Assembly: GCA_937910355.1 (NCBI GenBank)
Contig: CALEPA010000116.1
Location: 1-25,060 of the forward strand
Direction of reading: 5' to 3'
Length of the DNA stretch: 25,060 bases
From: an uncultured Fidelibacterota bacterium
GTDB lineage: Bacteria; Fidelibacterota; Marinisomatia; Marinisomatales; TCS55
The notes beneath the pieces were generated by a model, which saw only the letters and a program-made list of their open reading frames with translations, was not told the DNA's origin and did no database searches. Below are positions 1 through 25,060 of the stretch, one piece after another (the first letter of the stretch is position 1; the number at the start of each line of letters is the position of its first letter). The position numbers and the translations under genes were made by a program.

Positions 1-1209
1 TATCTGAAAGAATCTTTGATTTATTCTGAATAGGGGAATAAATAGCCACAAATATAATAGTGCTCCCACCCAGCCATATTCTAGGCTCATAGTTACCCAT
101 TGTGATTTGCCGTAACTGATGGGAAGGGATTTGCGAATGTCACTTTCATATTCTTTAAAATGGCTTGGGGCAAGACTTCCGGGACCGAATCCCAATAGAA
201 AATTCGAGGGATTCTCTTTTGCTATTTCAAACGCTGTTATCAAAGCTGATGTTCTGCCTACTGCTTTGCCCGTTTCGGAACTGTGTGCAGTGGAGTAAGA
301 AGATGAATAATCCAATAAATAATGAGGATCCTTAAACGTGGGATTTAGAGATGGAACAAAGTAAACACTAGCCAAGAATCCAACCATAAGGAAAGGAGCT
401 ACAAAAGACACTTTTGCAAAATTTCTTTTCCCTGTTTGCCAGAAAAGGAAAAGAAAGAGTAAGGTTCCAAAAAAAGGGAAAGCTCTTTTGCCACCTATGA
501 TAGAAAATAGAACAAAACATAAAGATAGAAATATATATCGAAAACGCGGCTTTTCGAATAAAAAGAACCCCAAAAAGATACTTATGGCTATCAAAGGTAA
601 TATTGTTGAAGGAACTCCCCCATGAACTGCATAGGTCCCAATGGCAGATTCACCCTGACCGTAAATCTTCATTTTAACCAATGCCACGGGTACTTGAACG
701 AGAAGAAGAACGATGAAGATTCTTATCATTCGTTTAAAGAATCGTTCGTTGGGATTCAGATTAATAAGCAGGACAAACATTATAATATATTTAAGGTCAT
801 ATCTAAAAGCTATAATAGTGGTTTCTATTTTTTGCGCATTAAAAAGCGTGGATAGAATTGCCCAGAATATGAATAGCAAAATGGGCAAATCGATGGGAGT
901 CGGGATGAATATTTTGTCTTTTGCGCGTAAATTGCCAACCTTAATGATAAGAATAAGTAAAATCACTTCAGGAAGCAAAGTCATTTGAGGAGGAATCAAA
1001 CCTAATTGCATGAACCAATCAGAAAAAAATACACTGAATATTATTATATAAAAGCCAATATTGGGATTTTCAAATATTACTATCCCCAAAATTACCATAA
1101 AAAACAAAATCCATAAGTATGGATTGTTTTTTATAACTATTATTGAAATAAAACTACTAAAAATAAAAATAAAAATAAATTTTAAATTTTTTAGTATCAG
1201 ATTTTTCAC
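1..1209 (-). CDS. O-antigen ligase / Wzy-like polysaccharide polymerase family integral membrane protein, partial (3' end lies beyond the window start). The start codon is uncertain: GTG at 1209, or ATG at 1098 in the same frame.
   Basis: Translating the minus strand by hand gives an open frame from about 1209 down to position 1 with no stop. The product is very hydrophobic with repeated TM-like stretches, and has a region (...GGKRAFPFFGTLLFLF..., ...AVGRTSALITAFEIAKENPSNFLLGFGPGS...) that resembles the Wzy_C/O-antigen-ligase periplasmic loop. It is not in the ORF table because it is partial. It sits at the 3' end of a polysaccharide locus. Confidence 0.45.
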   Translation of the reverse strand, partial: MKNLILKNLKFIFIFIFSSFISIIVIKNNPYLWILFFMVILGIVIFENPNIGFYIIIFSVFFSDWFMQLGLIPPQMTLLPEVILLILIIKVGNLRAKDKIFIPTPIDLPILLFIFWAILSTLFNAQKIETTIIAFRYDLKYIIMFVLLINLNPNERFFKRMIRIFIVLLLVQVPVALVKMKIYGQGESAIGTYAVHGGVPSTILPLIAISIFLGFFLFEKPRFRYIFLSLCFVLFSIIGGKRAFPFFGTLLFLFLFWQTGKRNFAKVSFVAPFLMVGFLASVYFVPSLNPTFKDPHYLLDYSSSYSTAHSSETGKAVGRTSALITAFEIAKENPSNFLLGFGPGSLAPSHFKEYESDIRKSLPISYGKSQWVTMSLEYGWVGALLYLWLFIPLFRINQRFFQI

Positions 1210-1229
1210 ATCATATGATTCATTTAGTT

Positions 1230-2270
1230 CTATTTGAAATTTATAAGAGACAGGATTTTATTGGTTATAAACGATTTTAGTTCTAATTTATCTCCAAAAT
1301 TAAAGTCGATATTTTCTTTTTTAATGACTTTGATTTTTCGAATATCTTTTTCTTCATCTATAAAAAACAATTTATTATTTCTTTCCAAATATCTATCTAC
1401 TGCTCCCTTCGGCCCCCTAAAGATACTGTATGCCGGGACCCCCAAAGCAACTGCTTCTCTAACCATTGTTCCACCGCCACTAATAACTAAATCGGAATGA
1501 TATATTAGATTCAATCCATTTATTACCTGTGAGGGAATAAGGAGCTTGCCATTTGTATTTCCAATGAATTCATATATTCTATCTTTTTCCTTCTTTCGCC
1601 TTGTCAAAATAATGATTTTGATAGTTTTCTTTTTAATTAGATAATTTAAAACCGCCCAAAACAACTTTTCACTTTCAGGGCTCTGATAATGCGCTTCCAT
1701 AGCAGGTGGTCTAATCGTGACTAAAATGTCTTTTTGTCTCAATTTCAATTGCTGGTAAATCTGATCATTGGGAATAAAATCTTCTATATATACATATTCT
1801 TTTAATCCGGAATATTTTATGACTTTTTTTAATTCAAAGCCCTTTTGTTTGATTATATCATTTGGAATATAGTTACTAAGAAATATTTTGGTGGCAAATC
1901 GTTTAGAAATTTTATGATCAGGCGGATGTTCGTAATCATTCAAAAAAATAGAGGGAATGCCCAATAGATAGGCCGATATTGATTGATAGGGAGAACCATG
2001 GCTAATTGCCAGGTCAAATCTGTATCGATGTGCAAAATACGATAATTGAATAACTCTTATGAATAATCCATAAAATTTATAAATATTGTATTTGCCATAA
2101 TGTTTTCCTATTGAATGGAATTTTATGTGAAACTGTTTACATAGGTCGTCCACCTGATATTCATTCCGCGTTGTAACGACCGTTTCTATACCAACTTTCT
2201 CAAATTCTTCTATCAATGGTCTAAAAAAAAGTACATGTGGCGGATGAGTTATGTCAATCCAGAATTTCAT
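1230..2270 (-). CDS. DUF354 family protein (GT-B fold, putative glycosyltransferase or lipid-disaccharide-synthase-like)
   Basis: A 346-aa ORF. Its N-terminus, MKFWIDITHPPHVLFF...AISHGSPY...GIPSIFLNDYEH, matches the DUF354 signature I remember (MKIWIDI.hP.HVhFF). A Gly-rich C-terminal motif, SGGGTMVREAVALGVPA, is typical of GT-B donor-binding domains. Confidence 0.6.
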   Translation of the reverse strand: MKFWIDITHPPHVLFFRPLIEEFEKVGIETVVTTRNEYQVDDLCKQFHIKFHSIGKHYGKYNIYKFYGLFIRVIQLSYFAHRYRFDLAISHGSPYQSISAYLLGIPSIFLNDYEHPPDHKISKRFATKIFLSNYIPNDIIKQKGFELKKVIKYSGLKEYVYIEDFIPNDQIYQQLKLRQKDILVTIRPPAMEAHYQSPESEKLFWAVLNYLIKKKTIKIIILTRRKKEKDRIYEFIGNTNGKLLIPSQVINGLNLIYHSDLVISGGGTMVREAVALGVPAYSIFRGPKGAVDRYLERNNKLFFIDEEKDIRKIKVIKKENIDFNFGDKLELKSFITNKILSLINFK

Positions 2271-2603
2271 GCATCAAGCCTAAGTTTTATGGGGTAATTT
2301 CGGGTAAAAAATGATGTCATTAAAATGATGTAAATATCTTATAATTTTTCTACGAATTACCATTGAAAATTCTCTATATGACAAAAGCCTTTTTAAAATA
2401 TTTGCCATCGGTCCTTTTAGTAAAAGACGGATATTCATTTTGATTAAGCATTAACAATTGAGTCCCCTTCAAATAGATTTTAGCTTCGAATTTCTCGAAT
2501 TTTTACGAATTGATTTTAATGAATTTATGTTGGCAAAATTTGTGCAATTCGTGATTATTAGAGAGTTTTCATGATTGTTTTAATATTTTTTAATTCTTCC
2601 AAT

Positions 2604-4061
2604 TTATCTGGTTAATATCATCTCCATATTTTTTACAAAATATTTTTTACCAGGTGTATCGGATCTGTTGGAAAATTCCATATGGCATATATATATTCCT
2701 GATGACACGGACCGTCCATAGTCATTTGTTCCGTCCCAAATAACATGATGAGTTCCCGCCTCTTTAACTGCATTTTCAAGTAATTTTATTTTTTTGCCAG
2801 AAAGATTAAAGACCTTTAATGTGACATGACCGCTTTGAGGAAGTTCGTAATTGATGGCTGTAATCGGATTAAATGGATTAGGATAATTCTGTTGTAACTC
2901 AATGTATTTAGGATTAGTTATCACAACTTCGATAGTTTTTGAATAATTAAACGTACCATCCAAATTAATTTGCTTCAATCGATAGTAATAGGTACCAGAC
3001 CTTAACTTTTTGTCAGCAAAATTATAGTTATGGGGTTCTTCTGATGTTCCGAATCCTTTAATAAAAGATATCTTTGAAAACGTATTCTCAGGACTCTTTC
3101 TCTCAATTTCAAATCCCAAATTGTTCGTTTCCGTAACCGTACGCCAGGTTAAGAATACATTATTGTTTCTGACTTTGAAATCAAAAGAAGAAAGCTCGAC
3201 AGGAAGAGCTACAACCCTATCTAATCGAGTGAAAATTCTGGCGTTGGTAAAATTATCATTTGATTCCCCGGTATGACTGGCAACCCTTACAATTAATCCC
3301 AGATTTTTGGCTAACCAATTGTAATTTATTATTCGAGATTTTTTTGTTCGTATTGGAACGCCGTCCAGAGTAATCTGTTCATTCATAAATACATATGACT
3401 TCATTCTTAAACAATTAAATATGCCCGATGGTATTGTTACTTTTCCCCATGCATCAATTATTGAAAAGGCACTATCATTAACTGTTAAGGTGAATACATG
3501 CGTATTTCCTCCAATGGTAGTATCCTTTGATATACTGAAAATTGAGGTAGTTATCCATGAATCCAAATATTGAGTGGGTAAGGATTGTAATATGACATTT
3601 GGGGGAGCGAATTGGGCTGACCCAGATAAATATGGAGAGACAAATCCTGTTCCGAGAATTAGGACATGTGCCTGTCCAATATTTTGATAAAAATATACAT
3701 CACCTTTAATTTGGGGAAAAATATCGCTGTAGATCATATCAAGCAGTCCACCGCTGTATTTAATAACCCAGTTTCCATCTGGAAAATCTGAAGCAAATGG
3801 AGTGGATTCCAGAGGGACAACCTGCGAAGAAAGTTCAGAACCCGATATTTCCTGAGTAAAATTCCATGTTTGATTTTCTCCCGGATATCCCACGTCAACA
3901 ATGGCATTTTCTGTGGTATCATACTGGCTGATCATGGTCGTGCCAATTCTCGATGGTAATTCATTTTCGTTGATGACGATTTGTCCCAAACCGGGAATCG
4001 TAATTGCGAAAAAAGAAAATATTATGATAAAAATTGCGAGTTTTTTTGTGTTTTGGTTCAT
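2604..4061 (-). CDS. Secreted protein carrying a type IX secretion system (T9SS) C-terminal sorting domain
   Basis: It has an N-terminal signal peptide (MNQNTKKLAIFIIIFSFFAITIPG). The last ~90 aa (QNYPNPFNPITAINYELPQSGHVTLKVFNLSGKKIKLL...AGTHHVIWDGTNDYGRSVSSGIYIC) fit the Por_Secre_tail/TIGR04183 pattern. Confidence 0.7.
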   Translation of the reverse strand: MNQNTKKLAIFIIIFSFFAITIPGLGQIVINENELPSRIGTTMISQYDTTENAIVDVGYPGENQTWNFTQEISGSELSSQVVPLESTPFASDFPDGNWVIKYSGGLLDMIYSDIFPQIKGDVYFYQNIGQAHVLILGTGFVSPYLSGSAQFAPPNVILQSLPTQYLDSWITTSIFSISKDTTIGGNTHVFTLTVNDSAFSIIDAWGKVTIPSGIFNCLRMKSYVFMNEQITLDGVPIRTKKSRIINYNWLAKNLGLIVRVASHTGESNDNFTNARIFTRLDRVVALPVELSSFDFKVRNNNVFLTWRTVTETNNLGFEIERKSPENTFSKISFIKGFGTSEEPHNYNFADKKLRSGTYYYRLKQINLDGTFNYSKTIEVVITNPKYIELQQNYPNPFNPITAINYELPQSGHVTLKVFNLSGKKIKLLENAVKEAGTHHVIWDGTNDYGRSVSSGIYICHMEFSNRSDTPGKKYFVKNMEMILTR

Positions 4062-4215
4062 GATAGCCTCGAGTTAAAGTTTGCGATGTCTGTAAATTAA
4101 AAGAAAAATAAGTGGATTTAACGATACTCAATGTGTTATCAGGAGGAATCACCCAAACAGTCTTGCAATCCAAAATAAACAGTAATTAGAATAAGAGATT
4201 TCTGCGCTAATTCAA

Positions 4216-5229
4216 TCAGTGAGCTACCGCAAAAGTTTTTGTATTAATGGAAAGTTTTGAATGTTTATTTTTATTCTTCTGTTCACTTAGCCATTCATAT
4301 GTTTTTACAATGCCAGTCTGTAAATTTGTCTTCGGAATCCATCTTAATGTTTTACGAATTTTTTCAATATTTAGAACTCTTCTTCGAATATTGTCAATAT
4401 CTCGCCTGTCAATATGTACTATTTTTGTGTGATTACCACATGTATCAATGATTATTTTTGCCAGATCATTGATATATGTTTCTCTGCCGGAACCCACATT
4501 AAAAACTTCGCCAATGGCTTTTGGTGAATGGGCGGCCAAGAGAGTGGCTTCAACAACATCCTCCACATAAGTGAAATCCCTTGTTTGATCTCCATCTCCG
4601 TGAATGTGGATATCCTTTTCCTCTATTGCATCGTTTAAAAATCTCGAAATAACGCCACAATAGGGATTCTCAGGGTTTTGTTTAATCCCATACACATTGG
4701 AGTATCTGACAATCGAAATTGGCAAATTATAAGTTTCGTAAAATGCGAAACAATAGTTTTCACCGGTTAGCTTGCTTGCTGCATAAGGATTTAGAATGTT
4801 TGTCCGGTCTATCTCATTAATTGGCAGATATAATGGGTTTCCATAAATTGAGGCGGAAGAGGAGAAAACAACTCTTTCGATGTTATGCTTTCTGGCTGAC
4901 ATGAGGATATTAAACATTCCACCTGCATTTACATTGAAATCAAGCTTCGGAGATTTGGTGGAAACAATGATATTTCTAACCGCAAGATTAAAGACAATAT
5001 CTACTTTACAAACTAATTGATCAACAAGTTTCTCATCTTCCACTGACCCTTTTATGAAAGTTATTTGATCAAGACAATCAATATTGTCTAAGTCTCCAGT
5101 AAACAAATTGTCCAAAACGATAACATTCGCTTCTTCTTTTACAAGTTGGCTTACGAGATTAGAACCAATAAAACCAGCTCCCCCTGCGACGAGCACATTC
5201 TTATTTAAGAATCTCATTTCATCCCTCAT
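4216..5229 (-). CDS. NAD-dependent sugar-nucleotide epimerase/dehydratase (extended SDR family)
   Basis: It has a Rossmann motif, VLVAGGAGFIGSNLV, and a catalytic YxxxK (YAASK). Its 337-aa length is typical for UDP-sugar 4-epimerase-like enzymes. Confidence 0.8.
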   Translation of the reverse strand: MRDEMRFLNKNVLVAGGAGFIGSNLVSQLVKEEANVIVLDNLFTGDLDNIDCLDQITFIKGSVEDEKLVDQLVCKVDIVFNLAVRNIIVSTKSPKLDFNVNAGGMFNILMSARKHNIERVVFSSSASIYGNPLYLPINEIDRTNILNPYAASKLTGENYCFAFYETYNLPISIVRYSNVYGIKQNPENPYCGVISRFLNDAIEEKDIHIHGDGDQTRDFTYVEDVVEATLLAAHSPKAIGEVFNVGSGRETYINDLAKIIIDTCGNHTKIVHIDRRDIDNIRRRVLNIEKIRKTLRWIPKTNLQTGIVKTYEWLSEQKNKNKHSKLSINTKTFAVAH

Positions 5230-5248
5230 GTTTGTAGGTTTTAGAATG

Positions 5249-6439
5249 TTAGTAAGAATTTTTTAATAGCAAGACCATAGGAATTGTATACAAGATTATT
5301 TTTATATCTAACATCAAATTCCAGTTTTCAGCATATCGAATATCATATCTCATTGCTTCGTCATAATTCACAGGTGTACACCGAAGATGAATTTTTGATA
5401 ACCCTGTAATTCCTGGTAAAACTTGCAGTCGCTTATAATACCACAATTGATATTTCTCTATCTCGTATATTGGGTGAGGTCTGGGGCCTACTAAACTCAT
5501 ATCACCTTTTAAAACATTCCATAACTGCGGAAGTTCGTCTAAGCTTGTTTTTCTTAAGATTTTTCCTGCCCAGGTAATTCGGGCGCTAATTTGTTTTTTG
5601 TATTTTTCCACCAAGTTCGTTTTCTTTATTGTTTCGCGTCCTTTCCCCAACAGGGTGTCAATATATTGTTTGTGGAGAGAATTGGAGTGACTTACTCTTA
5701 ATGTTCTAAATTTATATAAAATAAAAGTAGTGCCTTGATGGCCAATTCTTTCCTGTTTAAAAAGTATTGGGCCCGGAGAACTTATTTTTATCAATAGAAA
5801 AATTAATAAAAATAAGGGGGAAAAAAGTATCAAACCTACAATGGATCCAATTATATCTATTAAACGCTTTAGTAAAAATTGAATATACAAACTACTATCA
5901 GAGATATCTTCCAATAGGCTTATTCCAATTGTATTGTAAGCAATCACACCTATTCCCATTTGATATCCTTGAACTAAATATTTTTGCTTAAACGACAAAT
6001 CTTTTAAGAAATTAGTTTTAACTTCTATTGTTTTTTTTTGAATATTTGGTTTTTGGATAGAATTATCTAACGAATAAAAATCGTCGGCTGAGTTTGAGAC
6101 TTGAAAATCTAAATTTTTTACATTGATTTTTTCTTTAATTATTACTTTACTGAACTTTTTAATTGCAAGTTTAGCTTGCGCTTTGTTAGTATTTGCTAAA
6201 AGAATAAATATATTGTTGTTACCGACATAAAGTGTATCTGTCTTTCTAATTTGATGAGAAATTAAATTTCCAATTGTATTTAGTAACATTGCACTATTAG
6301 AATTATTTAGACTTCCATTGTTCCCTTGTATTCGAACAATTGAATAATGATGATTAAATCTTTCCAACCTATTTTGTTCAATATTCAGCCTTTCAATAAA
6401 GTAAGAATGGTCGTGAATTTTATCTATATTTGCAAACAT
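5249..6439 (-). CDS. Polyprenyl-phosphate sugar-1-phosphate transferase (initiating 'bacterial sugar transferase', PglC/WbaP C-terminal type) with an extra ~190-aa N-terminal cytoplasmic domain
   Basis: The C-terminal ~200 aa has one TM helix followed by ...PGPILFKQERIG..G..F..YKFRTL...SLDELPQLWNVLKGDMSLVGPRP..., the PF02397 hallmark. The N-terminal domain is unusual and is discussed in the findings. Confidence 0.8.
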   Translation of the reverse strand: MFANIDKIHDHSYFIERLNIEQNRLERFNHHYSIVRIQGNNGSLNNSNSAMLLNTIGNLISHQIRKTDTLYVGNNNIFILLANTNKAQAKLAIKKFSKVIIKEKINVKNLDFQVSNSADDFYSLDNSIQKPNIQKKTIEVKTNFLKDLSFKQKYLVQGYQMGIGVIAYNTIGISLLEDISDSSLYIQFLLKRLIDIIGSIVGLILFSPLFLLIFLLIKISSPGPILFKQERIGHQGTTFILYKFRTLRVSHSNSLHKQYIDTLLGKGRETIKKTNLVEKYKKQISARITWAGKILRKTSLDELPQLWNVLKGDMSLVGPRPHPIYEIEKYQLWYYKRLQVLPGITGLSKIHLRCTPVNYDEAMRYDIRYAENWNLMLDIKIILYTIPMVLLLKNSY

Positions 6440-6535
6440 ATTTTTCTCTTATTTGCCAAAATTCAAAAAAATACAGCTCCGCCATTTAAGTCACATAAAT
6501 GTGATATAGAATTTATGAATTAAAAACAGTGTCTT

Positions 6536-8959
6536 TTAATTGAAATAAATCTTTAAACCGACATTAGGTAAACGGGGCAAAGAATATCTTTTTTCTACAA
6601 TTGCATTGCCGTATTGATCTATGGAATAATCATGAAAATATAGAACATTTTTGTGGTTAAAAAGATTAATAACTTCTGCAAAAAATAAAAATTTACCCCA
6701 CTTTTTTTTAAATTCAGTGCTTATCCGTAAGTCAAATGTTATATACGGAGGATATTTTGCGGAATTTATGGTTCCTTTTTCAAATTCAAGTGTATTCTTA
6801 TTAAATTTTAGAGGGGTATATGAAAAGCCGCTTCCATAAATGTACTTAAAGCTTATTTTGATGCCCTTGTATAAATTCCAGCTATTAGCGAAAATGATTG
6901 TGTGCCTTTGATCATTATATCTATAATAATAAGGTATATTAATTCTTTTTTCTTTAGCAATAAGATAGCTGTAACTGATCAAAATATCTGTGAATGAAAA
7001 AGAATAAGAAAATTGGGTGTCAAATCCCTTAGAGAAACCTTTGGAATCGTTTTCTTTCGAAGAAATTATTCTGCCTGATATATTTTGTTTAGAAATAAGA
7101 TTGCTGTAATCCTTATAATAAATAGTTGTATTTAATATCAGCCTATTTTTTATATTCCAGTTTATTCCTAATATATAATGCATTGCTTTCTCATCTTTTG
7201 TGTTTTTTCTCGTCGGATATGGGTAATAGAGTTCATCAAAATAGGGAGACTGATAATAAACACCCCAGGAAAAAGAACTTTTCAGTTTATTTTTAATTGG
7301 GATTGAGATAGAAACTCGAGGGGATATATATAATCTTTTGTTCAATTCAAAATAATCAAGCCGTAATCCGAAATTTGAGAAAATTGATGAAGATATATGA
7401 AGATTGTGTTGTAAAAATCCTGATAATTTATAATAGGTTATATCGTTTTTGTGATTATTTATTTGTTGCTCGGTTGTATCTATCTTGAATAAAATATCAT
7501 CTATTTTTGAATCAAGATTAATACTTTTTTGGACAAAATTATTGTAATAATTATAATATTTACCTAAAATAATGGATATGCCGGATTCTATCTCTTGATT
7601 TTCTTGAATCTGTGTTAAAATTGAATTTTTAATTTGGAAATAAAATAATTTTGTAGAATTTGAATAATTGTTATTAAAGCACAATTTTTGAGTGCCAAGC
7701 TTTTCGTTTTTATGATCAAATAATACTCCATTTGATATGCTTTTTTTGTTTGAGAATTGAGTTTCTTTTTCATGCGAAAAAGATATGATATTTTTCATAT
7801 ATGATTTGGATGAAATCAAATATCTATGTTTTATACCAAACATATCGACTGAAGAATAATAGGACAAATTGGAAATTGTGGAATCTCGCCGAACCAAATA
7901 ATAGTCAGGCATTTTGCTTTTAAAGCCTTTAATTTTCGTGTGCATTGGCTCGGAATATTGATCTTTTGCGTTCAGATAGAAAAGCGATAAATTATGCCCA
8001 GGCGATATATTCAAATTCATTGTTCCGATAAAATCATAATAATCAGGAATTCCCTCGGATATAAATCTTTTTTTGCTTAAATTGAATCGATCTAAAATAT
8101 CCATCGCAAAGTGAAGATTGCTCCTATTTAAACTCAACATATAAGAAGCTTTTTTACCCAAAGGACCATTAATCAGAAGGTTTAAAAATGTTGGACTGAT
8201 TTCTATTAAAGATTTCATGTTTTTGGGGTTACCCTGCTTTAGGTGAATGTCCGACACGGAGGATAATTTATCGCCAAATTTGGCCGGGAATCCTCCATTG
8301 TAAAAGATCACCTTTTCTACAACATTAATATTGAAATAACTTATACTTGCAGTTGGCATCTCTTTTAAGTGAAATGGGTTGTGTATTTCCACGCCATTTA
8401 AATAGTATAAATTTTCATTACTTAATCCTCCCCTTGCAAAAAACTTACTTGATTTATTATTGTTTTCATTAACCCCAGGCAGCATTTGAATAGAACGATT
8501 TATATCATTTAGTGTGAATGGAACTTCTTTCATATAATTGCTATTTAGGATAGATCTACTTTTTTCCAGCTTTATTTTAGGATATTTATCCTTATTGGCC
8601 TTTTCTGAGAATACGATAACATTGGGCATTCGAAGTGCCCAAGGCACCAATTCGACATTCAGATAACAGGAATCTTGTGAATAGGTCGTTAAGTCTAAAT
8701 AAAATTTTTGTTTTTTATAACCAACCCGTGAGAATTCTATCTGGTACACTCCCTGAGGTAGTTCAATTTCAAAGCGGCCATTATTATCAGACATATCACC
8801 TTTTCTTTGGTCTATAACGCTTACATTTACAAGGCTTAATTTTTCATTTGTTTGTTTGTCCTTTACATAACCCCATACAACAATAAGATTTTTTGCAAGT
8901 CCAAGGGAAACTAATGAAGAAGTGAAAAACAAACAAATGAAAATTCTAAATATTTTCAT
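6536..8959 (-). CDS. TonB-dependent-receptor-like outer membrane protein (CarboxypepD_reg-like N-domain + plug + beta-barrel)
   Basis: It has a signal peptide. It has an N-terminal carboxypeptidase-regulatory-like beta-sandwich (VWGYVKD...NVSVID...DNNGRFEIELPQGVYQIEFSRVGYK). It has plug-like motifs (LPGV..., FARGG...NLYYLNGVEI, GGFPAKFGDKLSSVSDIHLKQG). The C-terminal half is long and rich in Tyr/Asn, consistent with a barrel. The gene overlaps the upstream Wzc gene by 4 bp. Confidence 0.55.
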   Translation of the reverse strand: MKIFRIFICLFFTSSLVSLGLAKNLIVVWGYVKDKQTNEKLSLVNVSVIDQRKGDMSDNNGRFEIELPQGVYQIEFSRVGYKKQKFYLDLTTYSQDSCYLNVELVPWALRMPNVIVFSEKANKDKYPKIKLEKSRSILNSNYMKEVPFTLNDINRSIQMLPGVNENNNKSSKFFARGGLSNENLYYLNGVEIHNPFHLKEMPTASISYFNINVVEKVIFYNGGFPAKFGDKLSSVSDIHLKQGNPKNMKSLIEISPTFLNLLINGPLGKKASYMLSLNRSNLHFAMDILDRFNLSKKRFISEGIPDYYDFIGTMNLNISPGHNLSLFYLNAKDQYSEPMHTKIKGFKSKMPDYYLVRRDSTISNLSYYSSVDMFGIKHRYLISSKSYMKNIISFSHEKETQFSNKKSISNGVLFDHKNEKLGTQKLCFNNNYSNSTKLFYFQIKNSILTQIQENQEIESGISIILGKYYNYYNNFVQKSINLDSKIDDILFKIDTTEQQINNHKNDITYYKLSGFLQHNLHISSSIFSNFGLRLDYFELNKRLYISPRVSISIPIKNKLKSSFSWGVYYQSPYFDELYYPYPTRKNTKDEKAMHYILGINWNIKNRLILNTTIYYKDYSNLISKQNISGRIISSKENDSKGFSKGFDTQFSYSFSFTDILISYSYLIAKEKRINIPYYYRYNDQRHTIIFANSWNLYKGIKISFKYIYGSGFSYTPLKFNKNTLEFEKGTINSAKYPPYITFDLRISTEFKKKWGKFLFFAEVINLFNHKNVLYFHDYSIDQYGNAIVEKRYSLPRLPNVGLKIYFN

Positions 8960-11355
8960 TTCCTGCTTAACCAGGACCGCAATAATTTTAATTTCTTCTT
9001 TTCGCGGTTATGATCGTCGTCGTAATAGTAATATTTATAATTATAATTATATCCATATGCTTTGGGTTTTTCGGCTTGATTATAAGCAAAACCAAGCAAT
9101 TTTGAACCGGTTCTCTCCAAATTTTGAATTGTTTTTTGAATGTCGTCAATTTTTGTTTGCTCTGCCTTGATTGTCAAGACTACTGCATCACAAATTGATG
9201 CTAACAAAATAGCATCGGAAACAGCTATAATTGGGGGAGAATCAAATATCAGAAGATCATAATTTTGTGTCATACTATTAATAATTTTTTTGAATATTTG
9301 CGAAGATAAAACATATGACGGGTTAGGAGGAATTTTCCCCGACGTGAATAAATGAAGATTCGGAATGCCGGTTTTTCGAATAATATCTTCAGTTGATTCA
9401 TAGATATATTGATCTATAAAATTAAGCAATTCGGATTTTGATCTGTTTTCATTAGTTATTATTTTTGATGTTAAAGTTATATGATTTTTTATTATTTTTT
9501 TATTAATAACCATATTTAGGTCTTTATTATTCTCAAAATTATCAATATCCGTATCTTTCATGACTTCATTTAAAGAAATGATGCTATTTACTAATCCGGG
9601 TTCTCGTTTTTGATTAAACAATAGATGCAACATAGGTCTTCTGAAGTCAGCATCAATTATTAGTGTTTTGATTCCTGACTGAGCCGCGGCTATAGAGAGA
9701 TTTGCGGCAATTGTCGATTTTCCTTCAGATGGATTGGAACTTGTAATTAAAATCTTTTTAAGCGGTTTATCCAGACTTGAAAATTGAATATTCGTTTTAA
9801 GAGTGTGAAAAGACTCTGAAATAGGAGATTTGGGATTAAGAATAGTAATTAGTGTTTTATCAAACTTGGTTTTATTTTTCTCCCCATTGTTCTTTTGAAT
9901 ATCTTTATTTCGAATAAATGGTATAGTAGCTAAAACACTTCTATTTGTTAAACTTTCTAGCTCCTCTGCAGATTTTACACTATCATTCATAAATTCAGTT
10001 ACAAAAATCCATGTGCCGCCTAATAACATTCCAACAAATAGGCCCAATATAATGTTTAATGCTTTTCTTGGTTCAATGGGTGAACCTGGTTTTCTTGCGG
10101 GGTCTATCACTCGAATATTCCCAATTTTTTGTGCTTGGGCTATTTTCATTTCTTCATATTTTTGTAATAACATGGTATATAATTGTTCATTTACATTTTT
10201 ATTGCGAATAAGGCGTGATAATTCTAATTCTTTTTCGGGTACCGATTTTAAGCTAAAATTATAATTATCTATAATTTTATGTAATGCAGCTTCTTGTGCT
10301 TTATATGTTTGAATTTCAATATCTAATGAAATTGTTTCTTCCAAAAATTTTTCTATCTGAGATATAGGATCAATAATATTTTGACCCTGTGCAAGCTTCA
10401 TGGTTTCTCGTTTTAAGTTTTCTTTTGTTTGTTCAATCTTATCCCTTAATTGAATCATTTTGGGATGATTCTTGGCATAGTTTTTAACTTTTAGCGTGGT
10501 ATATTGTATTTCCAAATCGACAAGACTTTCTTTTAATTTTTGAACCCAGGGACTGGTTACTTGTGTAATATTAGGAACTAGATCCTTCCTCTGCTTCTTG
10601 ATTTTTTCTTTAATATATTTTAGGCGACTTTCAGTAGATTCTCTGTTTGATTTCGTCTCATTTAAAAGGACCTCGGCGTTTGTAATTCGTTGAAAAATCT
10701 GAATAGATTCCTGATCTGGCGATATAGAAATCTTGTTTTTCTCCTTATAGTTCTTCAAAGCAATTTCAGCATTATCCAATTTTGATTTATATCTTTCCAA
10801 TTGTCCCTTAATCATTGTAATCGCATTGCTTGTTTCTTCTCTTTTTATTAATAAACTTCGTTTTTCAAGAACGTTAGTAATAGTATTTCCGATCAACATT
10901 GCAAGCTCCGGATCGGAAGCTTTTACTTTAATTTCAATAATATCTGAACCTTGTACAGGTTTTGCCGATATGTTTCCGTGAATCTTAGAGCTGATATATC
11001 TGATTTTATTGAAATTATTGGGTATTTCTTTAAAGTATGAAATTTTGCTACTATATCGTTTTGATAATTCTTTTGCCACATCATCAGCCAAAGATTTGCT
11101 CTTGATCTCTTCAATTTGATTTGCAATAAATGATTTATCATTTCTGAAAGAAAATGAATTGTTTACGGCAAACTGGCTCGCTTGCCGATCGAATAGAATT
11201 AATGTCGAGGATTGATAAATCGGGGTTGCGGTGCTATTGTAGTAAATAATGGGCAATAAAACTCCCAATAGACCGGCAATTAAAATCCATCTGTTATTTA
11301 GGATAATTTGAATATAATTATTCAAATTCATTTCATCATTTTTTTTGTTCTTCAT
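8956..11355 (-). CDS. wzc: Polysaccharide co-polymerase / tyrosine autokinase (Wzc/EpsB/GumC family, PCP-2a)
   Basis: It has an N-terminal TM segment plus a Wzz-like region, a long coiled-coil periplasmic segment and a second TM. The C-terminal BY-kinase carries Walker A (SSNPSEGKSTIAANL), A' (LIIDADFRRP) and B (LLIFDSPP). The tail is Tyr-rich: YGYNYNYKYYYY. Confidence 0.85.
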   Translation of the reverse strand: MKNKKNDEMNLNNYIQIILNNRWILIAGLLGVLLPIIYYNSTATPIYQSSTLILFDRQASQFAVNNSFSFRNDKSFIANQIEEIKSKSLADDVAKELSKRYSSKISYFKEIPNNFNKIRYISSKIHGNISAKPVQGSDIIEIKVKASDPELAMLIGNTITNVLEKRSLLIKREETSNAITMIKGQLERYKSKLDNAEIALKNYKEKNKISISPDQESIQIFQRITNAEVLLNETKSNRESTESRLKYIKEKIKKQRKDLVPNITQVTSPWVQKLKESLVDLEIQYTTLKVKNYAKNHPKMIQLRDKIEQTKENLKRETMKLAQGQNIIDPISQIEKFLEETISLDIEIQTYKAQEAALHKIIDNYNFSLKSVPEKELELSRLIRNKNVNEQLYTMLLQKYEEMKIAQAQKIGNIRVIDPARKPGSPIEPRKALNIILGLFVGMLLGGTWIFVTEFMNDSVKSAEELESLTNRSVLATIPFIRNKDIQKNNGEKNKTKFDKTLITILNPKSPISESFHTLKTNIQFSSLDKPLKKILITSSNPSEGKSTIAANLSIAAAQSGIKTLIIDADFRRPMLHLLFNQKREPGLVNSIISLNEVMKDTDIDNFENNKDLNMVINKKIIKNHITLTSKIITNENRSKSELLNFIDQYIYESTEDIIRKTGIPNLHLFTSGKIPPNPSYVLSSQIFKKIINSMTQNYDLLIFDSPPIIAVSDAILLASICDAVVLTIKAEQTKIDDIQKTIQNLERTGSKLLGFAYNQAEKPKAYGYNYNYKYYYYDDDHNREKKKLKLLRSWLSRK

Positions 11356-11358
11356 ATG

Positions 11359-11925
11359 CTAACCACTTATTCTTGAGTACCAATACCATACTTGTATAAT
11401 AATTGCTATTTGGGAAATGACCTTTATTATAGTTTGCCATTTGTACCAGGTGTTTTGTTTTACCATAACAACATCCCCTGGCTTCAAAACAGGCAATGAA
11501 TTTGAATTATTATTATTAAGATAGCTTTTAAGATTAACACGCATTATATTTTTTTCATATGGGTTTTCTTTGTGATTAGATGCTGTTTGTGGTTTTGAAA
11601 ATGTGGGAACTTCTTTTCTTGTTAAAGTGATGTTCTTAAGATTTGCGAATGCAGTTGGGCCCCCCGCTCTTGAAATTAACTCTAAAACATTTGTTCCGTC
11701 TGGCACTAAATATTCTCCTGGACGGGCCACTTCTCCCCATACATGTACTTGGATCATGAGTCTTTCCCCGGGGCCAATTTGGTATTGATCTAGCTGAGAT
11801 TGCTTTTCCTGGGGATATGTATTACTGAATGATAGCATGAGAATGACTAAAAAAATGATGGAATCAATAGTTCTCCATTTTGTTTCTGAGGCTTGCCTGG
11901 TCAGTCCCAATCTCAAAAATCTCAT
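11359..11925 (-). CDS. wza: Polysaccharide export outer-membrane protein (Wza/KpsD family, short form)
   Basis: It has a signal peptide, then ...PGERLMIQVHVWGEVARPGEYLVPDGTNVLELISRAGGPT..., and ...LKPGDVVMV at the C-terminus, which match Poly_export plus an SLBB domain. Its stop is 3 bp from the wzc start. Confidence 0.75.
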   Translation of the reverse strand: MRFLRLGLTRQASETKWRTIDSIIFLVILMLSFSNTYPQEKQSQLDQYQIGPGERLMIQVHVWGEVARPGEYLVPDGTNVLELISRAGGPTAFANLKNITLTRKEVPTFSKPQTASNHKENPYEKNIMRVNLKSYLNNNNSNSLPVLKPGDVVMVKQNTWYKWQTIIKVISQIAIIIQVWYWYSRISG

Positions 11926-11944
11926 TTTTTATCTTTTCCTATCC

Positions 11945-12322
11945 TCAGTTTAAATTATTACCATTAAGAACAATTAAATCCTTTAGGAATTTGTACTGAT
12001 ACAAATCAATGGGCTTTAAAAGACGCAACAAAATTCCTTCCTCCATAATGCGTTTGCTTTTTTCAAAGTCATCTTTCTCAGCAATATAAATAATCGGAAT
12101 ACGAGGGCGACTGCGCCTAATTATTTGAATCAACTCTTCTCCGGATAGCCCTTCAAGGTATTGATCTACAATGAGAAAATCATAATCATTATCAAGTATT
12201 TCTAAAATCACCTTGTGACCATGTCGGATAGTTTCAATTCTTAGGCTCTCTTTCTCGAAATATTTGACAATGTCAATTTCTAATTGCCGATCACACGTTG
12301 CAAGTAAAATTGATTTGGTCAT
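11945..12322 (-). CDS. Stand-alone CheY-like receiver (REC) domain protein, probably atypical or degenerate
   Basis: At 125 aa it has the (beta/alpha)5 receiver length. It conserves the phospho-acceptor-like Asp (FLIVDQ) and the Lys (LLKP). The N-terminal acidic pair reads LLATCD rather than the usual DD, and the Thr/Ser position is not obvious. It is the first gene of the polysaccharide operon. Confidence 0.5.
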   Translation of the reverse strand: MTKSILLATCDRQLEIDIVKYFEKESLRIETIRHGHKVILEILDNDYDFLIVDQYLEGLSGEELIQIIRRSRPRIPIIYIAEKDDFEKSKRIMEEGILLRLLKPIDLYQYKFLKDLIVLNGNNLN

Positions 12323-12369
12323 TTTAAACCTTTTATACGGTAAGTATTAGGCCTTTTAGTCGTCATAAG

Positions 12370-12384
12370 TCAATTTCCATGCCA
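12370..12384 (-). promoter_or_regulatory. Candidate sigma54 (-24/-12) promoter for the polysaccharide operon
   Basis: The minus strand reads TGGCATG-gaaa-TTGA against the consensus TGGCACG-N4-TTGCW. The GG-to-G spacing is correct and the site lies about 50 bp upstream of the REC gene start codon. The -12 position has A instead of the near-invariant C, so this is tentative. Confidence 0.25.
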
Positions 12385-12510
12385 GACGTTATTGCTTTCG
12401 TAACATATTGATAATTAAAGTAATTAATTTAATCGGCTTTTGGGAATGAAAGGGAAATTGTAACGAAGATGAAACTTTTTGGAATCTTGCGGTCTTTTGT
12501 GTGGATATAA

Positions 12511-12530
12511 ATGTAACAATTATGTTACAT
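12511..12530. promoter_or_regulatory. Perfect 8-4-8 inverted repeat ATGTAACA-atta-TGTTACAT, a candidate dimeric transcription-factor or enhancer site
   Basis: The palindrome was read directly from the sequence. It lies about 140 bp upstream of the candidate -24/-12 element and about 190 bp upstream of the operon start codon. A further TGTAAC half-site is at 12559-12564. Confidence 0.35.
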
Positions 12531-13190
12531 TTGAAACATTTGCTTAACAAGTGATGCTTGTAACTGGAGGCATTGGAAAAGATTGTTTCAATCGGAGAAG
12601 AATAATATTTAATACCATCCAGTTTTACAAATCGTGACTAAAGATTAAAATGCAGAAATCAACCTATTAAAACAGCGATTTTGAAGTAGTCGTTATTGCC
12701 AGTTTTTTTGCACCCTACATCTCATTTGAATTCAGATCAGGTTATAGGAAATCAGTTTAACGGCCAGGTGCAGGGTTATCTTGTTCAACTCGATGCTTGA
12801 CAGGTCCGACAATCCGAGGAAATTTTCTTTGTCAAACCAGAATTCAACCTCATCGATTTGAATATGTTTCGATGGCCTCTTCCCCGGTTTTGCCATCATC
12901 ATTGGTGAGGCAGCCGTAAAGTGTCCGTACTCTGTCCGCAATCTCATCTACCATAATGAGTCGTACAGCTTCGCAATAATGGCAGATTTTGGTTTTGACG
13001 GAGGTCACTCCCAATGTGGCTGTTAACCGCCGAAATGACTCCAACGGGATTTTGTCTATTATTAGAATATTCTATCGATAGCTTCTTAATAGATTTCAGG
13101 GGTAATAAATCCCGCTTCAAAATCGCTGTAAATGTAATACAATTCTGGTATTGACATTCCGGGATAAATAAGGTGTTGTTATCTTCCGGG

Positions 13191-13210
13191 AGACTAAGAG
13201 AGTCTTTTTA
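13191..13210 (+). terminator. Short hairpin followed by a T-run (AGACT-aagag-AGTCT-TTTTT), intrinsic-terminator-like, reading on the plus strand
   Basis: It is visible in the sequence. The stem is only 5 bp. There is a perfect TTGACA about 40 bp upstream (13151-13156) but no convincing -10 element. There is no annotated plus-strand gene here. Confidence 0.15.
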
Positions 13211-13256
13211 ATTCTAACAATCGGACGCTTTATTTACGGATGGGATTTCGTAAAAT

Positions 13257-14603
13257 TCATTTTACATTTACGCCCACCTCATACTTTTTCATCCGGTACA
13301 GGAGCACATGCCTGGGAATCCCCAGAAATTCTGCGGCTCTGGTCTTGTTCCCATGGGATTTCTGCAGTGCGTTTTCGATGGCTTGTTTTTCAATTTCAGG
13401 GAGTGTCTCTCGGGGAACAGCAGAAAAAGCGCGCGTCCCTTTACCGGTCCGCACCTCCTGTGCCAATAAATTTGAACTAATCCTTTGATCCGGACTGAGT
13501 ACAATTACGCGCTCAATCACATTTTCCAGTTCCCGCACATTTCCGGGCCAATCGTACGCTTCCAGAAAGGTCAATACGTCCGGATCTATTTTATATTTCA
13601 CTCCGTTGCCGTGTTTCTGGATGAAGTGATGGACGAGCGGCACAATGTCCTCCCGTCTCTCCCGCAACGGCGGTATTTCAATTGGGAGCACGCGCAGACG
13701 ATAGTACAAATCCTCACGAAATGAGCCCTCAGCGACCATTTGGTCCAGATTTTTATTGGTCGCCGCCACAATACGCACATCCACAGAAATGGGCCTGTTT
13801 TCTCCAACCCGTTCAATCTCCCGCTCCTGCAGCACGCGAAGCAGTTTGGCCTGCAAATCAACCTTCAAATCCCCAATCTCATCCAAAAACAACGTCCCGC
13901 CATTTGCCATTTCAAATTTTCCCTGCCGGTCCTTCATCGCTCCCGTAAACGCGCCTTTCACATGCCCGAATAATTCACTTTCTATTAATTGCTCCGGGAT
14001 AGACGGGCAATTCACCGTCACAAAAGGACCGTTTTTTCGGGGACTATTCACATGAATGGCTCGCGCAAGCAGCTCTTTTCCCGTACCGCTTTCGCCGAAA
14101 ATAAACACCGTGGAGTCACTGAGGGCGACACGAGTCGCCATTTGAATCAGCGTCTCCATCACCGGACTTCTTCCCACCAGACGTTCAAATCCGAATTTTG
14201 TGGAAACCTCCATTTTTAACCGGCGATTTTCCTGCCTGAGCTGCCTGAATTGAAGCGCTTTCTCGATGACAAACCGCATGGCTTCCTTTCCAAAAGGTTT
14301 GATCAGGTAATCATCCGCCCCGATTTTTGAAGCTTCCACGGCGCCGTCCACAGAACCATATGCCGTAATAATTATAAAAATAATATTTTTATCAATTTTT
14401 CGAACTTCCCGCAGAACTTCCATGCCGGTCATTCCCGGCATATTTATGTCTGATAAAATCACCTCATGGTCACCGGATTTAAACTTTCGCAGTCCTTCCT
14501 CACCGGAAAGAGCGATTTCCACCCGAAATCCCATTTGTTTGAGTTGGTGGGCAATCACACGACAAAGGCTTTCGTCATCATCGATAATTAAAATTCGAGT
14601 CAT
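13257..14603 (-). CDS. Sigma54-dependent response regulator (NtrC/Fis family bacterial enhancer-binding protein: REC + AAA+ + Fis-type HTH)
   Basis: The REC domain has DDDES and the phospho-acceptor ILSDINMPGM. The AAA+ domain has Walker A GESGTGKE, the sigma54-contact GAFTGA loop and Walker B LFLDEIGDL. The C-terminus has a Fis-type HTH (TRAAEFLGIPRHVLLYRMKKY). No histidine kinase gene is adjacent. Confidence 0.9.
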   Translation of the reverse strand: MTRILIIDDDESLCRVIAHQLKQMGFRVEIALSGEEGLRKFKSGDHEVILSDINMPGMTGMEVLREVRKIDKNIIFIIITAYGSVDGAVEASKIGADDYLIKPFGKEAMRFVIEKALQFRQLRQENRRLKMEVSTKFGFERLVGRSPVMETLIQMATRVALSDSTVFIFGESGTGKELLARAIHVNSPRKNGPFVTVNCPSIPEQLIESELFGHVKGAFTGAMKDRQGKFEMANGGTLFLDEIGDLKVDLQAKLLRVLQEREIERVGENRPISVDVRIVAATNKNLDQMVAEGSFREDLYYRLRVLPIEIPPLRERREDIVPLVHHFIQKHGNGVKYKIDPDVLTFLEAYDWPGNVRELENVIERVIVLSPDQRISSNLLAQEVRTGKGTRAFSAVPRETLPEIEKQAIENALQKSHGNKTRAAEFLGIPRHVLLYRMKKYEVGVNVK

Positions 14604-14710
14604 TTTTTCTTCCTCTGATTTTTAACCATATTAACAAAATTACACCTTACGGGGTGTGCTAAATTAAATTTGTTTTTCATTCCTAAATTCGTGCCAGCGG
14701 TACAACGTTT

Positions 14711-17700
14711 TTACCCGCTGTTTCCGCTGGTACGCGCCATTTTTAAAAAATAAGAGAGTAAGATTCTCTGCTGCTCCTGCGTGAGCGCTTCTTCATCCAA
14801 TTTTAAAATTTTCTCCATATCGCGAAGTGCCAGCAGCACCTCTTCGGGAATGTCCTTCATCGTTTCCGGAAGGTAGAGCAAAAACTGAACTGCCGTGAGC
14901 AGAAACTGCCGCATGCTGTCGTCCACAATATTGCGCAGCATGTCATTAATCTGGGTTGCCAGCCGGGTTACGCGCCCCCGGGAAACGCCGCTGCCGCGCA
15001 ATTGAAATGCGGCTTCACGCGTGAACAGCGATTTAACCGCCTTTGCCAGCTCGATGAAACTTCTCACCTGTTCGGAAATAGGCTTCTCAAGCATCTCCCA
15101 CATCTTTTTCCTGCTCTCACCAATAATACGCCGTTTGTCAAATTCTTCCTGAAATGCCCTGCGCCACTTTTCAGACAGCCGATTCGCAGGAAAAGCGGCA
15201 TCCGCTTCCCAGTTGAAAATATCCCGCTGTAAAAGGACTGCCAAATCAGGACGTAGGTACGGAAGCAGTTCATCGATTTTTTTTCGGCAGGGAATTTGCC
15301 CTTTTGTTAAAACGCCGCTTTTGCGCAGCAGCTCTTCCTGAAACAGAGGGATAAAATCTTTTAAAATCGATTGTTCTTCCTTCAAAGCTTTTAGTGCTGA
15401 ATTACCCGGAGGAAACGCATCTTCGATTCGTTTTAAAAAAATCAGATCCGGATCGTGATATAAACGCAGTGTGTTTAAAATATCGCGAACCGGCAGGTGC
15501 GGTAAAATATGCAGCCGGAATTGCTCTGTCCGCTTCGCACCCTCCATTTCCAGAAATTGATACAAAGACAAGAACAAACCTGTCGTAAATTGGTTTACTC
15601 CCAGCAAAAATGTCTGCGCCTTGTTATGTCCGATTGCCCGAAGCATGGTGCCGTGTGTGGCCAGGGGCAGTGTATTAGACAGGCGTTCCAGAATTTCACG
15701 GCTCCTGTCCAGGACCGGCTCTCTGCTGGGACGCACGGTCGGACGATCCCGCAGGGGCAAAAGTGTGCGGGACAGAAAATAAGACACCACATGGATGCCG
15801 GTCATGTCTTCGGGCCGGCCATAAACAATCTGCGTAAAATTGGATTTAACATAATCCAAAAATTCCACGAATATTTCATCATCTTCACGGCGAACCACAG
15901 AGCTCAGCTTTTGCCAGACGGCCGGATCACTCTCGGGAAGCTGCGAAGCTTTTACAAAGACGCGGTTCCAGTAGTCAACCTGTTTGGTACGGATGTTGTG
16001 AAATACATCGGCCAGCTCTCCCGCGGGGAGGTTTCGCAGCCGTTCCATCACATTGGACTGGAATGTACGGAAATCACTGTGACTCAAAATGCCCATCAAT
16101 GGAGAACGCGCTCGCCGAAAGGAACGCAATTCCAGGGCATCCATTTTTGATTGAAACGCTTCGTTTGCAAACACTTCATCCCGGAACACCGGACTTCCGC
16201 CGGTGGGATCGTAGTACCCCCCCTGACGCTGCGGCGATTCCCCTGATCCGAATTTGATCCGAATTTTGCCCAACAAGTCTTTCTTCCACATCCAGCGATT
16301 AAGCAGATCGCGGGCATCCTGATACAATGAATACGCTTTAAGCTGTCCCACCTGCTGGCTGAGATCCGAACCGGCAATGAAAAATTCACCCATAATCTCA
16401 CAGAATCGATCTTGCGGCCGCTGCCTTAATTTTCGGCTTTTTTCGGCATATTCCCAGATTTCATCCAAAAATTCAGGAATTTTCTGAATGGCCTCCAACT
16501 CCTCAAAGAGCGGCACAATTCGAATATCCGGTAAATTGAGCTCAGGATTTTTGTGTAACACCCGTTCCTTTTCTTCACAAAGTTTCCGGTAAAGTGTCAA
16601 AATGGCATGCGGATTGCCGGCCATGCTGACCTGAATAGCCAGCACCAATCCCTCGTACCCGTACAAACTTCCCAGAACATTTAATTCAACAAGATTATAA
16701 ACCGTAGTGTTAACCGTAAATTGATCTTTATCTAAAATGATTTTTTGGTGAATTCTGGGCGTCAGGTAAAACCGTTTTAAATAATTTTTGTAGAAGCTCA
16801 TAAAGAAAAGCCATTTTTCAGATTGCAGTTTTTCCCGATTGCGAAGCGTCACGTCTTTCGCAATCCGGATAAGCGTCTGATTGATCTCAAACAACCGCCT
16901 CATTTCAGACGAACGCTGCCGGCGGTATTGCTGCATCCGGCGTTCATTCCGGTCGTTATGTTTCCAGAGTGTTTTCAGCGGATCGCGCAGAAGCCTCAAT
17001 TTTCGTAAAAAACGCTTCAATCTTCCGATGGCATATTCCAGCGGAATCGTTTTTCGGTATTTTTCTTCCAGACGGCTGGTTAACTGAGTGATTTTTTGCA
17101 GAATTTTTCGGAAATTTTCGATCTGTTTCTCAATGGATCCAATCGCCTGCAAGGCACGTTCTTCATCCTGTGTTAATAATTGTTCATTTTGAAAGAGTTT
17201 AATCTGCAGCGCCAGCGCCCGAATATTGGCAATTAAAGGGCCTGAGATCAACGTGTGCCCTTGACCGCTGGGCCGGGTGCTGCCGTCCCAATCACCCCAG
17301 AACGACAGGGCGATGTGTTCACTTTCACCGGTAAAAATCTCGCCATAATTTTCTGCAAGGTGCAGCGCTTCAAAATCGCATACAACTTCCTCAGCTTCCA
17401 TCTGAGAAGAGATCGGCACATTTTCTCCCACGAATTCGTACACCAATTCCCGAAAGAGTTTTGAAACGGGAACAGATTCATATATTTCAGGAAGAACGCT
17501 GTTTTTTGCCATCTGTATGAAAAGCTGCTCCACACGAATCGAGTACATCTGCGTCGGATGAACCGTCCGGTCAAACAGGCGCTTCGTAAATTCGTCTCGT
17601 CGACTTTCAAGATCTTCGCCGTGCAGTTCCTGAAGAAACTTCCGGAACAGGGTTTCCCTGAAAACAGGATGTTTCTGTTTTAAACGAACCGCTTCCTTTA

Positions 17701-20359
17701 ATATCAACAAGTCCTGCATCTTATTTTCAAGAAACTGCCAACGCCGGGGCAGAAAATAGCTTAAGAAATCATCCAACACATTCGCTTGTTTCAATTCATC
17801 ATTTGTCCGGCGGGGAAGTGTTTGATAAAACCTCTTCTCCGCAAGTTTTTGGACAGTTTCATATAATTGAACTGTTTTTTGACGGAAAATATCCGACGGC
17901 TTTTGAGTGGAAAAAGTCCTGACCGCGTCTTTTAATAAATCTGTTCGAGGCAGGCGATGGTAATAATAGTTTTCGGCCTGTTTTCTAATCTGTTCGGTTA
18001 ATTCTTCCATCAGGCGCCGAATTTTTAGGGGAATTTCCTTTATCTCCAATTCACCCCCCAGGGTCAAACGGAAAGTCCGATTCGCCAGGTTAAAGCCCTC
18101 CACCGTACGGGAAAAATTAGTCATCGGAATAAGCCCGATTCCCTGATGCGCCAGTTGAAAGGCCAGCTTTTCAATTTGAACCACAGCCGGCATTTTTTGA
18201 ACCGCCAATTGCGGATACATGGCCCCCTGCGGCGGCAAAAAACGTATCTTGTAAGGATTGATTTCATCCGGCAAAGCCTCAAAAGCCTCCTGAATCGCAC
18301 AGGACCGCTGCCACAAAATCCAATCCCGCATCCGCCAAAAAAAGGACACTTTTTCCTGCCCCCTGCGATAAAAAAGGGTGCTCATGAGAATGGCCATTAA
18401 ATTGGGTCGAATATGGGACAGCCTCGCCTGAAATTTTTGGCGTGAGGCCGGATCCGGAATTTCGCAAACGGCCAATCTTGCACCCGCCTTGCAATCGGTT
18501 TTAGAAATCGACTGAAGCGTAATCAAATTCCGCAGGTGCGATTCCCGAAGCTTACCCTTTCCGAGAGCCGTCACGGCAATCTTTTTCAGGCTTCTGACCG
18601 GCACTTTTTCGGCCCTGATTTCCGGAGATTCGATCACCACGTCGGAATAAGACAAATCATCGATCACACGAATTCCACGCTGCAGACAATAAATCAGGAT
18701 CTTCTCCACATCTTGCTCGTCCCAGATTTTTCCGGTGGCATTCTGCGGATTATTCCAGATTACAATGCCTGTGTTTCGCCAATCGGAATCGGCCGCCAAC
18801 TTTTGTTCCAGCACCGAAATAAATCGATCCGGATTAATTTGTAAATCCTCGTTTAACGGCACGGCCGTCACATGCGGAAAAGCATCCCCGACTGTCCAGC
18901 TAAAATCGGGGATGATGACGTCCTGAATCCTCCACGCTTCTGCCATTGTGCTGAGCCCTGTCCGGGCCGACCCGCTGACGGGCACCAGGTGAGCCGGATC
19001 ATATTCCGGATGAAGATTTTGAAAGACCGATAAAAAGGAGCGCGTCAGGGTCTTCTGCCATTCTGAATCGTTTAGATTTGTAAAAAACTGAAGCAGTATT
19101 TCAGCCTGCTGTTTTCCTGAAAAAGGGTCCGGCAAGGCTCTGTTTAGCTGTTTCCCCCGAAAAAAGGAAACCGTTTTTTCAAGTCCCACCCCCAGGATTT
19201 CGGATGCTTTTGAAAAATGTCCAACCATTTGCTGAACATCCGCCGCAATTTCCTCAACAGTCTCCGCCGCGCCCCGCAAAACGCCGGGAAACCTTCCGGC
19301 CACTGCAAAATTTTCATACTCCGAAAAATCATCAGCCGGACTCGGGATGTCAAATCGGCGTTTATTTTGGCCCCGCCGGCTCAAATCGAATGTGCCGTCC
19401 TCATTCAGGAAGAAATCCAACAGTTTAATTTCACTTGCGGGAGGAGTCCCCATCTTCTTAAAATGCCTGCGGTTGAAGGCTTCGATGATTTCAGCCGGTC
19501 CCAGTAAAAAGGCAAGGCTGGAATATTTCAATTCGGGATGGATAATCTCCGGCGACAGAATTCGAACCATTCGCGTCTTCGTCCCGCGGACTGCGGAGAG
19601 ACTTTCGGAAGATGCCGTCTGATTCACTTCAATCAAAAAGATGCGTTTTTCCAAAAGCAATCGACTTAAACGTCTGCGATGACTTTCTTCAAATTTTTTG
19701 TGCAGCACCATGAATCCGACGGACTTTGAACCTTCGGACGCAAAAAAGCTTTCTAATTTCTGAATTTGAGAAGAACCCTCCGTGTCAAAAAATAACACTT
19801 CTCCCGGATATCTTTCATGCACTTCCGGGACTTCCGGAGCGCCCACAACCAGAAGCGTTTTTCGAGGGGTTTCTGCCTGCTCAAAAAACATCTGCAAAAG
19901 TATTTTTAGAGCCTGCCAACGCCCGCCGGAAGCCATAGCAAATTCCGGGGCGGTGTTATTTTTCGAGAAATTGTATCGTACCGGTGTTTTGGGGCTGTCA
20001 TTGAAAAAAACGGCCAGTTTACGAGTGAGTGTCCCCGGATTTTTAGGCGAGAATCCCCCGGCCGGCGCGTACGAGACGGATTTGCGGGATGTCTCGAACA
20101 GAAGCCGGAAATAGGATTGAATATCCGCATCGTCAAGCGATTGGAAAAACACTTTTTCATCGAAATCCCCGGCAGTCAGGCCGGAAAAATCGTCTCCCGA
20201 AAGAATCGCGTTGTACAGGCGATTCAACGCCTCATCCTGAACCGGATTGCCGATATGAAAATTCACTCGGCTTTTGGGATCCACGCCCGCTTCCGCCGTC
20301 AGTTGACTAATTTCTCCGACCAGCGGCGGAGAGCTTTTTTTAAGTTTCAAAAATGTCAT
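14711..20359 (-). CDS. Giant (1882 aa) multidomain protein: two tandem PLP-dependent aminotransferase-fold (class I/II) units fused to a C-terminal phosphoenolpyruvate-carboxylase (PEPC)-fold module with non-canonical catalytic motifs
   Basis: It is a single uninterrupted ORF. Aminotransferase unit A spans about aa 30-330 (NFHIGNPV, YAPAGG...LTRKLA, GGRWQALKILLQ...TLLVVGAPEVPEV) and has no Schiff-base Lys. Aminotransferase unit B spans about aa 400-800 (VSGSARTGL...DVIIPDFSW, IWNNPQNATG matching xNPxNPTG, IDDLSY, and SISKTDCKAGARLA matching SxSK..GxR). PEPC-like motifs run from about aa 900 to the C-terminus: DRTVHPTQ (cf. TAHPTE), SFWGDWDGSTRP (cf. WMGGDRDGNP), QVSMAG (cf. VISMA), IVPLFEELE (cf. 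APLFETLDDL), MGEFFIAGSD (cf. MIGYSDS), KFGSGESPQRQGG (cf. FHGRGGSIGRGG), LRAIGHNKAQTFLLG (cf. LRAIPWIFAWTQNRL), and a terminal ...SGNSG (cf. ...MRNTG). The ORF call is confident. The domain reading is from memory of family motifs only. Confidence 0.6.
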   Translation of the reverse strand: MTFLKLKKSSPPLVGEISQLTAEAGVDPKSRVNFHIGNPVQDEALNRLYNAILSGDDFSGLTAGDFDEKVFFQSLDDADIQSYFRLLFETSRKSVSYAPAGGFSPKNPGTLTRKLAVFFNDSPKTPVRYNFSKNNTAPEFAMASGGRWQALKILLQMFFEQAETPRKTLLVVGAPEVPEVHERYPGEVLFFDTEGSSQIQKLESFFASEGSKSVGFMVLHKKFEESHRRRLSRLLLEKRIFLIEVNQTASSESLSAVRGTKTRMVRILSPEIIHPELKYSSLAFLLGPAEIIEAFNRRHFKKMGTPPASEIKLLDFFLNEDGTFDLSRRGQNKRRFDIPSPADDFSEYENFAVAGRFPGVLRGAAETVEEIAADVQQMVGHFSKASEILGVGLEKTVSFFRGKQLNRALPDPFSGKQQAEILLQFFTNLNDSEWQKTLTRSFLSVFQNLHPEYDPAHLVPVSGSARTGLSTMAEAWRIQDVIIPDFSWTVGDAFPHVTAVPLNEDLQINPDRFISVLEQKLAADSDWRNTGIVIWNNPQNATGKIWDEQDVEKILIYCLQRGIRVIDDLSYSDVVIESPEIRAEKVPVRSLKKIAVTALGKGKLRESHLRNLITLQSISKTDCKAGARLAVCEIPDPASRQKFQARLSHIRPNLMAILMSTLFYRRGQEKVSFFWRMRDWILWQRSCAIQEAFEALPDEINPYKIRFLPPQGAMYPQLAVQKMPAVVQIEKLAFQLAHQGIGLIPMTNFSRTVEGFNLANRTFRLTLGGELEIKEIPLKIRRLMEELTEQIRKQAENYYYHRLPRTDLLKDAVRTFSTQKPSDIFRQKTVQLYETVQKLAEKRFYQTLPRRTNDELKQANVLDDFLSYFLPRRWQFLENKMQDLLILKEAVRLKQKHPVFRETLFRKFLQELHGEDLESRRDEFTKRLFDRTVHPTQMYSIRVEQLFIQMAKNSVLPEIYESVPVSKLFRELVYEFVGENVPISSQMEAEEVVCDFEALHLAENYGEIFTGESEHIALSFWGDWDGSTRPSGQGHTLISGPLIANIRALALQIKLFQNEQLLTQDEERALQAIGSIEKQIENFRKILQKITQLTSRLEEKYRKTIPLEYAIGRLKRFLRKLRLLRDPLKTLWKHNDRNERRMQQYRRQRSSEMRRLFEINQTLIRIAKDVTLRNREKLQSEKWLFFMSFYKNYLKRFYLTPRIHQKIILDKDQFTVNTTVYNLVELNVLGSLYGYEGLVLAIQVSMAGNPHAILTLYRKLCEEKERVLHKNPELNLPDIRIVPLFEELEAIQKIPEFLDEIWEYAEKSRKLRQRPQDRFCEIMGEFFIAGSDLSQQVGQLKAYSLYQDARDLLNRWMWKKDLLGKIRIKFGSGESPQRQGGYYDPTGGSPVFRDEVFANEAFQSKMDALELRSFRRARSPLMGILSHSDFRTFQSNVMERLRNLPAGELADVFHNIRTKQVDYWNRVFVKASQLPESDPAVWQKLSSVVRREDDEIFVEFLDYVKSNFTQIVYGRPEDMTGIHVVSYFLSRTLLPLRDRPTVRPSREPVLDRSREILERLSNTLPLATHGTMLRAIGHNKAQTFLLGVNQFTTGLFLSLYQFLEMEGAKRTEQFRLHILPHLPVRDILNTLRLYHDPDLIFLKRIEDAFPPGNSALKALKEEQSILKDFIPLFQEELLRKSGVLTKGQIPCRKKIDELLPYLRPDLAVLLQRDIFNWEADAAFPANRLSEKWRRAFQEEFDKRRIIGESRKKMWEMLEKPISEQVRSFIELAKAVKSLFTREAAFQLRGSGVSRGRVTRLATQINDMLRNIVDDSMRQFLLTAVQFLLYLPETMKDIPEEVLLALRDMEKILKLDEEALTQEQQRILLSYFLKMARTSGNSG

Positions 20360-20383
20360 TTAAGGGTGCATTTACGTCTATCA

Positions 20384-21346
20384 TTAATCTTTTTGGGCGG
20401 TTTTCGCCGGCTGAATAGCCTCTAACAACGATTGCAAAATCTTCGGCAATCCGTTATAAATTTCGGGGGAAAATGTGACAATCGTACGCGCGCTTTTTAA
20501 TTGCTGGCTGGCTTCTACCAATCGTGTGAGCTGCGGGGTTAGCATAATAAGTTCAGGATGTTTGCTGAGCAATTCGACTTCCTCTTTTTCCAATTCCAGC
20601 GACAGGCGTTTTTTCTCCGTCTCTTTTTCAAGCAGCTTCCGCTCTAATTCAGCCGCTTTTAATTCCTCTATTTCTTTCAATTTGAGATGCTCCATCTCCA
20701 TTTGGTGCTTGAGATGAGCAATTTCATCATCAGCTTTCAACTTCAATTTCTCAGTGGCAATTCGAGACTGCTGATTTGCTTTTTCCGTGGCCTCTTGAAT
20801 GTGGGCTTCTTCCTGCTGCCGGATGGCATCGGCGATTTTCTTGTCCGCGGCTTCCGCTTCGGAAACAACCACAGATGTCACGGTAACCCCAAAATTGTGC
20901 GCCAATTCCCCGAGATGTTCTCTCAGCAATTGGGCTAATTTCTCACGAGAGACCTGCGTAATTTCCAGTGTTTCCACCAATTCGCCCACCAGACCCTGAA
21001 CGGTGCCCGACAATTCTTCTGCCACTTTGTCCACGGCTTCCGAGGTCCATCCTCCGATACGCACCAGATTCTCCGCACGATGCGGATCAGGATAAAATGA
21101 GACGGAAAGTTTAATCACAACACCGATTTTGCCCTGTGCCTGTGTTTTAACTTCGGTTGAAATCGTTTTCATTGTGGCCGGCAGCGCCAACACCGATTTT
21201 GAAACGTACCATCGCTTCAGATAGGGTTGAATTTTTCCGTGTTTTTCAATCAGCAGCAATTGATCGGGACGGCGAACTTTAAAGGAAACCACAACAAGGA
21301 TTACCAATAAGACAATAAAAGCGATTAAAATTAGCCACAAAACCAT
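20384..21346 (-). CDS. SPFH/band-7 (flotillin/prohibitin-like) membrane protein with a C-terminal coiled coil
   Basis: It has an N-terminal TM helix (VLWLILIAFIVLLVILVVV) and an SPFH-like core (...ISTEVKTQAQ...VVIKLSVSF...). The C-terminus is a long Glu/Lys/Leu-rich coiled coil. The ORF table starts it at a TTG at 21421. An in-frame ATG (MVLWLIL...) at about 21346 is preceded 6 nt upstream by a GGAGGA Shine-Dalgarno and is the likelier start. The displayed sequence and the ORF table disagree by one base there, so the coordinate is uncertain by 1 nt. The stop is 24 bp before the giant gene start, which suggests co-transcription. Confidence 0.7.
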   Translation of the reverse strand: MVLWLILIAFIVLLVILVVVSFKVRRPDQLLLIEKHGKIQPYLKRWYVSKSVLALPATMKTISTEVKTQAQGKIGVVIKLSVSFYPDPHRAENLVRIGGWTSEAVDKVAEELSGTVQGLVGELVETLEITQVSREKLAQLLREHLGELAHNFGVTVTSVVVSEAEAADKKIADAIRQQEEAHIQEATEKANQQSRIATEKLKLKADDEIAHLKHQMEMEHLKLKEIEELKAAELERKLLEKETEKKRLSLELEKEEVELLSKHPELIMLTPQLTRLVEASQQLKSARTIVTFSPEIYNGLPKILQSLLEAIQPAKTAQKD

Positions 21347-21542
21347 TATAAATCCTCCAAATTGATATGGGGCTGAAGAAAAATATTTGTTAAATATACA
21401 CTCTTCAGCTTCATTTTGCAAGAAGAAAAGTTTTTAGTGAAAAAAACTTTTGCCCGAAACACATTGATTTTACGGGTAATGCAATCAATGGCCGAAAAAA
21501 AACTTGAAACAAACAAAATGTTTTAATACTATAAATCATATT

Positions 21543-21565
21543 TTTAGGAATGCCTAAATTTAGGG
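21543..21565. promoter_or_regulatory. DtxR/IdeR-type operator (TTTAGG-aatg-CCTAAA, plus a third direct half-site TTTAGGG)
   Basis: The palindrome core TTAGG-N4-CCTAA matches the core of the DtxR box consensus TTAGGTTAGCCTAACCTAA. It ends 18 bp upstream of the DtxR-family gene start codon and overlaps the likely promoter. Confidence 0.5.
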
Positions 21566-21575
21566 TTTTTGCGTA

Positions 21576-22250
21576 ATGAAAAACGAAGCCATCGAAGATT
21601 ATCTAAAAACCATGTTTCAACTTGAAACCGAGCACGGCAAAGTCTCAACCACGGCTTTAGCCAAACGATTGGAAATTGCGCCGGCCTCTGCCACCGGCAT
21701 GATAAAAAAATTAACGGGATTGGGGTTTCTGACCTACAAACCTTACGGCGGTGTGACGTTAACCTGGAAAGGAAAAAAAGCGGCTCTTGAAGTGATCCGG
21801 CATCACCGCTTGATCGAAAGCTTCCTCTTTAACACATTGAAACTCCCCTGGGACAGAATTCATCAGGAGGCGGAAAAATTAGAGCATGTGATTTCGGAAG
21901 ATTTGGAAGAAAGAATCGACCAATTTCTGGGTTCTCCCAAAACAGACCCCCACGGGGCTCCGATTCCAACCAAAAACGGAAAGGTGGACTTCAAAGAAAA
22001 CACTCTTTTGTCTGACCTAAAAGCCGGAGATTCATGCACCATTATTGAGGTGAGCGATCAGGACGCCGAATTGCTGCGGTATCTTGGAAACAGAAATCTT
22101 TTCCCCGGGACAAAATTAACAGTGCTTTCCGTGGAACCCTTTGACGGCCCATTAACGATTCATACCGGAGAAATGACCTCTATTCTGGGCCGAAAAGCGG
22201 CGAGCCGGATTTTTGTTCAAATTGAAAAACGTGAAAATAAAGCTGAGTGA
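21576..22250 (+). CDS. DtxR/MntR-family metal-dependent transcriptional repressor with a C-terminal FeoA/SH3-like domain
   Basis: It has an N-terminal winged HTH (STTALAKRLEIAPASATGMIKKL), a metal-binding/dimerisation region (HHRLIESFL...), and a C-terminal FeoA-like domain (GDSCTIIEVSDQDAELLRYLGNRNLFPGTKLTVLSVEP). The transporter gene starts 10 bp after its stop. Confidence 0.85.
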   Translation: MKNEAIEDYLKTMFQLETEHGKVSTTALAKRLEIAPASATGMIKKLTGLGFLTYKPYGGVTLTWKGKKAALEVIRHHRLIESFLFNTLKLPWDRIHQEAEKLEHVISEDLEERIDQFLGSPKTDPHGAPIPTKNGKVDFKENTLLSDLKAGDSCTIIEVSDQDAELLRYLGNRNLFPGTKLTVLSVEPFDGPLTIHTGEMTSILGRKAASRIFVQIEKRENKAE

Positions 22251-22259
22251 AGGATTAAA

Positions 22260-23543
22260 GTGGGTATGCCTAAACAGAATCGATCTGCAAGATTACGTGG
22301 CCGTATTAGGTCCAGAGCGCGCAAGGAACGCCGTAACCTGCTTTATTTCTTAGGGGTAATCGGGCCGGGTCTGGTTGTGATGTTTGCCGATACCGATGCG
22401 GGGAGTGTGATCACCGCTGCACAGAGCGGTGCAGTGTGGGGGTACAAGCTGCTCCTACTGCAAATCCTGCTGATCCCTATTGTCTACATGGTGCAGGAGC
22501 TTGCCGTGCGACTGGGGCTGGTAACCGGCAAAGGACACGGAGAACTCATCCGTGAACACTTCGGCACAGGGTGGGCATGGCTTTCGGTCTCCACTCTGGT
22601 GGTTGCCTGCCTGGGAGCTTTGGTCACCGAATTTGCCGGAGTGGCCGGTGCCGGGTTGCTGTTTGGAATTCCCCCCTGGATAAGCGTAGGCATGGCAGTG
22701 CTGCTTCTTTGGTTTGTGGCCTGGACCGGTTCGTACCTCTCGGTCGAGCGTATTGCCATTCTGATCGGCAGCTTTGAATTGGTCTTCCTGCTGGTGGCCT
22801 GGTGGGCACGTCCCAGCCCAGCGGCTATGCTGGATGGCTTGACCAAGATCCCATGGCGCCAGCCCGGATATATGTACTTGGCTGTGGCCAACATCGGCGC
22901 GGTGATTATGCCCTGGATGGTATTCTACCATCAGTCTGCGATTGTTGATAAAGGACTGAAAGCTAAAGATTTACGGGCATCCCGCAGGGACACAGCTCTG
23001 GGTGCAATCATCACACAGCTTATCATGATAGCGATACTGGTGACGGTCGCCGCAACCATTGGCATATACCATCCCGGTGAATCCCTGGACACGGTACAAC
23101 AGATAGCAGACGCACTGACTCCATTCTTAGGTAAGACGGTCGGGACAATCCTGTTTGCTATGGGTATGGTCGGGGCGTCATTAGTGGCAGCAATTGTGGT
23201 CTCACTTGCGACTGCCTGGGGATTGGGTGAAGTGAGCGGTTACCAGCGGTCTCTCGAACACCAGCCTCGCAAGGCCCCGTGGTTCTATCTAATCTACACC
23301 GCTATGCTAATAATAGGAGGTTTTATAGTGCTTTCGGGGATGAACCTGGTCAACCTGAGTGTGGCCGTACAAGTCATGAACGCAGCGCTGCTGCCGATTG
23401 TGCTGGGTTTTCTCTACCTGCTGGCACTCAAGGCACTGCCAAAGCCATACCGCCTGCATGGGATCTACTCTGTGGTGGTAGGTGTGGTGGTGGCAATAAC
23501 AAGCCTTTTAGGGATATACGCCGCGTTCAGTTTAATTTTTTAG
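22260..23543 (+). CDS. mntH: NRAMP-family divalent metal (Mn2+/Fe2+) transporter, MntH-like
   Basis: It has GPGLVVMFADTDAGS...AGAVWGYKLL...VQELAVRLGLVTGKGHGE in TM1-2, and AVIMPWMVFYHQS (cf. MPHN.YLHS) in TM6. It is multi-TM at 427 aa. An AAGGA lies 5-6 nt upstream of the GTG/ATG start. Confidence 0.8.
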   Translation: MGMPKQNRSARLRGRIRSRARKERRNLLYFLGVIGPGLVVMFADTDAGSVITAAQSGAVWGYKLLLLQILLIPIVYMVQELAVRLGLVTGKGHGELIREHFGTGWAWLSVSTLVVACLGALVTEFAGVAGAGLLFGIPPWISVGMAVLLLWFVAWTGSYLSVERIAILIGSFELVFLLVAWWARPSPAAMLDGLTKIPWRQPGYMYLAVANIGAVIMPWMVFYHQSAIVDKGLKAKDLRASRRDTALGAIITQLIMIAILVTVAATIGIYHPGESLDTVQQIADALTPFLGKTVGTILFAMGMVGASLVAAIVVSLATAWGLGEVSGYQRSLEHQPRKAPWFYLIYTAMLIIGGFIVLSGMNLVNLSVAVQVMNAALLPIVLGFLYLLALKALPKPYRLHGIYSVVVGVVVAITSLLGIYAAFSLIF

Positions 23544-23584
23544 CGAAGCAATGATTGCAGAAGTAAAAACAAAATTAGTACGCT

Positions 23585-23651
23585 TCTTTCCCCTTTTTCC
23601 CGGGGTAAACCCAGGGGCTAAATAGAGCAAGAATTCTAAAGAATTCTGAAG
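23585..23651. repeat. Partial copy of the REP/BIME-like unit (CCCGGGGTAAACCCAGGGGCTAAA...GCAAGAATTCTAAAGAATTCTGAAG) upstream of the RAYT gene
   Basis: It matches the 5' half of the tandem units downstream of the transposase gene. Confidence 0.6.
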
Positions 23652-23705
23652 CGGGAAAAAGCGGTCCTTATGAATAAACTTTTTATATAATGAAAGGGGC
23701 GCAAT

Positions 23706-24140
23706 ATGCCGTATTGGCGGTTACAGTATCAAGCAGCCTGGGCTTGCAAAAATCGTGAGTGTCTTATTCTTCCAGTGTGGGAATTTGAATTATTTAAATA
23801 TTTACTGAGGAAAGGATCTCAATTGGGAGCAATCATGCACGCTGTAGGCGGAATTGAAAACCATGTTCACGTTGTCTTCTCCCTGCCGCCACAATATGCC
23901 GTGGCCGATTTCATTGGCAAATTAAAAGGAACCAGTTCACATTGGGTAAATCATTTTTTAAATGAAAATTCCCATTTCAAGTGGCAGATTGGCTATGGTG
24001 TATTTTCATTCGGGGACAGCGCTATGAATAATATTATTGCCTATACTCAAAACCAAAAAGAGCATCACAAAAATAACACGATTATCCCTGCTTTTGAAAA
24101 ATGGAATGAAGATAATGAAGAGACATCCGTCTCAAGATAA
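23706..24140 (+). CDS. IS200/IS605-family HUH tyrosine transposase homologue, most likely a REP-associated tyrosine transposase (RAYT)
   Basis: At 144 aa it has the HUH motif HVHVVFSLPP and a C-terminal catalytic Tyr in a Y-x-x-NQ-x-x-HH context (IAYTQNQKEHH). A TATATAAT -10-like box and a GAAAGGGG Shine-Dalgarno lie upstream. REP-like palindromic repeats sit on both sides. Confidence 0.8.
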   Translation: MPYWRLQYQAAWACKNRECLILPVWEFELFKYLLRKGSQLGAIMHAVGGIENHVHVVFSLPPQYAVADFIGKLKGTSSHWVNHFLNENSHFKWQIGYGVFSFGDSAMNNIIAYTQNQKEHHKNNTIIPAFEKWNEDNEETSVSR

Positions 24141-24164
24141 ATCCTGGGGCCAAAATCCAGGAAC

Positions 24165-25060
24165 CTTTTCTCTTCTCTTTGCCCCGGGGTAAACAGAGCA
24201 AGAATTCTGAAGCCCCAGGTCTCAGCATCCTTCAGGATGCTTCCGGTGCTTTGCCCGTGGGTTTACTCACGGGCGGAAGATTTCAAAATAATATAACCTT
24301 TCCCCTTTTCCCCGGGGTAAACCCCGGGGCTAAAAATTGCAAGAATTCTAAAGAATTCTGAAGCCCCCTGGTCTCAGCATCCTTCAGGATGCTTCCGGCT
24401 CTTTGCCCGTGGGTTTACTCACGGGCGGAAAGATTTCAAAATAATAAAAAACAAAAAAAGACAGTCCTTTTCCTTTTGCCCCCGGGGTAAACCCCAGGGC
24501 TAAAATATGGCAAGAATTCTAAAGAATTCTAAAAACCCGGTTCCCAGCATCCTTCAGGATGCTTCCTGCCCTTTGCCCGTGGGTTTACCACGGGAAGCAA
24601 GATTTCAAAATAATAAAAAACAAAATGGGTGCGCTCATTTCCCTTTCCCCCAGGGCTAAAAAATGGTAAGAATTCTAAAGAATTCTGAAGCCCCCGGGTC
24701 TCAGCATCCTTCAGGATGCTTCCGGCTCTTTGCCCGTGGGTTTACCCACGGGAAGGAAAGAATTCAGAATAATATCACTTTTCCCCGGGGTAAACCCCAG
24801 GGCTAAAAATTGCAAGAATTCTAAAGAATTCTGAATCCCCGGGTCTCAGCATCATTCATGATGCTTCCGGCCCTTTGCCCGTGGGTTTACCCACGGGAAG
24901 GAAAGAATTCAGAATAATATCACTTTTCCCCGGGGTAAACCCCAGGGCTAAAAAATGGTAAGAATTCTAAAGAATTCTGAAGCCCCGGGTCTCAGCATTC
25001 TTCATGATTCTTCCGGATCCTTGCTCGTCGGTCTACTTATGACAAGGAATGAATTTCGAA
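24165..25060. repeat. Tandem array of about 5.5 units of a ~145-185-bp composite palindromic element (REP/BIME-like), running to the window end
   Basis: Each unit holds, in order: (i) CCCCGGGG-taaa-CCCCRGGG; (ii) AGAATTCT-aa-AGAATTCT (two EcoRI-centred palindromes); (iii) AGCATCC-ttca-GGATGCT; (iv) CCCGTGGG-ttta-CYCACGGG; then an A-rich tail. Units start at about 24165, 24299, 24467, 24637, 24777 and 24924. Some units carry internal deletions. The last unit is degenerate. Confidence 0.85.

Follow-up and report, generated by a model that had tools for sequence, protein, structure and literature searches.

This locus raises the question of whether c-di-GMP can act directly on the enzyme that initiates a polysaccharide pathway. 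The window, a stretch of 25,060 nucleotides from an uncultured Fidelibacterota bacterium, encodes on its minus strand a phosphoglycosyl transferase (PGT) whose N-terminal region had been read, in the initial annotation, as a degenerate GGDEF-like domain with an RxxD motif resembling the inhibitory site (I-site). How c-di-GMP acts post-translationally is well established where polysaccharides are made by synthase-dependent systems (cellulose, alginate, Pel, PNAG and the Listeria Pss exopolysaccharide). Post-translational control of Wzx/Wzy-dependent pathways is incompletely understood, the known examples being the tyrosine phosphorylation of CapM and the action of EpsW on EpsZ (PMC12802240). 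Control by c-di-GMP through a fused I-site GGDEF domain would, if true, be new for this type of pathway. On its sequence, the gene product has a good chance of being what is predicted here, an I-site c-di-GMP receptor fused to an initiating PGT.

Gene and Domain Organization

The open reading frame given by the initial annotation is the longest possible one at this position and contains all of the peptides quoted from it. Its features are as follows.

5249..6439, minus strand: whole gene, 396 aa, a fusion of a degenerate GGDEF domain and a small monotopic PGT
6086..6430, minus strand: truncated, catalytically dead GGDEF-fold domain, residues 4-118 (profile, hhalign, AF2, Foldseek)
6359..6370, minus strand: R24-L-E-R27 at the end of helix 1 (alignment to WspR, conservation)
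6236..6247, minus strand: R65-K-T-D68, RxxD primary I-site motif (alignment to WspR, conservation)
6209..6223, minus strand: G73-N-N-N-I77, remnant of the GG(D/E)EF active-site hairpin (aligned with WspR GGEEF, 251-255)
6155..6157, minus strand: K95 in helix 3 (aligned with WspR K273)
5897..6085, minus strand: linker, residues 119-181, including the hydrophobic stretch GYQMGIGVIAYNTIGISLL (AF2 pLDDT 26-36, poorly conserved)
5780..5896, minus strand: helix-break-helix with Ser207-Pro208, residues 182-220, predicted re-entrant membrane helix (AF2, conservation)
5270..5869, minus strand: Bac_transf catalytic domain, PglC/WbaP-like, residues 191-390 (Pfam, E=9.7e-61)
5534..5539, minus strand: D301-E302, catalytic Asp-Glu dyad within SLDELPQL (family-invariant)

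The N-terminal domain has the secondary structure β-α-β-α-β-β-α-β and corresponds to about positions 9-120 of the 161 in the Pfam GGDEF profile. The linker that follows varies in length between aligned homologues, and the inter-domain orientation in the AF2 model is unreliable because the pLDDT of the linker is below 40.

The Catalytic Half

The C-terminal half matches Bac_transf (PF02397) over profile positions 1-178 of 179 with 204.9 bits against a cut-off of 27 (E=9.7e-61), and also the WbaP (E=3.8e-35) and PglC (E=6.5e-32) profiles; Foldseek places it with PglC (E=8e-13). The D301-E302 dyad and the VGPRP motif at residues 317-321 are invariant in 35 homologues, and both align with WbaP. 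By these matches the product is a small monotopic PGT with an intact Asp-Glu dyad. In the AF2 model, helices 182-205 and 207-220 are separated at S207-P208, and the proline of this pair is conserved to at least 90%. A re-entrant membrane helix defines the PglC-type topology of monotopic PGTs, and residues 182-220 are predicted from the model to form it. The N-terminal domain is predicted to lie on the cytoplasmic side, where the active site is, because it stands directly N-terminal of this predicted helix.

In its Bac_transf domain, Ser-Pro helix-break-helix, Asp-Glu dyad and VGPRP motif, the catalytic half is thus typical of PglC and WbaP, and the difference lies in what precedes it. PglC has no N-terminal domain and the N-terminal region of WbaP is made of four transmembrane helices plus a DUF, whereas here a soluble GGDEF-like domain and a linker of about 60 aa take this place. 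An insertion of about 25 aa in the PGT half, with family-invariant H256 and Y259, was considered as a docking site that co-evolved with the GGDEF domain; this was rejected because the insertion is also found in relatives without a GGDEF domain, such as P0112, which has a CoA_binding_3-type N-terminus.

Locus Context

The genes around the fusion gene are arranged as follows.

4216..5229, minus strand: NAD-dependent sugar-nucleotide epimerase/dehydratase, 20 nt downstream of the fusion gene
6536..12322, minus strand: upstream genes of the same conserved exopolysaccharide locus (synteny), listed below
6536-8959, minus strand: CarboxypepD_reg/Plug/TonB-type barrel
8956-11355, minus strand: Wzz-GNVR-P-loop protein, Wzc-like
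11359-11925, minus strand: SLBB exporter
11945-12322, minus strand: single-domain receiver at the head of the operon

The gene content is that of a Wza/Wzc-type exopolysaccharide locus, and it is conserved in the orthologues and in relatives at 35-40% identity. The epimerase/dehydratase, which is syntenic in the orthologues and in a 39%-identical relative, is likely co-transcribed with the fusion gene and hints at a modified hexose as the sugar of the PGT. One of the locus products bears a sorting signal for type IX secretion. This secretion system is known from Bacteroidota and related phyla, and c-di-GMP enzymes are few in many Bacteroidota. No diguanylate cyclase gene was found in the ~13 kb of the window that can be trusted, nor in the orthologous loci, of ~21 kb. 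The genes at 13-25 kb, a sigma54 response regulator among them, were dropped as context because that part of the window is probably a mis-join.

The GGDEF Fold of the N-Terminal Domain

As a single sequence, the window protein falls below Pfam's curated threshold for PF00990, with 16.7 bits against a cut-off of 23.8 (E=0.0066; residues 8-111 on profile positions 9-120 of 161). Further weak matches are to TIGR00254, SiaD, PRK09894 and the Cas10 palm family Csm1_B; a link to CRISPR was rejected for the last of these, which reflects the shared palm fold. These single-sequence matches, being co-linear and sub-threshold, are by themselves suggestive but not proof.

The family and the structure prediction carry the assignment further. 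Full-length homologues at 34-42% identity carry PF00990 together with PF02397, and 16 of 35 full-length homologues reach the Pfam GGDEF profile independently (E<=0.01; best E=1.5e-13). A profile of the N-terminal domain family matches solved GGDEF domains in the PDB (E=1.4e-15), and hhalign aligns it to WspR with 97.2% probability (E=3.5e-11). The AF2 model of the domain (pLDDT 84.3, pTM 0.79) has GGDEF domains for all of its best 50 PDB matches in Foldseek (TM 0.53-0.71), and PelD (4eu0) is among the structural matches. For residues ~4-118, the only fold returned by fold recognition and structure prediction is that of GGDEF domains, and the region is thus confirmed as a truncated, degenerate GGDEF domain, in agreement with the initial annotation, which had threaded the first ~110 aa onto this fold. 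Of the three segments of that threading, the second and third are essentially right; the first is only approximate, since the β1-α2 loop is 5 residues shorter and has no catalytic D/N/D. In the alignment to WspR, NSAMLLNTIGNLISH lies over GDEALRQVAGAIRE and RKTD..GNNNI-FILLANT over RSSD..GGEEF-AMVLPGT. The domain ends near position 120 of the 161 in the profile and so does without roughly the last 40, unlike PelD and PssE.

A word-indexed homologue search with the N-terminal domain alone returned nothing, and the relatives came from the full-length query only. The nearest relatives of the domain outside PGTs, TPR-GGDEF-GGDEF, GAF-GGDEF and GGDEF-HD-GYP proteins, are ordinary c-di-GMP proteins.

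Loss of the Active Site and Retention of the I-Site

The replacement of GG(D/E)EF by GNNNI that had been noticed at first holds in the alignment, where residues 73-77 stand over the GGEEF of WspR, and none of the 108 PGT-fused copies has a G[GAS][DE]E[FYL] motif. The DxFKxxND/GH substrate loop is 5 residues shorter and is not conserved. The domain is not a diguanylate cyclase, because both the GG(D/E)EF motif and the GTP-binding loop are gone.

What is kept is the I-site. R27, R65 and D68 are the sole invariant columns of the otherwise fast-changing N-terminal domain, at ~20% pairwise identity, in the 35 homologues, a set that was chosen mainly through PGT similarity and is the less biased of the two sets used. 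The conservation of R65 and D68 in orthologues, on which the I-site reading had been made to depend, is therefore complete (35/35). In the larger census of 108 PGT-fused copies, which was ranked by a profile that itself rewards R and D at these columns, conservation is 98% for D68, 97% for R65 and E21, and 95% for R24 and R27. The RxxD motif is present in 104 of these 108 copies, and every one of the 91 fused proteins keeps at least one copy with it.

The profile alignment equates R65 and D68 with R242 and D245 of WspR, R27 with R198 and R24 with R195. R27 thus corresponds to the second I-site arginine of WspR and adds to the RxxD motif first noticed. Position 95 is K or R in 73 of the 108 family copies (68%); K95, which aligns with WspR K273, stands at what we take to be the position of R390 in PleD. 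In the crystal structure of WspR both R242 and R198 bind c-di-GMP, R198 being a secondary I-site arginine supplied in trans, and neither the R242A nor the R198A protein carries nucleotide after purification (PMC2270323). The spacing of 4 residues between RxxD and the pseudo-GGDEF hairpin, given in the initial annotation, is correct for the clade of the window protein but not for the rest of the family, which has the canonical 5; the clade differs because of a 1-aa deletion, and this deletion could alter the geometry of the I-site.

Proposed Regulation and Its Alternatives

Because a catalytically dead GGDEF domain keeps only the residues of its c-di-GMP site, the polysaccharide pathway is probably under direct c-di-GMP control at its first step. 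We infer the binding of c-di-GMP, its stoichiometry, dimerisation and the sign of regulation. In the proposed mechanism, the sensor would belong to the PGT that starts a Wza/Wzc-type (Wzx/Wzy-dependent-like) exopolysaccharide pathway, and the cytoplasmic N-terminus of this PGT would be a GGDEF domain without catalytic activity in which only the allosteric c-di-GMP inhibitory site remains. R65 and D68, aided by K95, would bind an intercalated c-di-GMP dimer, and R27 (and R24) of a second N-terminal domain would complete the site, by analogy with WspR and PleD. The ligand would cross-link or re-orient the N-terminal domains beside the membrane-embedded catalytic domain, and this rearrangement would switch the transfer of sugar-1-phosphate onto undecaprenyl phosphate. 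Activation at high c-di-GMP is to be expected from the analogy with the characterised polysaccharide systems under c-di-GMP control. Weighing against the receptor reading are the truncation of the domain, the 1-aa deletion in the clade of the window protein, the incomplete conservation of a basic residue at position 95, the lack of a cyclase gene in the stretches covered, and the scarcity of c-di-GMP enzymes in many Bacteroidota. The model in its full extent holds that Wzx/Wzy-type (Wza/Wzc) initiation is gated by c-di-GMP through a cis-fused, truncated, I-site-only module, that bridging between R65/D68 and R27 and ligand-driven di- or oligomerisation switch the PGT on, and that this applies throughout a widespread family with 1-3 tandem sensors; in that extent it is tentative, a serious possibility rather than an expectation.

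An unlikely alternative is that the N-terminal domain is a nucleotide-free scaffold, which dimerises the PGT or docks a partner (the Wzc-like kinase or the single-domain receiver, for example), with RxxD and R27 as structural or interface relics of an I-site-proficient ancestor. Protein-interaction modules do occur among degenerate GGDEF domains. The truncation of the present domain and the receiver at the head of the operon fit such a role, as does the case of the PGT EpsZ, which the receiver EpsW regulates by protein-protein contact (PMC12802240). However, the GGDEF fold does not depend on the RxxD motif, since I-site mutants of WspR are folded and highly active (PMC2270323). The pattern of conservation also argues against a scaffold, since at this level of identity no N-terminal positions other than RxxD and R27 are invariant, and R65, D68 and R27 each align to a residue shown to contact c-di-GMP.

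The opposite sign of regulation, in which c-di-GMP binds but inhibits initiation, has a smaller share of the probability. Cross-linking would then immobilise the PGT, and undecaprenyl phosphate would be diverted towards other pathways at high c-di-GMP. The native I-site is indeed inhibitory and immobilises its domain (PMC2270323), and the relatives with 2-3 tandem copies resemble the cross-linking geometries of PleD and WspR. Against this, all of the characterised c-di-GMP-regulated exopolysaccharide machines, Bcs, Alg44, PelD, PssE and PgaCD, are activated (PMC8461298, PMC4125290, PMC12802240).

Least probable of all is the sensing of another nucleotide, be it GTP or ATP in what is left of the active site, (p)ppGpp, cGAMP, or, as a feedback signal, the UDP-sugar substrate or the UMP product, even though some degenerate, allosteric GGDEF domains bind GTP or ATP. 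PleD has been solved with ppGpp or pppGpp beside c-di-GMP (PDB 9g85, 9g86), but the active-site half of the present domain is gone, with GG(D/E)EF in 0/108 copies and the DxFKxxND/GH loop short and unconserved, and the conserved residues belong to the I-site, not to the A-site.

Comparison with Known Systems

The preferred reading, an I-site receptor that activates the PGT, has precedents in PelD and PssE, and the earlier statement that degenerate GGDEF domains with intact I-sites are known exopolysaccharide-activating c-di-GMP receptors is borne out by both. PelD, a membrane-anchored protein that controls exopolysaccharide production post-translationally, likewise has a degenerate GGDEF domain with RxxD and a further arginine; it binds dimeric c-di-GMP and requires R367, D370 and R402 for this (PMC8461298). 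PelD is, however, a separate, non-catalytic subunit of a synthase-dependent system, with four transmembrane helices, a GAF domain and a complete GGDEF domain, and it acts on the glycosyltransferase PelF; the domain described here is truncated, has no GAF domain, and shares one polypeptide with the PGT that initiates a Wza/Wzc-type pathway. PssE of Listeria monocytogenes binds two c-di-GMP per protein (PMC4125290); it belongs to a synthase-type (PssC/PssD) system, where it stands alone as a receptor and has no PGT fusion.

WspR and PleD share the fold and the I-site residues (R65/D68 and R27 in the present numbering). They differ in that nothing is synthesised here, and the I-site would convey a signal to another enzyme instead of mediating product inhibition.

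A parallel on the side of the transferase is EpsW-EpsZ of Myxococcus xanthus, where a signalling domain allosterically and post-translationally controls the monotopic PGT that initiates a Wzx/Wzy pathway (PMC12802240). EpsW is a separate, phosphorylated receiver that acts on a large (WbaP-type) PGT dimer, whereas here a predicted nucleotide sensor is fused to a small PglC-type core. Regulatory domains, receivers among them, can be fused to small monoPGTs (PMC12802240, citing O'Toole et al. 2021). If the proposed control is true, the second messenger would act at the point where scarce undecaprenyl phosphate is committed to polymer, and the single polypeptide would offer a compact system for studying the allosteric control of a monotopic membrane enzyme.

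Distribution of the Fusion

The initial annotation knew of no description of such a fusion. The literature search found no paper on a GGDEF-PGT fusion, although the architecture is already displayed by the automatic annotation of Pfam and JGI. A catalogue of monoPGT fusions was reportedly published by O'Toole, Imperiali and Allen in 2021 (PNAS), and GGDEF fusions may stand in it. By profile matches, the fusion is not unique to the present gene: the family comprises at least 91 cluster representatives, some of them with 2-3 tandem copies of the sensor. The I-site-only module of about 115 aa that is defined here can be searched for elsewhere and is a possible c-di-GMP-binding part. Family members are present in the MAGs GCA_012975005.1 and GCA_002897755.1 and in the Acidobacteriota MAG with contig CAVXIM010000018.1. 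A scan of contigs gave PGT-domain matches only and no close relative of the source organism; among the matches, a locus from an Acidobacteriota MAG carries the fusion.

The fusion gene and its catalytic half

The open reading frame at 5249..6439 on the minus strand is genuine; in its longest possible frame it encodes 396 residues, with RKTD at residues 65-68 and GNNNI at residues 73-77. To judge from its sequence, the C-terminal half is unambiguously a phosphoglycosyl transferase (PGT), and its assignment in the initial annotation as PglC-type is upheld. Pfam Bac_transf covers residues 191-390 (E=9.7e-61), the half aligns with WbaP (E=3.8e-35) and PglC (E=6.5e-32), SLDELPQL (Asp301-Glu302) and VGPRP are intact, and a Foldseek search of the PDB with the C-terminal half of the structural model returns PglC and WbaP. 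The fusion protein is a bona fide monotopic PGT. An insertion of ~25 residues relative to the Pfam profile (residues ~250-285, about nt 5585-5692) occurs throughout the fusion family and carries the motif HxxYIxxLL, in which H256 is invariant and Y259 nearly so. The same insertion is found in relatives without a GGDEF domain.

Fold of the N-terminal domain

As a single sequence, the N-terminal 110 residues score 16.7 bits (E=0.0066) against Pfam GGDEF, below the cut-off of 23.8 bits, and the domain used alone as query in a word-index search finds no relatives. The match is co-linear (residues 8-111 against positions 9-120 of the 161-position profile) and recurs weakly with TIGR00254, SiaD, PRK09894 and a Cas10 palm family. 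The full-length query recovers four orthologues (65-98% identity) and some 30 homologues over the full length (34-42%), many with precomputed PF00990 and PF02397; on rescanning, 16 of 35 homologues match Pfam GGDEF at E<=0.01 (best E=1.5e-13). A profile built from 30 N-domain sequences matches solved GGDEF domains with E=1.4e-15 and aligns to WspR with 97.2% probability (E=3.5e-11). AlphaFold2 with the full alignment predicts an N-domain of topology beta-alpha-beta-alpha-beta-beta-alpha-beta, followed by a disordered linker (119-181) and then a C-domain resembling PglC; the N-domain modelled alone reaches pLDDT 84.3 and pTM 0.79, and its best 50 Foldseek matches in the PDB are all GGDEF domains (TM 0.53-0.71), PelD included. 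The agreement of the homologues' Pfam matches, the profile comparison with the PDB, the WspR alignment and the predicted structure settles the GGDEF fold. The earlier threading of the first ~110 residues onto this fold broadly stands, for a truncated domain that ends after the fourth core strand, without roughly the last 40 GGDEF profile positions.

Conserved residues and the I-site

Pairwise identity in the N-domain is ~20%, and R27, R65 and D68 are invariant in 35/35 homologues. This invariance is not circular, because the homologues were recruited mainly via the PGT half. The family profile was aligned with a WspR sequence 100% identical to PDB 3i5b/3bre.

Residues of the fusion protein and their WspR counterparts in the profile alignment
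R24: WspR R195
R27: WspR R198
R65 / D68: WspR R242 / D245
GNNNI 73-77: WspR GGEEF 251-255
K95: WspR K273

RKTD therefore falls at the inhibitory-site (I-site) position, and GNNNI in place of GG(D/E)EF, both as originally read. Lysine 95 stands at what we take to be the position of PleD R390. PelD requires a third, presumably analogous arginine, R402 (PMC8461298). In WspR, I-site c-di-GMP is held by R242 together with R198 of a neighbouring GGDEF domain, and the R242A and R198A proteins are nucleotide-free on purification (De et al. 2008, PMC2270323). On this evidence and the alignment, the three invariant residues of the family correspond to documented c-di-GMP-holding residues of WspR.

Exhaustive searching of 1.84 billion representatives with the profile gave 101,830 matches in the GGDEF superfamily. 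Among the best 150 of these and earlier matches, at least 91 proteins carry the N-domain ahead of a PGT, in one copy (76 proteins), two (13) or three (2). The motif G[GAS][DE]E[FYL] occurs in 0/108 PGT-fused copies in this census, whereas RxxD occurs in 104/108, and none of the 91 proteins has lost RxxD from all of its copies. Conservation is highest at D68 (98%), R65 (97%), E21 (97%), R24 (95%) and R27 (95%); position 95 is K or R in 68%. Because the ranking profile itself rewards I-site residues, the census is biased and adds breadth only, and the 35-sequence set carries the argument. The catalytic half of the GGDEF-fold domain is, as judged by its motif, fully decayed, and the fusion protein is not a diguanylate cyclase, since the defining motif was tested for and is absent.

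Outside the PGT fusions, the N-domain has its nearest relatives in ordinary c-di-GMP proteins of the types TPR-GGDEF-GGDEF, GAF-GGDEF and GGDEF-HD-GYP. Members of the fusion family come from an Acidobacteriota MAG, 'bacterium BMS3Abin10' and a bin with the label Hodarchaeota. The last member, P0113 (full-length, 35% identity, MFX0132630.1), is deposited as 'Candidatus Hodarchaeota archaeon' from an Asgard MAG; either contamination of the bin or gene transfer to archaea could account for it. In the relatives P0121, P0122, P0126 and others, the PGT is preceded by a tandem array of two or three degenerate GGDEF copies, nearly all with RxxD, an arrangement that points to multivalent binding of c-di-GMP or to cross-linking within the molecule. 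Five short PGTs (P0009-P0013, 241-250 aa, 53-58% identical to the catalytic half) retain only a remnant of the first N-domain segment (e.g. 'IFDSETYLHDVPYFHHELCLEMRK') immediately ahead of the membrane helix, which looks like secondary loss of the sensor domain.

The exopolysaccharide locus

An exopolysaccharide (EPS) locus occupies the window up to 13.2 kb, with genes in the following order.

11945-12322, minus strand: single-domain receiver, 125 aa
11359-11925: SLBB exporter, 188 aa
Third: Wzz-GNVR-P-loop (Wzc-like) protein, overlapping the barrel gene by 4 nt (8956-8959)
6536-8959, minus strand: CarboxypepD_reg/Plug/TonB-type barrel (TonB-dependent-receptor), 807 aa
5249..6439, minus strand: GGDEF-PGT fusion
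Sixth, after the PGT: NAD-dependent epimerase
2604-4061, minus strand: T9SS sorting-signal protein, 485 aa, Por_Secre_tail/FlgD_ig
Eighth: DUF354

The same order is found on the contigs that carry the 98% and 86% orthologues, followed by GT4, oxidoreductase and GH-like genes, and is largely retained around a 39%-identical relative. Distant members adjoin Poly_export/SLBB, Wzz/GNVR, ParA-type kinase, BBP2 barrels, AAA_22 ATPases and UDP-sugar enzymes; one member, P0079, has no obvious EPS locus around it.

In orthologues and in the 39%-identical relative's locus, too, the barrel gene is flanked by the Wzc-like gene and the PGT, and its product could serve in EPS export as an unusual outer-membrane component; the SLBB protein is without a Poly_export domain. 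The T9SS C-terminal sorting protein inside the locus is syntenic in orthologues, as is the receiver that heads the operon. Pfam aligns the receiver only from position 14 of the profile onwards, and of the usual acidic pair near the N-terminus apparently one Asp is left.

Proposed regulation of the initiating transferase

The N-domain lies directly before a helix-break-helix with a conserved Ser-Pro. In PglC-type enzymes this element is re-entrant and both its flanks are cytoplasmic, so the sensor would be placed beside the PGT active site. The best-supported reading is that the fusion is a putative I-site c-di-GMP receptor, in which c-di-GMP bound at the N-domain would allosterically govern the transfer of sugar-1-phosphate onto undecaprenyl phosphate. 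Since R27, the in-trans arginine, is strictly conserved and relatives with two or three copies exist, c-di-GMP dimers may bridge N-domains, within or between protomers. By analogy with PelD, PssE and other EPS systems, which c-di-GMP activates, it would be an activator here as well; inhibitory control was also considered, as was another nucleotide as ligand of the N-domain. A further alternative is a ligand-free scaffold, possibly acting together with the operon's receiver, as EpsW/EpsZ. The initiating PGT EpsZ of Myxococcus is activated by a receiver that stands alone (PMC12802240), so the receiver of this operon might give the window PGT a second input that depends on phosphorylation. The proposed c-di-GMP control lends itself to a specific and easy biochemical test.

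The predicted binding resembles that of PelD and PssE, which are degenerate GGDEF I-site receptors. The window protein lies outside their families; PelD and PssE have complete GGDEF domains and serve as separate subunits in synthase-dependent systems. How Wzx/Wzy pathways are regulated post-translationally is understood only in part (2025 mBio, PMC12802240), and small monoPGTs can bear regulatory domains 'including receiver domains' (PMC12802240, citing O'Toole et al. 2021). A full-text literature search, with O'Toole et al. 2021 beyond reach, yielded no paper on a GGDEF-PGT fusion or on c-di-GMP acting on a PGT, in line with the suggestion that the fusion was undescribed. Since the architecture already appears in automatic annotation, e.g. 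under the JGI name 'glycosyltransferase/GGDEF domain-containing protein', it is undiscussed rather than unseen.

The right-hand part of the contig

GC content rises from ~0.31 to ~0.46 at ~13 kb, a 99%-identical contig of another assembly ends exactly at position 13256, and an orthologous contig with 87% identity departs from the window at 12588, carrying on with low GC and different genes. This pattern, with the junction at 12588-13257, probably reflects a chimeric join or the insertion of foreign DNA over the right-hand 12 kb (13257-25060). That segment encodes a sigma54 response regulator, an SPFH protein, a DtxR/FeoA repressor, an Nramp transporter, a 1882-aa open reading frame with an aminotransferase-like segment only, and one mobile element.

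23706-24140: IS200-type Y1 transposase

Follow-up and report, generated by a model that had tools for sequence, protein, structure and literature searches.

The analysed stretch of DNA (25,060 nucleotides, in the following called the window) has a GC content of about 31% in positions 1-12700 and of about 47% in positions 13250-25060. Its low-GC part is taken up by a single minus-strand cluster with all genes in the same direction, which the original prediction had described as a polysaccharide operon next to the gene of a sigma-54 activator. The operon is indeed present, but the gene at its head encodes a receiver-only response regulator of 125 aa and no polysaccharide enzyme. Besides the genes listed below the cluster contains those for a TonB-like outer-membrane protein, a priming sugar transferase, an epimerase, a T9SS-tail protein and a DUF354 protein, all on the minus strand. 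The features of the locus are the following:

1230-11925, minus strand: co-directional polysaccharide genes, as a group
8956-11355, minus strand: Wzz-GNVR tyrosine kinase gene
11359-11925, minus strand: gene of the SLBB/Wza-like exporter
11945-12322, minus strand: first gene of the operon, receiver-only response regulator (125 aa)
12384-12370, minus strand: sigma-54-type -24/-12 element TGGCATGGAAATTGA
12401-12413, minus strand: IHF-like site TATCAATATGTTA at about -55 to -43, matching WATCAANNNNTTR perfectly
12459-12476, minus strand: Box 2, AGTTTCATCTTCGTTACA, centre at about -110
12512-12529: Box 1, TGTAACA-N4-TGTTACA, the core of the palindrome, centre at about -162
12532-12549, minus strand: Box 0, TGTTAAGCAAATGTTTCA, centre at about -182
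12672-13129: stretch of 458 bp with about 43% GC, separating the regulator gene from the putative enhancer boxes
13130-13256: 127 bp shared by both strain variants
13249-13266, minus strand: box-like TGTAAAATGAATTTTACG, a near-perfect TyrR-type box over the stop codon of the regulator gene (13.0 bits)
13257-14603, minus strand: gene of an NtrC/AtoC/ZraR-type enhancer-binding protein (REC-AAA+-HTH_8)

The cluster does not end with the window: NODE_1125, a longer contig from this strain, adds Wzy-like, glycosyltransferase and flippase genes, and the total length of the cluster taken from the window and NODE_1125 exceeds 20 kb. Using a search of a 5.8-billion-protein database we found only four other homologue clusters of the 125-aa receiver, with 77-86% identity, and all five receiver clusters head the same receiver-SLBB-Wzz type of operon. 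A metagenome scan with the alignment of the receiver proteins revealed no further relatives, and a metagenome scan with a 41-nt block pattern gave no further matches. Within the polysaccharide cluster a gap of 333 bp holds the near-palindromic sequence TTGGCAAAATTTGTGCAA (2530-2547), which has a sigma-54-like score on both strands.

The -24/-12 element upstream of the receiver gene

A -24/-12-like element with correct spacing and a mismatch at the -12 C had been predicted upstream of the first operon gene and is present as described. Its GG (-25/-24, at 12383/12382) and the G at -13 (12371) are exactly 10 nt apart in a TGGCAY-N5-TTG context (TGGCATGGAAATTG, 12384-12371), and these bases are invariant in the five lineages compared below. 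The C at -12 that would complete the GC doublet of a sigma-54 promoter is replaced by an A at 12370. From the TGG of the element to the ATG at 12322 the distance is 62 nt, and a start predicted from the position of the element at about 12358 would give a 5' UTR of about 36 nt.

A plain consensus search allowing two mismatches yielded 23 matches in the window versus 18 expected, which is not significant. As this crude count was not informative, we built a weight matrix from the 52 published sigma-54 sites in the S2 table of PMC12316311. With this matrix the element scores 14.0 bits and is the second-best match in the window; the only better match (15.2 bits, 18476-18494, plus strand) is without the -24 GG and lies inside an ORF of 1882 aa. 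The element outscores 14 of the 52 published sites when these are scored by leave-one-out, and in simulated low-GC sequence such matches occur at a rate of 0.145 per 12.7 kb on both strands. The published-site matrix supersedes a first matrix, with which the element had ranked only sixth in the window. A C at -12 is absent from 7 of the 52 published sites, including those of E. coli pspA and pspG (TTGT) and three from D. baculatum (TTGA) (PMC12316311), and its absence here is thus not disqualifying. It does count against sigma-54 that the homologous elements in the other lineages reach only 6-10 bits with the published-site matrix, and the main blemish of a sigma-54 reading is the base at -12, where four of the five lineages have an A, one has a G and none has a C.

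Putative enhancer boxes, IHF-like site and their conservation

The perfect 8-4-8 inverted repeat ATGTAACA-atta-TGTTACAT that had been noted about 140 bp upstream of the element was found at 12511-12530 with its centre 138 bp from the -24 GG, and it extends to a perfect 10-4-10 repeat, AAATGTAACA atta TGTTACATTT (12509-12532). The extra TGTAAC reported together with it occurs at 12459 and at 12559, and 4 of the 10 TGTAAC/GTTACA copies of the window fall in 12323-12671. In simulated intergenic regions of 934 bp a palindrome with 8-nt arms, as first described, is found in 14% and one with 10-nt arms in 0.5% of the cases, a rarity that has to be read with the caveat that perfect palindromes with 10-nt arms are over-represented in the window as such (5 observed versus about 0.5 expected). 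The four others are located at 11305-11328, 10254-10279, 8935-8961 and 21426-21451; one of them lies at the SLBB/Wzc gene junction and one between a Band7 and a DtxR gene.

The exact symmetry of the palindrome proved to be particular to the strain and is lost in relatives (L097, TGTAACAagaaTGTAACA; L100, TGTTACGacatTGTTACA). What is conserved is a box of 18 bp, TGTWA-N8-TWACA, which is present in three copies in all five lineages with start-to-start spacings of 20 and 53 nt. The palindrome corresponds to the middle one, Box 1, which has the top score with the box matrix and in which TGT-N12-ACA is invariant in the five lineages while the inner bases of the arms vary. Box 0 starts 20 nt upstream of Box 1. 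Box 2 contains the TGTAAC half-site of the original prediction and is degenerate in the window and stronger in L097, L100 and L101.

For the comparison of lineages we aligned the regions upstream of the receiver gene from the window, L091, L097, L100 and L101, and found conserved islands in an otherwise divergent sequence. One of these islands is the promoter element, TGG-AT--AA-TTG (TGGYAT-N5-TTGR), which is invariant in all five lineages at 62-66 nt before the ATG; 10 of its 15 columns are invariant versus about 17-20% of the columns overall. The individual elements read:

Window: CTGGCATGGAAATTGAC
L091: TTGGCATATAATTTGAC
L097: TTGGTATGAAAATTGAT
L100: TTGGCATATAATTTGAG
L101: TTGGTATGAAAATTGGT

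Four of the five lineages possess, 29-30 nt before the TGG, a site with at most one mismatch to the IHF consensus. The lineages also have in common a block of about 45 bp (TTGTTAA..AAATGT..CA..TGT.A....A.T.T.ACATTT), whose distance to the TGG varies by only 3 nt, and Box 1 lies 145-148 nt from the TGG in all five. Putative activator sites in the range of about 80-200 bp upstream, separated from the element by an IHF-like site as often in sigma-54 promoters, are found with conserved spacing, in a comparison that comprises only five lineages, all fairly close to each other.

Elements of the same kind precede a second operon for YHS-domain, OEP and RND efflux proteins in L092 and L097, where TGGCATAA-N3-TTGA is found about 55 nt before the ATG:

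L092, 7581-7595, minus strand: TGGCATAAATTTTGA
L097, 1967-1981, minus strand: TGGCATAACTATTGA

The sequence upstream of this YHS/efflux operon is otherwise unrelated to that of the polysaccharide operon and shows no -10 box. Two unrelated operons, the polysaccharide cluster and the YHS/efflux operon, carry near-identical TTGGCATA-N4-TTGAC cores. That the lineage uses a shifted sigma-54 consensus at -12, TTGA instead of TTGC, is a rather doubtful proposal; were it true, a co-adapted -12 recognition surface would be expected in the RpoN of this lineage. The conserved non-C at -12 makes a small addition to the variation of sigma-54 promoters outside Proteobacteria.

The adjacent regulator and the strain-variable junction

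The NtrC-type gene lies upstream of the operon and ends 934 bp before its first gene, a distance originally given as about 900 bp. According to Pfam its product consists of a REC domain, a sigma-54 AAA+ domain with GAFTGA at residue 217 and HTH_8, as in the NtrC family. The identical protein, from an unclassified bacterium, is named 'ZraR [bacterium BMS3Abin05]' at NCBI, the nearest named relatives come from Calditrichota and KSB1 (57-60% identity), and the protein scores under every NCBIfam equivalog cut-off. Membership in the PrsR/PEP-CTERM system was rejected, with 418 bits versus the cut-off of 503 for TIGR02915 and with no exosortase found in the window or on NODE_1125. A search of the genome contigs with the regulator gave one close relative (L011, an incomplete contig) and otherwise distant paralogues. 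No kinase gene is located near the REC-type regulator. Its orthologues with 73-76% identity lie directly behind a HisKA kinase gene and away from polysaccharide genes, and one of them originates from the same JGI sample as the operon homologue L098.

A regulator with 100% identity is also encoded in L003, L004, L007 and L009, where the match to the window stops at 13130. Past this position these contigs, in the following called variant B, carry other low-GC genes, encoding T9SS-tail proteins and different glycosyltransferases. The two variants share the 127 bp at 13130-13256 and diverge at 13129/13130 (10229/10230 in L003), which is exactly the end of the 3' flank of the regulator gene. The polysaccharide locus is thus variable between strains, and its boundary abuts the regulator gene. 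The arrangement of the window is real, since its junction recurs without change in L005 (5.6 kb, 99.96% identical) and in L010. In a sample that also holds variant B the contig of the operon terminates with an overlap of 127 bp, which is the expected signature of a branch in the assembly graph. A seemingly third arrangement in L002 (ERZ1742236 NODE_15943) was discarded, its first 114 nt being Illumina adapter fused to genomic DNA. At the junction the GC content shifts from 47% to 31%, and one arm of a 29-nt inverted repeat has its outer end there.

Variant B possesses a homologous receiver-led operon on the same 51-kb contig, at its far end and beside the gene of a different activator, of the PAS-AAA-HTH_8 type. 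Furthermore, the first gene downstream of its REC-type regulator is preceded by a sigma-54-type site, TGGAATGCATGTTGCA, which scores 15.6 bits, has a perfect match to the IHF consensus 41 nt upstream and lies 63 nt from the ATG.

The stretch of 458 bp between the junction and the boxes is bounded by imperfect inverted repeats of 29 nt with a perfect core of 15 nt, ACAGCGATTTTGAAG. It holds two overlapping small ORFs of 64 and 71 aa, for which no homologues were found in Pfam, NCBIfam or the protein database. Searching Rfam gave only one sub-threshold snoRNA match (19 bits versus a gathering threshold of 60, E = 0.2), which we take as chance, and the compared loci contain no second copy of the stretch. 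It could be a MITE-like insertion, the relic of a gene or an invertible segment. An invertible promoter switch was considered and found no support, as the stretch has one orientation in all four assemblies and the window encodes no invertase. A 107-bp gap on the upstream side of the regulator gene contains TGGCACGAATTTAGG (14682-14696, minus strand), in which the -24 half is perfect and the -12 half (TAGG) poor; this could reflect autoregulation or chance.

Promoter reading, candidate activators and known systems

The original prediction of a sigma-54-type promoter with an upstream activator site at the head of the operon is supported by the elements, which are conserved in four other lineages, whereas its assignment of the adjacent regulator as the controller is not supported. 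From the elements, their statistical rarity and the conservation of their sequence and spacing across lineages we infer sigma-54 dependence, the start site and the binding of an activator, and we regard it as likely that a sigma-54 promoter with enhancer boxes drives the receiver-led polysaccharide cluster. In this model the long Wzx/Wzy-type cluster would be transcribed from an RpoN promoter, TGGCAT-N5-TTGA (12384-12370, minus strand), at which RNA polymerase with sigma-54 would wait as a closed complex. An AAA+ enhancer-binding activator would assemble on the three 18-bp boxes near -182, -162 and -110 and would be brought to the polymerase by an IHF-like AT-rich bend at about -50, and ATP hydrolysis by the activator would then lead to opening of the promoter. 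Both types of activator encoded in these loci keep GAFTGA, and the occurrence of two GAFTGA activators in this family of loci makes the presence of rpoN likely.

Transcription of the operon from a sigma-70 promoter, with TTGACT as the -35 box and the boxes as operators of an ordinary repressor or activator, appears improbable to us. The TTGACT within the element could serve as a -35 box since the lineage uses ordinary sigma-70 boxes, as seen at dctP with a canonical and conserved TTGACT-17-TATATT in L097 and L100, and candidates for a complete promoter can be found in the window (TTGACT-18-TAATAC) and in L091 (TTGACT-17-TAATAT); the lack of the -12 C expected of sigma-54 would fit as well. However, the -10 candidate is not conserved and reads TGGATG in L097 and L102, and no sigma-70 promoter is conserved by position across the compared upstream regions. 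Moreover, the invariant TGG 11 nt upstream of the TTG would have no function in a sigma-70 promoter, boxes 110-180 bp upstream are far for a classical operator, and the YHS operon shares TGGCAT-N5-TTGA yet is without a -10 box. A canonical-looking sigma-54 site upstream of dctP in L097 was dismissed, as it is not conserved in L100 and dctP has the conserved sigma-70 promoter instead. Even less credible, and very improbable in our view, is that the motifs arose by chance in AT-rich DNA or that the palindrome serves termination or recombination and has nothing to do with the control of the promoter. The result of the simple consensus search and the frequency of palindromes with 8-nt arms in the simulations would agree with chance, but the conservation of both elements and of their distance in five lineages largely refutes it. 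As a terminator the AT-rich hairpin would be without a T-run, and a terminator scan calls none there; recombination might be suspected from the strain-variable junction and the stretch flanked by inverted repeats nearby, but the variable junction is 600 bp away.

If, as we prefer, the operon depends on sigma-54, the question of its activator arises. The adjacent orphan regulator had been proposed as the controller, and this is not supported by the comparison, for co-localisation of regulator and operon is not conserved across relatives. It is rather unlikely that the adjacent REC-AAA-HTH_8 regulator (13257-14603) binds the palindrome and switches on the operon. Its gene adjoins the operon on the same strand, GAFTGA and a phosphorylatable receiver are intact, and the gene that comes next downstream is preceded by a sigma-54-type promoter in either strain variant. 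The stop codon of the regulator gene is overlapped by the box-like TGTAAAATGAATTTTACG; when about 126 kb of related sequence were scored with the box matrix, no site other than those in the operon promoters ranked higher. On the other hand, the identical regulator precedes unrelated genes in L003, L004, L007 and L009, its orthologues are paired with a histidine kinase and not with polysaccharide genes, and four other lineages have the operon and the conserved boxes without it; in the window the sharp GC break, the strain-variable junction and the foreign-looking stretch of 458 bp separate it from the operon. As its neighbours differ in variant B and in the other lineages, we consider the adjacency of regulator and operon to be a feature of one strain variant, with the gene probably being there by accident of a strain rearrangement.

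The PAS-AAA-HTH_8 enhancer-binding protein, acting in trans in the strain of the window, is at least as good a candidate as the adjacent REC-type regulator and may tentatively be named as the activator. In the four other lineages (L092, L094, L097-L099 and L100) its gene precedes the operon at a distance of 0.3-2.6 kb. The protein has an intact GAFTGA, and its HTH (GNITKVA-AGLSRVTIYRML) hardly varies between lineages, like the boxes. In addition, the NCBIfam TyrR profile aligns with its PAS, AAA and C-terminal regions, and the boxes resemble those of TyrR and GcsR in layout. Yet its score with this profile is 270 versus a cut-off of 576, a comparison of its DNA-binding domain with solved structures gives no match specific to TyrR, and the protein is known from related loci and not from the genome of the strain in the window. 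Its gene is also transcribed divergently from dctPQM or the YHS operon, and these might be the real targets; its own upstream region has a different conserved palindrome, TGTAT-N8-ATACA. This palindrome (L097 5739-5756 and a homologous site in L100, between dctP and the gene of the PAS-type activator) is related to the operon boxes and distinct from them. What remains of the probability after these two candidates falls to another activator.

In its architecture the preferred sigma-54 promoter would resemble the nifH, glnAp2, Pu and pspA promoters, with TGG and TTG triplets at the exact sigma-54 spacing, several helically spaced activator sites, here 110-180 bp upstream, an IHF-consensus site between these and the promoter, and GAFTGA activators, here encoded in the locus. 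It differs from standard sigma-54 promoters in its -12 base, which is A (G in one lineage) and never C. Control of exopolysaccharide genes by sigma-54 is widespread and well documented (Francke et al. 2011, PMC3162934), and like the loci described there the present one combines an operon for Wza/Wzc-type export and biosynthesis with a sigma-54-type promoter and an NtrC-family gene nearby. Unlike PEP-CTERM/PrsR loci, the window has no exosortase or PEP-CTERM components, and the operon is headed by a receiver-only protein.

The boxes themselves are similar to those of TyrR, PhhR and GcsR. The TyrR box has been described as TGTAAA-N6-TTTACA, and the sigma-54 activator GcsR uses three 18-bp copies of TGTAACG-N4-CGTTCCG with 7-bp arms and a 4-bp spacer (PMC4894688). 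Here, too, three copies of 18 bp with 7-bp arms, a 4-bp spacer and TGT-N12-ACA are located upstream of a sigma-54-type promoter, and Box 1 is a perfect match to the TyrR/GcsR-type pattern TGTAA(A/C)-N6-(T/G)TTACA (PMC4894688). The PAS-type activator is without the ACT domain of the TyrR family (ACT-PAS-AAA-HTH) and scores under the family cut-off. TyrR-family identity found no support for the DNA-binding domain of either activator, the structure matches being of the NtrC4 and Fis types. Thus the resemblance to TyrR and GcsR describes how the boxes probably work and does not assign a family.

For an uncultured bacterium from deep-sea sulfide deposits the analysis gives a concrete and testable regulatory map of its main surface-polysaccharide locus, consisting of a promoter, a bend and three boxes. 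It also calls for caution, as a regulator gene that adjoins a sigma-54 promoter is not necessarily that of the activator of this promoter. A sigma-54-controlled exopolysaccharide operon would be of a kind already known, and mildly unusual are the non-C at -12 in two operons, the junction and the stretch of 458 bp.

Two further observations concern the part of the window beyond the regulator gene. The ORF of 1882 aa (14711-20359, minus strand) upstream of the regulator has a central class I/II aminotransferase domain (residues about 504-766) as its sole recognisable part, the remainder giving no family match. Near the end of the window, at 23706-24140 and 24648-25016, an IS200-like Y1 transposase gene is followed by 2.5 tandem copies of a 145-bp repeat, and more diverged copies of this repeat, identified from matches in L004, reach back to about 24300.

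Follow-up and report, generated by a model that had tools for sequence, protein, structure and literature searches.

A divergent PEPC homolog fused to aminotransferase-type domains and paired with an SPFH gene: a probable new membrane-tethered enzyme

The window, which is the whole 25,060-nucleotide stretch of DNA analyzed here, carries a giant open reading frame (ORF) in which aminotransferase-like domains precede a PEPC-like domain. This locus raises the question of whether such a gene is real and, if so, what a polypeptide with this composition might do beside a gene for a membrane scaffold. The ORF runs from an aminotransferase-like domain (AT1) through a linker, an aminotransferase domain (AT2), and a connector to the PEPC-like domain, as follows.

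14711 to 20359, minus strand: whole ORF, 1882 aa plus stop
19355 to 20359, minus strand: AT1, aa 1-335, degenerate aminotransferase-like domain with an N-terminal segment and a PLP-type large domain
19148 to 19354, minus strand: linker, aa 336-404, a low-confidence or disordered stretch and a long helix
17960 to 19147, minus strand: AT2, aa 405-800, class-I/II aminotransferase fold with a complete PLP site
14714 to 17782, minus strand: PEPC-superfamily domain, aa 860-1882, with a predicted eight-strand barrel

The 1882-aa gene encodes a genuine, widely conserved bacterial protein, in line with the confidence that the original prediction placed in the ORF. The genomes of 392 GTDB species contain relatives, and the full-length relatives, which come from Ignavibacteriota (including Melioribacter roseus), Calditrichota, KSB1, Chloroflexota, and Acidobacteriota, repeat the three-module arrangement, as had been anticipated. 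An assembly chimera is excluded because three independent contigs (25060, 12317, and 51191 nt) carry identical copies of the protein and because there are more than 120 full-length homologs (1835 to 1924 aa, 33 to 64% identity). It is negligibly likely that an error of assembly or annotation joined separate aminotransferase and PEPC-like genes into one long ORF: a GC discontinuity near 12.3 to 13.2 kb in the window suggests some contig heterogeneity but falls outside the ORF, and the artefact reading is refuted by the three contigs and by the best 80 loci retrieved among the relatives in the 392 species, most of which cover query residues 1 to 1882 in an unbroken frame.

The architecture was thought to be undescribed, and neither a family model nor a paper was found for it. 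Neither Pfam nor NCBIfam has a model for the family, no PDB sequence match describes the family, and a literature search returned no description of the large-protein family or of its pairing with an SPFH gene. A survey of prokaryotic SPFH families likewise does not mention the pairing (PMC2636767). A search of the window against Rfam and for tRNAs gave no matches. Public records label the protein "aminotransferase class I/II-fold PLP-dependent enzyme," a designation that hides more than half of it.

Two tandem aminotransferase folds had been proposed for the N-terminal portion; the second was borne out and the first only in part. AT2 matches PF00155 with 41.3 bits (cut-off 19.7; E 1.4e-10), PF00155 is present in all homologs, and the AT2 structure is fold-type I. 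The PLP-site motifs that this unit was said to keep are NNPxNATG (536-543), D567/D568, Y571, S619-K620, G626-x-R628, and R764, and K620 (codon 18500-18502), D567/D568, N540, Y571, and R628 are invariant and align to the matching motifs of PDB aminotransferases. AT2 shares the fold and every PLP-binding motif with class-I/II aminotransferases and C-S lyases (PF00155; LysN 2egy, YbdL 1u08, PatB, MalY, and kynurenine aminotransferases). Its nearest structures, at similar Z, are LysN, glutamine/kynurenine aminotransferases, ACC synthase, and C-S lyases. The AT2 aminotransferase unit looks live.

AT1 is short (about 335 aa) and has neither a C-terminal small domain nor a Schiff-base Lys. The loss of this Lys had been predicted from the sequence LSPEI, and no conserved Lys follows strand f of AT1 in the family either, where the consensus is RVLRxLTPxxF. 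None of nine members gave a Pfam match to AT1, nor did AT1 have a PDB sequence match. However, the AT1 profile aligns in register with the AT2 large domain by hhalign (P 0.008), and the order of its seven-strand beta/alpha elements in the AlphaFold secondary structure repeats that of AT2. This alignment and the predicted secondary structure give moderate support for a tentative reading of AT1 as a degenerate aminotransferase-like domain. Its invariant residues include HIGNP (35-39), Y97-x-P-x-GG, G145/G146, R228, E244, and R266.

It is plausible that AT1 and AT2 form a covalently fused pseudo-heterodimer. In AlphaFold, aa 1-830 fold as a single unit (pTM 0.84), and pLDDT drops under 50 in and beside the linker, in the segments 333-364 and 381-404. 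The homodimer partner of other aminotransferases appears to be replaced here by a linked, truncated, Lys-less paralogous domain. AT2 is without the N-terminal stretch of about 60 residues in which aminotransferases usually have their G38-type and Y70-type motifs, whereas AT1 appears to have such motifs. In AspAT, Tyr70 is the class-I aminotransferase Tyr that reaches the PLP phosphate of the partner subunit, and the Y97-x-P-x-GG of AT1 may occupy the place of this residue.

The C-terminal 1000 or so aa are a true, very divergent homolog of PEPC, with the motifs in PEPC order as originally predicted. The predicted structure has the PEPC fold, an eight-strand barrel with the PEPC helical shell, and a Foldseek search with this domain returned PEPC for 34 of the 34 top matches. 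The next-best structural neighbors are pyruvate kinase, HpcH/HpaI aldolases, citrate-lyase beta, and malyl-CoA lyase. In hhalign, the domain matched a profile of 43 PEPC sequences, whose diverse members came from a metagenome scan, with an E value of 1.1e-5 (probability, 81%); matches to an Enterobacterales-only PEPC profile (E 6e-4) and to E. coli Ppc alone (E 0.066) were weaker. The homology is visible only when structures are compared or profiles are aligned with profiles. Run directly on the C-terminal 1000 aa, HMMER gave no significant PEPC match in Pfam, in NCBIfam, or among PDB sequences, and PF00311 and PF14010 matched neither the window protein nor any of eight C-terminal slices of it. 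The archaeal-type NCBIfam model TIGR02751 scored 13.9 bits on the protein (E 0.018), compared with its cut-off of 146.

Closer sequence relatives exist outside the family. Standalone PEPC-like proteins of about 940 to 1040 aa (P0256, P0272, P0274, and P0276 to P0279) are the closest, with P0256 giving a C-terminal profile match of 3.8e-27 and scoring above the PF14010 gathering threshold. They share with the family the rewritten motifs FHPSQ, WxDxDGxxRP, VPLFE, FxAGSDxSKxIGQ, RxKLGTGExxFRQxG, RDRG, and ARAIS but have neither aminotransferase domains nor an SPFH neighbor, and they keep the equivalent of K546. These proteins are very rare (5 in 5.8 billion proteins).

The active-site residues other than H934 were mapped to E. 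coli PEPC numbering with the hhalign alignment to the 43-sequence PEPC profile (E 1.1e-5), and conservation was scored over 108 sequences with a cut-off of 97%.

E1286 (codon 16502-16504): E506, metal ligand
D1332 (codon 16364-16366): D543, metal ligand
R1378 (codon 16226-16228): R587, mobile-loop Arg
R1539 and R1543: R699 and R703
R1574 (codon 15638-15640): R713
H934 (codon 17558-17560): H138, with weaker support
Q1335: replaces K546
S1372: replaces R581
F1370: replaces H579 (Phe/Leu in the family)

The catalytic motifs had been described as rewritten, which is true of R581, K546, H579, and three Gly residues, but both metal ligands, R587, R699, R703, and R713 are kept; the six retained residues are each at least 97% conserved. 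The His of TAHPTE was also expected to be kept. H934 lies in an invariant TVHPTQ (932-937) directly after predicted strand 1, and the best local alignment of this segment is to ELVLTAHPTE (E 0.03). The counterpart of GYSDSxKDxG is IAGSDLSQQVG rather than the GEFFIAGSD first put forward, and therefore Asp543 is retained. The mobile loop reads FGSGESPQRQGG where PEPC has FHGRGGxxGRGG. Gly583, Gly586, and Gly588 are Glu, Gln, and Gln in this loop, and its Gly-rich character is lost. The Arg residues of the loop are not substituted throughout, as had been claimed, because the second Arg of GRGGxxGRGG persists as R1378. No alignment was obtained for the strand that bears Arg396 (DIRQES), for which R1202 and K1206 in TPRIHQK are candidate equivalents. 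A register of FWGDWDGSxRPS against the PEPC motif SWHTDEIRKLRPS gave a nonsignificant alignment (E 0.2) and was provisionally set aside because the predicted barrel strand 2 ends at LSFW, like FTSW-MGGDRDGNP of PEPC, in which we take strand 2 to end at FTSW before MGGDRDGNP.

The pattern of conservation argues against a decayed pseudo-enzyme; a regulatory pseudo-enzyme had been one of the earlier suggestions. Conserved positions are densest in the PEPC-like core (19%), followed by AT2 (13.6%), and make up 0% of the linkers. Of the residues at or near the replaced positions, Q1335, E1374, Q1377, and Q1379 are near-invariant, and S1372 and F1370 do not reach 97%. The PEPC-like domain is probably active because no other part of the protein is as well conserved and because the replaced positions mostly hold other conserved residues.

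Comparison with the known PEPC types sets this domain apart from both. It is about 140 aa longer than PF00311 PEPC (E. coli Ppc, 1jqn; Flaveria, 3zge), it is fused to about 860 aa of aminotransferase-type domains, and it is strictly linked to an SPFH gene. In addition to the missing PF00311 match and the replacement of R581, K546, and H579, the GRGGxxGRGG loop reads GSGExxQRQGG here, and a by-eye position count on the alignment found no conserved counterpart of R832 of the allosteric Asp site. Archaeal-type PEPC (PF14010/TIGR02751; Clostridium perfringens, 3odm), compared by size and profile score, is half the size, at 55 to 60 kDa (PMC8100219), and the protein does not pass PF14010.

The partner gene lies upstream of the large ORF.

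20384 to 21346, minus strand: SPFH/Band_7 membrane scaffold gene, 320 aa, ATG at 21346

This gene has a GGAGG 7 nt upstream of its ATG and ends 24 nt before the large ORF. The encoded protein consists of an N-terminal transmembrane helix, an SPFH domain, and a coiled coil, with the hydrophobic helix and the coiled coil evident from the sequence. It is divergent: Pfam Band_7 matches it with 25.2 bits (cut-off 23.6), several orthologs match weakly or not at all, and comparison with PDB and NCBIfam sequences and models gave no match. The orthologs are 35 to 63% identical, a range similar to that of the large protein (34 to 64%), and their alignment shows a highly conserved C-terminal motif, LTPQxxRLxEASQxLKxAxT.

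SPFH and bEBP genes had both been expected to recur as neighbors, which held only for the former. Of the 69 loci that could be tested, which span at least five phyla, all 69 have the SPFH gene immediately before the large gene and on the same strand, with a median gap of 77 nt, and the same holds for all eight annotated loci. In contrast, a bEBP gene is not a conserved neighbor in the annotated loci, and GG-N10-GC-like sites of the sigma-54 promoter type were no more common upstream of the SPFH gene than in shuffled sequence. Apart from the SPFH gene, the neighbors vary among loci. An IS200-family transposase gene is nearby in the window and in locus L008.

The large protein is probably a new membrane-tethered two-step enzyme because a one-site aminotransferase pair and a PEPC relative always follow an SPFH gene. 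The reading that we prefer, to which we give somewhat less than an even chance as a whole, is that the protein couples a reaction of PEP to a transamination while seated on an SPFH scaffold. The first gene of the conserved two-gene module would encode a single-pass SPFH membrane scaffold, and the second would encode a cytoplasmic multidomain enzyme of about 210 kDa, in which AT1 would pack on AT2 and the dimer that aminotransferases require would form within one chain, around a single PLP active site (K620). The PEPC-like barrel, with its putative divalent-metal ligands, mobile-loop Arg, PEP-phosphate Arg cluster, and more weakly supported His equivalent, would bind PEP with Mg2+ or Mn2+ and cleave the P-O bond to yield metal-bound enolpyruvate. 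Capture of the enolate would then produce a 2-oxo acid, in the simplest case oxaloacetate from CO2 or bicarbonate, and the PLP site of the same polypeptide would transaminate this oxo acid to an amino acid, in the simplest case aspartate. The passage from PEP through the oxo acid to the amino acid may be channeled, as the original prediction had speculated. An SPFH oligomer would hold the enzyme at the membrane, probably via the conserved SPFH C-terminal motif. In this scheme we infer the pseudo-dimer geometry, the activity of both sites, their substrates, the coupling between them, and the physical interaction with the SPFH protein. Counted against the scheme are the lack of a direct Pfam PEPC match, the replacement of R581, K546, and three Gly residues, the unplaced R396 equivalent, an AT1 fold supported by a P of about 0.01 and predicted secondary structure, an SPFH scaffold with no obvious role in PEP-to-aspartate metabolism, and the spread of the nearest AT2 structures over several activities.

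It is possible, though we consider it unlikely, that the barrel still uses PEP, or a 2-oxo or enol acid, together with a metal but does not carboxylate. The enolate might instead be protonated, which would make the barrel a PEP phosphatase, or it might attack an aldehyde or imine, in the manner of class-II pyruvate aldolases or NeuB/KdsA-type enzymes, or PLP-bound aminoacrylate from the neighboring domain. Alternatively, the barrel might act in reverse as an oxaloacetate decarboxylase after aspartate transamination. In plant PEPC, K546 is linked to bicarbonate affinity; with K546, R581, and the three loop Gly residues replaced, carboxylation may therefore be lost. The changes of R581 to Ser, K546 to Gln, H579 to Phe/Leu, and the Gly residues to Glu/Gln/Gln, combined with the near-invariant residues Q1335, E1374, Q1377, and Q1379, look like respecification and not drift. 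Furthermore, the next-best structural neighbors of the barrel carry out metal-enolate chemistry without CO2, and AT2 is as close to C-S lyases, ACC synthase, and kynurenine aminotransferases as to AspAT. However, mutagenesis of the E. coli enzyme reportedly showed H138 and R587 to be specifically needed for carboxylation (Terada and Izui 1991; Yano et al. 1995), and both of these residues appear to be retained and invariant. The variable gene neighbors, SPFH aside, point to no alternative substrate.

A bolder version, which we regard as somewhat less likely, is a third, so far unrecognized PEPC-superfamily lineage in which the respecified barrel passes PEP-derived enolpyruvate to a non-CO2 electrophile that the fused single-site PLP module either produces or uses up. 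The result would be a new way of forming C-C or C-N bonds that leads to an unusual amino or oxo acid, with the enzyme sitting on an SPFH ring or inside it. On this version, Ignavibacteriota, Calditrichota, Chloroflexota, and Acidobacteriota would possess an SPFH-organized metabolic nanodomain.

Less probable again is that one or both modules, although built like enzymes, sense ligands or act as scaffolds and do not catalyze a reaction; examples would be a GabR/MocR-like PLP-dependent amino acid sensor and/or a PEP-binding pseudo-PEPC that regulates or organizes an SPFH microdomain. Against this, the catalytic residues of AT2, all of them present, do not vary from phylum to phylum, nor do the metal, His, and Arg residues of the barrel; conservation peaks in the barrel core; and neither Pfam nor NCBIfam reveals a DNA-binding, transmembrane, or signaling output domain. 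An anti-phage defense or toxin-like system of a giant protein and its membrane partner might be suspected from the two-gene module and from the nearby transposase in the window and L008, but it is very improbable, with no PADLOC matches and with retrieved loci that lie among ordinary metabolic or other nonmobile genes; together with the very uniform length and 34 to 64% identity of the protein, such neighbors are what one expects of metabolic genes passed on vertically, and not of a defense island, which would be patchy and evolve fast.

The pairing with an SPFH gene has partial counterparts among known SPFH operons. In HflK/C-FtsH and stomatin-NfeD, a membrane-anchored SPFH protein likewise adjoins and is co-conserved with one partner, but that partner is a protease or NfeD, whereas here it is a giant soluble protein of metabolic enzyme type. 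In the module, a prokaryotic SPFH scaffold is paired with what would be a client of its own that resembles a metabolic enzyme, and the aminotransferase portion offers a natural example of an obligate dimer made into a covalent one-site pseudo-dimer, if the predicted packing is correct.

To our knowledge, PEPC has so far been treated as a single-reaction enzyme family. In review, it is divided into two sequence types within one such family (PMC8100219). The large-protein family and its rare standalone sister group extend the PEPC superfamily to a lineage in which the active site is partly respecified and the architecture is wholly new. Among the 392 species with the gene are the cultivated Melioribacter roseus and members of the genus Caldithrix, and the predictions are therefore directly testable.

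The large gene (14711..20359, minus strand) is a single unbroken open reading frame in the window, encoding 1882 amino acids. It is not an assembly artifact, because the identical protein was present on three separate contigs (25,060, 12,317, and 51,191 nt), word-indexed matching against 5.8 billion proteins yielded over 120 homologues of full length (1835 to 1924 aa, 33 to 64% identity), and 392 species carried relatives when GTDB was scanned at one genome per species. These results bear out the confidence originally placed in the reading frame. Most of the best 80 loci retrieved from the 392-species scan matched query residues 1 to 1882. Carriers, by record title, were Ignavibacteriota (Melioribacter, including M. 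roseus, and Stygiobacter), Calditrichota (Caldithrix), KSB1, Kryptoniota, Chloroflexota (Anaerolineae, Thermoflexales), Acidobacteriota (Bryobacterales, Solibacteraceae), and MAGs labelled Bacteroidota or Deferribacteres. Where the protein had any public name, it was aminotransferase.

Unit 2 of the protein (about aa 405 to 800) forms an ordinary class-I/II aminotransferase domain of fold-type I. PF00155 matched aa 504 to 766 (E value, 1.4e-10), and the family profile matched PDB aminotransferases, pairing NNPHNATG with NPGNPTG and IDDLSY with ADEVYQ and aligning the SxSK motif to the catalytic SVSK of alanine aminotransferase. Among 108 sequences, N536, P538, N540, G543, D567/D568, Y571, S619, K620, G626, R628, and R764 were at least 97% conserved. 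The Pfam match and these conserved motif residues, K620 included, support the original prediction that the second unit keeps its PLP motifs, and its PLP site appears to be competent.

Unit 1 (aa 1 to 335) is far more degenerate than unit 2. There was no Pfam match to it in any of nine members and no PDB sequence match. Its profile could be aligned, in register, to the unit 2 large domain (hhalign P, 0.008 to 0.01), with EIILASGG opposite VVSGSARTAL, FLxLG opposite NNPHNATG, and LFFIExN opposite VIDDLSY, and seven strands with interleaved helices were predicted in the same order in both units. The C-terminal small domain was missing. No conserved Lys followed strand f (LSPEI in the window, LTPxxF in the family consensus), as expected from the earlier claim that the first unit lacks the Schiff-base Lys. 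Two motifs of unit 1, HIGNP and Y97-x-P-x-GG, were invariant. N-terminal elements of the AspAT Gly38/Tyr70 type close the active site and reach the PLP phosphate of the partner subunit. Because unit 1 keeps both motifs and unit 2 is without the corresponding N-terminal residues (about 60), it is reasonable to infer, as originally proposed, a covalently fused pseudo-heterodimer that would have a single live site.

HMMER searches with the C-terminal 1000 aa found nothing beyond a sub-threshold match, at the PLFE region, to the archaeal-type phosphoenolpyruvate carboxylase (PEPC) model TIGR02751 (E, 0.018). Homology of this domain to PEPC was established by four independent lines of evidence, including Foldseek, a sequence bridge, and profile-profile comparison. 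In the Foldseek structure comparison, all 34 matches with E values of at most 1.3e-6 were PEPCs, the first being E. coli 1jqn (2.3e-10), and the next match had an E value of 0.046. The domain profile matched only 247 proteins among 1.84 billion representatives, and nearly all of the 150 listed were family members or fragments. The same search also found standalone sister proteins of about 940 to 1040 aa, one of which, P0256 (E, 3.8e-27), scored 32.8 bits with PF14010, above its Pfam gathering score of 25. A profile of the family plus the sister proteins aligned with a PEPC profile of 43 sequences from metagenomic loci over 273 columns (probability, 81%; E, 1.1e-5; aa 1235 to 1607 against E. 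coli 465 to 746). Restricted profile comparisons placed RLFDRTVHPTQ on ELVLTAHPTE (E, 0.03) and LFQxELLRR on LQAELLHR (E, 0.016). The order of PEPC motifs first read from the sequence is thus real.

Residues were mapped through the alignment to the 43-sequence profile (H138 through the restricted comparison), with a conservation cutoff of 97% among 108 sequences.

PEPC active-site residues (E. coli numbering) and their counterparts in the large protein
E506, PLFE, metal ligand: E1286, kept
D543, GYSD, metal ligand: D1332, kept
R587, second Arg of GRGGxxGRGG: R1378, kept
R699 and R703, GSRPAKR: R1539 and R1543, kept
R713, LRAIPW: R1574, kept
H138, TAHPTE: H934, kept, by the weaker restricted alignment (E, 0.03)
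K546, GYSDSxKDxG: Q1335, replaced
R581, first Arg of the loop: S1372, replaced
H579, loop: F1370, replaced
G583, G586, and G588, loop: E1374, Q1377, and Q1379, replaced

The description of the catalytic motifs as rewritten was overstated: it holds for K546, R581, H579, and the loop Gly residues but not for the metal ligands, R587, R699, R703, or R713. GYSDSxKDxG corresponds to IAGSDLSQQVG rather than to GEFFIAGSD, as had been proposed, and therefore the metal-ligand Asp is kept. The predicted barrel topology favors the original register of FWGDWDGSxRP on GGDRDGNP. The profile comparisons gave no placement for R396 (DIRQES). In the PEPC-type barrel the metal ligands and most phosphate-binding Arg residues appear intact, with the catalytic His more weakly mapped. 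Every kept residue was at least 97% conserved, as were the replacements Q1335, E1374, Q1377, and Q1379; S1372 and F1370 fell below the cutoff. Conserved positions were densest in the barrel core (aa 925 to 1600; 19%), followed by unit 2 (13.6%), unit 1 (8.7%), and the linkers (0%). Because the replaced positions are mostly near-invariant and the core has the highest density, the pattern fits a working, respecified PEPC-type site rather than a decaying pseudo-enzyme. Both the PLP site and the barrel are under strong purifying selection.

A gene for an SPFH/Band_7 protein of about 320 aa (20384..21346, minus strand, in the window) lay immediately upstream on the same strand in each of the eight loci that had gene calls and, among GTDB loci whose upstream sequence was long enough, in 69 of 69; its recurrence had been put forward for checking. 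The gap was 24 nt in the window (median, 77 nt). This partner gene is obligate. The mechanical open reading frame (20384-21421) begins at TTG 21421, but the true start is most likely ATG 21346, giving 320 aa, because of GGAGG 7 nt upstream and the orthologue alignment. In the window protein, a transmembrane helix at the N terminus is joined by an SPFH domain and a coiled coil, and the C terminus carries a motif of striking conservation; the identity range of the SPFH protein (35 to 63%) resembles that of the large protein. The most conserved part was not the SPFH domain but a C-terminal segment, P-ELxxLTPQxxRLxEASQxLKxAxT, which is therefore a candidate for docking the large protein:
about 20444-20557, minus strand: conserved segment, aa 264 to 301 (orthologue alignment columns about 265 to 300)

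Tentatively, the large protein may couple a PEP-using step to transamination, a possibility that we rate somewhat short of probable. The barrel would bind PEP and a divalent metal to yield enolpyruvate, the enolate would be captured to give a 2-oxo acid, and the PLP site of the same chain would interconvert the 2-oxo acid and an amino acid, with an SPFH oligomer holding the enzyme at the membrane. In the simplest version, which is carboxylating, PEP and HCO3- would give oxaloacetate and then aspartate, and an unstable intermediate would be shielded. Mutagenesis of E. coli PEPC reportedly showed that H138 and R587 are needed specifically for carboxylation, and the equivalents of both appear to be kept. 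This apparent retention speaks against a non-carboxylating use of the enolate, which is unlikely but a serious rival because R581, the Gly-rich loop, and K546, a residue linked to bicarbonate, have been lost. The conservation pattern makes a role as sensor or scaffold still less likely, and quite improbable.

Apart from each other, the SPFH gene and the large gene had no conserved neighbor. The downstream sigma-54 enhancer-binding-type regulator (bEBP), whose recurrence had likewise been put forward for checking, was not a conserved neighbor. Such genes lay within about 5 kb of the gene pair in three of nine annotated loci, with differing positions and sensor domains:
13257-14603, window: bEBP
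15089-16555, relative's locus L004: bEBP
1360-2868, relative's locus L008: bEBP
Sigma-54-type promoter matches upstream of the pair were at background level only, and the proximity is probably coincidence. PADLOC found no defense-system match.

Divergent from the SPFH gene were a DtxR/MntR-type metalloregulator and an Nramp (MntH-type) transporter (21576-23543, plus strand), and in a 56% identical locus (L006, 4727-6604) an Nramp-Usp gene lay directly beside the SPFH gene. PEPC-type enzymes require Mn2+ or Mg2+, and thus a manganese-supply link is conceivable; more distant loci lacked this neighborhood. IS200/IS605-family Y1 transposases lay about 2.3 kb from the pair in the window (23706-24140, plus strand) and, in L008 (11667-12119), immediately next to the 3' end of the large gene. 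In two Ignavibacteriae loci (L002 and L003, 15574-16637) short genes directly downstream of the large gene, of 195 to 220 and 80 aa with glutamate-synthase (PF01645) and GXGXG matches, look like fragments.

GC content stepped sharply from about 27 to 37% (1-12322) to about 42 to 53% (13257-25060). The low-GC part, which lies outside the large gene, is a locus for exporting and making polysaccharide (DUF354, T9SS-sorted protein, NAD epimerase, sugar transferase, TonB-dependent-receptor-like, Wzz/GNVR tyrosine-kinase-like, and SLBB/Wza-like proteins, and an orphan receiver domain) and could be a glycan island gained by horizontal transfer. At the boundary, flanked by the orphan response regulator and the bEBP, 934 nt (12323-13256) had no open reading frame of at least 100 aa; no Rfam or tRNA match was found there or elsewhere in the window.

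The standalone sister family (P0256, P0272, P0274, and P0276 to P0279) is rare, with five proteins among 5.8 billion, in Logan assemblies only. It shares the unusual motifs of the large protein but keeps the K546 equivalent. Two genes were placed in loci:
1851-4850, L011: P0279
8001-10931, L012: P0276
Neither had an SPFH or aminotransferase neighbor; sister genes were surrounded by ordinary genes of core metabolism and nucleic-acid processing (GAPDH, transketolase, RecJ, homoserine dehydrogenase). The sister protein could be the functional PEPC of its organisms or another uncharacterized enzyme.

A review of the PEP-pyruvate-oxaloacetate node recognizes only bacterial/plant-type PEPCs, in three subgroups, and archaeal-type PEPCs (PMC8100219). 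Because the large protein falls below the thresholds of PF00311 and PF14010 and differs from PEPC in two motifs, the Gly-rich loop with R581 and K546, the family is filed as a new divergent lineage of the PEPC superfamily, not as PEPC proper. A survey of prokaryotic SPFH families mentions no aminotransferase or carboxylase partner (PMC2636767), and literature searches for the architecture found no description. The original finding holds up as real, and its structural claims are correct for the most part. Known folds are combined in a new architecture, the active site is partly respecified, and the SPFH-client pairing is new. In its predicted working mode the large protein resembles a PEPC-superfamily enzyme joined to an aminotransferase, and its function is testable in cultivated hosts.

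Follow-up and report, generated by a model that had tools for sequence, protein, structure and literature searches.

A probable REPtron-like locus formed by an IS200-like Y1/HUH gene and a locally amplified two-hairpin repeat

Y1/HUH enzymes that act with hairpin repeats, as in the IS200/IS605 elements and the REP/RAYT systems, are a model for single-stranded DNA transposition and for transposase domestication. The window analysed here (the whole stretch of DNA, 25,060 nucleotides long) ends in an array of palindromes lying next to a small gene of this kind, which raises the question of whether the repeats belong to the enzyme and which of the known systems the pair resembles. An earlier note on this DNA had placed the Y1 gene between a partial repeat copy at 23585–23651 and a tandem array, and this arrangement was confirmed with Pfam (PF01797), with a covariance model of the repeat (R1) and with TRF.

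The gene is intact, lies on the + strand at 23706–24140 and encodes an IS200-like TnpA_Y1 protein of 144 amino acids. The protein matches the Pfam family Y1_Tnp (PF01797) with an E value of 6.5e-20 and scores 53.9 bits against the NCBIfam IS200 equivalog model, slightly below its cut-off of 55; an exact-sequence lookup of the protein returned no record. Its motifs are HVH at residues 53–55, WQ at 93–94 (within KWQ), the tyrosine Y113 and NQKEHH at 116–121, the stretch 113–121 reading YTQNQKEHH. In the family alignment A2 the HUH, Y, WQ and NQ..HH residues are invariant, N116, Q117, H120 and H121 included, and a C-terminal tail, HH..T.....EKWSE.(D/E), is kept, with E131 invariant. A Foldseek search with an AF2 model of the protein (pLDDT 87.5) placed the TnpA proteins of ISDra2, IS608 and IS200 at the top of the PDB folds (E ~1e-8), and these were also nearest in the sequence search; E. 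coli TnpA_REP (4ER8) followed at rank 30, with an E value of 3.7e-6 and 13% identity. Pfam, AF2 and Foldseek thus describe an HUH Y1 endonuclease fold with the HUH site, a single catalytic tyrosine and an IS200-type alpha/beta core.

In the classification of Quentin et al. 2018 (PMC6006769), class 2 comprises the RAYT/TnpA_REP proteins, whose motif is Y...NP and whose REPs carry GT[AG]G at the foot, and subclass 1.1 (IS200/IS605) is marked by Y[IV]ENQ and W[TS] motifs, by several near-identical copies and by a frequent tnpB partner. Subclass 1.2 is marked by Y---Q--HH (YIKNQKEHH), WQ, a median length of 148 aa, a conserved tail of some 30 aa at the C terminus, low copy number and few plasmid copies. 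The window protein carries the signature of subclass 1.2, judged against the published motif table rather than the authors' HMM: it shares YTQNQKEHH, WQ, the length of 144 aa, the conserved tail and the proximity to IS200 TnpA, and its relatives were found on only 2 of 72,556 plasmids. It differs from that subclass in its HuH motif, which is NHVH here and DH[IV]H there, and in its hosts, which are uncultured marine and sediment bacteria rather than Cyanobacteria or Bacteroidetes isolates. A canonical RAYT was rejected, as the protein has YTQNQKEHH rather than Y---NP (e.g. YIHxNP) and its repeat has two hairpins and no GT[AG]G. The RAYT label of the earlier note is therefore not tenable in the strict sense, given WQ with Y..NQKEHH, the nearness to ISDra2/IS608 and the missing GTAG foot. 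Membership of subclass 1.1 was likewise rejected; the motifs Y[IV]ENQ and W[TS] are absent, and a search for a tnpB partner found none in the window or in L019, a contig of Bacterium BMS3Bbin03.

The repeat is built from a bipartite arm about 51 nt long, which consists of hairpin A, with a 9-bp GC-clamped stem and a T[A/G]AA (TRAA) loop, a linker of 11–12 nt, and hairpin B, with a 7-bp stem that opens with AG and closes with CT and again a T[A/G]AA loop. The two-hairpin consensus opens with (C)GCC and has no GTAG foot. A + arm and an inverted − arm, the latter being about 70–75% reverse-complementary to the former, together make a unit of about 110 nt, and since the arms are paired in inverted orientation the same two-hairpin structure is possible on either DNA strand. 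What had been described as four different palindromes is hence one arm and its inverted, partly complementary copy. Nor are all of the palindromes perfect, since most copies of the CCCCGGGG hairpin carry one mismatch (CCCCGGGG/CCCCAGGG), and the supposed pair of EcoRI-centred palindromes is a single hairpin, AGAATTC-TAAA-GAATTCT. A role for the EcoRI sites in avoidance or targeting found no support, GAATTC occurring 11 times outside the repeats against 14.5 expected. Functional EcoRI sites were rejected: in locus L110, whose protein is 78% identical to that of the window, the stem reads AGGATTC-TAAA-GAATCCT, a compensatory change that removes the sites. The EcoRI sites in the arms are incidental.

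The spacing of the two hairpins is tightly kept, with a loop-to-loop distance of 31 ± 1 nt (30–32 nt in 65 of 69 arms, the detector accepting 26–38), and loop positions T11, A13, A14, T42, A44 and A45 are invariant in the arm alignment. Among 27 arms, changes on both sides were seen at 15 of the 16 base pairs, stem covariation was 0.88 against 0.19 in shuffles, and pairing fell to 27–39% once the partner was slid; the arms were picked by a detector that demanded Watson-Crick stems, so that the percent-paired figure is partly circular, and it excluded G-T pairs, so that their absence is not usable as a sign of DNA-level selection. Independent support for the arm structure is its location beside Y1 genes together with empty controls. 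A single unit folds stably both as DNA (z = −5.4) and as RNA (−59.5 kcal/mol, z = −6.1). In the window unit, long-range A/A′ pairing is only isoenergetic with four local hairpins, and in the downstream unit of locus L002 the A stems of the pair are quite different. One long REPIN-type hairpin was accordingly rejected as the conserved structure, being absent in relatives and merely isoenergetic in the window.

Upstream of the gene lies a solo + arm at 23596–23648 (+ strand; R1 46.3 bits, E 2.9e-9; repeat families D2, D4 and D5), composed of hairpin A (CCCGGGG-TAAA-CCCAGGG), the linker and hairpin B (AGAATTC-TAAA-GAATTCT). It sits within the partial unit 23585–23651, from which the partner − arm is missing. 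The arm is identical in L001, another assembly of the locus, and L110 retains both arms upstream of its gene.

Downstream, the array spans 24165–25060, up to the contig end, and contains six diverged tandem units of 131–171 bp that start near 24165, 24296, 24466, 24634, 24769 and 24914. The tandem nature of the repeats, which had been put at 5.5 or more copies of about 180 bp, is therefore upheld with shorter units. In unit 1 (24165–24295; alignment A1) the − arm at 24223–24275 is intact (R1 59.5 bits), and the + arm (about 24178–24212) has lost the 3′ half of its hairpin A, together with half of its hairpin B, by internal deletions. Unit 2 (24296–24465) has its + arm at 24308–24360 and its − arm at 24375–24427 (64.6 and 61.5 bits) and a long A/T-rich outer linker. 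Unit 3 (24466–24633), also with a long outer linker, has arms at 24477–24531 (+) and 24545–24596 (−) scoring 42.7 and 47.9 bits, the − arm bearing a 1-nt deletion in hairpin A′. The + arm of unit 4 (24634–24768), at 24639–24687, scores 26.6 bits and lacks the 5′ half and the loop of hairpin A; its − arm at 24702–24754 is intact (61.0 bits). Unit 5 (24769–24913), which is 95% identical in register to unit 4, has arms at 24781–24833 (+) and 24847–24899 (−) with 58.1 and 58.5 bits and a short outer linker. Unit 6 (24914–25060) is cut by the contig end and has a + arm at 24926–24979 (47.6 bits) and a strongly degenerate − arm (about 24993–25045) without an R1 match. The final 80 nt of the window are aberrant.

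Over the array as a whole, TRF reports a period of 145 bp (score 659). The units are 72–95% alike, and the deletions in units 1 and 4 fall inside hairpins. The + and − arms alternate, separated by inner linkers of 15–16 nt and outer linkers of 30–61 nt, so that the locus shows the BIME layout of alternating inverted variants and alternating linker types in tandem. Counted on both strands, there are 20 instances of the hairpin-A pattern, where shuffling predicts 0.01, and within the 25-kb window it is confined to 23598–24947.

The window locus has the same position in five assemblies. The Y1 gene is intact in four assemblies, the window included, the other three having 1–3 substitutions. The contig stops 24 nt beyond the gene in L001 and about 250 nt beyond it in L121 and L123, and L019 opens with 4.3 more units. 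Independent assemblies of the locus thus also end at or just inside the array, which argues, in agreement with the earlier note, that the array is what breaks the assemblies. The tandem structure might itself be a short-read assembly artefact of a single unit; such a reading would fit contigs that all end in or near the array, a linker-type order that differs between assemblies with 99% identical flanks, and the aberrant end of the window. The order inside the repeats may indeed be affected by short-read assembly, but a single unit used repeatedly would not yield units that differ by 5–28%, with different linkers and internal deletions. At least two tandem units are moreover present in the independent assemblies L019, L121 and L123 and in the 78% identical relative L110, and arrays are found in unrelated samples, which makes the artefact the least credible of the explanations considered, to the point of being nearly negligible. 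The true array holds at least six units here and probably ten or more, if L019 represents the far side of the same array.

Arms of the same type flank Y1 orthologues in about 40 other metagenomic loci, with proteins 33–88% identical to that of the window or to one another. In L002/L003, L025, L026, L027/L028, L110 and L111–L113 (45–88% identity to the window protein or to one another), units with the same architecture and different stem sequences stand on both sides of the gene. Among 80 further, more distant metagenome loci (33–53% identity), 36 had R1 matches of at least 25 bits beside the Y1 gene, essentially all within 1 kb; the remaining 44 had no match at that threshold, many of them being short contigs or having diverged arms. 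On 139 kb of control loci (about 20 reused contigs with single chance 19-mer matches) R1 gave nothing above 18 bits and the strict hairpin detector gave 0 matches. Arrays also recur next to the gene, with five units in L050, four in L094, six in L081 and at least four, running to the contig end, in L040; L064 and L110 are further cases. Orthologues are flanked, stems covary, loops and the 31-nt spacing are kept and arrays recur by the gene, and on these grounds the repeats are cognate to the enzyme. The orthologous loci therefore bear out the earlier view that homologous units flank the gene in relatives and that a Y1/HUH gene is flanked by its own palindromes in a BIME-like tandem array. A Bacteroidota member has a different flanking repeat.

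Could the repeats act as RNA instead, as terminators, mRNA-stabilising 3′ structures or a tandem small-RNA array that lies beside the Y1 gene by accident? The unit is stable as RNA, solo arms occur directly after the last gene of the cas operons in L002 and L025, and E. coli REPs are known for stabilising the mRNA upstream of them. However, a Rfam scan of 23400–25060 gave only chance-level matches to microRNA models, and no T-run follows the hairpins on either strand; a reading of the arm hairpins as intrinsic terminators was rejected for this reason. The arms are moreover found in either orientation, and their near-exclusive association with Y1 genes over 602 kb is not what an incidental neighbour would show. 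An RNA-level role with chance adjacency is therefore highly improbable in our judgement. The arms showed no similarity to the CRISPR repeat of their host locus in L002.

The spread of the repeats through the genome that the earlier note had envisaged was not seen. In the other 23.5 kb of the window, neither the hairpin-A pattern nor R1 found a further arm copy. The exact arm 19-mer occurs in one contig only (L019) of the matching species-representative genome, BMS3Bbin03, and in the related loci, 602 kb in total, nearly every arm has a Y1 gene within 1 kb, the exceptions being 3–4 remote sites. A search of JGI metagenomes with the R-arm 21-mer GCCCGTGGGTTTACYCACGGG gave 0 matches and is uninformative on dispersal. 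Each Y1 homologue has one context across samples and assemblies, these being metagenome contigs and not whole genomes, and no second copy of the gene was seen, copy number being partly testable in such data. Across the window, the contigs of the species-representative genome and the related metagenome loci, no genome-wide spread of arms was found, and the repeats seem to remain close to the gene.

These observations bear on whether the locus is an ordinary, currently mobile IS200/IS605 element, the array being made of solo ends or MITE-like derivatives that arose by repeated insertion at a self-borne target. The nearest relatives in sequence and fold are bona fide transposases (ISDra2, IS608, IS200), and + arms stand in direct orientation on either side of the gene, like left and right IS ends. 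The gene also occupies different intergenic slots in homologous type III CRISPR-Cas loci, the order being cas6-U-Y1-U-csx1 in L111–L113 and cas6-U-csx1-U-Y1-U-cas10 in L002, with a solo unit at the other slot, and L110 has an upstream neighbour different from that of the window; no cassette boundaries were definable by comparing L002 with L113, as the flanks are too diverged. Against a mobile element speak the signature, which is that of the low-copy subclass 1.2 (WQ, Y..NQKEHH) and not of 1.1 (W[TS], Y[IV]ENQ), the absence of tnpB, the single context of each homologue, with the window locus in the same place in all five assemblies, and the near absence of relatives from plasmids. Every flank, furthermore, has arms on both strands, which the ends of IS200/IS605 elements do not. 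We regard a currently mobile element as unlikely, though it is the strongest of the three rival explanations.

How does the locus compare with characterised systems? IS200/IS605 members such as IS608 and ISDra2 are closest in sequence and fold and share the hairpins to either side of the gene, directly oriented on one strand; the window system differs in having no tnpB, no evidence of multiple copies, four-hairpin flanks on both strands and another Y-motif. The closest likeness in arrangement is to the E. coli REPtron (tnpA_REP/RayT/YafM; Ton-Hoang et al. 2012, PMC3333891; Messing et al. 2012, PDB 4ER8), in which tandem BIME-2 border tnpA_REP in variable numbers and are believed to result from transposition followed by local amplification (PMC3333891). 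In both, a single Y1/HUH gene is bordered by cognate palindromes, here with arms on both gene sides in the window and in orthologous loci; inverted repeat variants and short and long linkers alternate, the tandem number varies between strains, and local amplification is proposed. In contrast, the REP of E. coli has one imperfect hairpin and a GTAG foot, where the present repeat has two hairpins and a fixed spacer; the E. coli protein belongs to class 2 (Y...NP) and is distant in identity and fold rank; and E. coli has about 600 dispersed REPs, where no dispersal was found here. The Pseudomonas REPIN/RAYT system (Bertels & Rainey 2011, PMC3116915) shares two inverted arms, a short spacer and a Y1 gene alongside. 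REPIN arms, however, are near-identical, form one long hairpin and are dispersed in hundreds per genome; the present arms are 70–75% complementary, their long-range pairing is not kept in relatives and no such dispersal was found, and a REPIN was rejected because the repeats are not near-identical inverted REPs forming one long hairpin. The CGTC- and GTAG-tagged REP superfamilies (PMC3733652) did not match either, having other tags and a single hairpin per REP. IS200 Group 3 (Bertels, Gallie & Rainey 2017, PMC5581495), an IS200-like clade without duplicates or plasmid copies and with over-represented flanking 16-mers, was called RAYT-like, and its behaviour as described matches that of the window system; it is likely the same clade as subclass 1.2. 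That paper gives no repeat structure. For subclass 1.2 the flanks were reported to be without REP or hairpin structures (PMC6006769), and in the part of Table S1 of that paper that was consulted, no REP is given for it. The double-hairpin arms beside the gene, in the window as in about 40 related loci, contradict this reported, not defining, property.

We consider it likely that the locus is a REPtron/BIME-2-like module, in which an intact IS200-like Y1/HUH gene is accompanied by its own cognate two-hairpin repeat, locally amplified. By analogy with IS608/ISDra2 TnpA and with E. coli TnpA_REP, we infer that the enzyme would bind both hairpins of an arm on single-stranded DNA, for example at a replication fork, and would cut and rejoin close by. 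A TnpA dimer has two sites for hairpin binding, to which two identical loops at a constant distance would be well matched. New copies might then land beside existing ones, units joined by variable A/T-rich linkers being amplified head-to-tail downstream of the gene, and replication slippage or unequal recombination between units may cause expansion, contraction and internal deletion of the array. Such a process would build up an array at the locus and not a REP population across the genome.

A broader proposal, which we offer tentatively and hold to be possible rather than likely, is that subclass 1.2 enzymes own distinct bipartite double-hairpin repeats with a 31-nt loop spacing and form local arrays without genome colonisation, as a separate (semi-)domesticated Y1 system of which one clade persists stably within type III CRISPR-Cas loci, moving there from one intergenic slot to another. 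If this were true, recognition by the enzyme would involve two hairpins simultaneously, for instance through a dimer on one arm, a mode not described for HUH Y1 proteins. Subclass 1.2 has so far been an orphan in the literature, IS200-like, low-copy and without an associated repeat, and now gains a cognate DNA partner that covaries with it. The 51-nt arm with its two TRAA loops offers a defined single-stranded substrate for biochemistry. The locus is also an example of local rather than genome-wide amplification, and bears on the growth of REP/BIME arrays and on the step between mobile IS and domesticated RAYT. In practical terms, metagenome contigs recurrently break at arrays of this kind.

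A last feature lies between the gene and the array, where a probable degenerate hairpin A of a + arm covers the stop codon (24131–24162, + strand; GA-TAAA-TCCTGGGGC-CAAAAT); part of it, 24142–24162, also forms a terminator-like hairpin. Judged by its sequence this is likely a hairpin A relic, and in L002 and L027 it is exactly the TRAA loop of downstream hairpin A that contains the stop codon.

The DNA at 23585–25060 carries an intact IS200-like HUH nuclease/transposase gene (Y1 gene; 23706–24140, + strand, 144 aa) between a partial upstream repeat copy (23585–23651) and a downstream tandem array of six head-to-tail units, which runs from 24165 to the contig end at 25060. The units start at approximately 24165, 24296, 24466, 24634, 24769 and 24914. 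In the 25-kb window, with both strands counted, the GC-clamp hairpin pattern was found 20 times where 0.01 are expected, and none of these occurrences lies outside the repeat region. On this evidence the gene and its array are real and were largely sensed correctly in the earlier note, while the description of the repeat required revision. Start-to-start spacing is 131–171 bp rather than ~180 bp, and the characterization of the palindromes as perfect was corrected. The first half of each unit was found by a repeat finder to be ~70–75% reverse-complementary to the second, and both halves follow a common plan, i.e. a GC-rich hairpin (loop TAAA), some 12 nt of linker and a 7-bp hairpin (loop TAAA or TGAA). 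What had been read as four different palindromes is therefore one two-hairpin arm of ~51 nt (hairpin A, linker, hairpin B), present once per strand. The + arm reads CCCCGGGG-TAAA-CCCCAGGG / CTAAAAATTGCA / AGAATTC-TAAA-GAATTCT and the - arm CCCGTGGG-TAAA-CCCACGGG / CAAAGAGCCGGA / AGCATCC-TGAA-GGATGCT.

Within a unit the + and - arms are separated by an almost palindromic inner linker of 15–16 nt, and neighbouring units are connected by an outer linker, rich in A/T and 30–61 nt long, that has short and long forms. The + arms of units 1 and 4 have deletions within hairpins, and pairwise identity among the units is 72–95%. Folded as single-stranded DNA, a single unit has a z-score of -5.4, and a fold of four local hairpins is nearly equal in energy to one with long-range A/A' pairing. 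The array region has no match in Rfam, and its hairpins lack T-runs. Over the final ~80 nt (24981–25060) the - arm copy is far more degenerate than in any other unit; this may be a genuine terminal unit that has decayed, or the sequence at the contig end may be rich in errors.

The EcoRI sites of the repeat had suggested restriction-site avoidance or targeting. Outside the repeats there are 11 GAATTC sites where 14.5 are expected, which shows no avoidance, and in the nearest relative the corresponding stem is AGGATTC-TAAA-GAATCCT, a compensatory change that abolishes both sites. The EcoRI sites thus arise incidentally from the sequence of a single stem.

The Y1 protein matches Pfam Y1_Tnp (PF01797; E 6.5e-20) and scores 53.9 bits against the NCBIfam IS200 equivalog, slightly below the cut-off of 55. 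A PDB sequence search returned the TnpA proteins of ISDra2, IS608 and the Sulfolobus IS200-type element (E about 1e-5), and E. coli TnpA_REP was absent from its matches. The same three were matched by the AF2 model (pLDDT 87.5) at E about 1e-8, with 4ER8 at rank 30 (E 3.7e-6, 13% identity). H53, H55, W93, Q94, Y113, N116, Q117, H120, H121 and E131 are invariant across the family, and no tnpB was found with the gene. Subclass 1.2 TnpA_Y1 proteins are defined by Y---Q--HH (YIKNQKEHH), WQ, a length of ~148 aa, a conserved tail and low copy number, with the entry "REP: no"; canonical RAYTs form class 2, with a Y---NP motif and REPs with a GT[AG]G foot (PMC6006769). A subclass 1.2 entry was not found in the available part of Table S1 of that study (PMC6006769), nor did we find a two-hairpin repeat described for this subclass in the literature. 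"IS200 Group 3", termed RAYT-like by Bertels et al., lacks duplicates and plasmid copies and has abundant flanking 16-mers (PMC5581495); it is probably the same clade as the family studied here, or a related one.

The DtxR-Nramp-Y1 locus was found at ~99% identity in five further marine metagenome assemblies (PRJDB5792 and others), all of which end at the array or just within it; the Y1 gene is intact in each, with 1–3 substitutions. An assembly artefact was rejected as the source of the tandem structure, since the units have diverged from one another and at least two of them are present in independent assemblies. Unit 1 is followed by a short linker in the window (24165–24470), whereas in two of these contigs, L121 (12060–12317) and L123 (4145–4397), a long linker follows. 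Either the array is polymorphic in copy number or order between strains, or the assemblers took different paths. A scan of a genome collection with the + arm 19-mer AAGAATTCTAAAGAATTCT gave multiple copies on one contig only, BDTM01000131 of Bacterium BMS3Bbin03 (L019), which starts with 4.3 further units followed by a DUF4097 gene and carries the same type of long linker at 498–566. Most simply, these units are the far side of the window array. The remaining ~20 matches were single chance hits in unrelated genomes, which we reused as negative controls.

Metagenomic homologues of the Y1 protein number in the hundreds. We compared the loci of P0002 (78% identical to the window protein), of P0003, P0004, P0005 and P0007 (~61%, and 81–88% among themselves where compared) and of P0010. 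Every one of these loci has a + arm followed by a - arm on both sides of the Y1 gene; the architecture is kept while the stem sequences differ from those of the window. In L002 and L027 the Y1 stop codon lies within the loop of the downstream hairpin A, and 24131–24162 of the window looks like a degenerate relic of this arrangement. With a strict hairpin detector, 20 of another 80 loci (33–53% identity) showed arms adjoining the Y1 gene, and 139 kb of control DNA yielded no arms.

Alignment of 27 non-redundant arms (gapless, 53 columns) demonstrated invariant T-x-A-A loops and compensatory double changes in 15 of 16 base pairs, with covariation of 0.88 compared with 0.19 in shuffles; pairing in slid controls was 27–39%. 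As the detector demands stems, the percent-paired value of the aligned arms is partly circular, and the independent evidence is the location of the arms next to Y1 genes together with the empty controls. Of 69 arms, 65 have a loop-to-loop distance of 30–32 nt, even though the detector permitted 26–38. A covariance model built from this alignment gave 245 matches in 602 kb. Of the 80 loci, 36 have matches of at least 25 bits by the Y1 gene, practically all of them no more than 1 kb from it, and nothing in control loci exceeded 18 bits. Arrays by the Y1 gene recur in L050 (5 units), L094 (4), L081 (6), L040 (at least 4, to the contig end), L064 and the 78% relative L110. In the more distant L081, L050, L040 and L043 the arrays consist of same-orientation arms, head-to-tail with periods of 78–142 nt, without alternating inverted pairs. 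L044 and L058 have one + arm upstream and one - arm downstream of the gene, resembling terminal inverted repeats.

Arms remote from the gene are rare in related loci. In L002 they lie at 7287–7398, ~1 kb from the Y1 gene, and a single - arm directly follows a RAMP gene both there (15456–15509, 6.6 kb away) and in L025 (10250–10302, 8.3 kb away). A GC-rich region of L063 (4857–5761, 3.5 kb from the gene) has six weak matches to the covariance model (15–25 bits) at a regular ~172-nt spacing, and may be a diverged array detached from the gene. No arms were found in the remaining 23.5 kb of the window or in the 7 kb of L019 outside its array. For the window's lineage the scans covered individual contigs and loci, and there may be moderate dispersal in its genomes. 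Whereas the repeats of E. coli and Pseudomonas reach hundreds of copies, nothing similar was seen for the arms in the loci scanned. The closed 601-kb plasmid NZ_CP147018.1 of Bernardetia sp. (L109) encodes a Bacteroidota subclass-1.2-like tnpA (YILNQPEHH) flanked by a different repeat, AGCTGCGTAGCTGCGTAATATTTGTAGAA, with two direct copies upstream and two inverted downstream (4884–4990 and 5480–5570). The covariance model does not match this repeat, and the replicon has it at just 3 places.

We rejected a canonical RAYT with dispersed REPINs and retained the BIME-like part of the earlier interpretation. The description that fits the locus best is a REPtron/BIME-like module in which an IS200-like Y1 enzyme of subclass 1.2 is paired with a bipartite repeat that is new and remains local. 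Its layout resembles the E. coli REPtron bordered by tandem BIME-2, where REPs of two variants follow each other alternately in inverted orientation and the linkers alternate too; strains differ there in copy number, and an origin by local amplification has been proposed (PMC3333891). We infer, by analogy with TnpA_REP and the TnpA of IS608/ISDra2, that the Y1 enzyme would recognise an arm folded from single-stranded DNA. The identical TRAA loops and fixed 31-nt spacing would suit an enzyme, possibly a dimer, that binds both hairpins at once, and with an arm on both strands either strand could be a substrate. Array growth and erosion might then be driven by cut-and-rejoin close to arms already present and by slippage or unequal recombination, and the hairpin-internal deletions and mixed linker types would be traces of these processes.

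The clade of P0003, P0004, P0005 and P0007 sits inside type III CRISPR-Cas loci, by cas6, csx1 (Cas_NE0113) and cas10 (L002 6293–15979; L025 137–11919; L027/L028; L111–L120). With U denoting a unit, the gene order is cas6-U-Y1-U-csx1 in L111–L113 and cas6-U-csx1-U-Y1-U-cas10 in L002, where a solo unit occupies the other slot. Solo units or arms mark further intergenic positions of the same cas operons. The differing Y1 slots in homologous loci hint at mobility. L002 also has runs of an 8-nt periodic motif (GTTNAACN, ~18 registers) on both sides of cas2 (16686–16774 and 17055–17175), directly upstream of a CRISPR array with the repeat GTTGGAAAAGACCTGATGTTTGCGGTGGGATTGAGAC.

Elsewhere in the window, 1–13130 is a low-GC block (32%, compared with 47% for 13131–23584) that codes for a surface-polysaccharide and export cluster (DUF354, epimerase, sugar transferase, Wzz/GNVR tyrosine kinase, SLBB protein, TonB-dependent-receptor-like protein and T9SS-sorted protein). 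The homology of L121 and L122, from the same organism, begins exactly at 13130, and left of this junction they carry different sequence that is low-GC too; either the block is an island that varies between strains, or the assembly was joined at this point. A 1882-aa ORF (14711–20359, - strand) has an aminotransferase class I/II domain at residues 504–766 as its only Pfam match, with no Pfam family assigned outside these residues, and is conserved in L121 and L122.
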